From NCBI GenBank assembly GCA_964501965.1, contig CAZCVM010000003.1, positions 1 through 42,806 on the forward strand: 42,806 nucleotides of DNA. Direction: 5' to 3'. The notes under the pieces are model-generated. The model was not told the origin of the DNA, ran no database searches, and worked only from the letters and a program-made list of their open reading frames with translations. The DNA comes from an uncultured Leptospiraceae bacterium (lineage in GTDB: Bacteria; Spirochaetota; DYNZ01). Shown piece by piece: positions 1-42,806 of this stretch (position 1 is the first letter of the stretch; the number at the start of each line of letters is the position of its first letter). The translations under genes were made by a program, and so were the position numbers.

Positions 1-268
1 GTGCGTTTTTTAGCAAATCCGGATATTGAATATTGTGTATTTCATGATTTCCTGAAAAATCAAATTGCTTTTTCAGCTTGGCCAACAAGTGGATGGAATA
101 TCTCAATGATTTACTGGGTATGGTTCCCCTATGCGTACTACTGCCGCCTAAGCGAGGCATTTGTTCAATTAAGGCGACTTTTTTCTGAGCCTTTGCCGCT
201 TGCAGGGCAGCACCTTCTCCGCCCGGGCCGCTCCCAATTACAATAATGTCATACATTTCAGGTTTCAT
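1..268 (-). CDS. sthA: Soluble pyridine nucleotide transhydrogenase (flavoprotein disulfide reductase family), 5' part; runs off the window edge
   Basis: Not in ORF track. Manual translation from ATG at 268: MKPEMYDIIVIGSGPGGEGAALQAAKAQKKVALIEQMPRLGGSSTHRGTIPSKSLR, matching the SthA N-terminus (GSGPGGEGAA FAD loop; GGxxTHxGTIPSK). Starts 7 nt after the asnB stop. Confidence 0.85.
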   Translation of the reverse strand, partial: MKPEMYDIIVIGSGPGGEGAALQAAKAQKKVALIEQMPRLGGSSTHRGTIPSKSLRYSIHLLAKLKKQFDFSGNHEIHNIQYPDLLKNA

Positions 269-275
269 ATTATTC

Positions 276-2231
276 TCAAATAGTTGGTGTCACATCATTG
301 GATACAAACAATCCATGCAAAATTTGTAAACCCAATATATGGTTCAACAAGGCGTCTTTGCGTATCAAAGAAATCGAATCCGTATCTTTTTTGTAGTCTG
401 CCATAAATTGAGCAACTTTCTGTTGATCATATATTCCGGTTTGTTTCAAAGCTTGAGTACTTAAAAAACGATCGGTCAATGAGGCCAAAGCCTGTACTTT
501 TTTTTCATCCGTATGTCCAGGAGGAGCCATAAAAGCAAATTTTTCTCGTTTGTACAATACTTCGGGCAATACTCCTTTGACTGCTTCGCGCAAAATATAC
601 TTTTCTGTATTGCCCTTAATACGCAAAGTATGGGGCACAGTAAAGGCTAGCTGAGCCAGATGATGATCCAAGAAGGGCGGCCTAGATTCCATAGAATTTG
701 CCATATCAACTCTATCCCCGCCCCAATTCAATATCTGTCCTTCGAGCATTGTTTTGATCCAGGTATACTGAACCTGATCCAATGGATGCCTGCCCAGCAA
801 TTTATCTGGCTCAAATTGACCGGCTATGGCTGCAATGGGATCATAATCTGCCAATTCTTGCCGTATATCCGGATGCAATAACTGCCTAGCTTGTTCCAAA
901 GTCAGCATCCAGGTTTGTATCCAAGATGGTGTAAAACCCATTAAGTCATTGAAGGCTGGATGCGATACTTGTTTTTCAGATAAAATAGATCCGGTAAAAA
1001 CTTTGTTTCCTTTGTTCCATAAATCCCGATACTGTTTTCCTTCCGGCGCGTGCAAAAACCAATCTCTTTTAAAAAATGGATACCCGGCAAACAATTCATC
1101 CGAACCCTCTCCAGTAACAACTACCTTAAAGCCAGATTCTTTGACTCGCCTGCTCATGTGCCATTTTGCAACACCTAGAGTATTATAAAAAGTTCTTTCT
1201 GAATGCCATAAAGAACGAATATAATAATCACCGTACAGTTCATTGGCAGACAATTTCAATATTTCTTGGTCCGCGTTCATGGATTGGGCCATTTCTATGG
1301 CTATCTGCGATTCGTCATAATCGCCATGATCAAAACTTATCGTATATGCTTTGACCGGCGACTGCTGTGCTCCGGTCGCTAAACCCAAAATACAACAGCT
1401 ATCAATACCGCCGGAAAGGTAACAACCAACAGGTACATCCGCTTCCAAGCGCAATGTTACAGCTTCAATCAATTCAGCACGAACTTTTTCAATCCATTCT
1501 TGTTCATCAAATGTTTCCGGAAATTGGTCCACAGTTGGGAAAACAGCATCCCAATACTGTCTGTCTTCTATATGCAAATTGTTTCCACGCCTTTCCACAA
1601 TAAGCATGTGTCCCGGACGCAGTGCATGAATATCCTGGAATAATGATGTGCCCGGCACCATAGTCTGCATCAGTTGGTGTATTATTGCCTGATGATTCAT
1701 TTTTTGCGGTACTTGTGGATGCGCCAACAAGGATTTTACTTCAGAGCCATAAAAGAAATCTTTACCATTGTGATAATAGAACAATGGCCGAACCCCAAAA
1801 CGGTCGCGAACTAGTATGAGACGCTGTTTTTTCTTATCAAATAACGAAAACGCAAATTCTCCGCGCAAATGTTTTGTAAATTCTTCCAGTCCCAGCATTT
1901 CATATAAATTGATAATGAGTTCACTATCGGTTTTTGTGGTAAAGTGCTCACCACGACTCATAAGGTCTGCACGTATTCTTTTATAATCATAGATTTCTCC
2001 ATTAGCTGTTAATACAATGGATTTGCTTTTATTGTATAAAGGCTGATCCCCTGTATACAGGTCTATGATTGACAATCGATCATGCCCCATTATTAAACCG
2101 TCATCAATGTCTTCATGGTATCCACGGCTATCAGGACCACGATGATGAATAGCTTCCAACATAGGGTGAATATTTTGTTGGTCGCTATCTTGCAGGGCAT
2201 GATGCAGCCAAAATCCAGTTATGCCACACAT
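276..2231 (-). CDS. asnB: Asparagine synthase (glutamine-hydrolysing)-family amidotransferase
   Basis: N-terminal MCGI (Ntn Cys), HRGPD, RLSIID, NGEIY, RDRFGVRPLF, LSGGIDS ATP loop, TGEGSDELFAGY, MESRPPFLD. True substrate may not be aspartate. Confidence 0.93.
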   Translation of the reverse strand: MCGITGFWLHHALQDSDQQNIHPMLEAIHHRGPDSRGYHEDIDDGLIMGHDRLSIIDLYTGDQPLYNKSKSIVLTANGEIYDYKRIRADLMSRGEHFTTKTDSELIINLYEMLGLEEFTKHLRGEFAFSLFDKKKQRLILVRDRFGVRPLFYYHNGKDFFYGSEVKSLLAHPQVPQKMNHQAIIHQLMQTMVPGTSLFQDIHALRPGHMLIVERRGNNLHIEDRQYWDAVFPTVDQFPETFDEQEWIEKVRAELIEAVTLRLEADVPVGCYLSGGIDSCCILGLATGAQQSPVKAYTISFDHGDYDESQIAIEMAQSMNADQEILKLSANELYGDYYIRSLWHSERTFYNTLGVAKWHMSRRVKESGFKVVVTGEGSDELFAGYPFFKRDWFLHAPEGKQYRDLWNKGNKVFTGSILSEKQVSHPAFNDLMGFTPSWIQTWMLTLEQARQLLHPDIRQELADYDPIAAIAGQFEPDKLLGRHPLDQVQYTWIKTMLEGQILNWGGDRVDMANSMESRPPFLDHHLAQLAFTVPHTLRIKGNTEKYILREAVKGVLPEVLYKREKFAFMAPPGHTDEKKVQALASLTDRFLSTQALKQTGIYDQQKVAQFMADYKKDTDSISLIRKDALLNHILGLQILHGLFVSNDVTPTI

Positions 2232-2270
2232 AAAATACTCCTTTAATTATTAACTTTGCTAAATAAAATA

Positions 2271-3377
2271 TTATTTGATTAGCATTCGGGCAGGTAAAAA
2301 ATCAAACCTATTGAGCATGGAAATCAATAATGCTTGTCGAACATACACAGCCCCATGCGCTTGTGTAAAATACAAATTGTGATCTGTGTTGTCCAATGAA
2401 GTACTCAATTCATCCAATCGGGCAAGCGGATGCATTACTACTGTATTGGGTTTGAGCTGACTATTTTTACTTAATTTAAATCTTTGATCCAAAGACTTGT
2501 AGCTGTCACCTAAATAAGTAATGGAATTCATATAAATAACATCCATATCTTCCAATACTTCCTGAATATCAGATGTGGCATAAAACGGAATACCAGAATC
2601 TTTCACCTTTGCCATTTCTTCATCTCCTAGAGGTTCCGCCATTTCTGAAATAATCGTTATTTTTTTTATTGCTGTTTTAAAGAATAAACTCATAAGTAAA
2701 AAACTTTTCACCGCCCGCATACTTCCCGGCGTGCCAATGATGCCAAGATGAATTTTTCTGTCTTCCGCAATATAGTCATTTTCTAGGTCTGGTCTCCATT
2801 TTAGCAAAGCATACCAATCAGCTAAAGCCTGAGTCGGATGCTCTCCGGTTCCATTGCCGGCATTGATCAGCGGTAAACGCAAATTTTGAAGCATTCGTTG
2901 AGGTGCGTTGGTTTCTGTATGACGCATAATAACTAAATCACCATAAGCATTGAACATTTCACCGATATCCTCTAAAGATTCTCCCTTGGCTACACCGGTT
3001 TGTTTACCATCCGGGATAGAAACAATCTTGCCATCCAAACGCAATACCGCACTTTCAAAAGATAACCTGGTACGTGTACTTGCTTCAAAAAAAGCAGTAA
3101 TAATAATTTTTCCGTCCAAAGGATGACTGGATGCCACTTCTGTCGCCTGCAGCAAAGCAGCAAATTTGCTTATTTCTAAAATCATGGTTTTATCCAATTG
3201 ATTAACGGCTATCAATGATTGCCCAGCTAGTTTGCGCAGCTGTGTAAAGTCAATGCGCTGTTCAGGATTTAACTTGTTGGGATCAGGATTCAATCCATTA
3301 GAATCCATTGGATTTGTCGTATTATCATGGGGACCTGAAATTTTATCCACAAAATCACTCCTTAAATTTTTGGCCAA
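2271..3377 (-). CDS. Aspartate carbamoyltransferase-like transcarbamylase with altered acceptor site
   Basis: FFEASTRTRLSFE, KGESLED, MRH, NAGNGTGEHPTQ and HPLAR are present; the canonical YMTRxQxER is replaced by YMNSITYLG. TTG start uncertain. Confidence 0.9.
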   Translation of the reverse strand: MAKNLRSDFVDKISGPHDNTTNPMDSNGLNPDPNKLNPEQRIDFTQLRKLAGQSLIAVNQLDKTMILEISKFAALLQATEVASSHPLDGKIIITAFFEASTRTRLSFESAVLRLDGKIVSIPDGKQTGVAKGESLEDIGEMFNAYGDLVIMRHTETNAPQRMLQNLRLPLINAGNGTGEHPTQALADWYALLKWRPDLENDYIAEDRKIHLGIIGTPGSMRAVKSFLLMSLFFKTAIKKITIISEMAEPLGDEEMAKVKDSGIPFYATSDIQEVLEDMDVIYMNSITYLGDSYKSLDQRFKLSKNSQLKPNTVVMHPLARLDELSTSLDNTDHNLYFTQAHGAVYVRQALLISMLNRFDFLPARMLIK

Positions 3378-3427
3378 AAAATTTACAATATTTTTTTCCA
3401 GTTTGGCTTATCTTTGCTAAAACAATT

Positions 3428-3553
3428 CTACCAAATTTTTTTCTTAACCAAATCTATAATAAATAGTACCAGTAGGGTAGTCGCTCCCAATGCTGTAAGC
3501 AATAAGCTGGCATAAACAATAAAACTAAAAAATGAATAAGGAAATAACATCAT
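3428..3553 (-). CDS. Small single-pass membrane protein (41 aa)
   Basis: Not in ORF track. Manual translation MMLFPYSFFSFIVYASLLLTALGATTLLVLFIIDLVKKKIW*; GAGG RBS upstream; sits between symporter and transcarbamylase. Confidence 0.75.
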   Translation of the reverse strand: MMLFPYSFFSFIVYASLLLTALGATTLLVLFIIDLVKKKIW

Positions 3554-3571
3554 TGACCTCTATATATCAAC

Positions 3572-4990
3572 TCATTCAGACAATTTATCCCATGAGAAAT
3601 TGTCTGGCTTAATTAAAGTAAAAGATACCACAATGATCATAGATACAATTGTGCCAACAAGAGAGGCCGCATACCACCCGATGACAAAATAAGCAATCAA
3701 ACCAATCACTGTACCGCAAATCAAGGCCCAAAACGCACCATCTGGACTTGCTTGTTTCCAATAAAGACCTATCAGTATGGGAAAAATTGTACTTCCTACC
3801 ATGGGCCCGGCAAAGAATAATACTGAGGCCAAAGTGCCAATACGCGGTAAACAAAAAAGCCAGGTTACCAAACCCAAAGAGATGATAATAATTGCTGTGG
3901 CTTTGCGCAATTGTTGATCTGTGACATCTTTTTTAATCAAACGCTTATAAACATCTTCTGCCAACAAATCAGAAGTAGCAGCCAACAAACTGTCAATACT
4001 CGAAGCTAAAGATGAAAATATCACGATAAAGACCACCACTGCGCCAATTTTTCCTAGAACCGTGGCAGCCAACAAAGGTCCCACCATATCAGGACTCACT
4101 ACATTGACACCAAGTGTGCCACTGGCAAGAGCAATAAATCCGGCTGCGATAGGTATGGGAAACCAAAAAAAAGCTGCCAATGTATATGCTTTTTGCCCGA
4201 CACCAGTATCCATAGCGAACGCTCTGCTCCACCAGACATTACTATGAAAGATTTCTCCTACGCCAAACATTAAGTTGTTGAAAAGAGCAATCAACGCCGC
4301 TGGCAACAAAACCGTAATCAACGCCGGCTGATCCATTTTGAGATTGTTGTAAACCTGGGATATATCAACTTTATCCAATACAGCAAAGCCGACAATAACA
4401 GTGCCAATAAGGATAATAATGCTTTGAATAAAATCTGTTCCAATCACGGCGTACATTCCGCCAAATAACGTATAAAGAACACATACAAGCAAGATCACTG
4501 TCATGCCTATAGCATACGGGATACCTGCTAAAGTATATAACAATATACCTCCTGCCATAGCCATACTAATAAGCCATGTAATACTATAAAAAAAAGAAAT
4601 AAACAAAAAAATCAGCCATACTCTTTTTCCATATCTTTGTAAAATAAAATCACCGCTGGTAATGCCTTTGGGCATGAGAGATTTGATTCTTTTGGCCATA
4701 GGAGCAAACATAAATAAACCAATAGAAGCGGTAGAATATGCCAGCATACCCCATATCCCAAGCTGCAATGCAAATTGGGGTGCAAGCATTGTTGTATTGG
4801 AAGTGACCCAGGTAGCCATCGCTGTCGCACTCCCAAGAGCTAGGCCTACCTTGCGCCCGGCCAACATATAACCATCTAAATTTTTTGCCTTTTTCCCCCA
4901 AAGTACTCCAATAAATACCCATAATGCGCCAAGCACTATAAGTATGATCATACCGAGTGTTTCATCTAATATTGCTGAATGAAATTTCAT
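3572..4990 (-). CDS. Sodium:solute symporter (SSS/SLC5 family, Dur3/PutP-like)
   Basis: About 13 hydrophobic segments; YMLAGR, ATWV, YTLFGGMYAVIGTDFIQ and SSLASSIDSLL are SSS motifs. Confidence 0.92.
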   Translation of the reverse strand: MKFHSAILDETLGMIILIVLGALWVFIGVLWGKKAKNLDGYMLAGRKVGLALGSATAMATWVTSNTTMLAPQFALQLGIWGMLAYSTASIGLFMFAPMAKRIKSLMPKGITSGDFILQRYGKRVWLIFLFISFFYSITWLISMAMAGGILLYTLAGIPYAIGMTVILLVCVLYTLFGGMYAVIGTDFIQSIIILIGTVIVGFAVLDKVDISQVYNNLKMDQPALITVLLPAALIALFNNLMFGVGEIFHSNVWWSRAFAMDTGVGQKAYTLAAFFWFPIPIAAGFIALASGTLGVNVVSPDMVGPLLAATVLGKIGAVVVFIVIFSSLASSIDSLLAATSDLLAEDVYKRLIKKDVTDQQLRKATAIIIISLGLVTWLFCLPRIGTLASVLFFAGPMVGSTIFPILIGLYWKQASPDGAFWALICGTVIGLIAYFVIGWYAASLVGTIVSMIIVVSFTLIKPDNFSWDKLSE

Positions 4991-5004
4991 AATAAAATCT
5001 TTTT

Positions 5005-5030
5005 TTAATAGTTATTGTTAATAGTTATTT
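5005..5030. repeat. 13-bp tandem duplication TTAATAGTTATT(G/T) x2
   Basis: Read directly in the intergenic gap upstream of the symporter. Confidence 0.7.
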
Positions 5031-5072
5031 AAAAGAGAATTGCTTTGTCAAATATATGTATGATTGTTGATT

Positions 5073-5657
5073 TCATGTTGTTAGATCGTTTTTTCTTGAG
5101 CCAATAATCAATAATACAACCAAAACAATGAATAAAAATGCTCCCATAAAAAACAATGTCCAGGTCAGAGCCCAGGAATGATAACTCACTTCGATAGAAT
5201 GAGAATTGGACCAAGATGTTTTATTCTTAGATGAATCTGGATGATATGCACGCACTCGAAAAAAGTGTGTTCCTTCGCTCAATCCTGAAACAAAAGAAGC
5301 TCTATCCGGGCCGCGATAAATTGTTTTGTTATGGGAAAAATCCGGCAAGCTACTTTGCTGCAATATATATTGAATCGGTTGACTATTGGTTGTTTTTTTA
5401 TTTTGTTTGTGGTTCTGGAAAGCTGATTCAGATAGTTTCCATTTGAGCTGTGCGTATCCGGCAGATACTTTTTTTGCTGTATCATGAAAGAATATTTGTT
5501 TTTGGGGATCGCCTGATTCTAAGCTAGACAAAATATCTATACTTACAAAGGCCAAAATCAAAAACAAGGCAACTCTTACTATGTTTTTTGAAAAAAAGAT
5601 GCAAATAACCCTTTGTCTGCACTTTCGTTTATTTAGTTTTTCAAACAATAAAACCAT
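5073..5657 (-). CDS. Membrane-anchored exported protein with a fibronectin type III-like domain
   Basis: N-terminal hydrophobic stretch; FnIII-like pattern LKW...YILQQS...YRGPD...VSGLSEGTHFFRVRA...WSNS; C-terminal TM helix. Start uncertain. Confidence 0.7.
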   Translation of the reverse strand: MVLLFEKLNKRKCRQRVICIFFSKNIVRVALFLILAFVSIDILSSLESGDPQKQIFFHDTAKKVSAGYAQLKWKLSESAFQNHKQNKKTTNSQPIQYILQQSSLPDFSHNKTIYRGPDRASFVSGLSEGTHFFRVRAYHPDSSKNKTSWSNSHSIEVSYHSWALTWTLFFMGAFLFIVLVVLLIIGSRKNDLTT

Positions 5658-5665
5658 TGAATGAC

Positions 5666-5693
5666 ATTATTTCATTTTCGCATAAAATGTCTA
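5666..5693 (-). promoter_or_regulatory. Candidate sigma70-type promoter for the 5657-to-1 operon
   Basis: Minus strand TAGACA-N16-AATAAT with TG just upstream of the -10 box. The AT-rich context makes this weak. Confidence 0.3.
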
Positions 5694-5788
5694 GGACTTT
5701 TTAAAAGTATTATTACTCAAATAGTTGACAATTTTTGACATGATTTTAGTAAATAATAATAGTTTTGTTAAGTATAAATGGCTAATGA

Positions 5789-6223
5789 TTACAATATGCG
5801 GGATAAAAAATCTTCAGGGATTGGCGAGATTTTTTTTTCTTGTATGTCTATAAAAACAATCGTTGTTCGTGCCAGACAAACAAGGCTTTTGGGGATGTTT
5901 TCTTCTAATAAATATAAAGCATAATACATTGCACAGCTAGAACGCGAAACATCGTCCACAGCAATCCTGCACTCCAATGTCTGACCATAAAGAACTTGTT
6001 GCTTGTATTCTATTTGGGCATCTTTAATTAATATCCCGTGGCCGCTGATATCGGTTTCCGAATAATTCATAGATCGCAAATATTGTATCCTTGCTTCGTG
6101 TAGTATCGTTAAAAAAGAATCATTGCCCAGGTGACCACCATAATTGATCAAGCCTATGTGCACGTTCAATTGCGTGGTGAACAAGACTCTTTTTTTAGGA
6201 AAAGATAAAGAATATTTTTTCAT
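5789..6223 (-). CDS. Acyl-CoA thioesterase, hotdog fold (4HBT/YbgC-like)
   Basis: INYGGHLGNDSFLTILHEAR motif; typical length and C-terminal PIPEDF. Confidence 0.85.
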   Translation of the reverse strand: MKKYSLSFPKKRVLFTTQLNVHIGLINYGGHLGNDSFLTILHEARIQYLRSMNYSETDISGHGILIKDAQIEYKQQVLYGQTLECRIAVDDVSRSSCAMYYALYLLEENIPKSLVCLARTTIVFIDIQEKKISPIPEDFLSRIL

Positions 6224-6283
6224 AAAAACCTACAAATGACTACCCTGTTGGATTATTTTTTTTTGGGGACAAAGAAAAAATGC

Positions 6284-6613
6284 TTACCAGGGAACATCTT
6301 CTTCTGATTTGTACAAATTGAAAAAGCTTTTTATTCCAGCCATATCCAATGCCTGCTCCAATTTCAAAGAGACATTGACAAAGGCCATCTCGCGATTGGC
6401 CAAAATCATTTTTTTTTGCAAAGAAACAAACGCGCCAATGCCGGAAGCCTCTATATGCTCCAATGATGCTGTATCTAACACAATATGTTTTTCTGATTCC
6501 GCGATTATTGCGGTAAGCTCTTTTTGAAAATCGTGAATATTGTTCAAATCAATATTTCCGGCAATGGATACCCATTGATATTTTTCTTTAATCTTACTCT
6601 CTATTTTTGTCAT
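6284..6613 (-). CDS. STAS-domain anti-sigma factor antagonist (SpoIIAA/RsbV-like), atypical
   Basis: IAGNIDL...IVLDTASLEHIEASGIGAF. Start moved to the in-frame ATG at 6613, which has an AGGG RBS. Confidence 0.85.
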   Translation of the reverse strand: MTKIESKIKEKYQWVSIAGNIDLNNIHDFQKELTAIIAESEKHIVLDTASLEHIEASGIGAFVSLQKKMILANREMAFVNVSLKLEQALDMAGIKSFFNLYKSEEDVPW

Positions 6614-6767
6614 ATTTTTTACCCTAAATAACATTAAAAAATAAATGGAAGATGTCAACATTTTTTTTTACTTGATACTCTAGCCTATCAATCAAAAAGA
6701 TAAACCATTCAGTCAAGAAAAAATAGACAAAAATAAAAAAAATGAGAAATAGAAAAATAGGACATTT

Positions 6768-7628
6768 ATGCAAACAGAAGATATTATAAGTCATATCCAA
6801 AACACAAAAAATCAAATTGTTGCGCAATTGCGCTCTATAAATTCAAATGAAGAGAATTTTCCGAAATGCGCATTTATCACTATTTGGGACTTTGACGGAA
6901 CCATACTCAAGGGGGATTGTTCCGAAGGCCTTCAGCAACAAGGTAAAACTTTGTATCCGGGTTTTGTAGAATACGCTATAAAAAATGGACTATCCAAAAA
7001 ATTTCAAGGCAAGCAAGGATTTGATCAATTTTGGCAAGAATATAAAAAAATGGAACAACTCAGCCATGAACAAGCTTATATTTTTATGCCGCAAGCTTTT
7101 GCCGGTCAAAAAGTCATGGTTTTAGAAGAGCACGCACGACAACATTTCCAAACCATGAAAGACTATTATTTTGTGGATAGTTTACAAATTTTGCAAAAAT
7201 TGCAATCAGATGACATCTATACCATTGTCATTTCTGCCAGCGCGGATTTTATTGTCCGTGCTGGTTCCAGCACTGTGGGCATACCAGAAAGACATCTTTA
7301 TGGCATTGAAATGGAAACCGAGCTGGAAATGGGTAGCCATATTGTTACAGAAAAACCCATTTTGCCCATCACTTATGGCACAGGCAAAACTCACAAAATG
7401 AACAATATCATCAGTCAAATGCGAAAAGATTATGATCAAATTTTTGTACTAGCTGGCTTTGGCAATAGCTACCACACGGATGGATACTTTCTCAAAGCAA
7501 TATTAGAACAAAAAATACCAAAAGGAAAGCCAATATCCATTATGATTAATGGAGGCACAGCTCCGCAAACTTATGAAAACCAATTTATTGAAATAGAATA
7601 CAAAAAAACTATTGCAGATCAATTGTAA
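6768..7628 (+). CDS. HAD-superfamily hydrolase (subfamily IB-like phosphatase)
   Basis: Motif I WDFDGT, motif II VISAS, motif III Lys in GTGK, motif IV GFGNSYHTD. Confidence 0.85.
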   Translation: MQTEDIISHIQNTKNQIVAQLRSINSNEENFPKCAFITIWDFDGTILKGDCSEGLQQQGKTLYPGFVEYAIKNGLSKKFQGKQGFDQFWQEYKKMEQLSHEQAYIFMPQAFAGQKVMVLEEHARQHFQTMKDYYFVDSLQILQKLQSDDIYTIVISASADFIVRAGSSTVGIPERHLYGIEMETELEMGSHIVTEKPILPITYGTGKTHKMNNIISQMRKDYDQIFVLAGFGNSYHTDGYFLKAILEQKIPKGKPISIMINGGTAPQTYENQFIEIEYKKTIADQL

Positions 7629-7727
7629 TTTTTTCTTGAAAAATATGCAATTGCGCTTTGCTTGCCAGCCCAAAAGCGATAAATTTAATGGTAAAAGAAG
7701 AATTCATAAATACCCAGGGAGAAAAGA

Positions 7728-9623
7728 ATGATAGATGTTCAATTGCCGGATGGAAACAAAATCTCTGTCCAAAATGGAGATTTTGTATCTCAGGTTGCTC
7801 AAAAGATTGGTCCGGGCCTGGCTGAAGCTGCTATAGCTGGAAAAATCAATGGAGCATTGGTGGATTTGAGCCAACCCATCACAGAACCATGTAAGATAGA
7901 GATCATCACAAAAAAAAGTGATGAAGCACTGGAAATATTGCGGCATTCCACAGCACACCTCATGGCGCAAGCAGTAAAACAACTTTATCCGCAAGCACAG
8001 GTAACTATTGGACCAGCAATTGATACAGGCTTTTATTATGATTTTGACACAGAAAACACATTCAATGAAACAGACCTTGCCCAAATAGAAAAGCGCATGA
8101 ATGAGTTGGCAGGGCAAGATATTCCCATTTACAAAGAGGAAATATCCAAACAGGAGGCAATAGACCGTTTTACTCAGATGGGAGAAATGTACAAAGTAGA
8201 AATCATTCAGGAAATTGAAAACCCAAAAGTAAGTATTTATACACAGGGGGATTTCCAGGATTTATGTCGTGGGCCCCATGTACCTTCCACCGGCAAATTG
8301 CAGGCTTTTAAGTTGCTTAGTGTTGCAGGTGCTTATTGGCGTGGCAATGAGAATAATAAAATGCTGCAAAGAATCTATGGCACCGCGTTCGCAGACAAAA
8401 AAACATTGAAACAATATCTCATTCAATTGGAAGAAGCAAAAAAGCGTGATCATAGGAAAATTGGCAAAGAATTGGATTTGTTTAGTTTTCATCCAGAAGC
8501 ACCGGCTATGCCTTTTTTTCATCCTAATGGTGCTTTTATCTACAATTCCCTTATTGGTTTTATTCGTGATCTCAACGAAAAGTATCAATTCCAGGAAGTT
8601 GTTACTCCGCAAATATTGGATGTTTCTTTATGGCACCAATCAGGTCACTACGCGAACTACCAGGAAAATATGTATTTTTCCAAAATTGACAATCGAGAAT
8701 ACGCAGTCAAACCAATGAATTGCCCCACTCATCTCAAAATATTTGGTTCCACATTGCATTCCTATCGTGAATTGCCTGTTCGTTTATCTGATTTTGGTCG
8801 AGTGCACCGCTATGAAAAATCTGGAGCAACAGCCGGATTATTTCGAGTGCGGTCCTTTTCCCAGGATGATGCTCATGTTTTTTGCATGCCCGACCAAATT
8901 ACTGAAGAGATTGCCGGAATTATTGAGATGATTTTTTTTACATACCAAAGCTTTGGTTTTGATACAATCCGGGTTCATCTTTCCACCAAGCCGGAAAAAG
9001 CTATGGGTTCTGACGAAATATGGCAACGCGCGGAAAACGCATTGCATACTGCTTTGCAGCAAGAAAAAATAGAGTACAAAGTCAATCCTGGGGACGGCGC
9101 GTTTTATGGGCCCAAAATAGATTTCAAAGTCCAAGATGCGATTGGCAGAGAATGGCAATTGGGCACCATTCAATTGGATTTTTCCATGCCGGCCCGGTTT
9201 GAACTGACCTATGTGGATTCAGACGGGCAAGAAAAGCCTCCGGTAATGATTCATAGGGCAATTTTGGGTTCAGTGGAACGGTTTATGGGCATTCTTATAG
9301 AGCATTTTGGTGGTAGATTTCCGGTATGGTTAGCTCCGCAACAAGTGCAAGTTATACCAATCTCTCGAGAATTGAATGATTATGCCGTATTTGTGACACA
9401 GGAATTGAAAACAAAAAAAATTCGCGCTATGGTAAATGTATCAGATGATAAAATGAATTACAAAATACGGCAAGCGCAAATGCAGCAGATTCCTTATATG
9501 GTTATCGTCGGCGAGAAAGAACGCGCAGCAAATAAGATATCCATTCGGCAATTAGATGGCAAGCAAATTAACAATATATCTATCAATGAGCTGGCTCAAA
9601 ACATACAAAATGGTAAACAATAG
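7728..9623 (+). CDS. thrS: Threonine--tRNA ligase
   Basis: TGS domain, RHSTAH, DLCRGPH, RDHRKIG, KPMNCP, HRYEKSG, FYGPKID, MIHRAILGSVERF. Confidence 0.99.
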   Translation: MIDVQLPDGNKISVQNGDFVSQVAQKIGPGLAEAAIAGKINGALVDLSQPITEPCKIEIITKKSDEALEILRHSTAHLMAQAVKQLYPQAQVTIGPAIDTGFYYDFDTENTFNETDLAQIEKRMNELAGQDIPIYKEEISKQEAIDRFTQMGEMYKVEIIQEIENPKVSIYTQGDFQDLCRGPHVPSTGKLQAFKLLSVAGAYWRGNENNKMLQRIYGTAFADKKTLKQYLIQLEEAKKRDHRKIGKELDLFSFHPEAPAMPFFHPNGAFIYNSLIGFIRDLNEKYQFQEVVTPQILDVSLWHQSGHYANYQENMYFSKIDNREYAVKPMNCPTHLKIFGSTLHSYRELPVRLSDFGRVHRYEKSGATAGLFRVRSFSQDDAHVFCMPDQITEEIAGIIEMIFFTYQSFGFDTIRVHLSTKPEKAMGSDEIWQRAENALHTALQQEKIEYKVNPGDGAFYGPKIDFKVQDAIGREWQLGTIQLDFSMPARFELTYVDSDGQEKPPVMIHRAILGSVERFMGILIEHFGGRFPVWLAPQQVQVIPISRELNDYAVFVTQELKTKKIRAMVNVSDDKMNYKIRQAQMQQIPYMVIVGEKERAANKISIRQLDGKQINNISINELAQNIQNGKQ

Positions 9624-9631
9624 AGGTACAA

Positions 9632-10615
9632 ATGCAATATATCAAACTGGGTAAAAGCGATATCAACATTAGCAGAATAATTTTTGGAGCATGGGCAATA
9701 GGTGGCTGGTACTGGGGTGGTTCCCAGGATCAAGAATCACAACAAGCCATTGATGCTGCCTTAGATCATGGCATTACAACATTTGATACAGCACCAATGT
9801 ACGGTTTTGGGCATAGCGAAACCGTACTGGGCCAGGCTCTGCGCAACAAACGAACAAAAGTACAAATTGCGACAAAATGCGGTTTACGTTGGGACCAGGA
9901 AGAAGGTGTATACTATTTCACAGTGGATCAAGGTCCGGCAAACAAACCAGTAAAAATATACCGCAACCTCAAAGCCAAATCTATTCGCTTAGAATGCGAA
10001 CTATCCCTAAAGAGATTGCAAACAGATTATATTGATCTATATCAATGTCACTGGCCGGACAAAAGTACAGCTATCGAAGAAACAGCAGAAACCATGTTGC
10101 GTTTGCAAGAAGAGGGCAAAATTAGGGCTATTGGTGTAAGCAATTTTTCTCCTAGCATGATGGCTGACTTTGCCAAAATTGCCCCATTGGTGTCGGATCA
10201 ACCCAAATACAATCTGTTAGATAGAAAAATTGAAAAGGATGTTTTGCCTTATGCATTAAAAAATAAAATTGCTCTGATTGTTTATAGTCCGTTGGCCCAG
10301 GGCTTGCTGACTGGTAAAGTCACACCAAAAAGAAAATTCCCAGAAAACGATTATCGTAAAAATCAAGAAAGGTTCCAAGCTCCATTTTTAGAAAAAATCC
10401 AACCTGCCGTGGAAATTTTACAAAGAATTGCCCAAAAAAATAATACCACCGCTGGCAATATCGCGCAGGCCTGGCTTTTAGCACAACCCGGGATCACAGC
10501 TTCCATAACAGGTATTCGCAATGCCCAGCAAGCACAAGAAAACAGCGAAGCAGCCAATCTAGCTATGGAAACGACAGATATCAGTAAAATAACTGAAACA
10601 TTCAATCAAATTTGA
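9632..10615 (+). CDS. Aldo/keto reductase
   Basis: FGAWAIGG, FDTAPMYG, IATKCG, SLKRLQTDYIDLYQCHWPD, IGVSNF, YSPLAQGLLTGK. Confidence 0.95.
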   Translation: MQYIKLGKSDINISRIIFGAWAIGGWYWGGSQDQESQQAIDAALDHGITTFDTAPMYGFGHSETVLGQALRNKRTKVQIATKCGLRWDQEEGVYYFTVDQGPANKPVKIYRNLKAKSIRLECELSLKRLQTDYIDLYQCHWPDKSTAIEETAETMLRLQEEGKIRAIGVSNFSPSMMADFAKIAPLVSDQPKYNLLDRKIEKDVLPYALKNKIALIVYSPLAQGLLTGKVTPKRKFPENDYRKNQERFQAPFLEKIQPAVEILQRIAQKNNTTAGNIAQAWLLAQPGITASITGIRNAQQAQENSEAANLAMETTDISKITETFNQI

Positions 10616-10722
10616 TTTTACGCTTCATTTTTCGATTGACAAGGCAGACATTCAATAAAAAAAATTCAATTCTTCAATTCAAAAGCATCTGGCTAATTAC
10701 AGTAAAATAATGGGAAATTACA

Positions 10723-11136
10723 ATGATATCTGTTTTAATTGTGGACGACAATCATAGTTTTGTGGACAGCCTAAGGGTAATATTAAAAGATATTCCAGCT
10801 ATTCAAAATATTAAATCTGTTAGCAATTTTTATCGTGCTGAAAGAGAAATCCATGCAGATGAAAAATATCATCTTTATATACTAGAAAATGACGCAGAAG
10901 TATCTATCAAAGGTATTGACTTTATTAAAAATATTCGTAAAGAAAAACCCAATCTAAAACCACAAAATTTTATCTTGTTAAGTACAAAGCCCCAAGATAT
11001 TGCAGAGAAAGCAAAAAATGAGGGTATCAAAATCGTTCGAAAACCTTTGCAAATACAAGATTTCAAAGAATATATTAATCGCCTCATAGACCAAAGACTC
11101 ATCATGGACAATGATGATTCGAATGAAGAACAATAA
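10723..11136 (+). CDS. Single-domain response-regulator receiver, atypical (Glu at the phosphoacceptor position)
   Basis: VLIVDD, beta3 HLYILE, GIDFI, ILLST and KP motifs. Confidence 0.8.
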   Translation: MISVLIVDDNHSFVDSLRVILKDIPAIQNIKSVSNFYRAEREIHADEKYHLYILENDAEVSIKGIDFIKNIRKEKPNLKPQNFILLSTKPQDIAEKAKNEGIKIVRKPLQIQDFKEYINRLIDQRLIMDNDDSNEEQ

Positions 11137-11147
11137 ATATAAGCTGC

Positions 11148-11170
11148 ATATAGGACAATATAGGACAATA
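11148..11170. repeat. 10-bp tandem duplication (ATA)TAGGACAATA x2
   Basis: Read directly in the intergenic gap. Confidence 0.7.
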
Positions 11171-11195
11171 CACAACAAAAGAAAAATCGAAAATT

Positions 11196-11570
11196 ATGGC
11201 AAAGAAAATTCGCAATGTAAACCGGCTATTGAAAGAAATGAAAAAATTTTCTGTAGATGTCAATGACAATGAAATTTGCAAAAAATTTGAAACTCTGATC
11301 AAAAGCGGTAATGAAGAAGACATTCCCCATACCATCATAACTCAAATAATCAATGATCCGTTTGAAGTAAATGAAAAAGAAATTGCAGAGATTTATGTCA
11401 TGTATTTCCGCCATTATAGATTTATGCGCAAACGGCAAAAAAAAATTGATGCGCAACAAGCAGACACCACAGATAGTTCTGGCCGAACATCCAAACGTGC
11501 CAAAAGCTCTACTACTCGCAGTTCACGTGTCAAATCTTCTGGCGGCAGTACCAGGAAAAAAAATACATAG
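11196..11570 (+). CDS. Hypothetical protein with basic Ser/Thr-rich C-terminal tail
   Basis: Fills the gap with an ATG start and protein-like composition; no family recognised. Confidence 0.7.
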   Translation: MAKKIRNVNRLLKEMKKFSVDVNDNEICKKFETLIKSGNEEDIPHTIITQIINDPFEVNEKEIAEIYVMYFRHYRFMRKRQKKIDAQQADTTDSSGRTSKRAKSSTTRSSRVKSSGGSTRKKNT

Positions 11571-11638
11571 CATCCCAGATACTGCCATCTTCAACAGATT
11601 ATTAATAAAATATCAACATGCTATTCATGCTTTCGCGC

Positions 11639-12142
11639 CTAACCTTTGTATTGATCCGCGCTATGCAAAATATCTATTTGCTGCCACTCTGATACCCAAT
11701 CATCTACTTTATAGGGAATAACATTATTCTTTTCATTATTGACAAAAATTGTATTCAAGCCGGCATTAATGAGCATTTTCTTGCAAATAAAACATGGAAA
11801 AGCATGTACAGGCGTTTGATCTGGATTTTCGCCATACAAAAACATATCTCCACCCAATATCGAGACTCCGGCACGGGCCGCATTAATCAGACAATTTTGT
11901 TCAGCGTGCACAGACCGACAAATCTCGTATTGTGAGCCGGACGCAATGTTTTGACTTTCTCGCAAACAAAAATTGTGCTCTAAAGAACTTTTGGTTTTTC
12001 GCGGTGCTCCATTGTAGCCTGTAGCCACGATTTGATCATCCTTAACAATAATAGCACCAAATTTTTTGCGCAAACAAGTCGCTCTGCGAGAAACAACCTT
12101 TGCTATTTCAATGTAATAAGAAATTTTTTCTATTCTTGCCAT
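11639..12142 (-). CDS. dCMP deaminase family (ComEB-like) zinc-dependent deaminase
   Basis: RATCLRKKFGAIIV, ATGYNG, HAEQN, PCFIC zinc motif. Confidence 0.93.
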   Translation of the reverse strand: MARIEKISYYIEIAKVVSRRATCLRKKFGAIIVKDDQIVATGYNGAPRKTKSSLEHNFCLRESQNIASGSQYEICRSVHAEQNCLINAARAGVSILGGDMFLYGENPDQTPVHAFPCFICKKMLINAGLNTIFVNNEKNNVIPYKVDDWVSEWQQIDILHSADQYKG

Positions 12143-12268
12143 AAAAAACCCTTTAAGATGATTTTATTGTACGCTATTAAGAAAATCTCTTGAGAATATA
12201 GCCGTTAATCATAGGATGAGCATGAAAAAACTTAAAAAATGCGTCAACCAATAGTTTAAAATAAAGGA

Positions 12269-12811
12269 TTGAAAATTGTGCCGATAATTACCAATGAGCA
12301 GATAAAAACTGGAATTATTGTACTGTTATTTTTTGCTGGAGGGCTAGTTGTTCATATTTTATTAATGAAATGGGAAGATTTTCGTCAATTTCCTGACAAT
12401 TTGTGGCAAAAAGACCAGGTGGCCATTCGTTTAAGGGGAGCTGTGCAAGAGCCTCAAATACGAAAGGTGCCCAAAGAATGGACACTATGGCAAGCCATAG
12501 TACACGAAAATTCGATGAGCTATTATATTCAATGGGGCAAGATTGCTCTAGCTCAAAGAGTATACGAAGGCCTGGACTTAAAAGTGCCATTTAGAAAATT
12601 GCGTTCAGGAGAAAAAATTTCCTGGAAAGAATTGACTAAAAGCAAAGGAAAATTAATTCTCACTTTGCCTTGCCCTTGTATAGAGCAAGATACAACAAAA
12701 TGGGCAAGAATGCTGTATGAGAATGATTTTCCCAGATGGGAAATCATTGAGGGCCATATAAAAAGGAAAGAAAATATAAAATGTGTCAGCAAATATATAG
12801 ATTATAATTGA
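12269..12811 (+). CDS. Membrane-anchored protein with a degenerate ComEA-type SLBB domain
   Basis: N-terminal TM, then IRLRGAVQEPQIRKVP...WQAI...IALAQRVYEGLDLKVP resembling the ComEA SLBB domain; no clear HhH motif. Confidence 0.55.
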   Translation: MKIVPIITNEQIKTGIIVLLFFAGGLVVHILLMKWEDFRQFPDNLWQKDQVAIRLRGAVQEPQIRKVPKEWTLWQAIVHENSMSYYIQWGKIALAQRVYEGLDLKVPFRKLRSGEKISWKELTKSKGKLILTLPCPCIEQDTTKWARMLYENDFPRWEIIEGHIKRKENIKCVSKYIDYN

Positions 12812-12815
12812 AAAT

Positions 12816-12855
12816 AATCCCAAATTTTGATAATAAATTTAGCTGGGATTTTTTT
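12816..12855 (+). terminator. Possible intrinsic terminator
   Basis: AATCCCA...TGGGATT inverted repeat followed by a T run, just after the 12811 stop; long AT-rich loop. Confidence 0.35.
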
Positions 12856-12904
12856 GAAAAAATGAATGACAAATAGGGTAGATTTTTAAAAATTGAGGAA
12901 AAAA

Positions 12905-15900
12905 ATGGCAAACAAGGATACAATCATCCTGGATCAAAAAGACGATCAAGACGAAGAATTGCAAATTGCAGATTCTGATTTCGAAATAGACCCTCTTCCT
13001 GATTTGGACGAAGATGAGTTTATTGTCGAAGAAATGGAAGAGCTGTCTTCATCAGAGGAAAGTGACTCTGCAAACACGGATTCGTACAATCAAAATAACG
13101 ATCTGGACGATGACATTGGGTTTGAAGATGACCTTATTTTAAGTGATGAAGATTTGCTACCGTTCGATTTGATGGATCAAGCAGAATCCAGCCAAGAATC
13201 CTCCAAAACAGATCAAATGCTTACATTTACACCGCATGAAGACTATTTAATTAAAAATCTACCTCACAAAACTAAGTCTGAACCAGAGAGTAGAAAAGAG
13301 CAAGACGAAAAAACAATATTTGAAGATGATGTACTGGTCAGCCAGCCAGACCCAGGGACAGATAAAGATACAAATGAAGAAGAACCATTATTTTTAGAAA
13401 CCCAGGGAGAAGTTGTACCTGAGGAAAAACCAGCAGAAACAAAGGCTGATTCCCTATTTCCAGATTTACCGGAAAATATTCAGTATATTAATGAAGACGA
13501 ATTAATCATTACGGATTCAAACATTACAAACAATTCAACAGAAACGATAGATGCAGAACCAAAAGAAACAAGTCCAAGCAATTTAAGTATTGAAGATGAT
13601 AACAATATGACTATTACAACAGATAGAGAAACAATCGAATCTCAACCAACAATGGACAGCAACGACATATTGGATGATACACCGGATCCAATAGAAGATC
13701 CGGTACCAAATACAACAGAAAATGCTAAAGACAGTAATAAAGATAGTAATATGGAAGATAATCCAATGGAGACACCGGAAAAAAACCAAAACAATGAAAC
13801 CAAAACCGGTTTTTTTGCTAATGCGGACGACGATGACGAAACATTGGCATTATCAGATGAAGAATTGGGCGATATATTGCAAGATGTCACATTGGAAGAA
13901 GATATGAGTGATCAAAGCATACTGAATGATGACATGGAAGATGAAATATCGCAGCAAGAAATATCTCCCGAACCATTTGAGCAAACCGAGCAAACTGAAC
14001 AAATAGAATCAGGTGAAGATGTTTTGACAAATGTCAATGCTGACAACAATTCTGACAACAATGCGAATGATCAAGATATTGATCTCGATAGTATTGCATC
14101 AATGGAAGAAAGCGATAGCAATACCCCTAAGGGCGGTTTTTTTGATGGAGAAGATGATGATGACACCCTTGCCTTATCTGACGAAGAATTGGGCGATATT
14201 TTAGAGGATGTGGTACAAGAAGAAGAAGCCATCGGAGAGTTAAAACCCGCATTGGAACAAATCAATGAGACGAATGAAACTAATGAAGTAGATGCAAATG
14301 ATTTTGACAATGAGCCAGGTGCCCAGGAAGATAATACAACTCTGGATATGGATAGTTTAGACTTGGATTTGGCATCCGAAAACGAAGAAAAAATTGAAAA
14401 TGATGAAAATGATGAAAAAACGACTCTGGATATGGAGTCTTTAGACCTCGATATCAATGAAGACACAGATAACAATGAAATAGACGAAGATGAAACAGAT
14501 AACTTTGCAGAAAATGATGAAAATGATGAAGAAACAACTCTGGATATGGAGTCTTTAGATCTCGATATCGATGAACCAGATATGTCGGAGCCGGAGCTGG
14601 AAGCTGACAACAACGAAGATGATATTGAAGCTGACATTGAGAATGATATTGAGAACGACAATGAAAGCAATCAGGAAGACATCTTTGAAAGTACGATAAA
14701 TACTGGTGAAGAAAATATTGGAACAGATACTCTGGAAAGCAATGAAGACACAGATAACAATGAAATAGACGAAAGTGAAATAGATAACTTTGCAGAAAAT
14801 GATGAAAATGATGAAGAAACAACTCTGGATATGGAGTCTTTAGATCTCGATATCGATGAACCAGATATGTCGGAGCCGGAGCTGGAAGCTGACAACAACG
14901 AAGATGACATTGAGAATGATATTGAAAATGACAATGATAGCAATCAGGAAGACATCTTTGAAAGTACGATAAATACTGGTGAAGAAAATATTGGAACAGA
15001 TACTCTGGAAAGCAATGAAGACACAGATAACAATGAAATAGACGAAAATGAAATAGATAACTTTGCAGAAAATGATGATGATGATATTGCGATCGACATG
15101 GATGCTTTGGATCTGGATTTGGATGACCAGGATATTGAATCAGAAAAAACGGAAAGCGAAGAAAACGAAGAAGATACAACATTAGATATGGATTCCTTGG
15201 ATCTGGAAGATACTGATATATCTGATACACTGGATTCTTCTGATTCGATTGATTCGATTGATTCGATTGAAGAAAACAGTGTTGCCGAGGATAAGGTAAA
15301 TGGCATTACCGATGAGATGGATATAGAAATCGAAGATGATGTAGATATAGACGACATCAATGAACAAAAAGATGATGAACAGATTGTTGACGAAGAGGAT
15401 GAAGACGATATAGTAAAAAATGATCCAATAGATTTTTCTGAAAATGTAGATACAAGTAAAGAATTTGATGAAAATGTAGAAGATTATGGAGATGAATTTG
15501 AATTTGAAGAAGTCATTATTGATGGAGATCAAAAATTATCAAATGAATTTACTTCAGAAAATACCGCCTCTCCAACAGATCCGACTTTTGATATGGAAGA
15601 AAAGGATATCATGATAGATTCGGAGCCGGAACATGAACCAGAATTGGACAAATTTGACGAACAAGAAGGCCTGGAAGATTCTGACTATGATTCTGATTAT
15701 GATGATAAGGTGCTGTTTATCGAAGAAGATATCCAAAATGAAACAACAGTCGACAATGAACCGGGTTTGGACTTAGAAGATGATTTTGAAGAAAGTACTC
15801 TAAACGATGAGATCATAGACGATATTTTGGATGATGTTTCTGGCGACCAAATGCAAGATTTGGATGATGATGTTTCCACACAAATTCCCGAACCAGGCGA

Positions 15901-16237
15901 TGCTGTTACTCCAGCAGAATCAATACCAAATGTATCAAAAGACACACAGCCTAAATCCGCTCATGATATTATTGATCAAGAATTGGAAGCCATGGATGAT
16001 TCATTGAATGATTCACTGAACGATTCACAAAGGACAGCAACAGACCAAGCACCAATGACTGATCACGAAGCTTTGATTGGCAAAGAAAGTATGCCAACAA
16101 AAGAAGAACTGAGAAAAATGTTAAATTATTTGGACGGTCTATTCGAAAATCTACCAGACGATGCTGTCAAACAATTTGCCAAATCAGAGTATTTTGATTT
16201 GTATATGTCTATAATGAAAAAACTAGAAATGGAATAG
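12905..16237 (+). CDS. Very large acidic low-complexity protein with internal repeats and a C-terminal helical domain
   Basis: About 1110 aa, extremely Asp/Glu-rich; C-terminus KEELRKMLNYLDGLFENLPDDAVKQFAKSEYFDLY resembles spirochaete hypothetical proteins (recollection). Start placed at ATG 12905. Confidence 0.85.
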   Translation: MANKDTIILDQKDDQDEELQIADSDFEIDPLPDLDEDEFIVEEMEELSSSEESDSANTDSYNQNNDLDDDIGFEDDLILSDEDLLPFDLMDQAESSQESSKTDQMLTFTPHEDYLIKNLPHKTKSEPESRKEQDEKTIFEDDVLVSQPDPGTDKDTNEEEPLFLETQGEVVPEEKPAETKADSLFPDLPENIQYINEDELIITDSNITNNSTETIDAEPKETSPSNLSIEDDNNMTITTDRETIESQPTMDSNDILDDTPDPIEDPVPNTTENAKDSNKDSNMEDNPMETPEKNQNNETKTGFFANADDDDETLALSDEELGDILQDVTLEEDMSDQSILNDDMEDEISQQEISPEPFEQTEQTEQIESGEDVLTNVNADNNSDNNANDQDIDLDSIASMEESDSNTPKGGFFDGEDDDDTLALSDEELGDILEDVVQEEEAIGELKPALEQINETNETNEVDANDFDNEPGAQEDNTTLDMDSLDLDLASENEEKIENDENDEKTTLDMESLDLDINEDTDNNEIDEDETDNFAENDENDEETTLDMESLDLDIDEPDMSEPELEADNNEDDIEADIENDIENDNESNQEDIFESTINTGEENIGTDTLESNEDTDNNEIDESEIDNFAENDENDEETTLDMESLDLDIDEPDMSEPELEADNNEDDIENDIENDNDSNQEDIFESTINTGEENIGTDTLESNEDTDNNEIDENEIDNFAENDDDDIAIDMDALDLDLDDQDIESEKTESEENEEDTTLDMDSLDLEDTDISDTLDSSDSIDSIDSIEENSVAEDKVNGITDEMDIEIEDDVDIDDINEQKDDEQIVDEEDEDDIVKNDPIDFSENVDTSKEFDENVEDYGDEFEFEEVIIDGDQKLSNEFTSENTASPTDPTFDMEEKDIMIDSEPEHEPELDKFDEQEGLEDSDYDSDYDDKVLFIEEDIQNETTVDNEPGLDLEDDFEESTLNDEIIDDILDDVSGDQMQDLDDDVSTQIPEPGDAVTPAESIPNVSKDTQPKSAHDIIDQELEAMDDSLNDSLNDSQRTATDQAPMTDHEALIGKESMPTKEELRKMLNYLDGLFENLPDDAVKQFAKSEYFDLYMSIMKKLEME
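14456..15080 (+). repeat. Intragenic near-identical tandem repeat, ~2.2 copies (units of 285 and 273 nt)
   Basis: AATGAAGACACAGATAACAATGAAATAGACGAA starts at 14456, 14741 and 15014; units differ by a 12-nt indel and a few substitutions. Confidence 0.92.
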
Positions 16238-16239
16238 TT

Positions 16240-17259
16240 ATGGGCTTAAGAGAAAAAGCTCTGCAATTCAAAACGGAAAAAGCTATCACCAATACTCCGA
16301 TTGATACAATACCAGGGCCGGCTTCTAGCAAGCCAATAGATATTTTCAGGCCCTTGGACCAGGAGACGCCCACCAATAAACAAGATCCAGCCACGATCAT
16401 TTCGTCGACAAACGATACATCCATTCCTAAAACATCTACCTGGGAGGTGATCCATAAAGTTTTATCCTCCCAAAATGAAGATACTTTGCATGATTTAATA
16501 ATTATTGCGTTATGGCAAAGCTATAAACCCAACAAAATTGCGCTTTGGTCTGGTACTGAGCTTGCATTGAAAGCATACAAAGGAAAATTTGATCAGGACC
16601 TACCCCAAAGCATTGCTTTCACCCGGGAACAAAAACAAGAGATTCAAAGCATTGGACCGGTGTTTTTTTTAAGGGATTGTGGTTTTTTGACAGAGCTAAA
16701 TTCCAGTGGCTTGCAAACTTTTCTTATTTTGCAAAATAATGATAACTTGCGGTGTCTAATTGGCATGGATATGCAATTGCCGGAATCATTTAGTCAAATC
16801 AAATCCCAAATAGCTATTTTTGAACAAGCAGTGCAGAATGTAACCAAACAAGAAACGAATGAATTTTTTATTGAAAACAATGCTGCTATGATTCAATTTA
16901 TTAATAATAGTTTGCAATCTTTTCCCAATATGACAGTTATTCATTTAGCAATAAAAAATCATCCGCGAATTTTTAATTTATTTGGCTTAGAAAATACAAA
17001 AAGTATCGAAAAAGAATACAAAAATACAATTATGGCCCATGTGCCGGAAAAGACAAAAGTTTACCGCATATCCAGCCGTGATTATCTTATTTTGTGCCGC
17101 ACACTGGCCATCCCAGAATGCGAAAGTTTCATGTCCATGATTAAATACCGAATCGAACAAATTGAGCTATCCCATGATTTTCGACCTGTACCAATCTATC
17201 GTTTTTTTTCAGCAAATAAAGATTTTACTTGCGCTGAAAAACTGCTTACATTTTTATAA
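16240..17259 (+). CDS. Hypothetical signalling protein, possible GAF-like plus degenerate GGDEF-like domain
   Basis: C-terminal LAIKNHPRIFNLFG...YRISSRDYLIL aligns with GGDEF core elements but lacks GGDEF itself; starts 2 nt after the acidic gene. Confidence 0.55.
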   Translation: MGLREKALQFKTEKAITNTPIDTIPGPASSKPIDIFRPLDQETPTNKQDPATIISSTNDTSIPKTSTWEVIHKVLSSQNEDTLHDLIIIALWQSYKPNKIALWSGTELALKAYKGKFDQDLPQSIAFTREQKQEIQSIGPVFFLRDCGFLTELNSSGLQTFLILQNNDNLRCLIGMDMQLPESFSQIKSQIAIFEQAVQNVTKQETNEFFIENNAAMIQFINNSLQSFPNMTVIHLAIKNHPRIFNLFGLENTKSIEKEYKNTIMAHVPEKTKVYRISSRDYLILCRTLAIPECESFMSMIKYRIEQIELSHDFRPVPIYRFFSANKDFTCAEKLLTFL

Positions 17260-17264
17260 ATATT

Positions 17265-19751
17265 ATGGCTGAAAAAACAATGAAAAAAATATCAAATATG
17301 GAACTAAATGATATACGTAAAATCCGAATCGGCATAGTTACTAAATTTGTCTTATTTGTTACATTGATTCTTGTCGTAGCTTTTAGTATGACATTTTATT
17401 TTGTCTTGTCCCAGCAAAAACATCAAATCACCGAAAATCTCAAAGAAAAATCATTGGCCATTCTGCAAACTCTTTCTGTGCCAGTCAAAGACCTATTGCA
17501 AAATTTTGCTTCATTCAAAGCTCATGAAGAACAAATCGTCAAAAGCAAAAAATATAGTCCTGGCCTTAGCCAAAAATTTAATGACGCAAAAACAAAGTAC
17601 CGGGAAAGCGAGAATCAGCTAAGAAAGTTTCATACCCAGCTTATGGAAGATATGAACACCAAAGATTTTTATATTAAAAGTACTTTTGGCAAAGTTTTTA
17701 CTTTTGACAAGTATGGCAAAAAAGACGCGGAAGACATTCCAGATACAAATCAAGAAAAAGATTTTCGATTGAAATTCAATCGTGCAATCAATATCCATTT
17801 ACGTCGCCTCAATCCAGGTATCTATTATATGCCATTTTTCTCTTCCAAAAAAGTAAAAGAATATGATAGAATGAGGACTTCTTTGCCATTGTTTGCTACC
17901 ATTCAAACAAAGAATTTTTATCAGGATATTTATGAACTGTTTGTAAAAAAACACAAACCCACTCAACAAGCCATTGTACGGCGTTTATTAAAACAAAAAA
18001 AATGGCAGAGACATTTTGATTTGGATCCAAATAATAAAAATTTTGTTCAAAGGACAGAACAAATTGTAAATAAGGTGCAATTTTCCGAAATTCAAAATAA
18101 ATTGAAAGATAGATACCGGATTGATCTTGTTTATCGCGCTCTGAAAAATAAAGTAAATCAATACATTACCAAAGAAATCAACAAAGATGACAAATGGGAA
18201 GAAAAAATAAAAGATATTGATTATGAATTTTATTACTTTTACAAAGATGCTAAATACGGGCAGGATCTATCAGACAGAAAAAAAGAATGGCAATGGTTCT
18301 TAAAAGAACTTGTTGATATCACTGCATCCAAATTGATAGACAACAGGGAATGGTACAAAGAATATCGCATTAAATATCAATTGTACAGAAAATCAAAACA
18401 AGGCAAAGAAACTAAACCCCAGTCTCCGGCAGAAATAAAAAAGCAATGGCTGCAAGCTTTATTGGCGCACACAAAATATCAAAACAAAATATCCTGGAAG
18501 TATACTAAGGAATTAATTGTTTCACAAATCAATTCTCAAAAAATACCTAAAAATACTACTTATTATACGCAAAAAGATTCCTGGAATTTTTTTGAATTAA
18601 TTCGTGAATATATTTCCCAAAGAAAATATGGGTTTATCAGTACCAAATTGAATTTAGTCAAATTTGCTACGGCTGTAAAAGCAAAAGAACAACTCGGCGT
18701 GATGGTCTTAGTCATAGAGGCAGATGATTACAAAAAAAGGATCGCAGCCACATCCAACTCATTGATAGATATTGCTATTAGCATTATTTTGCGTATTTTA
18801 TTTTTGAGTATTTTATTGGCTGGTTTATTCACAAGAGGCATCAAAATACTCGGCCAGGGTGCTAAAGTGATTGGTGATGGAAATTTTGATTATAAAATTC
18901 AAATAAAATCCTCGGATGAAATTGGTCAGCTAGCAGATACGATCAATCAAATGAGTGCAAATTTGAAAATAGCGCAACTAGAAAAAGAAAAGCAGTTGAT
19001 GTTGGAATCAGAATTGCGCCAGGCGTCTGAAATTCAGCAAACTTTATTGCCGCAGGCTGTTGATATTTCAGGTTTGGAGCATGACGAATACTACAAAGCG
19101 GAAAGCCTTTCTGGTGGTGACTATTATGATTATTTTATGATAAACGAAGACAAAATTGGCTGGGTTATTGGAGACGTGTCTGGCCATGGCGTGGGAGCGG
19201 CATTGGTAATGGCAATGACAAGATCCCTGGTAAGAGAATATACTAAAAAATGGTTGGACCCTCAAAAAGCATTGATTGATGTAAATGAAGTGCTGTGCTC
19301 TGACACCCAGCCCCAGTATTTTGTAACCTTATTTTTGGCTATTTTTGATAAAAAAACCAAAAAAATGCAATGGTCTTCAGCCGGACACAATCCCGTGTAT
19401 TTGCTAGCCCCTGGTCAAAAAGCTGAAGAATTGGCGGCAGGAGGTATGGCATTGGGCTCCTTTTCTGGCGAACGTTTTGCAAAAAAATCCTTACACAATG
19501 AAAGAACATTTCACCCGAATGAGATATTTTTACAATATTCAGATGGTATCACAGAAGCCATGAACCGAAAAGAAGAAGAATATGGTGATGACCGACTTCA
19601 AGCTCTGGTCAACAATTTGACAAAAGCAAAAAATTTGACTCCCCAAAAAATTGTGCAAGCTATTATCCGTGACGTAAATGCATTTACTCAGGGATACCGT
19701 CAGAATGATGATATTACGGTGACTTGTATCCGATACAATGCGACAAGTTAA
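17265..19751 (+). CDS. Membrane-bound PP2C/SpoIIE (RsbU-like) phosphatase with large extracytoplasmic domain and HAMP
   Basis: Two TM segments, HAMP (DEIGQLADTINQM), GGDYYD, GDVSGHG, SAGH, YSDGITEA, DDIT. Confidence 0.93.
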   Translation: MAEKTMKKISNMELNDIRKIRIGIVTKFVLFVTLILVVAFSMTFYFVLSQQKHQITENLKEKSLAILQTLSVPVKDLLQNFASFKAHEEQIVKSKKYSPGLSQKFNDAKTKYRESENQLRKFHTQLMEDMNTKDFYIKSTFGKVFTFDKYGKKDAEDIPDTNQEKDFRLKFNRAINIHLRRLNPGIYYMPFFSSKKVKEYDRMRTSLPLFATIQTKNFYQDIYELFVKKHKPTQQAIVRRLLKQKKWQRHFDLDPNNKNFVQRTEQIVNKVQFSEIQNKLKDRYRIDLVYRALKNKVNQYITKEINKDDKWEEKIKDIDYEFYYFYKDAKYGQDLSDRKKEWQWFLKELVDITASKLIDNREWYKEYRIKYQLYRKSKQGKETKPQSPAEIKKQWLQALLAHTKYQNKISWKYTKELIVSQINSQKIPKNTTYYTQKDSWNFFELIREYISQRKYGFISTKLNLVKFATAVKAKEQLGVMVLVIEADDYKKRIAATSNSLIDIAISIILRILFLSILLAGLFTRGIKILGQGAKVIGDGNFDYKIQIKSSDEIGQLADTINQMSANLKIAQLEKEKQLMLESELRQASEIQQTLLPQAVDISGLEHDEYYKAESLSGGDYYDYFMINEDKIGWVIGDVSGHGVGAALVMAMTRSLVREYTKKWLDPQKALIDVNEVLCSDTQPQYFVTLFLAIFDKKTKKMQWSSAGHNPVYLLAPGQKAEELAAGGMALGSFSGERFAKKSLHNERTFHPNEIFLQYSDGITEAMNRKEEEYGDDRLQALVNNLTKAKNLTPQKIVQAIIRDVNAFTQGYRQNDDITVTCIRYNATS

Positions 19752-19773
19752 TAGTATTGCTGAAAATAACTTT

Positions 19774-20736
19774 TTAATTTTTGGTATGGCGTTTTTTTGA
19801 TTTTTTTTGCATTGCTAAAGAATTTCTTTCCCAAAAAACTCCGTCAAAATAACCCTGAATAGAATCATCGCTATCCACCAACTGGAGTCTTTTTTCTGCG
19901 TAGCAAGCATATTCTTCATTTATTTCCACTCCAAAAAAATTGCGTTTCAATTTTTTTGCGACCACAGATGTCGTACCGGAACCTAAAAATGGATCAAACA
20001 CTACATCACCAGGATTGCTGCTTGCCAATATTATTTTTGCCAACAGTTTTTCCGGTTTTTGGGTAGGATGATCAGTGTTTTCAGACATTGACCAATATGG
20101 AATAGTTATATCTGTCCAATTATTGGAAGGACTGGTAACACGAAAGTCCCCATTTTTTGTTTTTTCCCAGTCTTTGGGAACACCGTTGACTTTATAAGGT
20201 GCAATGACCTTTCTTTTTATTTTTACATCATCAACATTAAAAGTATATTGTTTTGAATTTGCAAAAAACCAGATATCTTCATTGCAATTTTTCCAGTTTC
20301 GCTTAGCACCGCGTCCTTTATCTCTCTCCCAGGTTATTCTATTTATTACATCAAAATATTTCAATCCAACCAAATGAATAGAAGTAGAAGTGCGCCAGTC
20401 TCCGCATAGATAGACAGAAGCATTTGGTTTCAATTTTGGAATGAGTTTTTTTAACCATGATTCGATGTATTCATTATAGTCTTCGATTGTGGCTTTCTTA
20501 AAAGATATTCCATTGAAATTTTTGGTAAGATTGTATGGGGGGTCTGCAAACATTAAATCGATAGATTGGTCTGGCAAGAAATCCACAACTTCAAAAATAT
20601 TCTGCTGAATTGTTTTACCGAGTAAATCGTTTAAGGATGCTTTTTGTTTTATATGTAATAAATATTTTTTGTAATATTCTAGTTCCTTCAACGAAAGAGT
20701 CAAAGTGCGATTTCTTGATGATATTTTTTGCTTCAT
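19774..20736 (-). CDS. Site-specific DNA methyltransferase (N6-adenine/N4-cytosine, beta class)
   Basis: FADPPYN catalytic motif precedes HPTQKPE and the DPFLGSGTT SAM-binding motif. Confidence 0.93.
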   Translation of the reverse strand: MKQKISSRNRTLTLSLKELEYYKKYLLHIKQKASLNDLLGKTIQQNIFEVVDFLPDQSIDLMFADPPYNLTKNFNGISFKKATIEDYNEYIESWLKKLIPKLKPNASVYLCGDWRTSTSIHLVGLKYFDVINRITWERDKGRGAKRNWKNCNEDIWFFANSKQYTFNVDDVKIKRKVIAPYKVNGVPKDWEKTKNGDFRVTSPSNNWTDITIPYWSMSENTDHPTQKPEKLLAKIILASSNPGDVVFDPFLGSGTTSVVAKKLKRNFFGVEINEEYACYAEKRLQLVDSDDSIQGYFDGVFWERNSLAMQKKSKKRHTKN

Positions 20737-20754
20737 TTTTTGTAATGGTTTAGC

Positions 20755-22122
20755 TTATTGTCTATTTGTTTTTATAGCGTTGATCCTGGTTAGATTTTTT
20801 TGGATAAGGTTTTCCTGATATCGGTAAGCCATTTCCTGACCCATTGGCACAAGCATAGACACAGAATGTTTGCGACAGCTACGATAAAGAGCAGCCAACT
20901 CTTGCTCCAAATGATTCATATCTATAGTATTTGCATCATCCGATAAAGATAAGCCTTCTTCGATCATTCGTTCCAGATATACCCGCCGTGCGTCAATTCG
21001 CCACAATCGGAATCTATGACCAAAACCCATAATATTGAACAAAATGCTGATGGCCATGAGTATTTGCACCAGATTGCCAAATGGTAAATAATCTGCCAGC
21101 CATGGCAAGTATTCGTCCCATATTGCTGGACCGCCGTTGGCAAAGAATCCTTCCGCTACTTTGGTTAAATGAAGATCACTGGAAGCAGTTTTGACATTAC
21201 GGTTGTAGTCAATAAATTGCGGGAAAAAACGGTCAAGCAATGTCAACATAGCAATGATTTGTGCTGACGGAACACATTCATTGGCGACAAGCATTGTTCT
21301 GACTCGCAGCAACGATGTCGGCTGTTTAGGGATATTTTGCATCATGTGAAAATAGCCTTGCCCCAGAGAGTAAATATCTAAAAAATCATTTTTCTGTGCA
21401 ATTGCTTTTAATTGGGCAAAAGAGGCAATTTTCAATTCATTACTCACAATGGCTTTTCGTATAAAAGCGATATCCTGGTGGATGACAAAAATTCCTAAAT
21501 CTATTTTGCCCTGTGTTAGCTGAGACATTTGTTCTTTTATACTAAAATGCTTCATTTGGATAGCAAGGCCCTGCTTAGCGAGATTCAAAAAGAGAATTTG
21601 CGCCAAATAAGCAGTACCGCTGCCTTTAGGACCAATGCCAATAGTTTTGCCTTGCAATTGATTTATATTGCTGTACTGGTCCGCATTTTTTCCTAGGAAA
21701 AAGACAGACTCCCAGATGGGCAGATGCGCCACAAGCTGTACTTTATCTTTGTTCCATTGCAATCCATCCTGAACAATGGCAAATTGTGGTTTACATTTGA
21801 CATTACTATCCTTTTTCAGATGAAGTATGTTTTGTCTATTGTCCATAGAGCCATGCGTTGCTTGATTGATCAATGTACCTTTTTGCCAGGAAGCCATTTG
21901 CGACAATTTTTCCGCAATGGTATAATAGTATCCATTTTGGGGCCCGGACAATAATGTTACTTTTAAATGCGATAAATTTGGATTGAGATTTACTACTGAT
22001 AAGAACAATCCCAATACTAGGATGATACTGACAACAATTCCAATTTTCACATCTGTACGTTCGGTTATTTCTTTGGCTATATGCGATGATTTTTTATTTT
22101 TGTTTTTTTGTTTTGTAAACAT
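20755..22122 (-). CDS. TAXI-family (TRAP-associated) solute-binding protein with membrane anchor and C-terminal extension
   Basis: SGPQNGYYY, THGSMDN, AIVQDG, IGIGPKGSGT; hydrophobic segments at the N-terminus and near aa 350. Confidence 0.8.
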   Translation of the reverse strand: MFTKQKNKNKKSSHIAKEITERTDVKIGIVVSIILVLGLFLSVVNLNPNLSHLKVTLLSGPQNGYYYTIAEKLSQMASWQKGTLINQATHGSMDNRQNILHLKKDSNVKCKPQFAIVQDGLQWNKDKVQLVAHLPIWESVFFLGKNADQYSNINQLQGKTIGIGPKGSGTAYLAQILFLNLAKQGLAIQMKHFSIKEQMSQLTQGKIDLGIFVIHQDIAFIRKAIVSNELKIASFAQLKAIAQKNDFLDIYSLGQGYFHMMQNIPKQPTSLLRVRTMLVANECVPSAQIIAMLTLLDRFFPQFIDYNRNVKTASSDLHLTKVAEGFFANGGPAIWDEYLPWLADYLPFGNLVQILMAISILFNIMGFGHRFRLWRIDARRVYLERMIEEGLSLSDDANTIDMNHLEQELAALYRSCRKHSVSMLVPMGQEMAYRYQENLIQKNLTRINAIKTNRQ

Positions 22123-22164
22123 AGGAAGCCCCTTTTTTTTGCGGATGATTTTTTAGTGCGATTT

Positions 22165-23466
22165 TTATTTTTTCAATTTTTTAATCTGCGGCATTTGAAT
22201 CCGTTGATCATGCAAAATATCCATCTGCGGTGCCAGAATATGAACATACCGGTCAAAATAGAGCATTTGTTTCATTAATAAAGCAAAAGCACGCGGAAAA
22301 CGTATACCATGATTTTCGCCAACTTGAGCGATTTTCATGACGATGCCATTCATTTCCATTTCTGACAAGTGAAGCAATTGTTCCGGATTTTCTACATCCA
22401 AAACCGCAAAGATTTTTTCAATATCTTTGGCAAATAATTCAATATCAACTTTTTCTTTTGTTGCGCCGGTTTGAGCCAAAGCTTTTGCCATAGAATAATA
22501 ATCCTTAAGTGTCATTGCTTGCATTAGCATGAGCATACCTGCCCAGATTTCTTCAGATATACGTCCCACTATGCCAAAATCAATGAATGCCACTCGTCCG
22601 TCTTCCAAGGCTAAAAGGTTGCCTGCGTGTACATCAGCATGAAAAAATTCGCAAAAGGCCAATGATTGATACCATACATTCAAAGCAGTCAAAAGAACTT
22701 CCTCGGGCTTATTGGTGATGGCGCGGATAGCGTCCAAATCCGTCAATGCGACTCCGTAGAGTCTTTCCATGGTTAATACTCTTTTTGTGGTATAGTCCCA
22801 ATAAACCCAGGGAACCATAGCTTTTTTTTCTCCGATATTTTGTAAAAAATGATCAAATGTTTCCATATTTTTTGCTTCTAGCAAAAAATCCACTTCTTCC
22901 AGCATTACTTTGTGAAAATCTTCCACAATGCCCGTCAGGCTGGTTCGCTCAAACTCTGGAGCAATTTTTTGCAATATATGTGCCGCAATCGCCAAAAAAT
23001 TCATGTCAACATTGAGCTTATCTTGTACATCCGGCCTTTGGACTTTCAAAACTACCTCCGCACCTGTGTGCATCGTGGCGGCATGCACTTGAGCGATGGA
23101 AGCAGAAGCCAATGGTTGAACATCCACATGGCGAAATAATTTTTCTATAGGATGTTGCAGTTCTTTTTCGATAATTTTTTTTATCTGGTCAAACGGTATA
23201 GGAGCAACTTGGTCCAGACATTGTTGAAATTCTGTGACATATTCTTTGGGGAAAAGGCTGGGGGCTGACGCAATAAGCTGCCCCAATTTTATATATGTGG
23301 CTCCCAGTTCAGTAAAGCTTTTTCTCAATTGTTTTGGAGCCATGTTTTCCTGACCCAGAACAGAACCAATTAAATATTCTACGCTATTCTTTGAAGCTAC
23401 AAAAGTCGTGTCCAGAATGCGCTTTCCTGATGAGAATCCAAAAGTCAGTGTTTGCCAAATATCCAT
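22165..23466 (-). CDS. ABC1/UbiB/AarF-family atypical kinase
   Basis: LGATYIKLGQ, LASASIAQVH, VLKVQRP, FFHADVHAGN, IDFGIVG. Confidence 0.93.
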   Translation of the reverse strand: MDIWQTLTFGFSSGKRILDTTFVASKNSVEYLIGSVLGQENMAPKQLRKSFTELGATYIKLGQLIASAPSLFPKEYVTEFQQCLDQVAPIPFDQIKKIIEKELQHPIEKLFRHVDVQPLASASIAQVHAATMHTGAEVVLKVQRPDVQDKLNVDMNFLAIAAHILQKIAPEFERTSLTGIVEDFHKVMLEEVDFLLEAKNMETFDHFLQNIGEKKAMVPWVYWDYTTKRVLTMERLYGVALTDLDAIRAITNKPEEVLLTALNVWYQSLAFCEFFHADVHAGNLLALEDGRVAFIDFGIVGRISEEIWAGMLMLMQAMTLKDYYSMAKALAQTGATKEKVDIELFAKDIEKIFAVLDVENPEQLLHLSEMEMNGIVMKIAQVGENHGIRFPRAFALLMKQMLYFDRYVHILAPQMDILHDQRIQMPQIKKLKK

Positions 23467-23468
23467 AT

Positions 23469-24911
23469 CTATTCCTTTTTTTTGGTTTTTTTAATTTTTT
23501 TGTCCAATTTTTTTTCTGTTTTTGGGGTAGGGTCTTGCGGTGCTGTTAAGGTACTGTTGTTGTCGTCTTTGATTTGGTTTTGGGGATTGGCTGGCAATAT
23601 TTCATGGGTTATTAATGGTATGAAGTGAAATTGAACTTTTTTTTGAAGTAAATTTGCGATTTCGACTTTTATATCTTGGATTTTTTGGTAGTCTATGTTT
23701 TGTGACATAATAAAAACGGATTTTAAGTAATAACCATAATGCTGCTTTGACATATCCAATGACAGAATTTCTACGCCTGGCAAATAGGACTGCATAATGG
23801 AAAGCACTTCTGTGCGATTTTTTTTCAATTGGTATGTTTGAAACATAAAAAAACCCAAGGGTAAGGCAATCAATAATAAAGTGGCAGCGGATAATGCTAC
23901 ATTTTTTTTGGCTCTTTTTTTAACTTCTTTCTGATCCGTTTGCACTGGGTGTACTTTCATTCGCCAAAAAACAAAACTCGCTGCCAGAGAAATGCCCACC
24001 AGGTTGATGGTATAAAGCAAAAATGCGCCAAAAGCCGCACGCAACTCCATGTGTCCTAAGGCGATTCCGATTGTGCATAACGGAGGCAGCAATGCTACCG
24101 CTATAGCAACACCGGACACAGAAGCTGATATATTGGGATTGACATAGGCATAAGCTCCCACGATGCCGCTGGCCAAAGCTATCACAATATCAAAAATATT
24201 GGGTTTTGTTCGGGAAAGAATTTCTTGGTTAAACTCCGTTCCTGGTAAAAGCGCGGAAATTAAAAATGCGATCAGAAAAGAGAACGCGGATCCCACAATC
24301 AGTGTTAGTACTGCTTTTTTGATTAAATCTACATCGCCCCATATTGTGCCCAGAGAAAAGCCAAGTATGGGCATCATTAGCGGCGCAATCAGCATAGCAC
24401 CAATGATTACCGCAGTGGAGCCTTGCAGCAATCCAAAAGTCGCAATAATTGTTGAGCCAGCCAACAATAATCCAAATTCTTTTGTAATGGAGGTTTGCAT
24501 GGCAATGCTTTCGTATATTTGCAGCTTGCCTACTTGTTGTTCTTTGACATTTTGATAAGTCTGGTAAATACGATTGAATCGTCCAAACCAATTTTCTTTT
24601 TTGGGTTTGGTAGGCGTGTCGCCATTTTTTTGTTTTTCAGAATTTTGGTTTTCTGTAGCTTGCGCTGCAATAACAGAAGGGGTCTTTTTTTTGCTTTGCC
24701 AATTATCTTTCAAAAAAGAAAAGAACCCAGGCAATTCGTTTAAGTCTTCTGTTTCCTTATTTTTTTGCTTTGTACCATTAGTCGCAAAAAATTTCTTTTT
24801 CATGTTGGAAAAAAGGCCTTCTTGTTTTTGGGTTTGATCCGCTGGTTTTTCCAATTTTTCCGAATCATCATTTGTTGATTGTTTATCTTCTTCTTGATTA
24901 TTTTTTCCCAT
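23469..24911 (-). CDS. DUF389/TIGR00341-family membrane protein
   Basis: STAVIIGAMLIAPLMMPI, RTKPNIFD, GVAIAVALLPPL, INLVGI. Confidence 0.9.
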   Translation of the reverse strand: MGKNNQEEDKQSTNDDSEKLEKPADQTQKQEGLFSNMKKKFFATNGTKQKNKETEDLNELPGFFSFLKDNWQSKKKTPSVIAAQATENQNSEKQKNGDTPTKPKKENWFGRFNRIYQTYQNVKEQQVGKLQIYESIAMQTSITKEFGLLLAGSTIIATFGLLQGSTAVIIGAMLIAPLMMPILGFSLGTIWGDVDLIKKAVLTLIVGSAFSFLIAFLISALLPGTEFNQEILSRTKPNIFDIVIALASGIVGAYAYVNPNISASVSGVAIAVALLPPLCTIGIALGHMELRAAFGAFLLYTINLVGISLAASFVFWRMKVHPVQTDQKEVKKRAKKNVALSAATLLLIALPLGFFMFQTYQLKKNRTEVLSIMQSYLPGVEILSLDMSKQHYGYYLKSVFIMSQNIDYQKIQDIKVEIANLLQKKVQFHFIPLITHEILPANPQNQIKDDNNSTLTAPQDPTPKTEKKLDKKIKKTKKKE

Positions 24912-25184
24912 TATTTGTCTTATCTTTCCGCAAATTTCTATTATTTCGGCTTTTCGGGAATAAGGTTTGTGCCCAATTCATTCCTTTTAATGATGCAATC
25001 CTAAAAGACATTACATAAGCTAATAAGGGGGTTTAATTTTTCAACAAAAAATATTGAATTCTATGCTAACAATCGTTTTTGCCGATTCCTGCTTGACATT
25101 CGACCCTAAATAAAAAAAATATAAAATAAAATGTATTTGTTGGTATGAACAATTCATGTCATATTTCGCAATGGAGAAAATACA

Positions 25185-25883
25185 ATGAAACAATATCCTC
25201 CCCCCTGGAAACTAAAAGGAAAAGGTTATATTCTATTATATCGTTTTTCGAAATCAATCAGAGCAAAACAATTGTCCAAACAGAGTTTGTTTTTCCCAAC
25301 TTTTATGGAACAGTCAAAAATTTTTGGCTTTGGCACCACAATGATTGTGGACTATCAACAATCTGATGCTGGTCCTTATCAAGAATTGCTTTTTATTCCC
25401 GGTAAATATGATTCTCCGGCTGGTAAATACTATGCAATTACTAAAATATATGTATCCACACAGGAGAGCATAATAAACGGCAGAGCAAATTGGGCCATTC
25501 CAAAGGAGCAAGCGGTTTTTTCTTTTACCAAAGCAGTTCAACAACCAGGAGAAATTGTTGAAGTTTTTGCATCTGATTCATTATCAGGTACGCAAAATAA
25601 TGAGTCAAAGCCATTTTTTCGTATGCATGTTCAGGATTTTGGGCCCAAGTTTCCGATTTTTACCACATTTTTAAATTTGGTTTTGCGCCAACATGGGCTG
25701 GAAGATTCGATGTACTATTATACGAAATTGATAGCCAAAGGGAAGGCAAGACTTACCAGAGTTCTTTCTTTGCAGATTGATCCGAGATTTTTTCCGGACA
25801 CAACACAAATCAAACCTTTATTGGCAATATCGATCCCTGATTTTCAAATGGAGTTTCCAGTCCCGCAAATTAAAACGAAATAG
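25185..25883 (+). CDS. Acetoacetate decarboxylase-like family protein
   Basis: PPPWKLKG, GPYQEL, IYVS...NGRANWAIPK with the Schiff-base Lys position retained. Confidence 0.85.
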   Translation: MKQYPPPWKLKGKGYILLYRFSKSIRAKQLSKQSLFFPTFMEQSKIFGFGTTMIVDYQQSDAGPYQELLFIPGKYDSPAGKYYAITKIYVSTQESIINGRANWAIPKEQAVFSFTKAVQQPGEIVEVFASDSLSGTQNNESKPFFRMHVQDFGPKFPIFTTFLNLVLRQHGLEDSMYYYTKLIAKGKARLTRVLSLQIDPRFFPDTTQIKPLLAISIPDFQMEFPVPQIKTK

Positions 25884-25898
25884 GAGATTAGTCTCTGA

Positions 25899-26459
25899 TT
25901 ATAACAATTCTTGTAGGCCTTGTTTGTTGATATGGAATAAATAAGGTGAACGCAACACTACTTTGTCTCCTTGAAATATGGTAATGCGTTCCATGCCTAG
26001 CCATTTTCGCCATAGACCGGTTTTGATGACAATTCGGTATAAACCTTGAGACAAAGGAAAATTTTTAATTTCTATATCGCCCCATTTCAATTTGTGAGAA
26101 TATACAGTTTTGCGGTGGACAAAGATTTCTCCGAGAACCATAGAAAAAAAATAACGCAAAAAATCCCATAGGATTGATAATGCAATATAATAGAAGATAC
26201 CCTGGGCCAGGTATTCATAATATTTTTTCTCAGTAAGAAATTTCAATTTTAATACTTTTGCCAATTTCAATATATCAACAAACCAGAATAGAAATTCGTG
26301 GATATAAGAAAAGTAGGGATGAATAAAATTTAAGAAAAAGACTACAAATATGGCCATTAATATGGGGGGTATATAGTTTACTGGGTAGTAAACCAAATCA
26401 GGTAAATTGTAAATTTTTTGAAGTCTTTGATTGCGAAACCGTTTAATGTATGATAGCAT
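25899..26459 (-). CDS. Hypothetical membrane protein (possible bacterial PH-like C-terminus)
   Basis: Hydrophobic N-terminal segments; C-terminal KTGLWRKWLGMERITI resembles the bPH pattern. Confidence 0.6.
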   Translation of the reverse strand: MLSYIKRFRNQRLQKIYNLPDLVYYPVNYIPPILMAIFVVFFLNFIHPYFSYIHEFLFWFVDILKLAKVLKLKFLTEKKYYEYLAQGIFYYIALSILWDFLRYFFSMVLGEIFVHRKTVYSHKLKWGDIEIKNFPLSQGLYRIVIKTGLWRKWLGMERITIFQGDKVVLRSPYLFHINKQGLQELL

Positions 26460-26769
26460 TCTAAATACCCGGACATTTTGTATATTATTTTAAAAAACCA
26501 AAAACTACATCACCATTGTTTTATGCAAATACTTTTTCAGTACAATATTTTTTTGGGGTTAAAAGTGTAAGAGATTGTGTGTGGAAATATTTCAAGAATA
26601 TAATGAATGAAAATTGAAAAATAATCAACGTAAATACAATAACGATATCAAATAATAACAGAAATAAAAAAATAAAAAAATGCTGCATGTGTGACGAAAA
26701 TAGAAATAGCAAAATAGTAGAATTTTTATTAGTTTAGAAATGATTGAATTTCAAAAATAGGAATGTGTA

Positions 26770-27963
26770 ATGGCAAATGAGAATATGGAAAATTCAGAAC
26801 CAGGTCTAGAACCAGCAGAAAAGAATCGTCATACTTCATACAAAAAAACACAAGATATGGAAACGATTATTCGGGTCATTAATGAGAAGTTTTTGAAAAA
26901 GAAATTGACTATACAATTGGCTACTTTGAGCCCTAAATACGCTCATATTATTTCTTTTGATGATACCGGTATGATTATTCAATTTGACAATTTTGTTCCG
27001 CCTGTGGGGGGGCTTTTGCTTTCCGGTTTTATCAATGATTTTTATACAGAGCTTGGGATTGAGGTAATAAACAATAAAGAGGGCAATCTTTTTTTGTGTA
27101 AGCCCAAATTGCTTCGTATTGCGTCGCAAAAACGTATGGATGAAAGATTTGTGATTGATAATGCTGATCTTATTTATGTCAACAAAATACGTATTGCCAA
27201 AGCGGATTTGGATTTCTCTGGTAAAAATCTTCCAGTATCATACAAAATTCTCTTGCAGCAGTTTCAGCAGGAAAATCATGATTTGGGAGATAAAGTGCAA
27301 ATTGCAAGTTTTGGCGATGTCAAAGAAGATATTTATAATAAGGTATTTAAGACCGGCAAAACATTTTATATAAGCAATATTGATGATAATGAAAATTATC
27401 AGCAAAATCTTGATAATGATGAATTTCTTTCATTGGAGGAAGCTGGAAGCAATTGGGAAAAAATGAGCAAAGAATTAAGCAATCACAATCGTAAAGGTTG
27501 GCTTATTTCGCCCATTCTTACAGATAACGCAGACGGAGCCTGGATACCTTTAGGTTTTGTAGAAATTGTGAACAATACGCCGATTACAACCGATACGCTG
27601 ATGACCATAAAAGCTTTGTCTTTTAAAATTTTGGATAAAATAAAATCCATGAACTTGATGGAAGTCAAAGAAAGACAAAAAGTAATTGATGTTTCCCGTA
27701 CAGGAATACGTTTGGAAGTAGAAAATCAAAAGTTGATTGATGCTATTTTACGGCGCAGAGAAATGATATTTGATATTATTATGAAAATGCAAGCACCTAT
27801 TACCATACAGGGATGGATACGGGCTACAAAAATATTGGACAATGGCAAATTGCATGTTGGCTTAAAAATTCAGGGAGAAAACAACAGACAAAATCAAATG
27901 AAAAGATATATTCATTTTATTAATGAATTATCCCAAAAAGCCAGACAAACCGGCAAAGATTGA
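26770..27963 (+). CDS. DUF1577-like protein with split PilZ-type motifs
   Basis: RMDERF (RxxxR) and DVSRTG (DxSxxG) flank a GAF-like insert; architecture recalled from Leptospira DUF1577 proteins. Confidence 0.7.
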   Translation: MANENMENSEPGLEPAEKNRHTSYKKTQDMETIIRVINEKFLKKKLTIQLATLSPKYAHIISFDDTGMIIQFDNFVPPVGGLLLSGFINDFYTELGIEVINNKEGNLFLCKPKLLRIASQKRMDERFVIDNADLIYVNKIRIAKADLDFSGKNLPVSYKILLQQFQQENHDLGDKVQIASFGDVKEDIYNKVFKTGKTFYISNIDDNENYQQNLDNDEFLSLEEAGSNWEKMSKELSNHNRKGWLISPILTDNADGAWIPLGFVEIVNNTPITTDTLMTIKALSFKILDKIKSMNLMEVKERQKVIDVSRTGIRLEVENQKLIDAILRRREMIFDIIMKMQAPITIQGWIRATKILDNGKLHVGLKIQGENNRQNQMKRYIHFINELSQKARQTGKD

Positions 27964-28011
27964 AATTGTTGTAATGTCACAATTTAGTAGTATAATCATA
28001 TAGATGTATAG

Positions 28012-28803
28012 ATGGAAGTAAATGTTTTTGATATAGAACCGCATAGAATTGTGAGCATCGCAGGGGATGTGGATTTGTACAATGTCTCAGAATTGAAAGA
28101 TGCTTTGTATCAGGCGATAGAAGAAGATGTGCAAAGCCTAGTTGTGGATATGAAAAATATTTTTTATATGGACTCTTCCGGCATTGGCTCGCTTTTGGGT
28201 GCACACAAAAGAATGAAAAGAAAAGGTGGCCGTTTTAGTTTAGTCAATATGCAAAAGGAGACTCGTGAAGTTTTTCGATTGGCTTCTTTACACAATTTTT
28301 TTAACATTTACCAGGACATAGATGACAATTATTTAGCTATTCCAGCCTATGGGGTAGAGGCGGAACCACTGCCGGTGGTCAAAAAAAATGAAAATATTGA
28401 AACGGATCAGCAAATGCAGGTTGCAGAAGAGCGAGTCATTTTTAAAGGCTGGGTGGATGACAATACTTTTCGCGTGCCAGTAGACGGCTTTCCCAATTCC
28501 ATGACAACAGATATCTGGGCTAGAAAAATTGAAGCCAAACAAGACGCATTGGAACGGGCACACAATATCACTCTGGAATACTTTGTGCGCTATTGTAAAA
28601 GCAGAACATGGGTAGTTTTTAACAATTATCGCCGTGATGTCTATGCCAAATATTCTTCTATTGTTTCAAAGGGGATAGCGAAAATCACGAAATTTGACTC
28701 TATGCAAAATTGTACTATTATTTTTGAAGTGCAAAGTGCCGGTTTGAGACTCGAAGTTTTGGAAGTACCTAAAAGCACGAAGTTGACAAGCAAAACCATC
28801 TAG
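28012..28803 (+). CDS. STAS anti-sigma antagonist domain fused to an uncharacterised C-terminal domain
   Basis: GDVDLY...YMDSSGIG with the canonical phospho-Ser, followed by ~150 extra residues. Confidence 0.85.
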   Translation: MEVNVFDIEPHRIVSIAGDVDLYNVSELKDALYQAIEEDVQSLVVDMKNIFYMDSSGIGSLLGAHKRMKRKGGRFSLVNMQKETREVFRLASLHNFFNIYQDIDDNYLAIPAYGVEAEPLPVVKKNENIETDQQMQVAEERVIFKGWVDDNTFRVPVDGFPNSMTTDIWARKIEAKQDALERAHNITLEYFVRYCKSRTWVVFNNYRRDVYAKYSSIVSKGIAKITKFDSMQNCTIIFEVQSAGLRLEVLEVPKSTKLTSKTI

Positions 28804-28843
28804 GCCCAAAGCCAGTATTATTTACCACGTTAGAAGGAATAAT

Positions 28844-29257
28844 GTGAAACAAAAATTGTCACAAAGAGTACGCCCCCTGCGTGGATTAAGTCTGGTAGAA
28901 GTATTGTTTACTGTGGTTTTGATATCCATTTCTTTGATGACCTTGATACAGGGTATAAGTCAAGGATTGCAAGCCCTGGCTGCTTCAGAAAAGATGGCTT
29001 TGGCAGCTACATTGGCTCGTCAGAAAATGACTGAATTGGAGATTTACAATTTTCAAATTGGAGCTAGAACATCCGGAGTTTTTGAACATCATAAAGATTT
29101 TCGATGGAAAGTGGAAATCGGTGATCCGGATTTATCTGATGCGAAAGATTTTGCTATATCACAAGTGGATTTGTATATTTTGTGGGATGAAAACAATAGA
29201 GAAAGAAAAATCCGTGTCACTACCTATGCTGCCAAAATTCAAAAACTACAGGAATAA
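28844..29257 (+). CDS. Prepilin-type minor pseudopilin, GspI-like
   Basis: Basic leader, G|LSLVEVL class III signal with Glu+5 and a hydrophobic helix; FRWKVEI in the globular part. Confidence 0.75.
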   Translation: MKQKLSQRVRPLRGLSLVEVLFTVVLISISLMTLIQGISQGLQALAASEKMALAATLARQKMTELEIYNFQIGARTSGVFEHHKDFRWKVEIGDPDLSDAKDFAISQVDLYILWDENNRERKIRVTTYAAKIQKLQE

Positions 29258-29921
29258 AAATAATTTGTTAAGCAAATCAAATGCTTTTGGTCTTTTTGAG
29301 ATATTGATGGCGATGTCCATTGTTTCTGTGGTAATGGTAACCATTTACGTAAGTTTCAGCAATAGCCTGACCATTATACAGTCCAGTACAGCACGCGCTT
29401 TAAGTGCTCGCAAGCATAGTATTTTGTACAAAATCGTAGAGCGTGATTTACAAAATATTTTTTATACTCAGGATAACAAATTGCGTTATCTTTTGATAAC
29501 TGAGAACAATCGAAATGCTGACTCTGCTTCTGATCGGATAGACTTTATTTCTATTTTTCCTCAAATGAGCTCCTTTGCACCCAATTCTACTTTACGTGAA
29601 ATTAGTTACTTCTTAAAAGAAAAGGGCATTGGTGAACATGGCGAGGTGCTTTACAGACTTGTGCGCCGCGAACAGTTTGGCGTGGATCAAGAACCTGCCA
29701 AAGGCGGTACATTGTCCATTTTAGCTGATGATGTTTTGTCGCTCAAAATAGAAGCTACCATGGGAGTTGCCCGAGATAAATGGGAGCGCAAATGGGATTA
29801 TCGTTTGAAAAATACTTATCCGAAAGCTATACGGGTGCAGATAAAATTTTTGAAAAAAAATTTACCTCCAGGCCATGAACAAATCGAAGTGTTGGGACTT
29901 TTGCGGCAGGACAAACCCTAA
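29226..29921 (+). CDS. Prepilin-type minor pseudopilin, GspJ-like
   Basis: A|FGLFEILMAM signal, ERDLQN, EISYFL, LVRRE, W..KW...YPKAIRV. Start moved from the track's 29058 to ATG 29226. Confidence 0.8.
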   Translation: MLPKFKNYRNKNNLLSKSNAFGLFEILMAMSIVSVVMVTIYVSFSNSLTIIQSSTARALSARKHSILYKIVERDLQNIFYTQDNKLRYLLITENNRNADSASDRIDFISIFPQMSSFAPNSTLREISYFLKEKGIGEHGEVLYRLVRREQFGVDQEPAKGGTLSILADDVLSLKIEATMGVARDKWERKWDYRLKNTYPKAIRVQIKFLKKNLPPGHEQIEVLGLLRQDKP

Positions 29922-29950
29922 GAATCATTGTTTATTGTCTATTAAATACG

Positions 29951-31621
29951 TTAGTGAGATTTTTTATTTAGGCGATCAAAGATTTTTTCGGACGCTAGCG
30001 ATTCTTTGATCATGTCTTTAGTGTGAATCAATATTTGTTGGGAAGTCTTGCTGATTTTTTCTATACCAGCTACCATTTCATGTACATTGTCTGACACTTT
30101 TTCAATAGCAGAAACACTTTGTTCCAATGCCTGGCTTTGTTCTGCGGAAGATGCATGAATCACCTCCGCCAATTTGGATGTTTGATCTGTATGGTTAGCA
30201 AAAATACGGATATGGTTTTCTTCCAACAATAGGCTTTGTTGAAGCATTTCCAGTTTTTCCGAGCTTTTTTCCATGTCATGGATCATTTCCCATATCAATT
30301 GCGTGGTTTCCTGGATAGAATCTACTCCCTTTGCAGTGCTATGTTGATTTTGGGTTAAGACTGTTTCAATTTTTTTTACGCCGTCTGTTGTCTGCATAGC
30401 CAATTTACCAACTTCGTCCGCAACCACGGCAAAGCCCCGGCCTGCTTCGCCCGCTCTGGCTGCTTCAATAGCGGCGTTGAGAGACAAAAGATTGATCTTG
30501 TCCGCGATTTCAATGATCAGAGCAATGGCTTCTGTGATGCCTTTGCTTTGGCCGGCAATGGTTGTCATATTTTTTTCAATCAACGAAAGACTGTCTTTAC
30601 CTGTACTCGATTTGGACAAAGTGCGTTCTACACCCAATTGGGTCGCACCAAGATTTTCTGATGTATCTTTTTTCAGCATTTGGAATTCTTGCATGGTTTC
30701 TTCTAATGTTACATTTGCTTTAAGCTGCTTTTGGGCCATATTACTCATTCCTTCCGCAGCACTTTGCAACTCTTCTATTGTGGCAGACATTTGTTCAAAT
30801 GTGGATGATTGCTGGTCTATCTTATCTCGAAATTTATGAATAATAATATCTTGGTTTTCCAATAGCTCCATTAGTTTTTGCACTTTGTTTTGTACGGTAT
30901 TTTTTGTTCGTTCTTGAACAAGCATTTGCCTGTGCAGTTTTTTATTGTGCTGTTCATTTTCCTTGTTAAATTCAATGGCGATATGGATATTGCGGTAACC
31001 GATAATAGCAATGATAACCAATGCTATTAAAAAATATATTTCTCGCAAGAAAACATAGCCATGGTTTACTTGACCATTGACAATGGTTCCGGCCATTTCT
31101 ACCCCGTTACTGTGTGCGACAGCCAAAAAGAATATCCAATGTGCAAAAATGAATGTTGCCAGTGTGATAAACAGCTTTTTGTTGTAAAAAAATTGTAAGG
31201 CAATGACCATGGTGAGGGTGATAGCGGATAAATGATATGATTGTATACCGTATATCCAATCATAAGTATTTACGTATTGCCAGCGTACCAAATTGGGCAT
31301 AATAATGGACCAAATGCCTACAATCCATTCTAAAATATGAGCGGACTGGCGTTTCTTTTTTTTTCGGTAAATAAAGAAAGCTATGACCGCGCTAAAAGAA
31401 TTGATTGTAAAACTTGTTGCGATAAGTGCCGCGTCAATTCCGGCCAAAATTTGGAATATGACAGCAATGATAATTAAAATAATGATGATTGTTAAGTAGA
31501 ATAAAGATCCTCGAAGGAGCAACCGGTCCCAGGGACTAAATTCTTTGATATATAAGTTTTTCAATGCAATCCTTCTATTGTGTTTATTTTTTAATCGCTG
31601 GACGCCCAAAAAATACGCCAC
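29951..31621 (-). CDS. Methyl-accepting chemotaxis protein with multi-TM N-terminal sensor
   Basis: [37 protein letters not shown] hairpin tip; ~6 TM segments. Start uncertain. Confidence 0.95.
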
Positions 31622-32139
31622 CAGATACCGAGTGGTGTGATCAAACCGCTGTCCTGGCTTTTGATGTTGCCATTTTTATTTATAAAATAAGTGGTGGGGT
31701 AACTGCTAATCCGGTATTTTTTTGCCAGCTCGTTGTTGCCCAATAAGACAGGAAATTGGATATCTTTTTGCTGGATGATTTTTTTGACTTGGTGAATATT
31801 TTCTTTGTCAATCAATATGGTTAAAAAAATAGTATTTGGATTCTCCCCAGACAAACCAAATTTGTATGTCCAATTGAGAAACGGAATATTTGTTTTGCAA
31901 ACTGGACACCAGGTTGCCCAAAAATATAGTACCACTTTTTTGCCGCGAAACTGTTGTAAAACATATTTCTTGCCGTCCACTGAGTTGAGTTCAAAATTTG
32001 GTGCTAGGGAGCCACTGGGAACCAGGTCTTTAGTTTTCCAGGCGGTGACAAGCCCAAAAATAATCATCACAAAAGCAATATTGCCTATCCAGCTCAGGTA
32101 ACGACGTTTTTTGGGTGTTTTGTTTTTTTTAATTTTCAT
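31591..32139 (-). CDS. TlpA/ResA-family thiol-disulfide oxidoreductase
   Basis: N-terminal anchor, [22 protein letters not shown]. Confidence 0.92.
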
Positions 32140-32215
32140 ACATTCCTATTTTTATTTGTCTTTATGAGCTTTTAATTAAAAAATGAAAAATATCCAATTT
32201 ATTTATATTATTAAT

Positions 32216-34057
32216 TTATGAATTTTGGATATATTGTTTTTGTTCAAGTTGTTCAATGTATTTGCCAATTCGCTCCGGTGACAAGAATTTTTTGATTTTT
32301 CTTGTATCTTTGCGCAAATCAACCACAGTTATTCGATTGACTTTTTTACCATAACCATTGTAAAGTATTTGTACTCGGGGCGAAAGCGGAAAATTTGCAG
32401 AAGGGTTTTCTATGGAACAAAGATCATTGCCCTCAATAACTACATAATCTCCTTTATTGTAAAAAGGTATCCCATGCATAAAATGCATGGCTAGTTTATT
32501 GACAAACAAAGTGACCATATTCAGATCCAGCAAGGTATCTGACGCATTGACCAATCCTTTTAATGCGTCGCTTATTCTGTTTATATCTTGGGCCGGGCGG
32601 CGAGAATTTTGGATGAGAGTATCAAATATTTCAAGTATTCCAATCCATTTGGGAGAACTGGGTAGACCATCATAAGGCAAGCGCGTGGGATAACCCTTGT
32701 CATCGTAGCGCTCATGGTGAAACAATAAGCATTGTTTGGTTATGTCAGAATATTGAACCGGATCATTTTTTTCTTGATCCAAAGTTAAGTTTTGCTTTTT
32801 TTCATGGTTTTGCAGCATTTCATAACCGCGTTGAGGGTGGGAGCTGTATTCTAGTTTTTCATCTTTGGTCATGTCTTTTGAATTCTTTTGCAGGATATTT
32901 GTTTTTATCTTTAGCATTCCAATGTCATGCAACAAAGCTCCTAAGAAAAAATCAGCAGCTTTTTTTTCAAAAACAGTTTCATCTTGATATTGAAAGCCTA
33001 GGTCGTTTTTCAATTGGAGTATTAATAGCAATGAAAAAAGCGCGAGATTTATACTGTGCTGATAAATTCCCTGGTCTTTTTCCAGCAAATCATTCATAAG
33101 TTTTTCAGTATTTTGGTAATATTTTTCCCGAATTTGTTCGAGCAGACTGTGATTGATTTGTTTGAATAATTGCAAACTTTTCAGGGCTGGATTGGAACAT
33201 CCTTCCAGTAATTTTTGAAAGAATGATTTTTGAGCAGAGTTCCAGGGAAAAGAATCAACATTTGCTTGGGTCAATTTGATTTTGATTTTTTGCAGAAGTT
33301 TCAATGTTGCAAAGTCTTCATCAGACAAGTGGCGGCCTTTTGCAAAAATTAGATTCCCATGCATATCCGCACTATCCATGGGAATTGTATTGCCAGAATT
33401 GAAACTGTGGGCAGAAACATTCCAAAGGCCAGAATCGGAACCAATTTTTATTTGATTGGAGATGGCCAAGAAAAAATTGTCAATATAGTCAAATGCCAAT
33501 TTGCGTCCATCTGAAATGATTTTGTTTTTGGCAAATATTATGTTGCCTTGTTCGTCTGTGATAGAGAATGTATAACTGTTTGATGCTTCAATGCTTTGGT
33601 AGTTTATCGGATTGAGGGAGTAATTGGACAAATCAAGGCTTTCAAATTCATACATATAATGTATTTGTTTTAGGAATTTGTATCCATATAAAAAAGAGGC
33701 ATTGACCCGCGTTTCTTTTTCCAGCAAAATATGGCCTTGTTCGTCCAGCAAAGCAAAAGGATATATCGCACCTTCCTGAATTTTGGACAAATCTATTTGT
33801 TTGCTTTTGGTTTGATCCAAAGTAATTTTTTTTGATGGCAATATATAAAAAATATCCTCTTCGATCTGGGTTTTTTCCATATTGCCCATGGTAACAAATG
33901 CACCGGCCTTTATTATTATTTCTCCTTTTTTATTTACAATATTGTATGGGAAAGAGACATGGGGCTTGATCATGTCCAGAGATAAGGGTTGAAGCTTTGC
34001 AGTATCGGATTGGTTGCGGCTATTGTTGCTTTCCATGTTTGATGCTTTATCTGCCAT
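32216..34057 (-). CDS. HD-GYP domain protein (putative cyclic-dinucleotide phosphodiesterase)
   Basis: HSIN, LLHDIG, HPQRGY, HHERYDDKGYP; repeated N-terminal modules. Confidence 0.9.
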   Translation of the reverse strand: MADKASNMESNNSRNQSDTAKLQPLSLDMIKPHVSFPYNIVNKKGEIIIKAGAFVTMGNMEKTQIEEDIFYILPSKKITLDQTKSKQIDLSKIQEGAIYPFALLDEQGHILLEKETRVNASFLYGYKFLKQIHYMYEFESLDLSNYSLNPINYQSIEASNSYTFSITDEQGNIIFAKNKIISDGRKLAFDYIDNFFLAISNQIKIGSDSGLWNVSAHSFNSGNTIPMDSADMHGNLIFAKGRHLSDEDFATLKLLQKIKIKLTQANVDSFPWNSAQKSFFQKLLEGCSNPALKSLQLFKQINHSLLEQIREKYYQNTEKLMNDLLEKDQGIYQHSINLALFSLLLILQLKNDLGFQYQDETVFEKKAADFFLGALLHDIGMLKIKTNILQKNSKDMTKDEKLEYSSHPQRGYEMLQNHEKKQNLTLDQEKNDPVQYSDITKQCLLFHHERYDDKGYPTRLPYDGLPSSPKWIGILEIFDTLIQNSRRPAQDINRISDALKGLVNASDTLLDLNMVTLFVNKLAMHFMHGIPFYNKGDYVVIEGNDLCSIENPSANFPLSPRVQILYNGYGKKVNRITVVDLRKDTRKIKKFLSPERIGKYIEQLEQKQYIQNS

Positions 34058-34243
34058 GTTTATTTTATTATATTTCGGTGAGATTGGGCTGTATTCTTAA
34101 ACCTGTAAAGTTTATTTTTCGATTTTTATTATTTTTTGTGTTTTCAAAACAATACCCAATTTGCCATTTACATCCATGGTCAGGGTATAAACTAACTTTA
34201 TTGTAATAAAATATTTTTTATATTCTTATTAAAAGGAACAAGC

Positions 34244-35449
34244 ATGAACAACAGGAAACATTTTTTGGCTGCTTTGGATTTTTTTTCATTATTTATTTAT
34301 GGATTGATCATAGCAGTGGTAGGACCTATTTTGGATATTTTGCAGCAATCTTTTCAGGTCAACGCGGCTACTGTGGGCTTACTGTTTACAGGCTTATCTA
34401 TAGGTTTTATCATCTCCGTTTTTTCTGGCATTTTGCTTATTCGCAAATATTCGATGCCTCGTATTCATCGTTATGGCCAAATTGGTATGCTTTTGGGGTT
34501 GATTGGTGTATCCATAAGTCCAAATTTTGGTTTGACTGTTGGTTTTTTTGTATTAATGGGAATAGGTGGAGGGCTCATCCAAATATCCGTCAATGGTAAT
34601 ATACCAGATTTATATCCGGATCATAAAGGAGCAGCCTTAAACATTTTACATTTGTTTTTTGGTCTGGGTGCTTTTGTCGGTCCATTTTTTGCTGCAAATT
34701 ATTTTGCCTGGCACGGTGAATGGCGCGGCATTTTTGGTATTGTCGCGTTTTTGGCACTCATACAGAATTTTTTATTGTTCTTAGCTTATGGTCGGTTGAG
34801 TCATTATCAAAGGCAAAAAAAGCATGACATGCAGCAAAATATTGCCAGTCATCCTCAGTTTAGGAAAGTATTGTCTTATGGATACATCTATTTGCTGATT
34901 ATCGCAGTAGTACTTTATGTGGGCGTGGAAATGGGACTGACTGCATGGATAGTGCTTTATCTTCAGGAGGGGGCGAATATGGGCAAAACGAATGCCAGCG
35001 CGTTTTTAAGTTATTTTTGGTTGGCTATCACTATTGGCAGGTTGATAGTTGCTTATATAAATCGTAAAATTTCTTCTGATATAGTTTTGATAGTATTAAT
35101 AATGATGGGTGGTTCTTCATTGTATTTGTTCATGGTTATGAAGAATCCTGCAATTTTGATCATTTTTATTCTTACGATGGGGCTGGGATTTTCCGCGATT
35201 TTTCCTTCTTTGATGCATTTAGGCGCGGAAGTGTTCCCTCGACATATTCCGGCAATGTCAAATTTATTGCTCATCGCATTGGGTCTTGGGCTTCTGATAT
35301 TTCCCTGGTTAGTGGGAATGATTAAAGAATATTTTTCATTACAAGGCGGTATGTATTTTATGCTTGGGTCTTTTTTATTGCTTTTATTGCTATCATTGAT
35401 AATCATGATACGGTATCGGCATTACCATAAAAAAGGAAGTGTATTGTAA
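34244..35449 (+). CDS. MFS transporter (TsgA/FucP-like)
   Basis: About 12 TM segments; LHLFFGLGAFVGP, YVGVEMG, GFSAIFP. Confidence 0.9.
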   Translation: MNNRKHFLAALDFFSLFIYGLIIAVVGPILDILQQSFQVNAATVGLLFTGLSIGFIISVFSGILLIRKYSMPRIHRYGQIGMLLGLIGVSISPNFGLTVGFFVLMGIGGGLIQISVNGNIPDLYPDHKGAALNILHLFFGLGAFVGPFFAANYFAWHGEWRGIFGIVAFLALIQNFLLFLAYGRLSHYQRQKKHDMQQNIASHPQFRKVLSYGYIYLLIIAVVLYVGVEMGLTAWIVLYLQEGANMGKTNASAFLSYFWLAITIGRLIVAYINRKISSDIVLIVLIMMGGSSLYLFMVMKNPAILIIFILTMGLGFSAIFPSLMHLGAEVFPRHIPAMSNLLLIALGLGLLIFPWLVGMIKEYFSLQGGMYFMLGSFLLLLLLSLIIMIRYRHYHKKGSVL

Positions 35450-35500
35450 ATATGTCATTATTTGCCAGGATTGATTTTTTAAGAAATTTTTTATAAAAAA

Positions 35501-36529
35501 ATGAACCCAATCAAACCGTCAATATTGATTAATAATCCTTTTATAAAGGATGATTCTTTTCTGGATAAAATGAACTATTGGGGCGCAGCAGGTGTTCCTT
35601 TCATTTTTATATTGGATTTTGAATGCTCTGATACTTTGGTTCTCCCTTTGGATATGGCTGCAAAGCATGATATACTATTTGATATAAAAGGTTTCAAGAA
35701 TTTTGAATACAGTAAGAATTATTGGCTCAATATTGATTTAGTGAAAAAACCGGTTTCTTACGAGACTTATCTGAAGGCTTTTCATTTAGTTAAAGAAAAT
35801 GAGGTGCTTGGCAATTCATATCTTGTGAATTTAACTTTTCCTACAGAAGTTGAGGTCAATCTATCTTTACAAGATATTTTTTTCGTAAGTCAGGCTCCTT
35901 ACAAATTATTTTTTCAGAATAAATTCGTTGTTTTTTCACCAGAAACCTTTGTAATTATGAAAGATAATAGAATTTTTTCGTATCCAATGAAGGGAACTAT
36001 TGACGCATCTTTGCCGGGGGCATATAAAAAAATACTCGTTGACCCAAAAGAATCTGCGGAGCATATAACAATAGTAGATCTGATCAGAAATGATTTAAGT
36101 ATGATTTCCAATAAAGTCAAAGTTGAAAAATATCGTTATGTTGATAAAATCTATACAAACGGCAAAAATCTTTTTCAAGTAAGCTCGAAAATTTCGGGCG
36201 AGCTTGTCGGAAACTATCAGAAAAAAATAGGCAATTATTTTGCTTCTGTTTTGCCGGCAGGATCGGTTACGGGAGCTCCCAAAAAAAAGACTTTGGAGAT
36301 TATAAAAAATGCAGAAACGTATTCAAGAGGTTACTATACAGGCGTATTTGGAATTTTTAATGGAGAATATCTTGACAGCGCGGTTATGATACGCTTTATT
36401 GAAAAGGATAATGACAAAATGGTATTCAAAAGCGGTGGGGGGATCACCATCTATAGTGATCCTGAAAAAGAATATAATGAAATGATTGACAAAGTATATG
36501 TGCCTGTTAACAGAAGCAATACGCATTAA
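35501..36529 (+). CDS. pabB: Aminodeoxychorismate synthase component I (short form)
   Basis: YLVNLT, SPETF, PMKGT, EHITIVDLIRNDL, PAGSVTGAPK, RGYYTG, SAVMIR, SGGGIT. Confidence 0.9.
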   Translation: MNPIKPSILINNPFIKDDSFLDKMNYWGAAGVPFIFILDFECSDTLVLPLDMAAKHDILFDIKGFKNFEYSKNYWLNIDLVKKPVSYETYLKAFHLVKENEVLGNSYLVNLTFPTEVEVNLSLQDIFFVSQAPYKLFFQNKFVVFSPETFVIMKDNRIFSYPMKGTIDASLPGAYKKILVDPKESAEHITIVDLIRNDLSMISNKVKVEKYRYVDKIYTNGKNLFQVSSKISGELVGNYQKKIGNYFASVLPAGSVTGAPKKKTLEIIKNAETYSRGYYTGVFGIFNGEYLDSAVMIRFIEKDNDKMVFKSGGGITIYSDPEKEYNEMIDKVYVPVNRSNTH

Positions 36530-37103
36530 TAATGGAGTCATCGAAAATATTGAGTATCACAATAGAAGACTCAACCAAGCAAGAAGAGCGTTGTTCGGTT
36601 CTACGTGCTTGAATGGCATTATTAAATTGGAAAATTTTATTGACTTAAAAAAGGACTATCAAGATGGTCTATTTAAGTGCAAAATAACTTATAATGAAAC
36701 TATCCAGCAAATAGAAATATCGCCTTATAAAAAACGAAATATTCATAGCTTGAAGTTGATCTACTGTGATACAATAGACTATTCATTTAAGTATTCCAAT
36801 CGAGGTTCAATAATGGCTTTGCTAAACAAAAAAGAAGCATTTGACGATATACTAATTGTCAAAAATGGATTTGTCACAGATACGTCTTTTAGTAATGTCG
36901 TTTTGTATAATGGCAAAGAGTTTATTACTCCGGGCACATGCCTTCTAAGGGGCACGAAAAGGGAGATGCTATTAGAAAAAAAAATCATTACGGCAACCCA
37001 AATTCAGCCTGCTGATCTGAAGCAATATGTTGAGCTTCATTGCATAAATGCCATGCTTGATATCGGTGATAGTGTGATAAAAATTGATGATATCGTTTTA
37101 TAG
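36498..37103 (+). CDS. pabC: Aminotransferase class IV / 4-amino-4-deoxychorismate lyase
   Basis: YHNRRL, YSFKYSNR (PLP Lys), TDTSFSN, LRGTKR; overlaps the pabB 3' end. Start placed at ATG 36498. Confidence 0.8.
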   Translation: MCLLTEAIRINNGVIENIEYHNRRLNQARRALFGSTCLNGIIKLENFIDLKKDYQDGLFKCKITYNETIQQIEISPYKKRNIHSLKLIYCDTIDYSFKYSNRGSIMALLNKKEAFDDILIVKNGFVTDTSFSNVVLYNGKEFITPGTCLLRGTKREMLLEKKIITATQIQPADLKQYVELHCINAMLDIGDSVIKIDDIVL

Positions 37104-37113
37104 TAAAAATGAT

Positions 37114-37782
37114 TTATTTAATTTGTCCTGATGGCCAAATATGCATCCCGATGTCTGTTCCTAGCATTTTTTGGATTAAAAATTGGGCTACAGTCTTGCC
37201 TTGAACTGGTTTGTAATCTTTTAAAGGACCAGCCATAAATGGCGAGATTAGGCCGCTCATTTTTTTGCCAATTTCTTCCCCAAAACGAAAATCTTCACGT
37301 TTGCCCAAAAGCAATGACGGACGGACAATGTGCAATGTTTGCAGATTGATTTTTTGCAAATCCTGCTCCATTTCTCCTTTGACACGCAAATAATAGGACA
37401 TTGATTGGCTGTTGGCTCCCATGGAGCTGACTACAGCCATTTTTTGTGCACCATTGGCCCGGGCCCATTGAGCCAATAGCAAGGGAAAATCGTGATCCAC
37501 CTGATAAAAGGCTTCTTTGGAACCAGCTTTTTTTTGTGTTGTTCCCAGAGCGCAATAAATGTGTTCTGGTTTTATGCGGGCACTATCCAATATTTTGTCC
37601 AATCGAGAAAAATCCGAAACCATAGACCGAATGCGGTTTGATGATCCAGGCCAGGCTGTTGTTCTACGTGCTAGGACAATTATGGTTTCATATTCATTTT
37701 TGCACTGCTCGTCTTGTGATAATATTTGGACTAGATGTCGACCAATAAGACCTGTGGCACCGGCCACTAAAGCTGTTTTCAT
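37114..37782 (-). CDS. NAD(P)H-binding oxidoreductase (HTATIP2/YraR-like atypical SDR)
   Basis: GATGLIG, CALGTT, VSSMGA, YLRVKGE, RPSLLLG. Confidence 0.9.
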   Translation of the reverse strand: MKTALVAGATGLIGRHLVQILSQDEQCKNEYETIIVLARRTTAWPGSSNRIRSMVSDFSRLDKILDSARIKPEHIYCALGTTQKKAGSKEAFYQVDHDFPLLLAQWARANGAQKMAVVSSMGANSQSMSYYLRVKGEMEQDLQKINLQTLHIVRPSLLLGKREDFRFGEEIGKKMSGLISPFMAGPLKDYKPVQGKTVAQFLIQKMLGTDIGMHIWPSGQIK

Positions 37783-37928
37783 GAAGACTCCTCTGGTTTA
37801 TTATAGAAATCTAAGTGTTCAAGCTTTCCATATTATTGCTAAGAAAATAGTTTTACCACTTTCAGAATAGTATAAAAAATACTTGCTTTCATTGTCAAGC
37901 GACAATTGCTTAATATATGTTTTGTTGA

Positions 37929-38963
37929 CTATTGATTTTGCCAGCGCAGAGATGATGCTTTGAAAATGAGAAAAATTTCTTTGCCTGGTAATAGAGCCAT
38001 TGTTTCTGCAGCATGGCGTGTTATTGTGCAATGCAATTTTAAATCAGAGATTTCTACTATTACAAAAAGTGAATCGTGTTGGGAAATTGCACTCATATTT
38101 TGGATTTTACCGCGCAATATATTTTGCGCGGAAATTTGTTTTGGTTTTTGGTTGGAAAGAATTATGTCTGTTGGACTCAACAATGCATAAGCATTCGAAT
38201 AAGGCGGTTGGGTGGCAAATATTTTTTCTCCATTAAATAAGGTGTGCTGCCAAAGATCATCCACTGCGTGTTGCCAGGGCCCGTAAAAGATATTGTCCCT
38301 TCCATGCCCAATGATTTTTCCCTGTTGCATTTTAAAAATATTTTCACAAATATTGTTTAACCAGTAGTAGTCATGACTGGATACAATGATTGTTGTTTGT
38401 TTTTTTTCTTTTAATCGCAAAATTGTTTGAGTAATGATTTGACCGCTTTCCGTGTCCACACTGGCTATGGGTTCATCAAGAATCAATACACGCGGCTTGA
38501 AAATCAATCGGCTCGCTAAAGCGATTCGTTGCGCTTCCCCGCCAGATAACTCATGACCGCGACGATGAGAATATTGACTATACAGCAAACCAACTTCATG
38601 CAGTGCTTCAGCCGCTAAATCTTGAAGTTTTCTTTTGTCCATTGATTTGATTTGCCGTACCCGCAGGCCGAAAATAACATTATTAAACACGGATTGTTTG
38701 AGCAAATATGGAGATTGAGGCAACATGGTGATTTCCCTTTTTTGTGTTAAGGATATTTCAGGGTTTCCATGATACAAAATAGTGCCATTATTTGGTGTGT
38801 CCAGAAACGCTAATATGCGCATTAGAGTGCTCTTTCCGCTGCCATTGGCACCGGCGAGGCCGATGATATCTCCGTTATTGATCTGCATGGCAGGGATATG
38901 CAGGTAAAAGTCCGTTGATGCGGTAAAGCCTAAATTTTCAATTTGGTAAGCTGGTGTATTCAT
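37929..38963 (-). CDS. tupC: Tungstate ABC transporter ATP-binding subunit with C-terminal TOBE domain
   Basis: Walker A GANGSGKST, LSGGEAQR, ILDEP; TOBE pattern SAQNILRG...FKAS; follows tupAB. Confidence 0.88.
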   Translation of the reverse strand: MNTPAYQIENLGFTASTDFYLHIPAMQINNGDIIGLAGANGSGKSTLMRILAFLDTPNNGTILYHGNPEISLTQKREITMLPQSPYLLKQSVFNNVIFGLRVRQIKSMDKRKLQDLAAEALHEVGLLYSQYSHRRGHELSGGEAQRIALASRLIFKPRVLILDEPIASVDTESGQIITQTILRLKEKKQTTIIVSSHDYYWLNNICENIFKMQQGKIIGHGRDNIFYGPWQHAVDDLWQHTLFNGEKIFATQPPYSNAYALLSPTDIILSNQKPKQISAQNILRGKIQNMSAISQHDSLFVIVEISDLKLHCTITRHAAETMALLPGKEIFLIFKASSLRWQNQ

Positions 38964-38981
38964 TGTTAGTTCATTTTTAGT

Positions 38982-39677
38982 TTATTGTTTGTTCAATTTT
39001 TTTACTAAAATTAAAAACCAGTTCGCGACAAATCCAATAAAAAGCAATACAAGCCCCAAAGCAATGCCCATAGCAAAATCCCCTTTGCCGGTTTCCAATG
39101 CCATAGCTGTGGTAATCGTGCGCGTGTCCCATTTGATATTGCCGCCGATCATCATGGAAATACCTACTTCAGAAATTGCGCGGCTATACCCGGTGATAAT
39201 CGCGGCCATGACAGCAAAGCGGGCTTCCAAAATTGTGTGAAGAAATTGTTGCTTTGTGTTCGCTCCTAAAGTTTTCATGGTTATTGCTGCGCGTGGGTCT
39301 AGACTTTCAATGGCTGTTGCCGTGAGTGAGGTTATGATCGGAAAAATGAGAATGGCTTGGGCCAGGGCAATGCCGGTTATCGTGAACAAAAGTTCGTATT
39401 CACCCAGGGGAGCGCGACGGGAGATGAAAGCATAAGCAACAAGGCCCACGACCACTGTGGGCAAAGACAAAAGCGTATCTACAATCAGTCGGAAAATGCG
39501 TTTGCCCGGGAAAGAAAAATATCCCAGTGCAAAACCTGCAGGCAGACCAAACAATATGCTGATTATTATAGATAAAGAAGATGTTTGAAGCGTAGCATAG
39601 ACAGCAGAAAATGTTTCTTCATCCCATGCTAGCAACAAACGCATTGCTTCATAAAAACCTTCAGATAAAAAATTCAT
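38982..39677 (-). CDS. tupB: Tungstate ABC transporter permease
   Basis: LPTVVVGL, RAISEVG, GGNIKWDTRTITTA; follows tupA. Confidence 0.92.
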   Translation of the reverse strand: MNFLSEGFYEAMRLLLAWDEETFSAVYATLQTSSLSIIISILFGLPAGFALGYFSFPGKRIFRLIVDTLLSLPTVVVGLVAYAFISRRAPLGEYELLFTITGIALAQAILIFPIITSLTATAIESLDPRAAITMKTLGANTKQQFLHTILEARFAVMAAIITGYSRAISEVGISMMIGGNIKWDTRTITTAMALETGKGDFAMGIALGLVLLFIGFVANWFLILVKKLNKQ

Positions 39678-39808
39678 TTAATCTAAAACCACTTTATTGA
39701 CCACTTTGATTTTTTATTTATGCCCAACAGAGATGTTTGTTGCATCTTTTTTTTGTGCTGCTATCTAAAAAACCACAATACCCAGGGTATATAAAGTCAA
39801 GGAATAGG

Positions 39809-40639
39809 CTATTTTTTAGCATTGGGCGTAAACAATTTTTTATGTATCAATTTGAAATTTCCAATAATTTTTTGAGCATCTGGACTAACCATCCATTGAA
39901 TAAACCTTCTGGCCAAATCATTTTGTGTGTTTTTACATCTTGCAGGATTTACTTCTATCAGGCTATATTGGTTGAGCAATTCTTTATCTCCTTCGTTTAT
40001 AATAATCAATGGCGGTTTTCCTTTGTGATTGCTTTCGTATTTGATGTATGTACCTCGGTCGGTCATGGTGTATGCGTCGCGTTCGGCTGCAATGTTGATT
40101 GTGTTTATCATGCCTTGACCGGTTTGAATATACCATTTTTCTTTGTCCGGCACTTTTAGGCCAGCGGCCGCCCACAGTGATCTTTCTTTTTTGTGTGTCC
40201 CTGAATTGTCATTGCGGCTGGCAAACTGTGTTTTTTTTGCCATGATTTGTTTGAAGGAATCTATCACATTTTTTCCTTTGAGGCTAGCTGGATCATTTTG
40301 AGGACCCACAATGATAAAATCATTGTACATAATTTGTGTGCGGTTTATTCCGAAACCTTGTTGTATATATTTTTTCTCTGCTGCGGGTGCGTGCACAAAA
40401 AGTATATCCACATCGCAATTTTTGCCGAGTTCCAGTGCTTTACCTGTGCCAACCGCAACCCATTTGAGATCGATTTGCGTGCCTTGTTTGATTTTGGGCG
40501 CGAGAAAATCCAACAGACCCGTATTGTCTGTACTCGTGGTAGTAGCCATTCTAAGGGTCATATCTTTGGCTTTGGGTTGACAGCCAAATCCTGTTATAAA
40601 AAAAATAGTTGTTAGTAAAGTTATTATTGTTTTTTTCAT
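39809..40639 (-). CDS. tupA: Tungstate ABC transporter substrate-binding lipoprotein
   Basis: Lipobox-like TGFGC; TupA signature ATTTS; GTGKAL, VHAP, SRNDNSGTH, DRGTY. Confidence 0.93.
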   Translation of the reverse strand: MKKTIITLLTTIFFITGFGCQPKAKDMTLRMATTTSTDNTGLLDFLAPKIKQGTQIDLKWVAVGTGKALELGKNCDVDILFVHAPAAEKKYIQQGFGINRTQIMYNDFIIVGPQNDPASLKGKNVIDSFKQIMAKKTQFASRNDNSGTHKKERSLWAAAGLKVPDKEKWYIQTGQGMINTINIAAERDAYTMTDRGTYIKYESNHKGKPPLIIINEGDKELLNQYSLIEVNPARCKNTQNDLARRFIQWMVSPDAQKIIGNFKLIHKKLFTPNAKK

Positions 40640-40888
40640 TATATTTGTTTTATTTTTATAAAGTTTCTAAAAATTTATTTTAGGACTTAAATCATTAAAG
40701 AGTTTTTTTTGCAAATCTTTTTCGCTATTTTTTTTTATTTAACAATCAGCTAATAATTCTTTTGTTTGGTTGTGTAAAACAATTTTTATTTGTCTTTAAC
40801 TTGTTTTTTACATATAAAATGAATGTGAAATGCGGCTTTATCACACTCGAATCAATACTATTAAGAAAAAAAGGTGCAATAGAAACAA

Positions 40889-42211
40889 ATGGGACCACGG
40901 ATTACCAGGTATTTGCAAAATTCGCATGGATTTATTTTTTCTGGCTATGCGATTTTTGCTGCTTTTATGACTTATTTTAGTATGTATGCGTTTCGCAAAC
41001 CTTTTTCTGTGGCAATATTTGAAGGTCATGTGCTTTTGCCCGGGCTGCCTGCGCTGGATTACAAAATACTGCTTATCATTAGTCAAGTAATGGGCTATAC
41101 TCTTTCAAAATTTTATGGCATTAAATTTGTTTCTGAAATTTCGGGAAAAAATCGAGCTACGGCAATTGCTTTGCTTATCGGTATCGCCGAATTGTCACTG
41201 TTGCTATTTGCTATTGTACCAGCTCCTTTCAATGCATTTTTCTTGTTTATCAATGGCATACCCCTGGGTATGATCTGGGGCCTGGTTTTTGGTTTTTTAG
41301 AAGGTCGAAAGTTTACGGAAGCTTTAGGAGCTGGTTTGAGCGCGAGTTTTATCATCGCCAGTGGTGTGGTAAAAAGTATTGGTAAATTCTTTCTGGATAT
41401 GGGCATCAGTGAATTTTGGATGCCTTTTTTTGTTGGATTGGTCTTTTTGCCCATTATTTATTTTTTTGTATGGATGCTCAAGCTTTTGCCGGAACCAACC
41501 GCAGAAGATGAAAGGCTTCGCACAAAACGCGAGCCCATGAACAGCCAACGGCGACGTGAATTTCTGGCATTGTATTTTCCCGGAATATTTTTCTTAACCA
41601 TATTGTATATGTTTTTAACTGCATACAGAGATTTTAGAGACAATTTTGCGCGGGAAATATGGGCGGCTTTAGGCTTTTCAGATCCAAGTGTTTTTACTGT
41701 GCCAGAGCTGGTTATATCTTTTGGAGTGCTCCTGGTGTTGGGTCTGATGTTCAAAATTAAGAAAAATAAAACAGCACTTTTTACTATTATCGGGATAATG
41801 ATTTTGGGAGCTGTGATGATAGGCTTTGCTACATTTGCATTCCAAAAACAATGGATTTCCGGCTATTCCTGGATGTTGTTTGTCGGTCTGGGGCTTTATA
41901 TTGCTTATGTGCCGTATGGCTGCATTGTATTTGAGCGAATGATTGCAACTTTGGGTTTTGTGGGAACAGCTGGATTTCTAATTTATATTACGGATGCGTT
42001 TGGTTACCTGGGCAGTGTTTTTTTATTGCTGTACAAAAATTTTGGTACACCCAATCTAAGCTGGCTGGATTTCTTTATTAAGTTTTCCTACATAACGTCT
42101 ATCGTTGCCATTGTTTTTTATCTTATTTCCCTTATTTATTTTATGCGCAAGCTCCGTGTGCAACGTCTTCAACAAAAAAATCAAAATGAATTGACAGGTG
42201 GCAATGCTTAG
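40889..42211 (+). CDS. DUF5690-family multi-pass membrane protein (putative transporter)
   Basis: YFSMYAFRKPF, GYTLSKFYGIK, FLEGRK, RDFRDNF, GFLIYITDAFGYLGS. Confidence 0.82.
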   Translation: MGPRITRYLQNSHGFIFSGYAIFAAFMTYFSMYAFRKPFSVAIFEGHVLLPGLPALDYKILLIISQVMGYTLSKFYGIKFVSEISGKNRATAIALLIGIAELSLLLFAIVPAPFNAFFLFINGIPLGMIWGLVFGFLEGRKFTEALGAGLSASFIIASGVVKSIGKFFLDMGISEFWMPFFVGLVFLPIIYFFVWMLKLLPEPTAEDERLRTKREPMNSQRRREFLALYFPGIFFLTILYMFLTAYRDFRDNFAREIWAALGFSDPSVFTVPELVISFGVLLVLGLMFKIKKNKTALFTIIGIMILGAVMIGFATFAFQKQWISGYSWMLFVGLGLYIAYVPYGCIVFERMIATLGFVGTAGFLIYITDAFGYLGSVFLLLYKNFGTPNLSWLDFFIKFSYITSIVAIVFYLISLIYFMRKLRVQRLQQKNQNELTGGNA

Positions 42212-42252
42212 TTTTGTGTTTATGCTCAAACGAATATATTTTGAGATAAAAA

Positions 42253-42806
42253 ATGAAATACAAAGCCGTACTATTTGATTTTGATGATACCCTGGTCCAA
42301 ACCAAAAAGACCAAAACCCAGGCTCTCAAAGAGCTGGGTAAGACATTGTTTCAAAAAAATGTAACTGACAATGACATTAACCAATACTGGGGGTTGCCAT
42401 ATAAGGAGTTTATTGCCAGACTTTTTGAAATAGATATACAGCAATTGAATGATCATATTCATTATTACAGACAATTGAGCTTAAAATATCCGCAAAAACC
42501 TTATCCTGATACTTTGCAAATCATTGAGCAATTGGCTCAAAAATATGAGCTAGGTATTGTTACAGCTACATCCGCTTACGCGCTGGAATATCAACTAAAA
42601 GAAGTCCAATTGAGTGCATCATTTTTTTGTTTTGCGCAAACTGCGGATGATTCAGCATTCCATAAACCGGATCCTAGAGTTTTTGATCCAGCTTTGGATT
42701 TTTTTGCAGCGAAAAGTATTTTTAAGGATCAACTGGTTTATGTGGGAGATTCTTTGCGTGATTTTTTTGCGGCACGCGACGCGGGCATAGATTTTATAGG
42801 TATTGC
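42253..42806 (+). CDS. HAD-superfamily hydrolase (subfamily IA), 3' end truncated by the window
   Basis: Not in ORF track. Manual translation MKYKAVLFDFDDTLV..., then GIVTA, HKPDP, YVGDSLRD...ARDAG. Confidence 0.9.
   Translation, partial: MKYKAVLFDFDDTLVQTKKTKTQALKELGKTLFQKNVTDNDINQYWGLPYKEFIARLFEIDIQQLNDHIHYYRQLSLKYPQKPYPDTLQIIEQLAQKYELGIVTATSAYALEYQLKEVQLSASFFCFAQTADDSAFHKPDPRVFDPALDFFAAKSIFKDQLVYVGDSLRDFFAARDAGIDFIGI

Follow-up and report, generated by a model that had tools for sequence, protein, structure and literature searches.

A conserved five-gene cassette that joins a sodium:solute symporter to a non-canonical transcarbamylase and an AsnB-type amidotransferase: a candidate pathway for neutral N-carbamoyl amino-acid amides

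Introduction

What would a sodium:solute symporter, a transcarbamylase resembling aspartate transcarbamylase (ATCase) and an amidotransferase of the AsnB family do together in one operon? The question is raised by a stretch of 42,806 nucleotides from an uncultured Leptospiraceae bacterium, here called the window, for which an earlier note had proposed an operon for an N-carbamoyl amino-acid amide, possibly the osmolyte N-carbamoyl-glutamine amide. We found no published pathway that explains the five genes, and a literature search found no paper on the cluster. To our knowledge, few transcarbamylases with a new second substrate have come to light, and every one of them has led to a pathway.

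Results

Layout of the locus

All five co-oriented genes that the earlier note had described are present, on the minus strand between positions 276 and 5657. The features of the locus are as follows.

5658..5788, minus strand: intergenic region 5' of the first gene, a candidate promoter only (two sigma-70-like sites)
5073..5657, minus strand: Fn3-fold bitopic membrane protein, 194 aa (family of 73 loci plus the window, AlphaFold model, Fn3 fold matches, complex score)
3572..4990, minus strand: sodium:solute symporter family (SSS) permease, 472 aa (PF00474 SSF, 103.8 bits)
3428..3553, minus strand: single-helix membrane peptide, 41 aa, with a conserved C-terminal ..D.K..K.W (counterpart in 75/77 loci)
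2271..3350, minus strand: ATCase-branch transcarbamylase, not an ATCase (PF02729 and PF00185, motifs)
276..2231, minus strand: Gln-dependent AsnB-family amidotransferase, 651 aa (GATase_7 and Asn_synthase domains, N-terminal Cys, SGGIDS PP-loop)
2..268, minus strand: 5' part of an sthA-like flavoprotein gene (NF003585, 92.9 bits over 89 aa)

The gaps between the five genes are, in gene order, 82, 18, 77 and 39 nt. Counted from a TTG codon, the transcarbamylase reading frame spans 2271-3377; the true start is likely the GTG at 3350, which has AGGAG 7 nt before it. The two sigma-70-like sites upstream of the operon (5771-5743 and 5693-5666) each have 10/12 matches, and the scanned region contains 26 such sites versus 24.1 expected from shuffles, which is no excess. 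At the other end, the sthA-like gene begins 7 nt past the AsnB-like stop codon (268 down to 2) and is truncated by the contig end; it is possibly co-transcribed with the cassette in the window, its membership being judged from this locus alone. The reported lack of pyr genes, arg genes and carbamate kinase nearby also held, as none of these was found among the scanned window ORFs of at least 180 aa.

The cassette keeps a single gene order in many phyla

Relatives were sought by a pattern scan of contigs representing one genome per species, and 364 of the 384 pattern matches encode a relative of the cassette transcarbamylase. Locus comparisons were made with the best 80 of these 364 relatives. 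In tblastn searches with the window proteins, the transcarbamylase and the AsnB-like protein were each detected at 80/80 loci, the symporter at 79 and the Fn3 protein at 74; each missing gene corresponds to a contig end and, as far as the DNA reaches, the order (Fn3, SSS, peptide, transcarbamylase, AsnB-like) is identical in all 80 loci. The synteny of transcarbamylase, AsnB and symporter, proposed earlier as a check, is therefore strongly conserved, and given this invariance the five genes are not chance neighbours.

The 80 loci cover Bacteroidota, Verrucomicrobiota, Calditrichota, Ignavibacteriales, GN15, Nitrospira, Planctomycetaceae, Acidobacteriota, Polyangiaceae and Vampirovibrionales; across them the transcarbamylase is 60-71% and the AsnB-like protein 48-62% identical to its counterpart in the window. 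Named carriers include Reichenbachiella, Flexithrix, Rapidithrix and Oceaniferula, which we take to be marine, as well as Chitinophaga japonensis, Sphingobacterium and Anseongella, presumably non-marine and from soil or animal sources. Searches of 40 relatives did not turn up the cassette, and 150 further sampled genomes from the order of one carrier yielded no cassette transcarbamylase. We read the cassette as a self-contained, probably horizontally spread operon.

A transcarbamylase with altered second-substrate residues

Transcarbamylases share the carbamoyl-phosphate motifs SxRT, HPxQ and HxLP (PMC4581275, section 8), and their second-substrate specificity is set by the 240s loop (PMC4581275). 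The cassette protein matches both superfamily domains (PF02729, 118.7 bits; PF00185, 49 bits) and keeps STRTR, KGES, RH and HPTQ, with HPLA, a variant of HxLP, standing where ATCase has HPLP. Family-wide, no variation is seen in the carbamoyl-phosphate motifs, the equivalents of K84 and R167 or Q137. RxQxxER, which reads LRVQFER in the genome's own pyrB, is replaced by YMNSI(A/T)(F/Y)LGDSY in 22/22 aligned family members, so that the aspartate side-chain binders are lost (R229 to N, Q231 to I). Invariant carbamoyl-phosphate motifs, together with the replacement of RxQxxER and the change from HPLP to HPLA, suggest a catalytically competent enzyme with an altered specificity. We assume an alpha-carboxylate on its substrate solely because the R167 equivalent is retained.

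The best solved match is Arabidopsis PYRB (6yw9, E 2e-42), a PyrB catalytic chain. The cassette enzyme has the same two-domain OTCace fold, retains FxExSTRTR, RH, HPTQ and the equivalents of K84 and R167, and belongs to the ATCase branch, not to the OTCase branch. Unlike PyrB, it is extended at the N-terminus by about 45 residues, a conserved feature with the motif GLxPDPxxL, and is unlinked to pyr genes; its 240s loop is about 13 residues shorter than that of the genome's own pyrB, to which it is 29% identical. Three identities were considered and rejected: (i) PyrB, as RxQxxER is missing, the scores are below the ATCase equivalog cut-offs (TIGR00670, 178.5 vs 236.95; NF002032, 175.5 vs 263) and the genome has a separate pyrB; (ii) OTCase, as DxxxSMG and HCLP are missing and TIGR00658 gives 81.8 vs 280.85; and (iii) ureidoglycine transcarbamylase (UGTCase), as the protein has HPLA instead of H(T/S)LP (motif from PMC4581275). 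There is a parallel in UGTCase and other non-canonical transcarbamylases, which also belong to the ATCase branch, carry the database name of ATCase, use another amine substrate and draw their specificity from the 240s loop and the HxLP motif; UGTCase, however, lies in purine-degradation clusters, whereas the cassette family has another gene context, and DPTCase and DBTCase, with HDLP, fall in the OTCase branch (PMC4581275).

The genome, which is binned and 74% complete, has three OTCace_N genes, namely the cassette copy, an OTCase gene and a pyrB. The last, on contig C292, passes the equivalog cut-offs (TIGR00670, 300.8; NF002032, 377.3 vs 263) and adjoins a dihydroorotase gene in a pyrB-pyrC pair, so the cassette gene is not the sole pyrB, a possibility raised earlier. 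Three conditions that could have refuted the earlier proposal were thus checked (a sole pyrB, unconserved synteny and an ordinary aspartate enzyme), and each came out in favour of it. Five other carrier genomes have three OTCace_N matches each, along with 3-9 Asn_synthase matches each. In this genome and these five carriers, the cassette transcarbamylase is an extra paralogue. With regard to carbamoyl phosphate metabolism, a carB fragment is present in this genome and no carbamate kinase over cut-off was found in its 74%-complete sequence; of the five other carriers, three have carbamate kinase at a distance from the cassette and in two it was not found.

The AsnB-like amidotransferase

The last protein of the cassette is an AsnB-family member by its MCGI start, its SGGIDS motif and its scores against PF00733 (275 bits) and the broad TIGR01536 (433.4 vs 267.1), and within its own family 71/75 members begin with MCG and 75/75 contain SGGxDS. 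It falls below the model for asparagine synthetase B (NF006949, 273 vs 499). In this 74%-complete genome it is the only full-length Asn_synthase match found.

A parallel with the NAGGN system had also been drawn; it is an analogy only, since against TIGR03104, the model of the NAGGN amidotransferase (AsnO), the protein reaches 285.9 (cut-off 570.1), and it is no nearer to that model than to other AsnB subfamilies. As in the asnO-ngg 'trio', the cassette has an AsnB-family enzyme whose proposed role is to convert the carboxyl group of an N-capped compound of the glutamine type into an amide, yielding a neutral solute. The cassette differs in that it has no GNAT/ligase (Ngg), the cap would be a carbamoyl group added by the transcarbamylase, and a dedicated transporter is always attached. 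The NAGGN operon also has a co-transcribed hydrolase.

A predicted three-part transport unit

Family membership of the permease is clear (PF00474, cut-off 22.8), and its identity across 30 loci is 51-69%. No symporter subfamily can be assigned because the scores for PutP (94.5 vs 515.5) and PanF (94 vs 328) are far under the cut-offs. The Fn3 protein has no Pfam match. Its AlphaFold model (mean pLDDT 84.9) shows a beta-sandwich flanked by one helix at either end, and a Foldseek search against the PDB gave 37 matches at E <= 0.001, with Fn3 domains in all the highest ranks (best match 2db8, E 2.5e-5, TMt 0.66). It is thus predicted to have a signal/anchor helix, an extracytoplasmic Fn3 domain and a C-terminal transmembrane helix.

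The Fn3 protein is further predicted to be an accessory subunit that docks on the permease. The modeled complex has an ipSAE of 0.78 (best of three controls, 0.00), passing a mark that 58/80 solved complexes and 2/110 mismatched pairs reach, and the runs share at least 91% of contacts with a partner pLDDT of at least 78. This pass could partly reflect resemblance to solved complexes of permeases with single-pass proteins. The predicted permease contacts follow the transmembrane helix of the Fn3 partner.

The 41-aa peptide forms one hydrophobic helix; as 75/77 loci have, between the symporter and transcarbamylase genes, a coding sequence for an equivalent peptide ending in ..D.K..K.W, we consider it a real gene. 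There is precedent for SSS permeases with small single-pass partners in SGLT2-MAP17, PanF-YhdT and ActP-YjcH. In contrast to these pairs, the cassette has two bitopic partners, one bearing an extracytoplasmic Fn3 domain, and we know of no Fn3-domain subunit of any SSS permease.

Hydrolases and regulators linked to the cassette

An M20 amidase of the hydantoinase/carbamoylase family (NF006771, 523.7 bits vs 399; TIGR01879 also passed) is encoded at 23/80 loci and an isochorismatase-like cysteine hydrolase at 20/80. Most of these genes lie directly 3' of the AsnB-like gene on the same strand, at several loci they overlap its stop codon, and at two loci (L050 and L059) the M20 gene sits between the symporter and the transcarbamylase. 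This genome has both hydrolases (56% and 60% identical) on contig C49, and neither was found in the 40 relatives; this is a single co-occurrence event in a 74%-complete binned genome. Among five carrier genomes without linked hydrolases, only one has an M20 relative (49%) and none has the isochorismatase-like protein above 36%; we therefore regard the hydrolases as optional.

The linked hydrolases fall below every characterised equivalog cut-off. The best characterised equivalog for the M20 protein is the N-carbamyl-L-glutamate amidohydrolase ErtE (365.1 vs 520), and the cysteine hydrolase is most like the ureido-amide enzymes BiuH (74.9 vs 370) and RutB. Judged by these families, the pair would act as carbamoylase and amidase and so reverse precisely the modifications proposed for the cassette, and the fact that they travel with it lends independent support to the earlier idea of a carbamoyl cap combined with an amide cap. 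MarR-type regulators, which are common at substrate-responsive operons, are encoded upstream at 28/80 loci.

Discussion

We favor the possibility that the cassette serves the synthesis and uptake of a neutral N-carbamoyl amino-acid amide, to which we give a probability of roughly one half. One half of the operon would be a Na+/solute uptake unit with three parts (the SSS permease, the Fn3-domain single-pass subunit and the 41-aa single-pass peptide), the other half two cytoplasmic enzymes. The transcarbamylase would transfer the carbamoyl group of carbamoyl phosphate, supplied by CarAB, to the alpha-amino group of a small amino acid with a free alpha-carboxylate and an uncharged side chain, and the AsnB-type enzyme would then use ATP and glutamine to turn a free carboxyl of the carbamoylated product into a carboxamide. 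The product would be a neutral, doubly capped compound, and the transporter would import either a precursor or the finished compound, the latter as recapture. Where present, the M20 carbamoylase and the isochorismatase-like hydrolase would strip both caps for turnover or re-use. The case for the anabolic direction is that this genome yielded a carB fragment and no carbamate kinase that passes the cut-off, that carbamate kinase was also not found in two of five other carriers, and that it lies far from the cassette in the other three. Weighing against synthesis, every locus has the transporter genes linked and at the front of the operon, an arrangement seen more in modules that import and convert a compound than in solute biosynthesis.

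Such a module, in which the symporter complex imports an external compound that the enzymes process linearly, is in our estimate rather unlikely, although it accounts for several features of the loci. Either the carbamoyl group would be a transient protecting group later removed by the M20 enzyme, or the transcarbamylase would phosphorolyse an imported ureido compound to carbamoyl phosphate. The co-orientation of the hydrolases, their overlap with the AsnB-like stop and the M20 genes inside two operons are consistent with this, and since enzymes that make and unmake the product would be co-expressed, a linear pathway fits better than synthesis plus breakdown. The upstream MarR-type regulators, the carbamate kinase of three carriers and the precedent of catabolic transcarbamylases (PTCase, catabolic OTCase and UGTCase; PMC4581275) point the same way. 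On the other hand, an amidotransferase that consumes ATP and glutamine has no obvious catabolic place, carbamate kinase is never adjacent, and most examined carriers are without hydrolases, so the core must function without them.

If the cassette does make a carbamoylated amide, N-carbamoyl-glutamine amide is a possible product. Glutamine would be carbamoylated and its alpha-carboxyl amidated to give a compatible solute that the symporter recaptures; we regard this specific proposal as improbable. The compound is an established osmolyte of Ectothiorhodospira marismortui (PMC1224877), and neither the accessible part of a 2020 genome survey (PMC7824335) nor our literature search assigns genes to it. 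An uncharged side chain is consistent with the loss of R229 and Q231, ErtE is, though below its cut-off, the best-scoring characterised equivalog for the linked M20 protein, and several named carriers are presumably marine. However, Asn, Ser, Ala, Gly and other neutral amino acids match the sequence evidence equally, the AsnB-like protein shows no special nearness to the NAGGN model, other carriers are presumably of soil or animal origin, and there are no Gammaproteobacteria among the best 80 of the 364 relatives.

That the locus is a housekeeping aspartate transcarbamylase and asparagine synthetase merely beside a transporter, as the database name 'aspartate carbamoyltransferase', the TIGR01536 match and the lack of a second full-length Asn_synthase protein in this incomplete genome might suggest, is hardly credible given the missing RxQxxER, the sub-threshold TIGR00670 score, the low identity to the genome's own pyrB, the separate pyrB-pyrC pair, the invariant five-gene order across phyla and a cross-phylum presence that, with no transcarbamylase of this kind found in the 40 relatives and the 150 sampled same-order genomes, is unlike a housekeeping distribution.

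Returning to synthesis and uptake of a doubly capped amide, what is new in this analysis is the linkage to an M20 carbamoylase and an isochorismatase-like amidase and the predicted docking of the Fn3 protein on the symporter. In its fullest form, which we think unlikely to hold in all its parts, the cassette would be the genetic basis for N-carbamoyl amino-acid amides (N-carbamoyl-glutamine amide or a relative), with a 'neutral amino acid' transcarbamylase and a three-subunit SSS transporter that includes an Fn3 subunit, acquired across phyla by gene transfer (Bacteroidota, Verrucomicrobiota, Calditrichota and others) and providing a neutral solute or a nitrogen store. The family, with 364 relatives in the one-genome-per-species scan, is mis-named in databases, and the cassette is a compact, well-defined unit of five genes that is easy to express. 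Solving its function would correct database annotations, define a new carbamoyl-phosphate sink and establish the first SSS permease with an Fn3-domain subunit, and it might supply the missing genes of a known compatible solute.

Gene content and surroundings of the cassette

Cassette genes, with coordinates in the window, strand and basis of assignment
5073-5657 (-), Fn3 protein, 194 aa; ORF, no Pfam match
3572-4990 (-), permease, 472 aa; Pfam SSF
3428-3553 (-), hydrophobic peptide, 41 aa; no Pfam match
ORF up to TTG 3377, probable start GTG 3350 (-), transcarbamylase; Pfam OTCace_N and OTCace
276-2231 (-), AsnB-type protein, 651 aa; Pfam GATase_7 and Asn_synthase

The GTG at 3350 is the probable transcarbamylase start because an AGGAG lies 7 nt ahead of it. 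The Fn3 protein had no credible Pfam match even at a relaxed threshold; its model (31-sequence alignment, mean pLDDT 84.9) has a helix at each terminus and a sandwich of seven strands between them, and its best PDB matches were Fn3 domains (37 matches at E ≤ 0.001). Given these matches and the Pfam results, the earlier note's description of the five genes is correct in every part. It had also reported no pyr, arg or carbamate kinase genes nearby, and this holds among the scanned window ORFs of at least 180 aa, which outside the cassette include thrS, an aldo-keto reductase, partner-switching proteins, an MCP and transport genes.

An sthA-like gene (Si-specific transhydrogenase; 2-268, minus strand, truncated at the contig end) starts 7 nt past the AsnB-like stop and, because of this short distance, may be co-transcribed with the cassette in this genome. 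Elsewhere in the window, genes at 6284-6661 (-), 17265-19751 (+), 28012-28803 (+) and 26770-27963 (+) encode two STAS-domain proteins and a HAMP-SpoIIE phosphatase, which constitute partner-switching signalling, and a protein of the DUF1577 family, a family typical of Leptospira; these genes fit the finding that the closest named transcarbamylase match is from a Leptospiraceae MAG. A 1114-aa ORF at 12893-16237 (+) has no Pfam match, and the stretch around it shows a marked GC skew (+0.25). Rfam searches for a riboswitch or leader RNA that might point to the ligand gave no match at E ≤ 1 in window positions 1-8000; in eight of the 80 cassette loci from other genomes they matched only a tmRNA and a SAM riboswitch, neither of them within the cassette. 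Promoter and terminator scans gave site counts that did not exceed those of shuffled sequences.

Conservation across genomes

The cassette is real and strongly conserved. Scanning one genome per species yielded 384 pattern matches. A relative of the transcarbamylase is encoded at 364 of them, and the gene content of the best 80 of these 364 loci was tested by tblastn with the window proteins. Among these 80, the transcarbamylase and the AsnB-like gene (partial at contig ends) were each found in all, the permease in 79 and the Fn3 protein in 74; gene order was identical and on a single strand throughout, and all seven misses fell at contig ends. Between permease and transcarbamylase, 75 of 77 loci encode a peptide of some 40 aa with the ending ..D.K..K.W; ORF-boundary artefacts account for the other two. 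The synteny of transcarbamylase, AsnB and symporter that the earlier note proposed to check is kept wherever the contig extends. By the same tblastn test, none of the 80 loci has a match to the three window genes (thioesterase, STAS, HAD) that lie upstream of the cassette.

Identity is 65-100% over the best 120 transcarbamylase matches listed, which begin with the window's own protein; the named ones among them come from Bacteroidota, Calditrichaeota, GN15 and one Leptospiraceae MAG. The gene was found in none of 40 sampled relatives of the source genome and in none of 150 other sampled genomes in the order of one carrier, a rarity that left no co-occurrence profile for that order. This rare and patchy distribution, set against a cross-phylum identity of 60-70%, fits a horizontally spread unit under strong constraint. 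Plasmid carriage was considered and rejected, the sole match being a 34% identical ATCase on a chromosome-sized "plasmid" record. A search for fused forms returned no longer protein at E ≤ 1e-60, which is weak evidence against them. In the ESM Atlas only generic carbamoyltransferase clusters were matched, some commonest in Pseudomonadota or Myxococcota, which without an alignment is a lead only. Among sequencing runs, three of DNA hold it; they belong to one study and may be the source sample, and no RNA run is listed as holding it. A literature search, supplementary files aside, returned no paper on the five-gene set, and the cassette is undescribed in the literature searched.

The transcarbamylase lies outside the defined families

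Three OTCace_N genes are present in the source genome, which is 74% complete: (i) one on contig C292, which scores over both ATCase equivalog cut-offs and has a dihydroorotase after it; (ii) an OTCase on contig C48; and (iii) the cassette gene, which is below the ATCase cut-offs and shares 29% identity with the pyrB of this genome. The separate canonical pyrB that the earlier note asked about is thus the C292 gene, and the cassette enzyme is not the sole pyrB. Short masked (N) stretches in the corresponding loci (L001 on C48 and L002 on C292) break the OTCase gene, which for this reason reads as two pieces, and the 3' end of pyrB.

The cassette enzyme retains FFEASTRTR, KGES, RH, HPTQ and the R167 equivalent, has HPLA in place of HPLP and, at the site of the ATCase RxQxxER, carries YMNSI(A/T)(F/Y)LGDSY within a shorter 240s loop. 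According to a review of transcarbamylases (PMC4581275), this loop sets second-substrate specificity, and the defining motifs are RxQxxER for ATCase, DxxxSMG for OTCase and H(T/S)LP for UGTCase. None of the three is present in the cassette enzyme. Membership of the UGTCase, OTCase, DPTCase and DBTCase families was considered and rejected, as in each case the motifs differ. Among 1.84 billion cluster representatives the family has one full-length representative (58% identity), followed by a few sister lineages (42-49%; P0123-P0130) that retain HPLAR and the short loop, and then by ordinary ATCases at no more than 36%. The system lies inside a known enzyme superfamily and outside every defined member family.

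Two further observations concern this superfamily. A conserved N-terminal extension, GL-x-PDP-xx-L ... L-x-G-Q-S (3216-3350, minus strand; columns 1-50 of the transcarbamylase alignment), is lacking in the genome's own pyrB and might be where the AsnB-like enzyme or the transporter docks. The cluster search also returned a separate ATCase-like group of about 357 aa (P0138, P0142, P0144, P0148 and P0155; 27-33% identical) with degenerate motifs (ENP for HPTQ, no KGES, HPE/HPQ for HPLA), possibly pseudo-enzymes or else enzymes of another chemistry.

The transporter and the amidotransferase

When residues 50-194 of the Fn3 protein were folded with the permease, the predicted complex scored 0.78 versus 0.00 for the best control, with at least 91% contact agreement between runs and a partner pLDDT of at least 78. 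Among solved complexes 58 of 80 reach that mark, as do 2 of 110 mismatched pairs; these counts hold only roughly because the complex was folded with purpose-made alignments. The model supports, but does not prove, binding of the Fn3 protein to the permease via its C-terminal helix and via its Fn3 domain, which contacts the outer loops.

The AsnB-like family keeps an MCG start, with its N-terminal Cys, in 71 of 75 members and the PP-loop in all 75, and for this reason its sequence identifies it as a glutamine-dependent amidotransferase rather than a cyclase. Beta-lactam-synthetase-like cyclisation was rejected on the conserved N-terminal Cys and glutaminase residues. The protein's scores do not reach the cut-offs of either AsnB proper or the NAGGN enzyme, and among solved structures its best relative is the hydroxyamidotransferase 7ylz.

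Linked hydrolases

When the flanking ORFs of all 80 loci were clustered, only four further families recurred around the cassette: a MarR-type regulator upstream (28 loci); a small ORF of 121-150 aa between the MarR and Fn3 genes (9 loci, e.g. L012:5540-5905), with no NCBIfam match and no credible Pfam match even at a relaxed threshold; an M20 amidase (23 of 80 by tblastn); and an isochorismatase-family hydrolase (20 of 80). The M20 amidase belongs to the hydantoinase/carbamoylase family (523.7 bits with NF006771, cut-off 399; 365.1 with ErtE, cut-off 520), and the models nearest to the other hydrolase are biuret hydrolase and RutB. Most of these hydrolase genes share the strand of the AsnB-like gene and lie directly 3' of it; L050 and L059 have the M20 gene between permease and transcarbamylase. 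Since a carbamoylase and an amide hydrolase would undo precisely a carbamoyl cap and an amide cap, the linkage is independent support for the chemistry proposed in the earlier note.

In the source genome the pair (56% and 60% identical) is found on contig C49, behind a symporter that occurs in none of the 80 cassette loci; the operon-like arrangement indicates that the hydrolases have their own transporter there.

L089:3027-6742 (+), on C49: Na+:alanine-family symporter, M20 carbamoylase, isochorismatase-like hydrolase

Neither hydrolase gene was found in the 40 sampled relatives, which also lack the cassette. The hydrolases do not occur everywhere: among five carriers that have no linked copies, one has an M20 relative (49%) and none an isochorismatase-like protein above 36%. 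The Nitrospira carrier genome has two isochorismatase-like matches, both weak (35-36%), no more than about 6 kb from its carbamate kinase (G002:C1:589611-596557) and far from the cassette; they may mark another ureide-related cluster.

Four loci have, within the cassette or next to it, a protein of some 965 aa that joins about 380 N-terminal residues, with no credible Pfam match at a relaxed threshold, to a divergent M20 carbamoylase-like half.

L009:9068-11965, fusion protein
L014:5027-7960 (-), fusion protein
L027:9957-12080, fusion protein
L028:11324-14221, fusion protein

Direction and proposed pathway

A carB fragment is present in the 74% complete source genome, in which no carbamate kinase over cut-off was found; three of five other carriers have such a kinase, always far from the cassette. 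This pattern favours the consumption of carbamoyl phosphate. A PF00696 search matched generic amino-acid kinases.

We give about an even chance (roughly 0.5) to the reading that the cassette enzymes make a neutral N-carbamoyl amino-acid amide. The main rival, an import-and-convert route, would better explain both the constant attachment of the transporter and the co-transcribed hydrolases; we nonetheless consider it rather unlikely. The earlier note's interpretation has support in its outline, while its specifics are unproven. The product it named, N-carbamoyl-glutamine amide, is a good candidate among others; it is already known as a solute of Ectothiorhodospira marismortui (PMC1224877), and no genes assigned to it were found in the portions of the literature examined. 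However, none of the evidence singles out glutamine and the carriers are not obviously halophiles. We regard this particular product as rather improbable. A housekeeping role as plain pyrB and asnB is practically excluded; both cassette enzymes are extra paralogues, since five other carrier genomes have three OTCace_N matches each and three to nine Asn_synthase matches.

Under the synthesis of a neutral amide, the transcarbamylase and the AsnB-like enzyme would act on an amino acid whose side chain is uncharged, the transporter complex would supply the precursor or recapture the product, and the optional hydrolases, where present, would recycle it.

Follow-up and report, generated by a model that had tools for sequence, protein, structure and literature searches.

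The carbamoyltransferase gene of this locus, part of a window of 42,806 nucleotides, raises the question of what an enzyme carbamoylates once it has kept the carbamoyl-phosphate site of aspartate carbamoyltransferase (ATCase) and lost the residues that hold the side chain of aspartate. The same genome encodes three carbamoyltransferases: the present one, a canonical PyrB (RVQFER, HPGP) that adjoins a dihydroorotase-like gene, and an OTCase with its HCLP and DVWISMG motifs. The label of paralogue given in the initial annotation is thus correct, as both a canonical PyrB and an OTCase are encoded elsewhere in the genome.

Counted from TTG at 3377, the open reading frame encodes 368 residues, and this numbering is used throughout. 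The true start is probably GTG at 3350, with AAGGAG 7 nt upstream, which yields 359 residues, the same length as the called protein P0002. A chance match was rejected because of the E-values of the two Pfam domains (OTCace_N, 3e-34; OTCace, 9e-13). The AlphaFold model (pLDDT 87.3) has as its top fold match chain 1ekx_B, the catalytic trimer of E. coli ATCase with PALA (TM-score 0.89 on target), and carries a partly ordered N-terminal extension of ~45 residues relative to PyrB; confidence is low at residues 287–293, within the substrate loop. Coordinates of the gene, its motifs and its neighbours are collected in Table 1.

Table 1. Positions of the carbamoyltransferase, its diagnostic motifs and the adjoining cassette genes in the window.
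Feature	Position	Strand	Remarks
Glutamine-dependent AsnB-type amidotransferase, 651 aa	276..2231	(-)	GATase_7 + Asn_synthase (Pfam)
ATCase-like carbamoyltransferase, HPLA ('pseudo-ATCase') clade	2271..3377	(-)	Pfam, HMMER, MAFFT, AlphaFold
HPLA instead of HPLP	2421..2432	(-)	Residues 316-319; HP[LFM]A in 350/353 relatives
240s-loop stretch YMNSITYLG replacing YMTRVQKER	2508..2534	(-)	Residues 282-290
STRT carbamoyl-phosphate motif (E. coli Ser52-Thr55)	3069..3080	(-)	Residues 100-103; 353/353 relatives
41-aa single-helix micro-protein, C-terminal ...KKKIW	3428..3553	(-)	Between symporter and carbamoyltransferase
Sodium:solute symporter family transporter, 472 aa	3572..4990	(-)	Pfam SSF
Membrane protein, 194 aa, first cassette gene	5073..5657	(-)	Hydrophobic stretch at either end

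Residue equivalences were taken from a MAFFT alignment with E. coli PyrB and from HMMER alignments against PDB chains, and the two were concordant. Both bear out the retention of STRT, of Lys84 as K131 (AKGES), of Arg105 as R152 (MRH), of HPTQ (residues 180–183) and of Arg167 as R221 (SMRA), as well as the replacement of the loop that carries Arg229 and Gln231, all of which had been proposed from a by-eye comparison. Within YMNSITYLG, Arg229 has become Ser and Gln231 has become Thr. In the RxQxER motif of the ATCase 240s loop these two residues bind the β-carboxylate (PMC4581275), and the clamp for that group of aspartate has therefore been lost; the stretch is followed directly by Asp291, which does not vary in the family, and by Ser292 and Tyr293, which hardly vary. 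Of the three carbamoyl-phosphate motifs described for the transcarbamylase superfamily (SxRT, HPxQ and HxLP; PMC4581275), the first two are present as STRT and HPTQ, and the third reads HPLA, its final Pro replaced by Ala, as had been noted at the outset. The equally anticipated change of Ser80 to Gly is found in the MAFFT register, where Thr79 and Ser80 correspond to Thr127 and Gly128. Because the E. coli loop has one extra residue, counting back from Lys84 without gaps would place a Thr at Ser80 instead; Gly is preferred because true ATCases conserve Ser three positions before the Lys. Further differences from PyrB are Gly166 to Met and Thr228 to Asn, and neither OTCase motif, HCLP or DxxxSMG, is present in the translation.

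These features are shared by a large family. In a survey of 353 relatives from many phyla (45–89% identity), STRT and HP[TS]Q are retained in all 353, KGE and MR in nearly all, and the residues that contact the α-carboxylate are invariant or almost so. The 240s-loop pattern was matched in 326 and unmatched in 27 of them, the variants being SIA (290), SIT (24), SIV (8), SLA (2), SIC (1) and AIA (1). A proper alignment, which the initial annotation had named as a way to overturn its own claim, put Ser and Thr opposite the Arg and Gln, and an Arg…Gln clamp occurs in none of the 326 loop-matched relatives. That the carbamoyl-phosphate ligands have been kept over many phyla is a signature of selection on catalysis. 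It argues against a pseudo-enzyme that has given up catalysis and serves in structure or regulation, which we regard as very unlikely even though the name 'pseudo-ATCase' is used in the literature and there is a sister clade whose motifs are degraded (SSRT, NPTH, no KGE). When a member with such degraded motifs (P0256) was used as a query against five cassette genomes, the cassette enzyme alone was recovered.

Family and structure searches both return ATCases as the best matches, as would be expected of an enzyme that still used aspartate and bound its side chain through other residues. This is extremely improbable, as there is no Arg or Gln at or near positions 229–231 in any loop-matched relative, and the canonical PyrB beside its dihydroorotase-like gene is present in the same genome. 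The protein also scores below the cut-offs of the ATCase equivalog models (TIGR00670, 178.5 vs 236.95 bits; NF002032, 175.5 vs 263) and groups apart from ATCases: in a FastTree phylogeny of 77 rows, from which 58 of 90 ATCase rows were left out and whose root is a midpoint only, the HPLA clade is separated from them with 100% SH-like local support. In sum, the likeness to PyrB (EC 2.1.3.2) lies in the fold, ~31% identity and all of the carbamoyl-phosphate ligands together with Arg167 and Lys84, whereas RxQxER, HPLP, the clade and the operon differ. Identities as OTCase, PTCase, YgeW or AOTCase/SOTCase were ruled out by low profile scores, the OTCase models giving at most 92 bits against cut-offs of at least 280. 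We infer that the enzyme is catalytically competent and no longer uses aspartate.

Proteins of this kind are already in print. Barba, Dutoit, Legrain & Labedan (2013, BMC Syst Biol 7:99; PMC4016543) described 'pseudo-ATCases' of unknown function, and the clade, its HPLA and [AS]I[AS] motifs and its synteny with a symporter can be found there. Pseudo-ATCase 1 in Table 1 of that paper shares with our protein STRT, HPTQ, HPLA and the [AS]I[AS] pattern where ATCases have RxQ; the table lists AIA, AIS and SIA at positions 230–232, whereas ours reads S-I-T, a third-position Thr that is unlisted there. Like our protein, the pseudo-ATCases are paralogues beside a genuine PyrB (PMC4016543). For a marine 'Subgroup 3' (R. 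baltica, N. oceani, Synechococcus WH8102 and Kangiella), the same paper gives the synteny as a Na+ symporter, the pseudo-ATCase, an 'asparaginase' and a HyuC-like N-carbamoyl-amino-acid amidohydrolase. Our gene is flanked by a symporter and by an AsnB-type amidotransferase where 'asparaginase' is printed, and the HyuC-like M20 enzyme lies on another contig in this genome, although it is adjacent in 11 loci. The cassette described below is spread far beyond marine species, and the passages on pseudo-ATCases make no reference to its micro-protein, FN3-like membrane protein or isochorismatase-type amidase (PMC4016543). The table of that paper pairs HPLA with subgroup 1 and HSLP/VxP with subgroup 3, while its text places the symporter context in subgroup 3. 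A metagenome scan with an HSLP-type protein (P0351), for which a cluster look-up named Actinophytocola as the sole organism, returned 22 distant relatives at 27–45% identity. Most of these carry HPLP, and their neighbourhoods vary: aminotransferases, a DHOase/CPSase operon and a single cluster of an OTCase with an amino-acid kinase. No HPLA-type protein was found at E ≤ 1e-60 in 401 sampled genomes of the phylum of Olsenella, and neither Ectothiorhodospira, Nitrosococcus nor Kangiella was among the best 120 homologues of a gammaproteobacterial copy.

The gene neighbourhood is widely conserved. At 30 loci in more than 10 phyla, the same fixed order is found: FN3-like membrane protein, Na+/solute symporter, micro-protein, carbamoyltransferase and AsnB-type amidotransferase. 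Carriers include anammox bacteria and the present spirochaete-like MAG, with Pelagicoccus, Reichenbachiella, Flexithrix and Roseiconus among those in culture, and many are soil or sediment lineages rather than halophiles; the cassette is spread horizontally across phyla. The amidotransferase, which starts 39 nt downstream of the carbamoyltransferase, has kept the N-terminal Cys2 and the SGGIDS PP-loop and lies directly downstream in 27 of the 30 loci, the remaining three ending at a contig edge. It clears the general model TIGR01536 (433 bits vs a cut-off of 267) and falls under the cut-offs for AsnB (NF006949), NAGGN AsnO (TIGR03104) and the PEP-CTERM amidotransferase; its nearest PDB relative is the hydroxyamidotransferase 7ylz. 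A search for published accounts of the aspartate-binding residues of asparagine synthetase found none. In this 74%-complete genome no second clear AsnB-type gene was found, so the cassette copy could also serve as the housekeeping asparagine synthetase. The symporter, upstream in 29/30 loci with 49–68% identity over the aligned part, scores below every NCBIfam equivalog cut-off (~94 bits for PutP and PanF). An ORF of 39–54 aa matching the micro-protein is present in 26 of the 28 loci inspected for it; an alignment of 18 copies shows no variation at Leu27, Asp34 or the C-terminal Trp. The membrane protein, which has no Pfam or NCBIfam match, has a homologue in the same position in 26/30 loci; the conserved pattern in the alignment of its central domain of ~95 residues resembles FN3 and suggests a fold of that type.

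Two hydrolases are linked to the cassette. An M20 N-carbamoyl-amino-acid amidohydrolase adjoins it in 11 loci and an isochorismatase-type amidase in nine; in this genome they occur together on contig C49, apart from the cassette contig. A close M20 orthologue was present in 7/10 cassette genomes, compared with 0/120 cassette-free genomes of one class, and was not found in the other three cassette genomes. The protein belongs to the hydantoinase/carbamoylase family (NF006771, 511 bits vs 399) and lies below the model for the N-carbamyl-L-glutamate amidohydrolase ErtE (389 vs a cut-off of 520); its best curated label is 'allantoate amidohydrolase', for which it passes the subfamily cut-off. A search of the 74%-complete genome for carbamate kinase (arcC) was negative (36 bits vs a cut-off of 358), and a fragment of the CPSase large subunit is present, a combination that fits the anabolic direction.

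Coupling the active-site and neighbourhood data, we propose, with a probability of about 0.5, that the enzyme carbamoylates a neutral L-amino acid and that an N-carbamoyl amino-acid amide is built, taken back up and broken down through the cassette. Carbamoyl phosphate would be bound as in ATCase and the α-carboxylate of the acceptor held by Arg221 and Lys131, while the pocket for the aspartate side chain would have been rebuilt from the small neutral residues Asn284, Ser285 and Thr/Ala287, followed by Asp291-Ser292-Tyr293. Such a neutral pocket would make the α-amino group of a neutral L-amino acid the most likely acceptor; glutamine is our first guess and asparagine the second. The amidotransferase would then amidate the carbamoylated product at a carboxylate; recapture or uptake of the resulting amide would fall to the symporter, and its breakdown to the M20 amidohydrolase and isochorismatase-type amidase. 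A new second substrate with an α-carboxylate had been predicted in the initial annotation; all of the sequence evidence fits this predicted specificity. The residues, the clade, the gene order and the co-occurrence with the hydrolases are direct observations, from which the activity, acceptor, sequence of steps, product and physiological role are deduced.

Ectothiorhodospira marismortui is a known producer of N-carbamoyl-glutamine amide, and this orphan osmolyte is our best, though tentative, candidate for the product. The first step would then be a new specificity, that of an L-glutamine N-α-carbamoyltransferase, which we put forward as a possibility in equally guarded terms. A precedent for the logic may be the NAGGN (N-acetylglutaminylglutamine amide) pathway, asnO-ngg, in which an AsnB-type enzyme reportedly amidates the α-carboxylate of glutamine. 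The likeness is one of analogy: in both, a glutamine derivative with its nitrogen blocked would be capped as an amide by an AsnB-type enzyme and end up as an uncharged solute; the N-block is introduced there by the Ngg acetyltransferase/ligase and here would come from carbamoyl transfer, the amidotransferase scores 286 against the cut-off of 570 for TIGR03104, and no ngg-like gene or domain was detected among the cassette genes scanned. Three papers that mention N-carbamoyl-glutamine amide name no genes for it (PMC1224877, PMC7824335, PMC3857566), and the literature search brought up no other. Rhodopirellula baltica encodes the pseudo-ATCase RB13301 (PMC4016543), which probably belongs to the HPLA family and on which no literature was found beyond that paper. 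In the NMR results reported for salt-stressed R. baltica, the only solutes accumulated were sucrose, glutamate, trehalose and mannosylglucosylglycerate (PMC3694870). These solutes count against the proposed scheme, as do the non-halophile carriers, the allantoate label of the M20 enzyme, the three cassette genomes in which no close M20 was found and the possible housekeeping role of the AsnB-type gene.

Another anabolic scheme would have the AsnB-type enzyme make asparagine and the carbamoyltransferase convert this to N-carbamoyl-L-asparagine, which is isosteric with allantoate, or would give the carbamoyltransferase some other neutral or basic acceptor. The product would then act as a precursor, a signal or a reserve of nitrogen, not as an osmolyte. 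In favour of this scheme, the M20 partner exceeds the 'allantoate amidohydrolase' subfamily cut-off, the invariant Asp291 of the loop could bind an amide or amine, many carriers come from non-saline lineages, and no carbamoyl amide is among the solutes given for R. baltica (PMC3694870). An anionic product, however, suits a cassette for re-import and degradation less well than does a neutral solute, and we consider this scheme doubtful. N-carbamoyl-asparagine is not known as a natural product, which also counts against it.

Finally, the reaction could run in the opposite, catabolic direction, as in ureidoglycine carbamoyltransferase, with an imported ureido compound and phosphate yielding carbamoyl phosphate and an amine. 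The symporter upstream and the ureide hydrolases linked to the cassette would suit such a route, and the sole assayed 'pseudo-ATCase', Rxyl_2847 of Rubrobacter xylanophilus, phosphorolyses allantoate and is assigned by Table 1 to the subgroup with HPLA and [AS]I[AS] (PMC4016543). That assignment is weakened by the conflict between the table and the text over which motifs belong to which subgroup. Compared by its description in that paper, Rxyl_2847 resembles our enzyme as a member of the ATCase branch that lacks the RxQ clamp and acts on an α-amino acid whose side chain is a neutral ureido group, but it is phosphorolytic and has carbamate kinase, allantoinase and purine-catabolic neighbours, none of which are in the cassette. 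Neither carbamate kinase nor allantoinase was seen in the cassette among the loci with identified genes, arcC did not turn up in the 74%-complete genome as noted above, and an ATP-consuming glutamine amidotransferase would have no role in a phosphorolytic route; we therefore judge catabolism improbable.

In conclusion, synthesis of an N-carbamoyl amino-acid amide from a neutral L-amino acid is the reading that we prefer for this locus. To our knowledge, the proven substrates of transcarbamylases are few: aspartate, ornithine and its acyl forms, putrescine, diaminopropionate/diaminobutyrate and ureidoglycine. Databases contain thousands of HPLA-clade proteins under the name 'aspartate carbamoyltransferase', and these are miscalled by routine annotation. 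Should glutamine or asparagine prove to be the acceptor, the enzyme would represent a new activity, an orphan compatible solute would have its first genes, and the transfer of the cassette among many phyla would be explained. Given its presence in more than 10 phyla, a nitrogen-rich ureido amide, or close kin, would then be a common yet overlooked bacterial solute.

The carbamoyltransferase is encoded by a single ORF, in which Pfam matched both carbamoyltransferase domains, with E-values of 3e-34 and 9e-13. Its likelier start is not the TTG at 3377 but a GTG at 3350, which has AAGGAG 7 nt upstream and gives a 359-aa enzyme of the same length as an identical called protein (P0002); residue numbers here follow the longer form. 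ATCase models were its top NCBIfam matches, all under cut-off (TIGR00670, 178.5 versus 236.95), and the OTCase, putrescine, YgeW and N-acetylornithine models scored far lower. Since the same genome (478 contigs, 74% complete) also holds a canonical PyrB, with RVQFER and HPGP and adjoining a dihydroorotase-like gene, and an OTCase with HCLP and DVWISMG, the enzyme is a third paralogue, which bears out its initial annotation as a paralogue of ATCase.

Features of the window discussed in the text
Feature	Coordinates	Strand	Remarks
FAD/NAD(P)-binding oxidoreductase, N-terminus	2-268	minus	7 nt past amidotransferase; runs off contig
AsnB-type glutamine amidotransferase	2231-276	minus	651 aa; Cys2 and SGGIDS loop; after enzyme
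Carbamoyltransferase (enzyme)	2271-3377	minus	368 aa from TTG
Single-helix micro-ORF	3553-3428	minus	41 aa; between symporter and enzyme
SSS-family symporter	4990-3572	minus	second in cassette order
FN3-like membrane protein	5657-5073	minus	194 aa; first in cassette order
STAS-domain gene	6284-6661
Two consecutive ORFs	12893-17259	plus	1114 and 339 aa; no Pfam match
HAMP-SpoIIE phosphatase	17265-19751		follows the ORF pair
DUF1577 protein	26770-27963	plus	Pfam family
STAS-domain gene	28012-28803

Residue equivalences obtained with HMMER against PDB chains and with MAFFT against E. coli PyrB (from NC_000913) concur. STRT (100–103), K131 (Lys84 in E. coli), R152-H153 (Arg105-His106), HPTQ (180–183) and R221 (Arg167) are unchanged, confirming that the carbamoyl-phosphate residues and Arg167 are retained. 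Loss of the aspartate side-chain clamp was likewise upheld: the 240s loop, YMTRVQKER in E. coli, reads YMNSITYLG, placing Ser and Thr at Arg229 and Gln231, and HPLP has become HPLA, Gly166 Met and Thr228 Asn. The Ser80 equivalent is, as claimed, a glycine (Gly128 in the MAFFT register), with a one-residue ambiguity arising from a one-residue difference in loop length, and neither of the OTCase motifs said to be missing, HCLP and DxxxSMG, was found in the translation. Given this agreement between methods and the absence of these motifs, the original by-eye alignment was correct. In excerpts of the review by Shi et al. 2015, RxQxxER is the ATCase signature and a ureidoglycine enzyme falls within the ATCase branch.

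Three homologue searches fetched 353 close relatives at roughly 60–89% identity, from Bacteroidota, Calditrichota, Planctomycetota (including the Pirellulaceae Roseiconus, Rosistilla and Novipirellula), Verrucomicrobiota and others. STRT and HP[TS]Q occur in all 353, xMRx in 352, T-G preceding KGE in 351 and HP[LFM]A in 350. Positions 229–231 read SIA in 290, SIT in 24, SIV in 8, SLA in 2, and SIC and AIA in 1 each; among the relatives with a matched loop pattern (27 of the 353 were unmatched), none has Arg...Gln, and none has an Arg or Gln at or near these positions. A 49-sequence alignment shows no variation at Asn284 and Asp291 and almost none at Ser292 and Tyr293. Judged by sequence, the enzyme is a family member and not a decayed copy. 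Because of this conservation pattern and the resident PyrB, it is unlikely to be either a non-catalytic pseudo-enzyme or a genuine ATCase.

The best structural match to the AlphaFold model (pLDDT 87.3, with low values confined to residues 1–23 and the loop 287–293) is the E. coli catalytic trimer with bound PALA (TM 0.89 on target). An exhaustive search of 1.84 billion representatives returned one close cluster, a handful at 42–49%, and then ordinary ATCases near 35%. In a FastTree phylogeny built from 77 rows of this set, with 58 of the 90 ATCase rows omitted for speed, the HPLA proteins separate from every true ATCase at 100% local support. The interpretation in the initial annotation is thus supported in part: the change of specificity is well founded, and the new substrate itself is one that we infer. 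A sister group of 13 proteins of ~355 aa (P0256, P0260, P0262, P0266, P0273, P0277, P0278, P0280, P0290, P0300, P0304, P0309 and P0310) falls on the HPLA side; their degraded motifs (for example SSRT, NPTH, KGE missing) suggest that they may be true pseudo-enzymes, and no separate copy was found in five cassette genomes.

The enzyme belongs to a transcarbamylase clade that is uncharacterised but has a name in the literature. In the available sections of Barba et al. 2013 (PMC4016543), 'pseudo-ATCases' are placed at the root of ATCase family II, and the text describes marine 'Subgroup 3' members (R. baltica, N. oceani, Synechococcus WH8102, Kangiella) whose pseudo-ATCase gene lies with those for a Na+ symporter, an 'asparaginase' and a HyuC-like hydrolase, with function left open; the motif carries one subgroup number in the table and the context another in the text. 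Under either numbering, the clade has been published together with a closely similar synteny, and these sections name no substrate.

Scanning one genome per species yielded 30 family loci and 7 ordinary ATCase loci. The former span Verrucomicrobiota, Planctomycetota (including Scalindua), Bacteroidota, Ignavibacteriaceae, Acidobacteriota, Polyangiaceae, Krumholzibacteriota, Methylomirabilota, Hyphomicrobiales and Lysobacterales. By tblastn with the window proteins, the amidotransferase lies immediately downstream of the enzyme in 27 of the 30 (the other three meet a contig edge), with the symporter upstream in 29 and the membrane protein in 26; all three genes are absent at all 7 ordinary loci. 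Of 28 loci (all but L012 and L014), 26 have a micro-ORF with this pattern (C-terminal [LIV]W, invariant Asp) between the symporter and enzyme genes, and its product, with the FN3-like membrane protein, may be a symporter accessory subunit. No counterpart of the oxidoreductase follows the cassette in other loci, so it is probably outside the cassette. The carbamoyltransferase of locus L033 (Krumholzibacteriota, 8001–9037) is seemingly split into ORFs of 195 and 226 aa, and the amidotransferase of L026 (9663–10340) is broken in two; frameshifts or misassembly may account for both. L070, on a metagenome contig (1741–5928), carries four consecutive genes, for an OTCase-like protein, a member of the amino-acid-kinase family, a second carbamoyltransferase of the ATCase branch and a class-III aminotransferase, which form a different and possibly catabolic carbamoyltransferase cluster. 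Elsewhere in the window, the SpoIIE phosphatase and STAS genes suggest partner-switching signalling.

Clustering of flanking ORFs (crude ORF caller; Pfam/NCBIfam checks on representatives only) revealed an M20 hydantoinase/carbamoylase-family amidase at 11 loci, an isochorismatase-family hydrolase with weak likeness to biuret amidohydrolase and RutB at 9, and a MarR regulator at 6. The M20 protein scored 511 bits versus 399 for NF006771 and 389 versus 520 for ErtE N-carbamyl-L-glutamate amidohydrolase. In the window's genome, the M20 gene adjoins the isochorismatase-type gene on another contig (C49), the two being 56% and 60% identical to the Pelagicoccus copies. Directly 5' of the pair, within the C49 locus L044 (3027–6742), is a Na+:alanine symporter-family gene, which may provide a second uptake route for the breakdown pair. 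Searches of 10 cassette genomes recovered a close M20 orthologue (E <= 1e-120, 47–57% identity) from seven and none from G002, G005 and G010; it shares a contig with the enzyme in six of the seven, the exception being the window's genome. Among 120 other genomes from the class of Pelagicoccus, none has the carbamoyltransferase or a close M20; eight carry paralogues at 33–39%.

Distribution of the cassette is sparse: a sample of 200 other genomes of the window's phylum contained no copy. The best named match to the enzyme is from a Leptospiraceae MAG (72%), and the window encodes a DUF1577 protein, presumably of a Leptospira-specific family; the two suggest that a Leptospirales MAG is the source of the window. 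Together with ~70% identity to Bacteroidota and Calditrichota copies, these observations make horizontal spread the simplest account.

Retention of the Arg167 and Lys84 equivalents argues for an acceptor that still has a free α-carboxylate when carbamoylated, and replacement of the clamp by small polar residues a neutral or hydrogen-bonding side chain; carbamoyl transfer to such an acceptor is what these residues predict. The transferase would make a ureide and the amidotransferase an amide, and the amidase and N-carbamoyl-amino-acid hydrolase, paired with these two enzymes in many genomes, would reverse both modifications. This make-and-undo pairing points to a compound that bears one carbamoyl group and one newly formed amide. 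L-carbamoylases generally require a free carboxylate, so the amidase would act first in breakdown, mirroring a synthesis in which carbamoylation would precede amidation. N-carbamoyl-asparagine, isosteric with allantoate and suited to the M20 label, is a live alternative product.

The absence of a detectable carbamate kinase (best 36 bits versus 358) and the presence of a CPSase fragment in this 74%-complete genome fit the synthetic direction. Phosphorolysis, as by Rxyl_2847, which phosphorolyses allantoate and is the only assayed pseudo-ATCase in the available sections of PMC4016543, is less likely here, as a catabolic role would leave the amidotransferase without one and no kinase was found. 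As for an osmolyte made by the cassette, R. baltica has a pseudo-ATCase (RB13301, same sections) and its Pirellulaceae relatives carry the HPLA family, yet in excerpts of an NMR study (PMC3694870) its solutes under stress from salt, heat and nitrogen were listed as sucrose, glutamate, trehalose and mannosylglucosylglycerate alone, which weighs against this reading; so does the soil or sediment origin of many carriers. A literature search found no gene assignment for N-carbamoyl-glutamine amide. We put at roughly 30% the probability that the cassette is the missing pathway of this orphan osmolyte.
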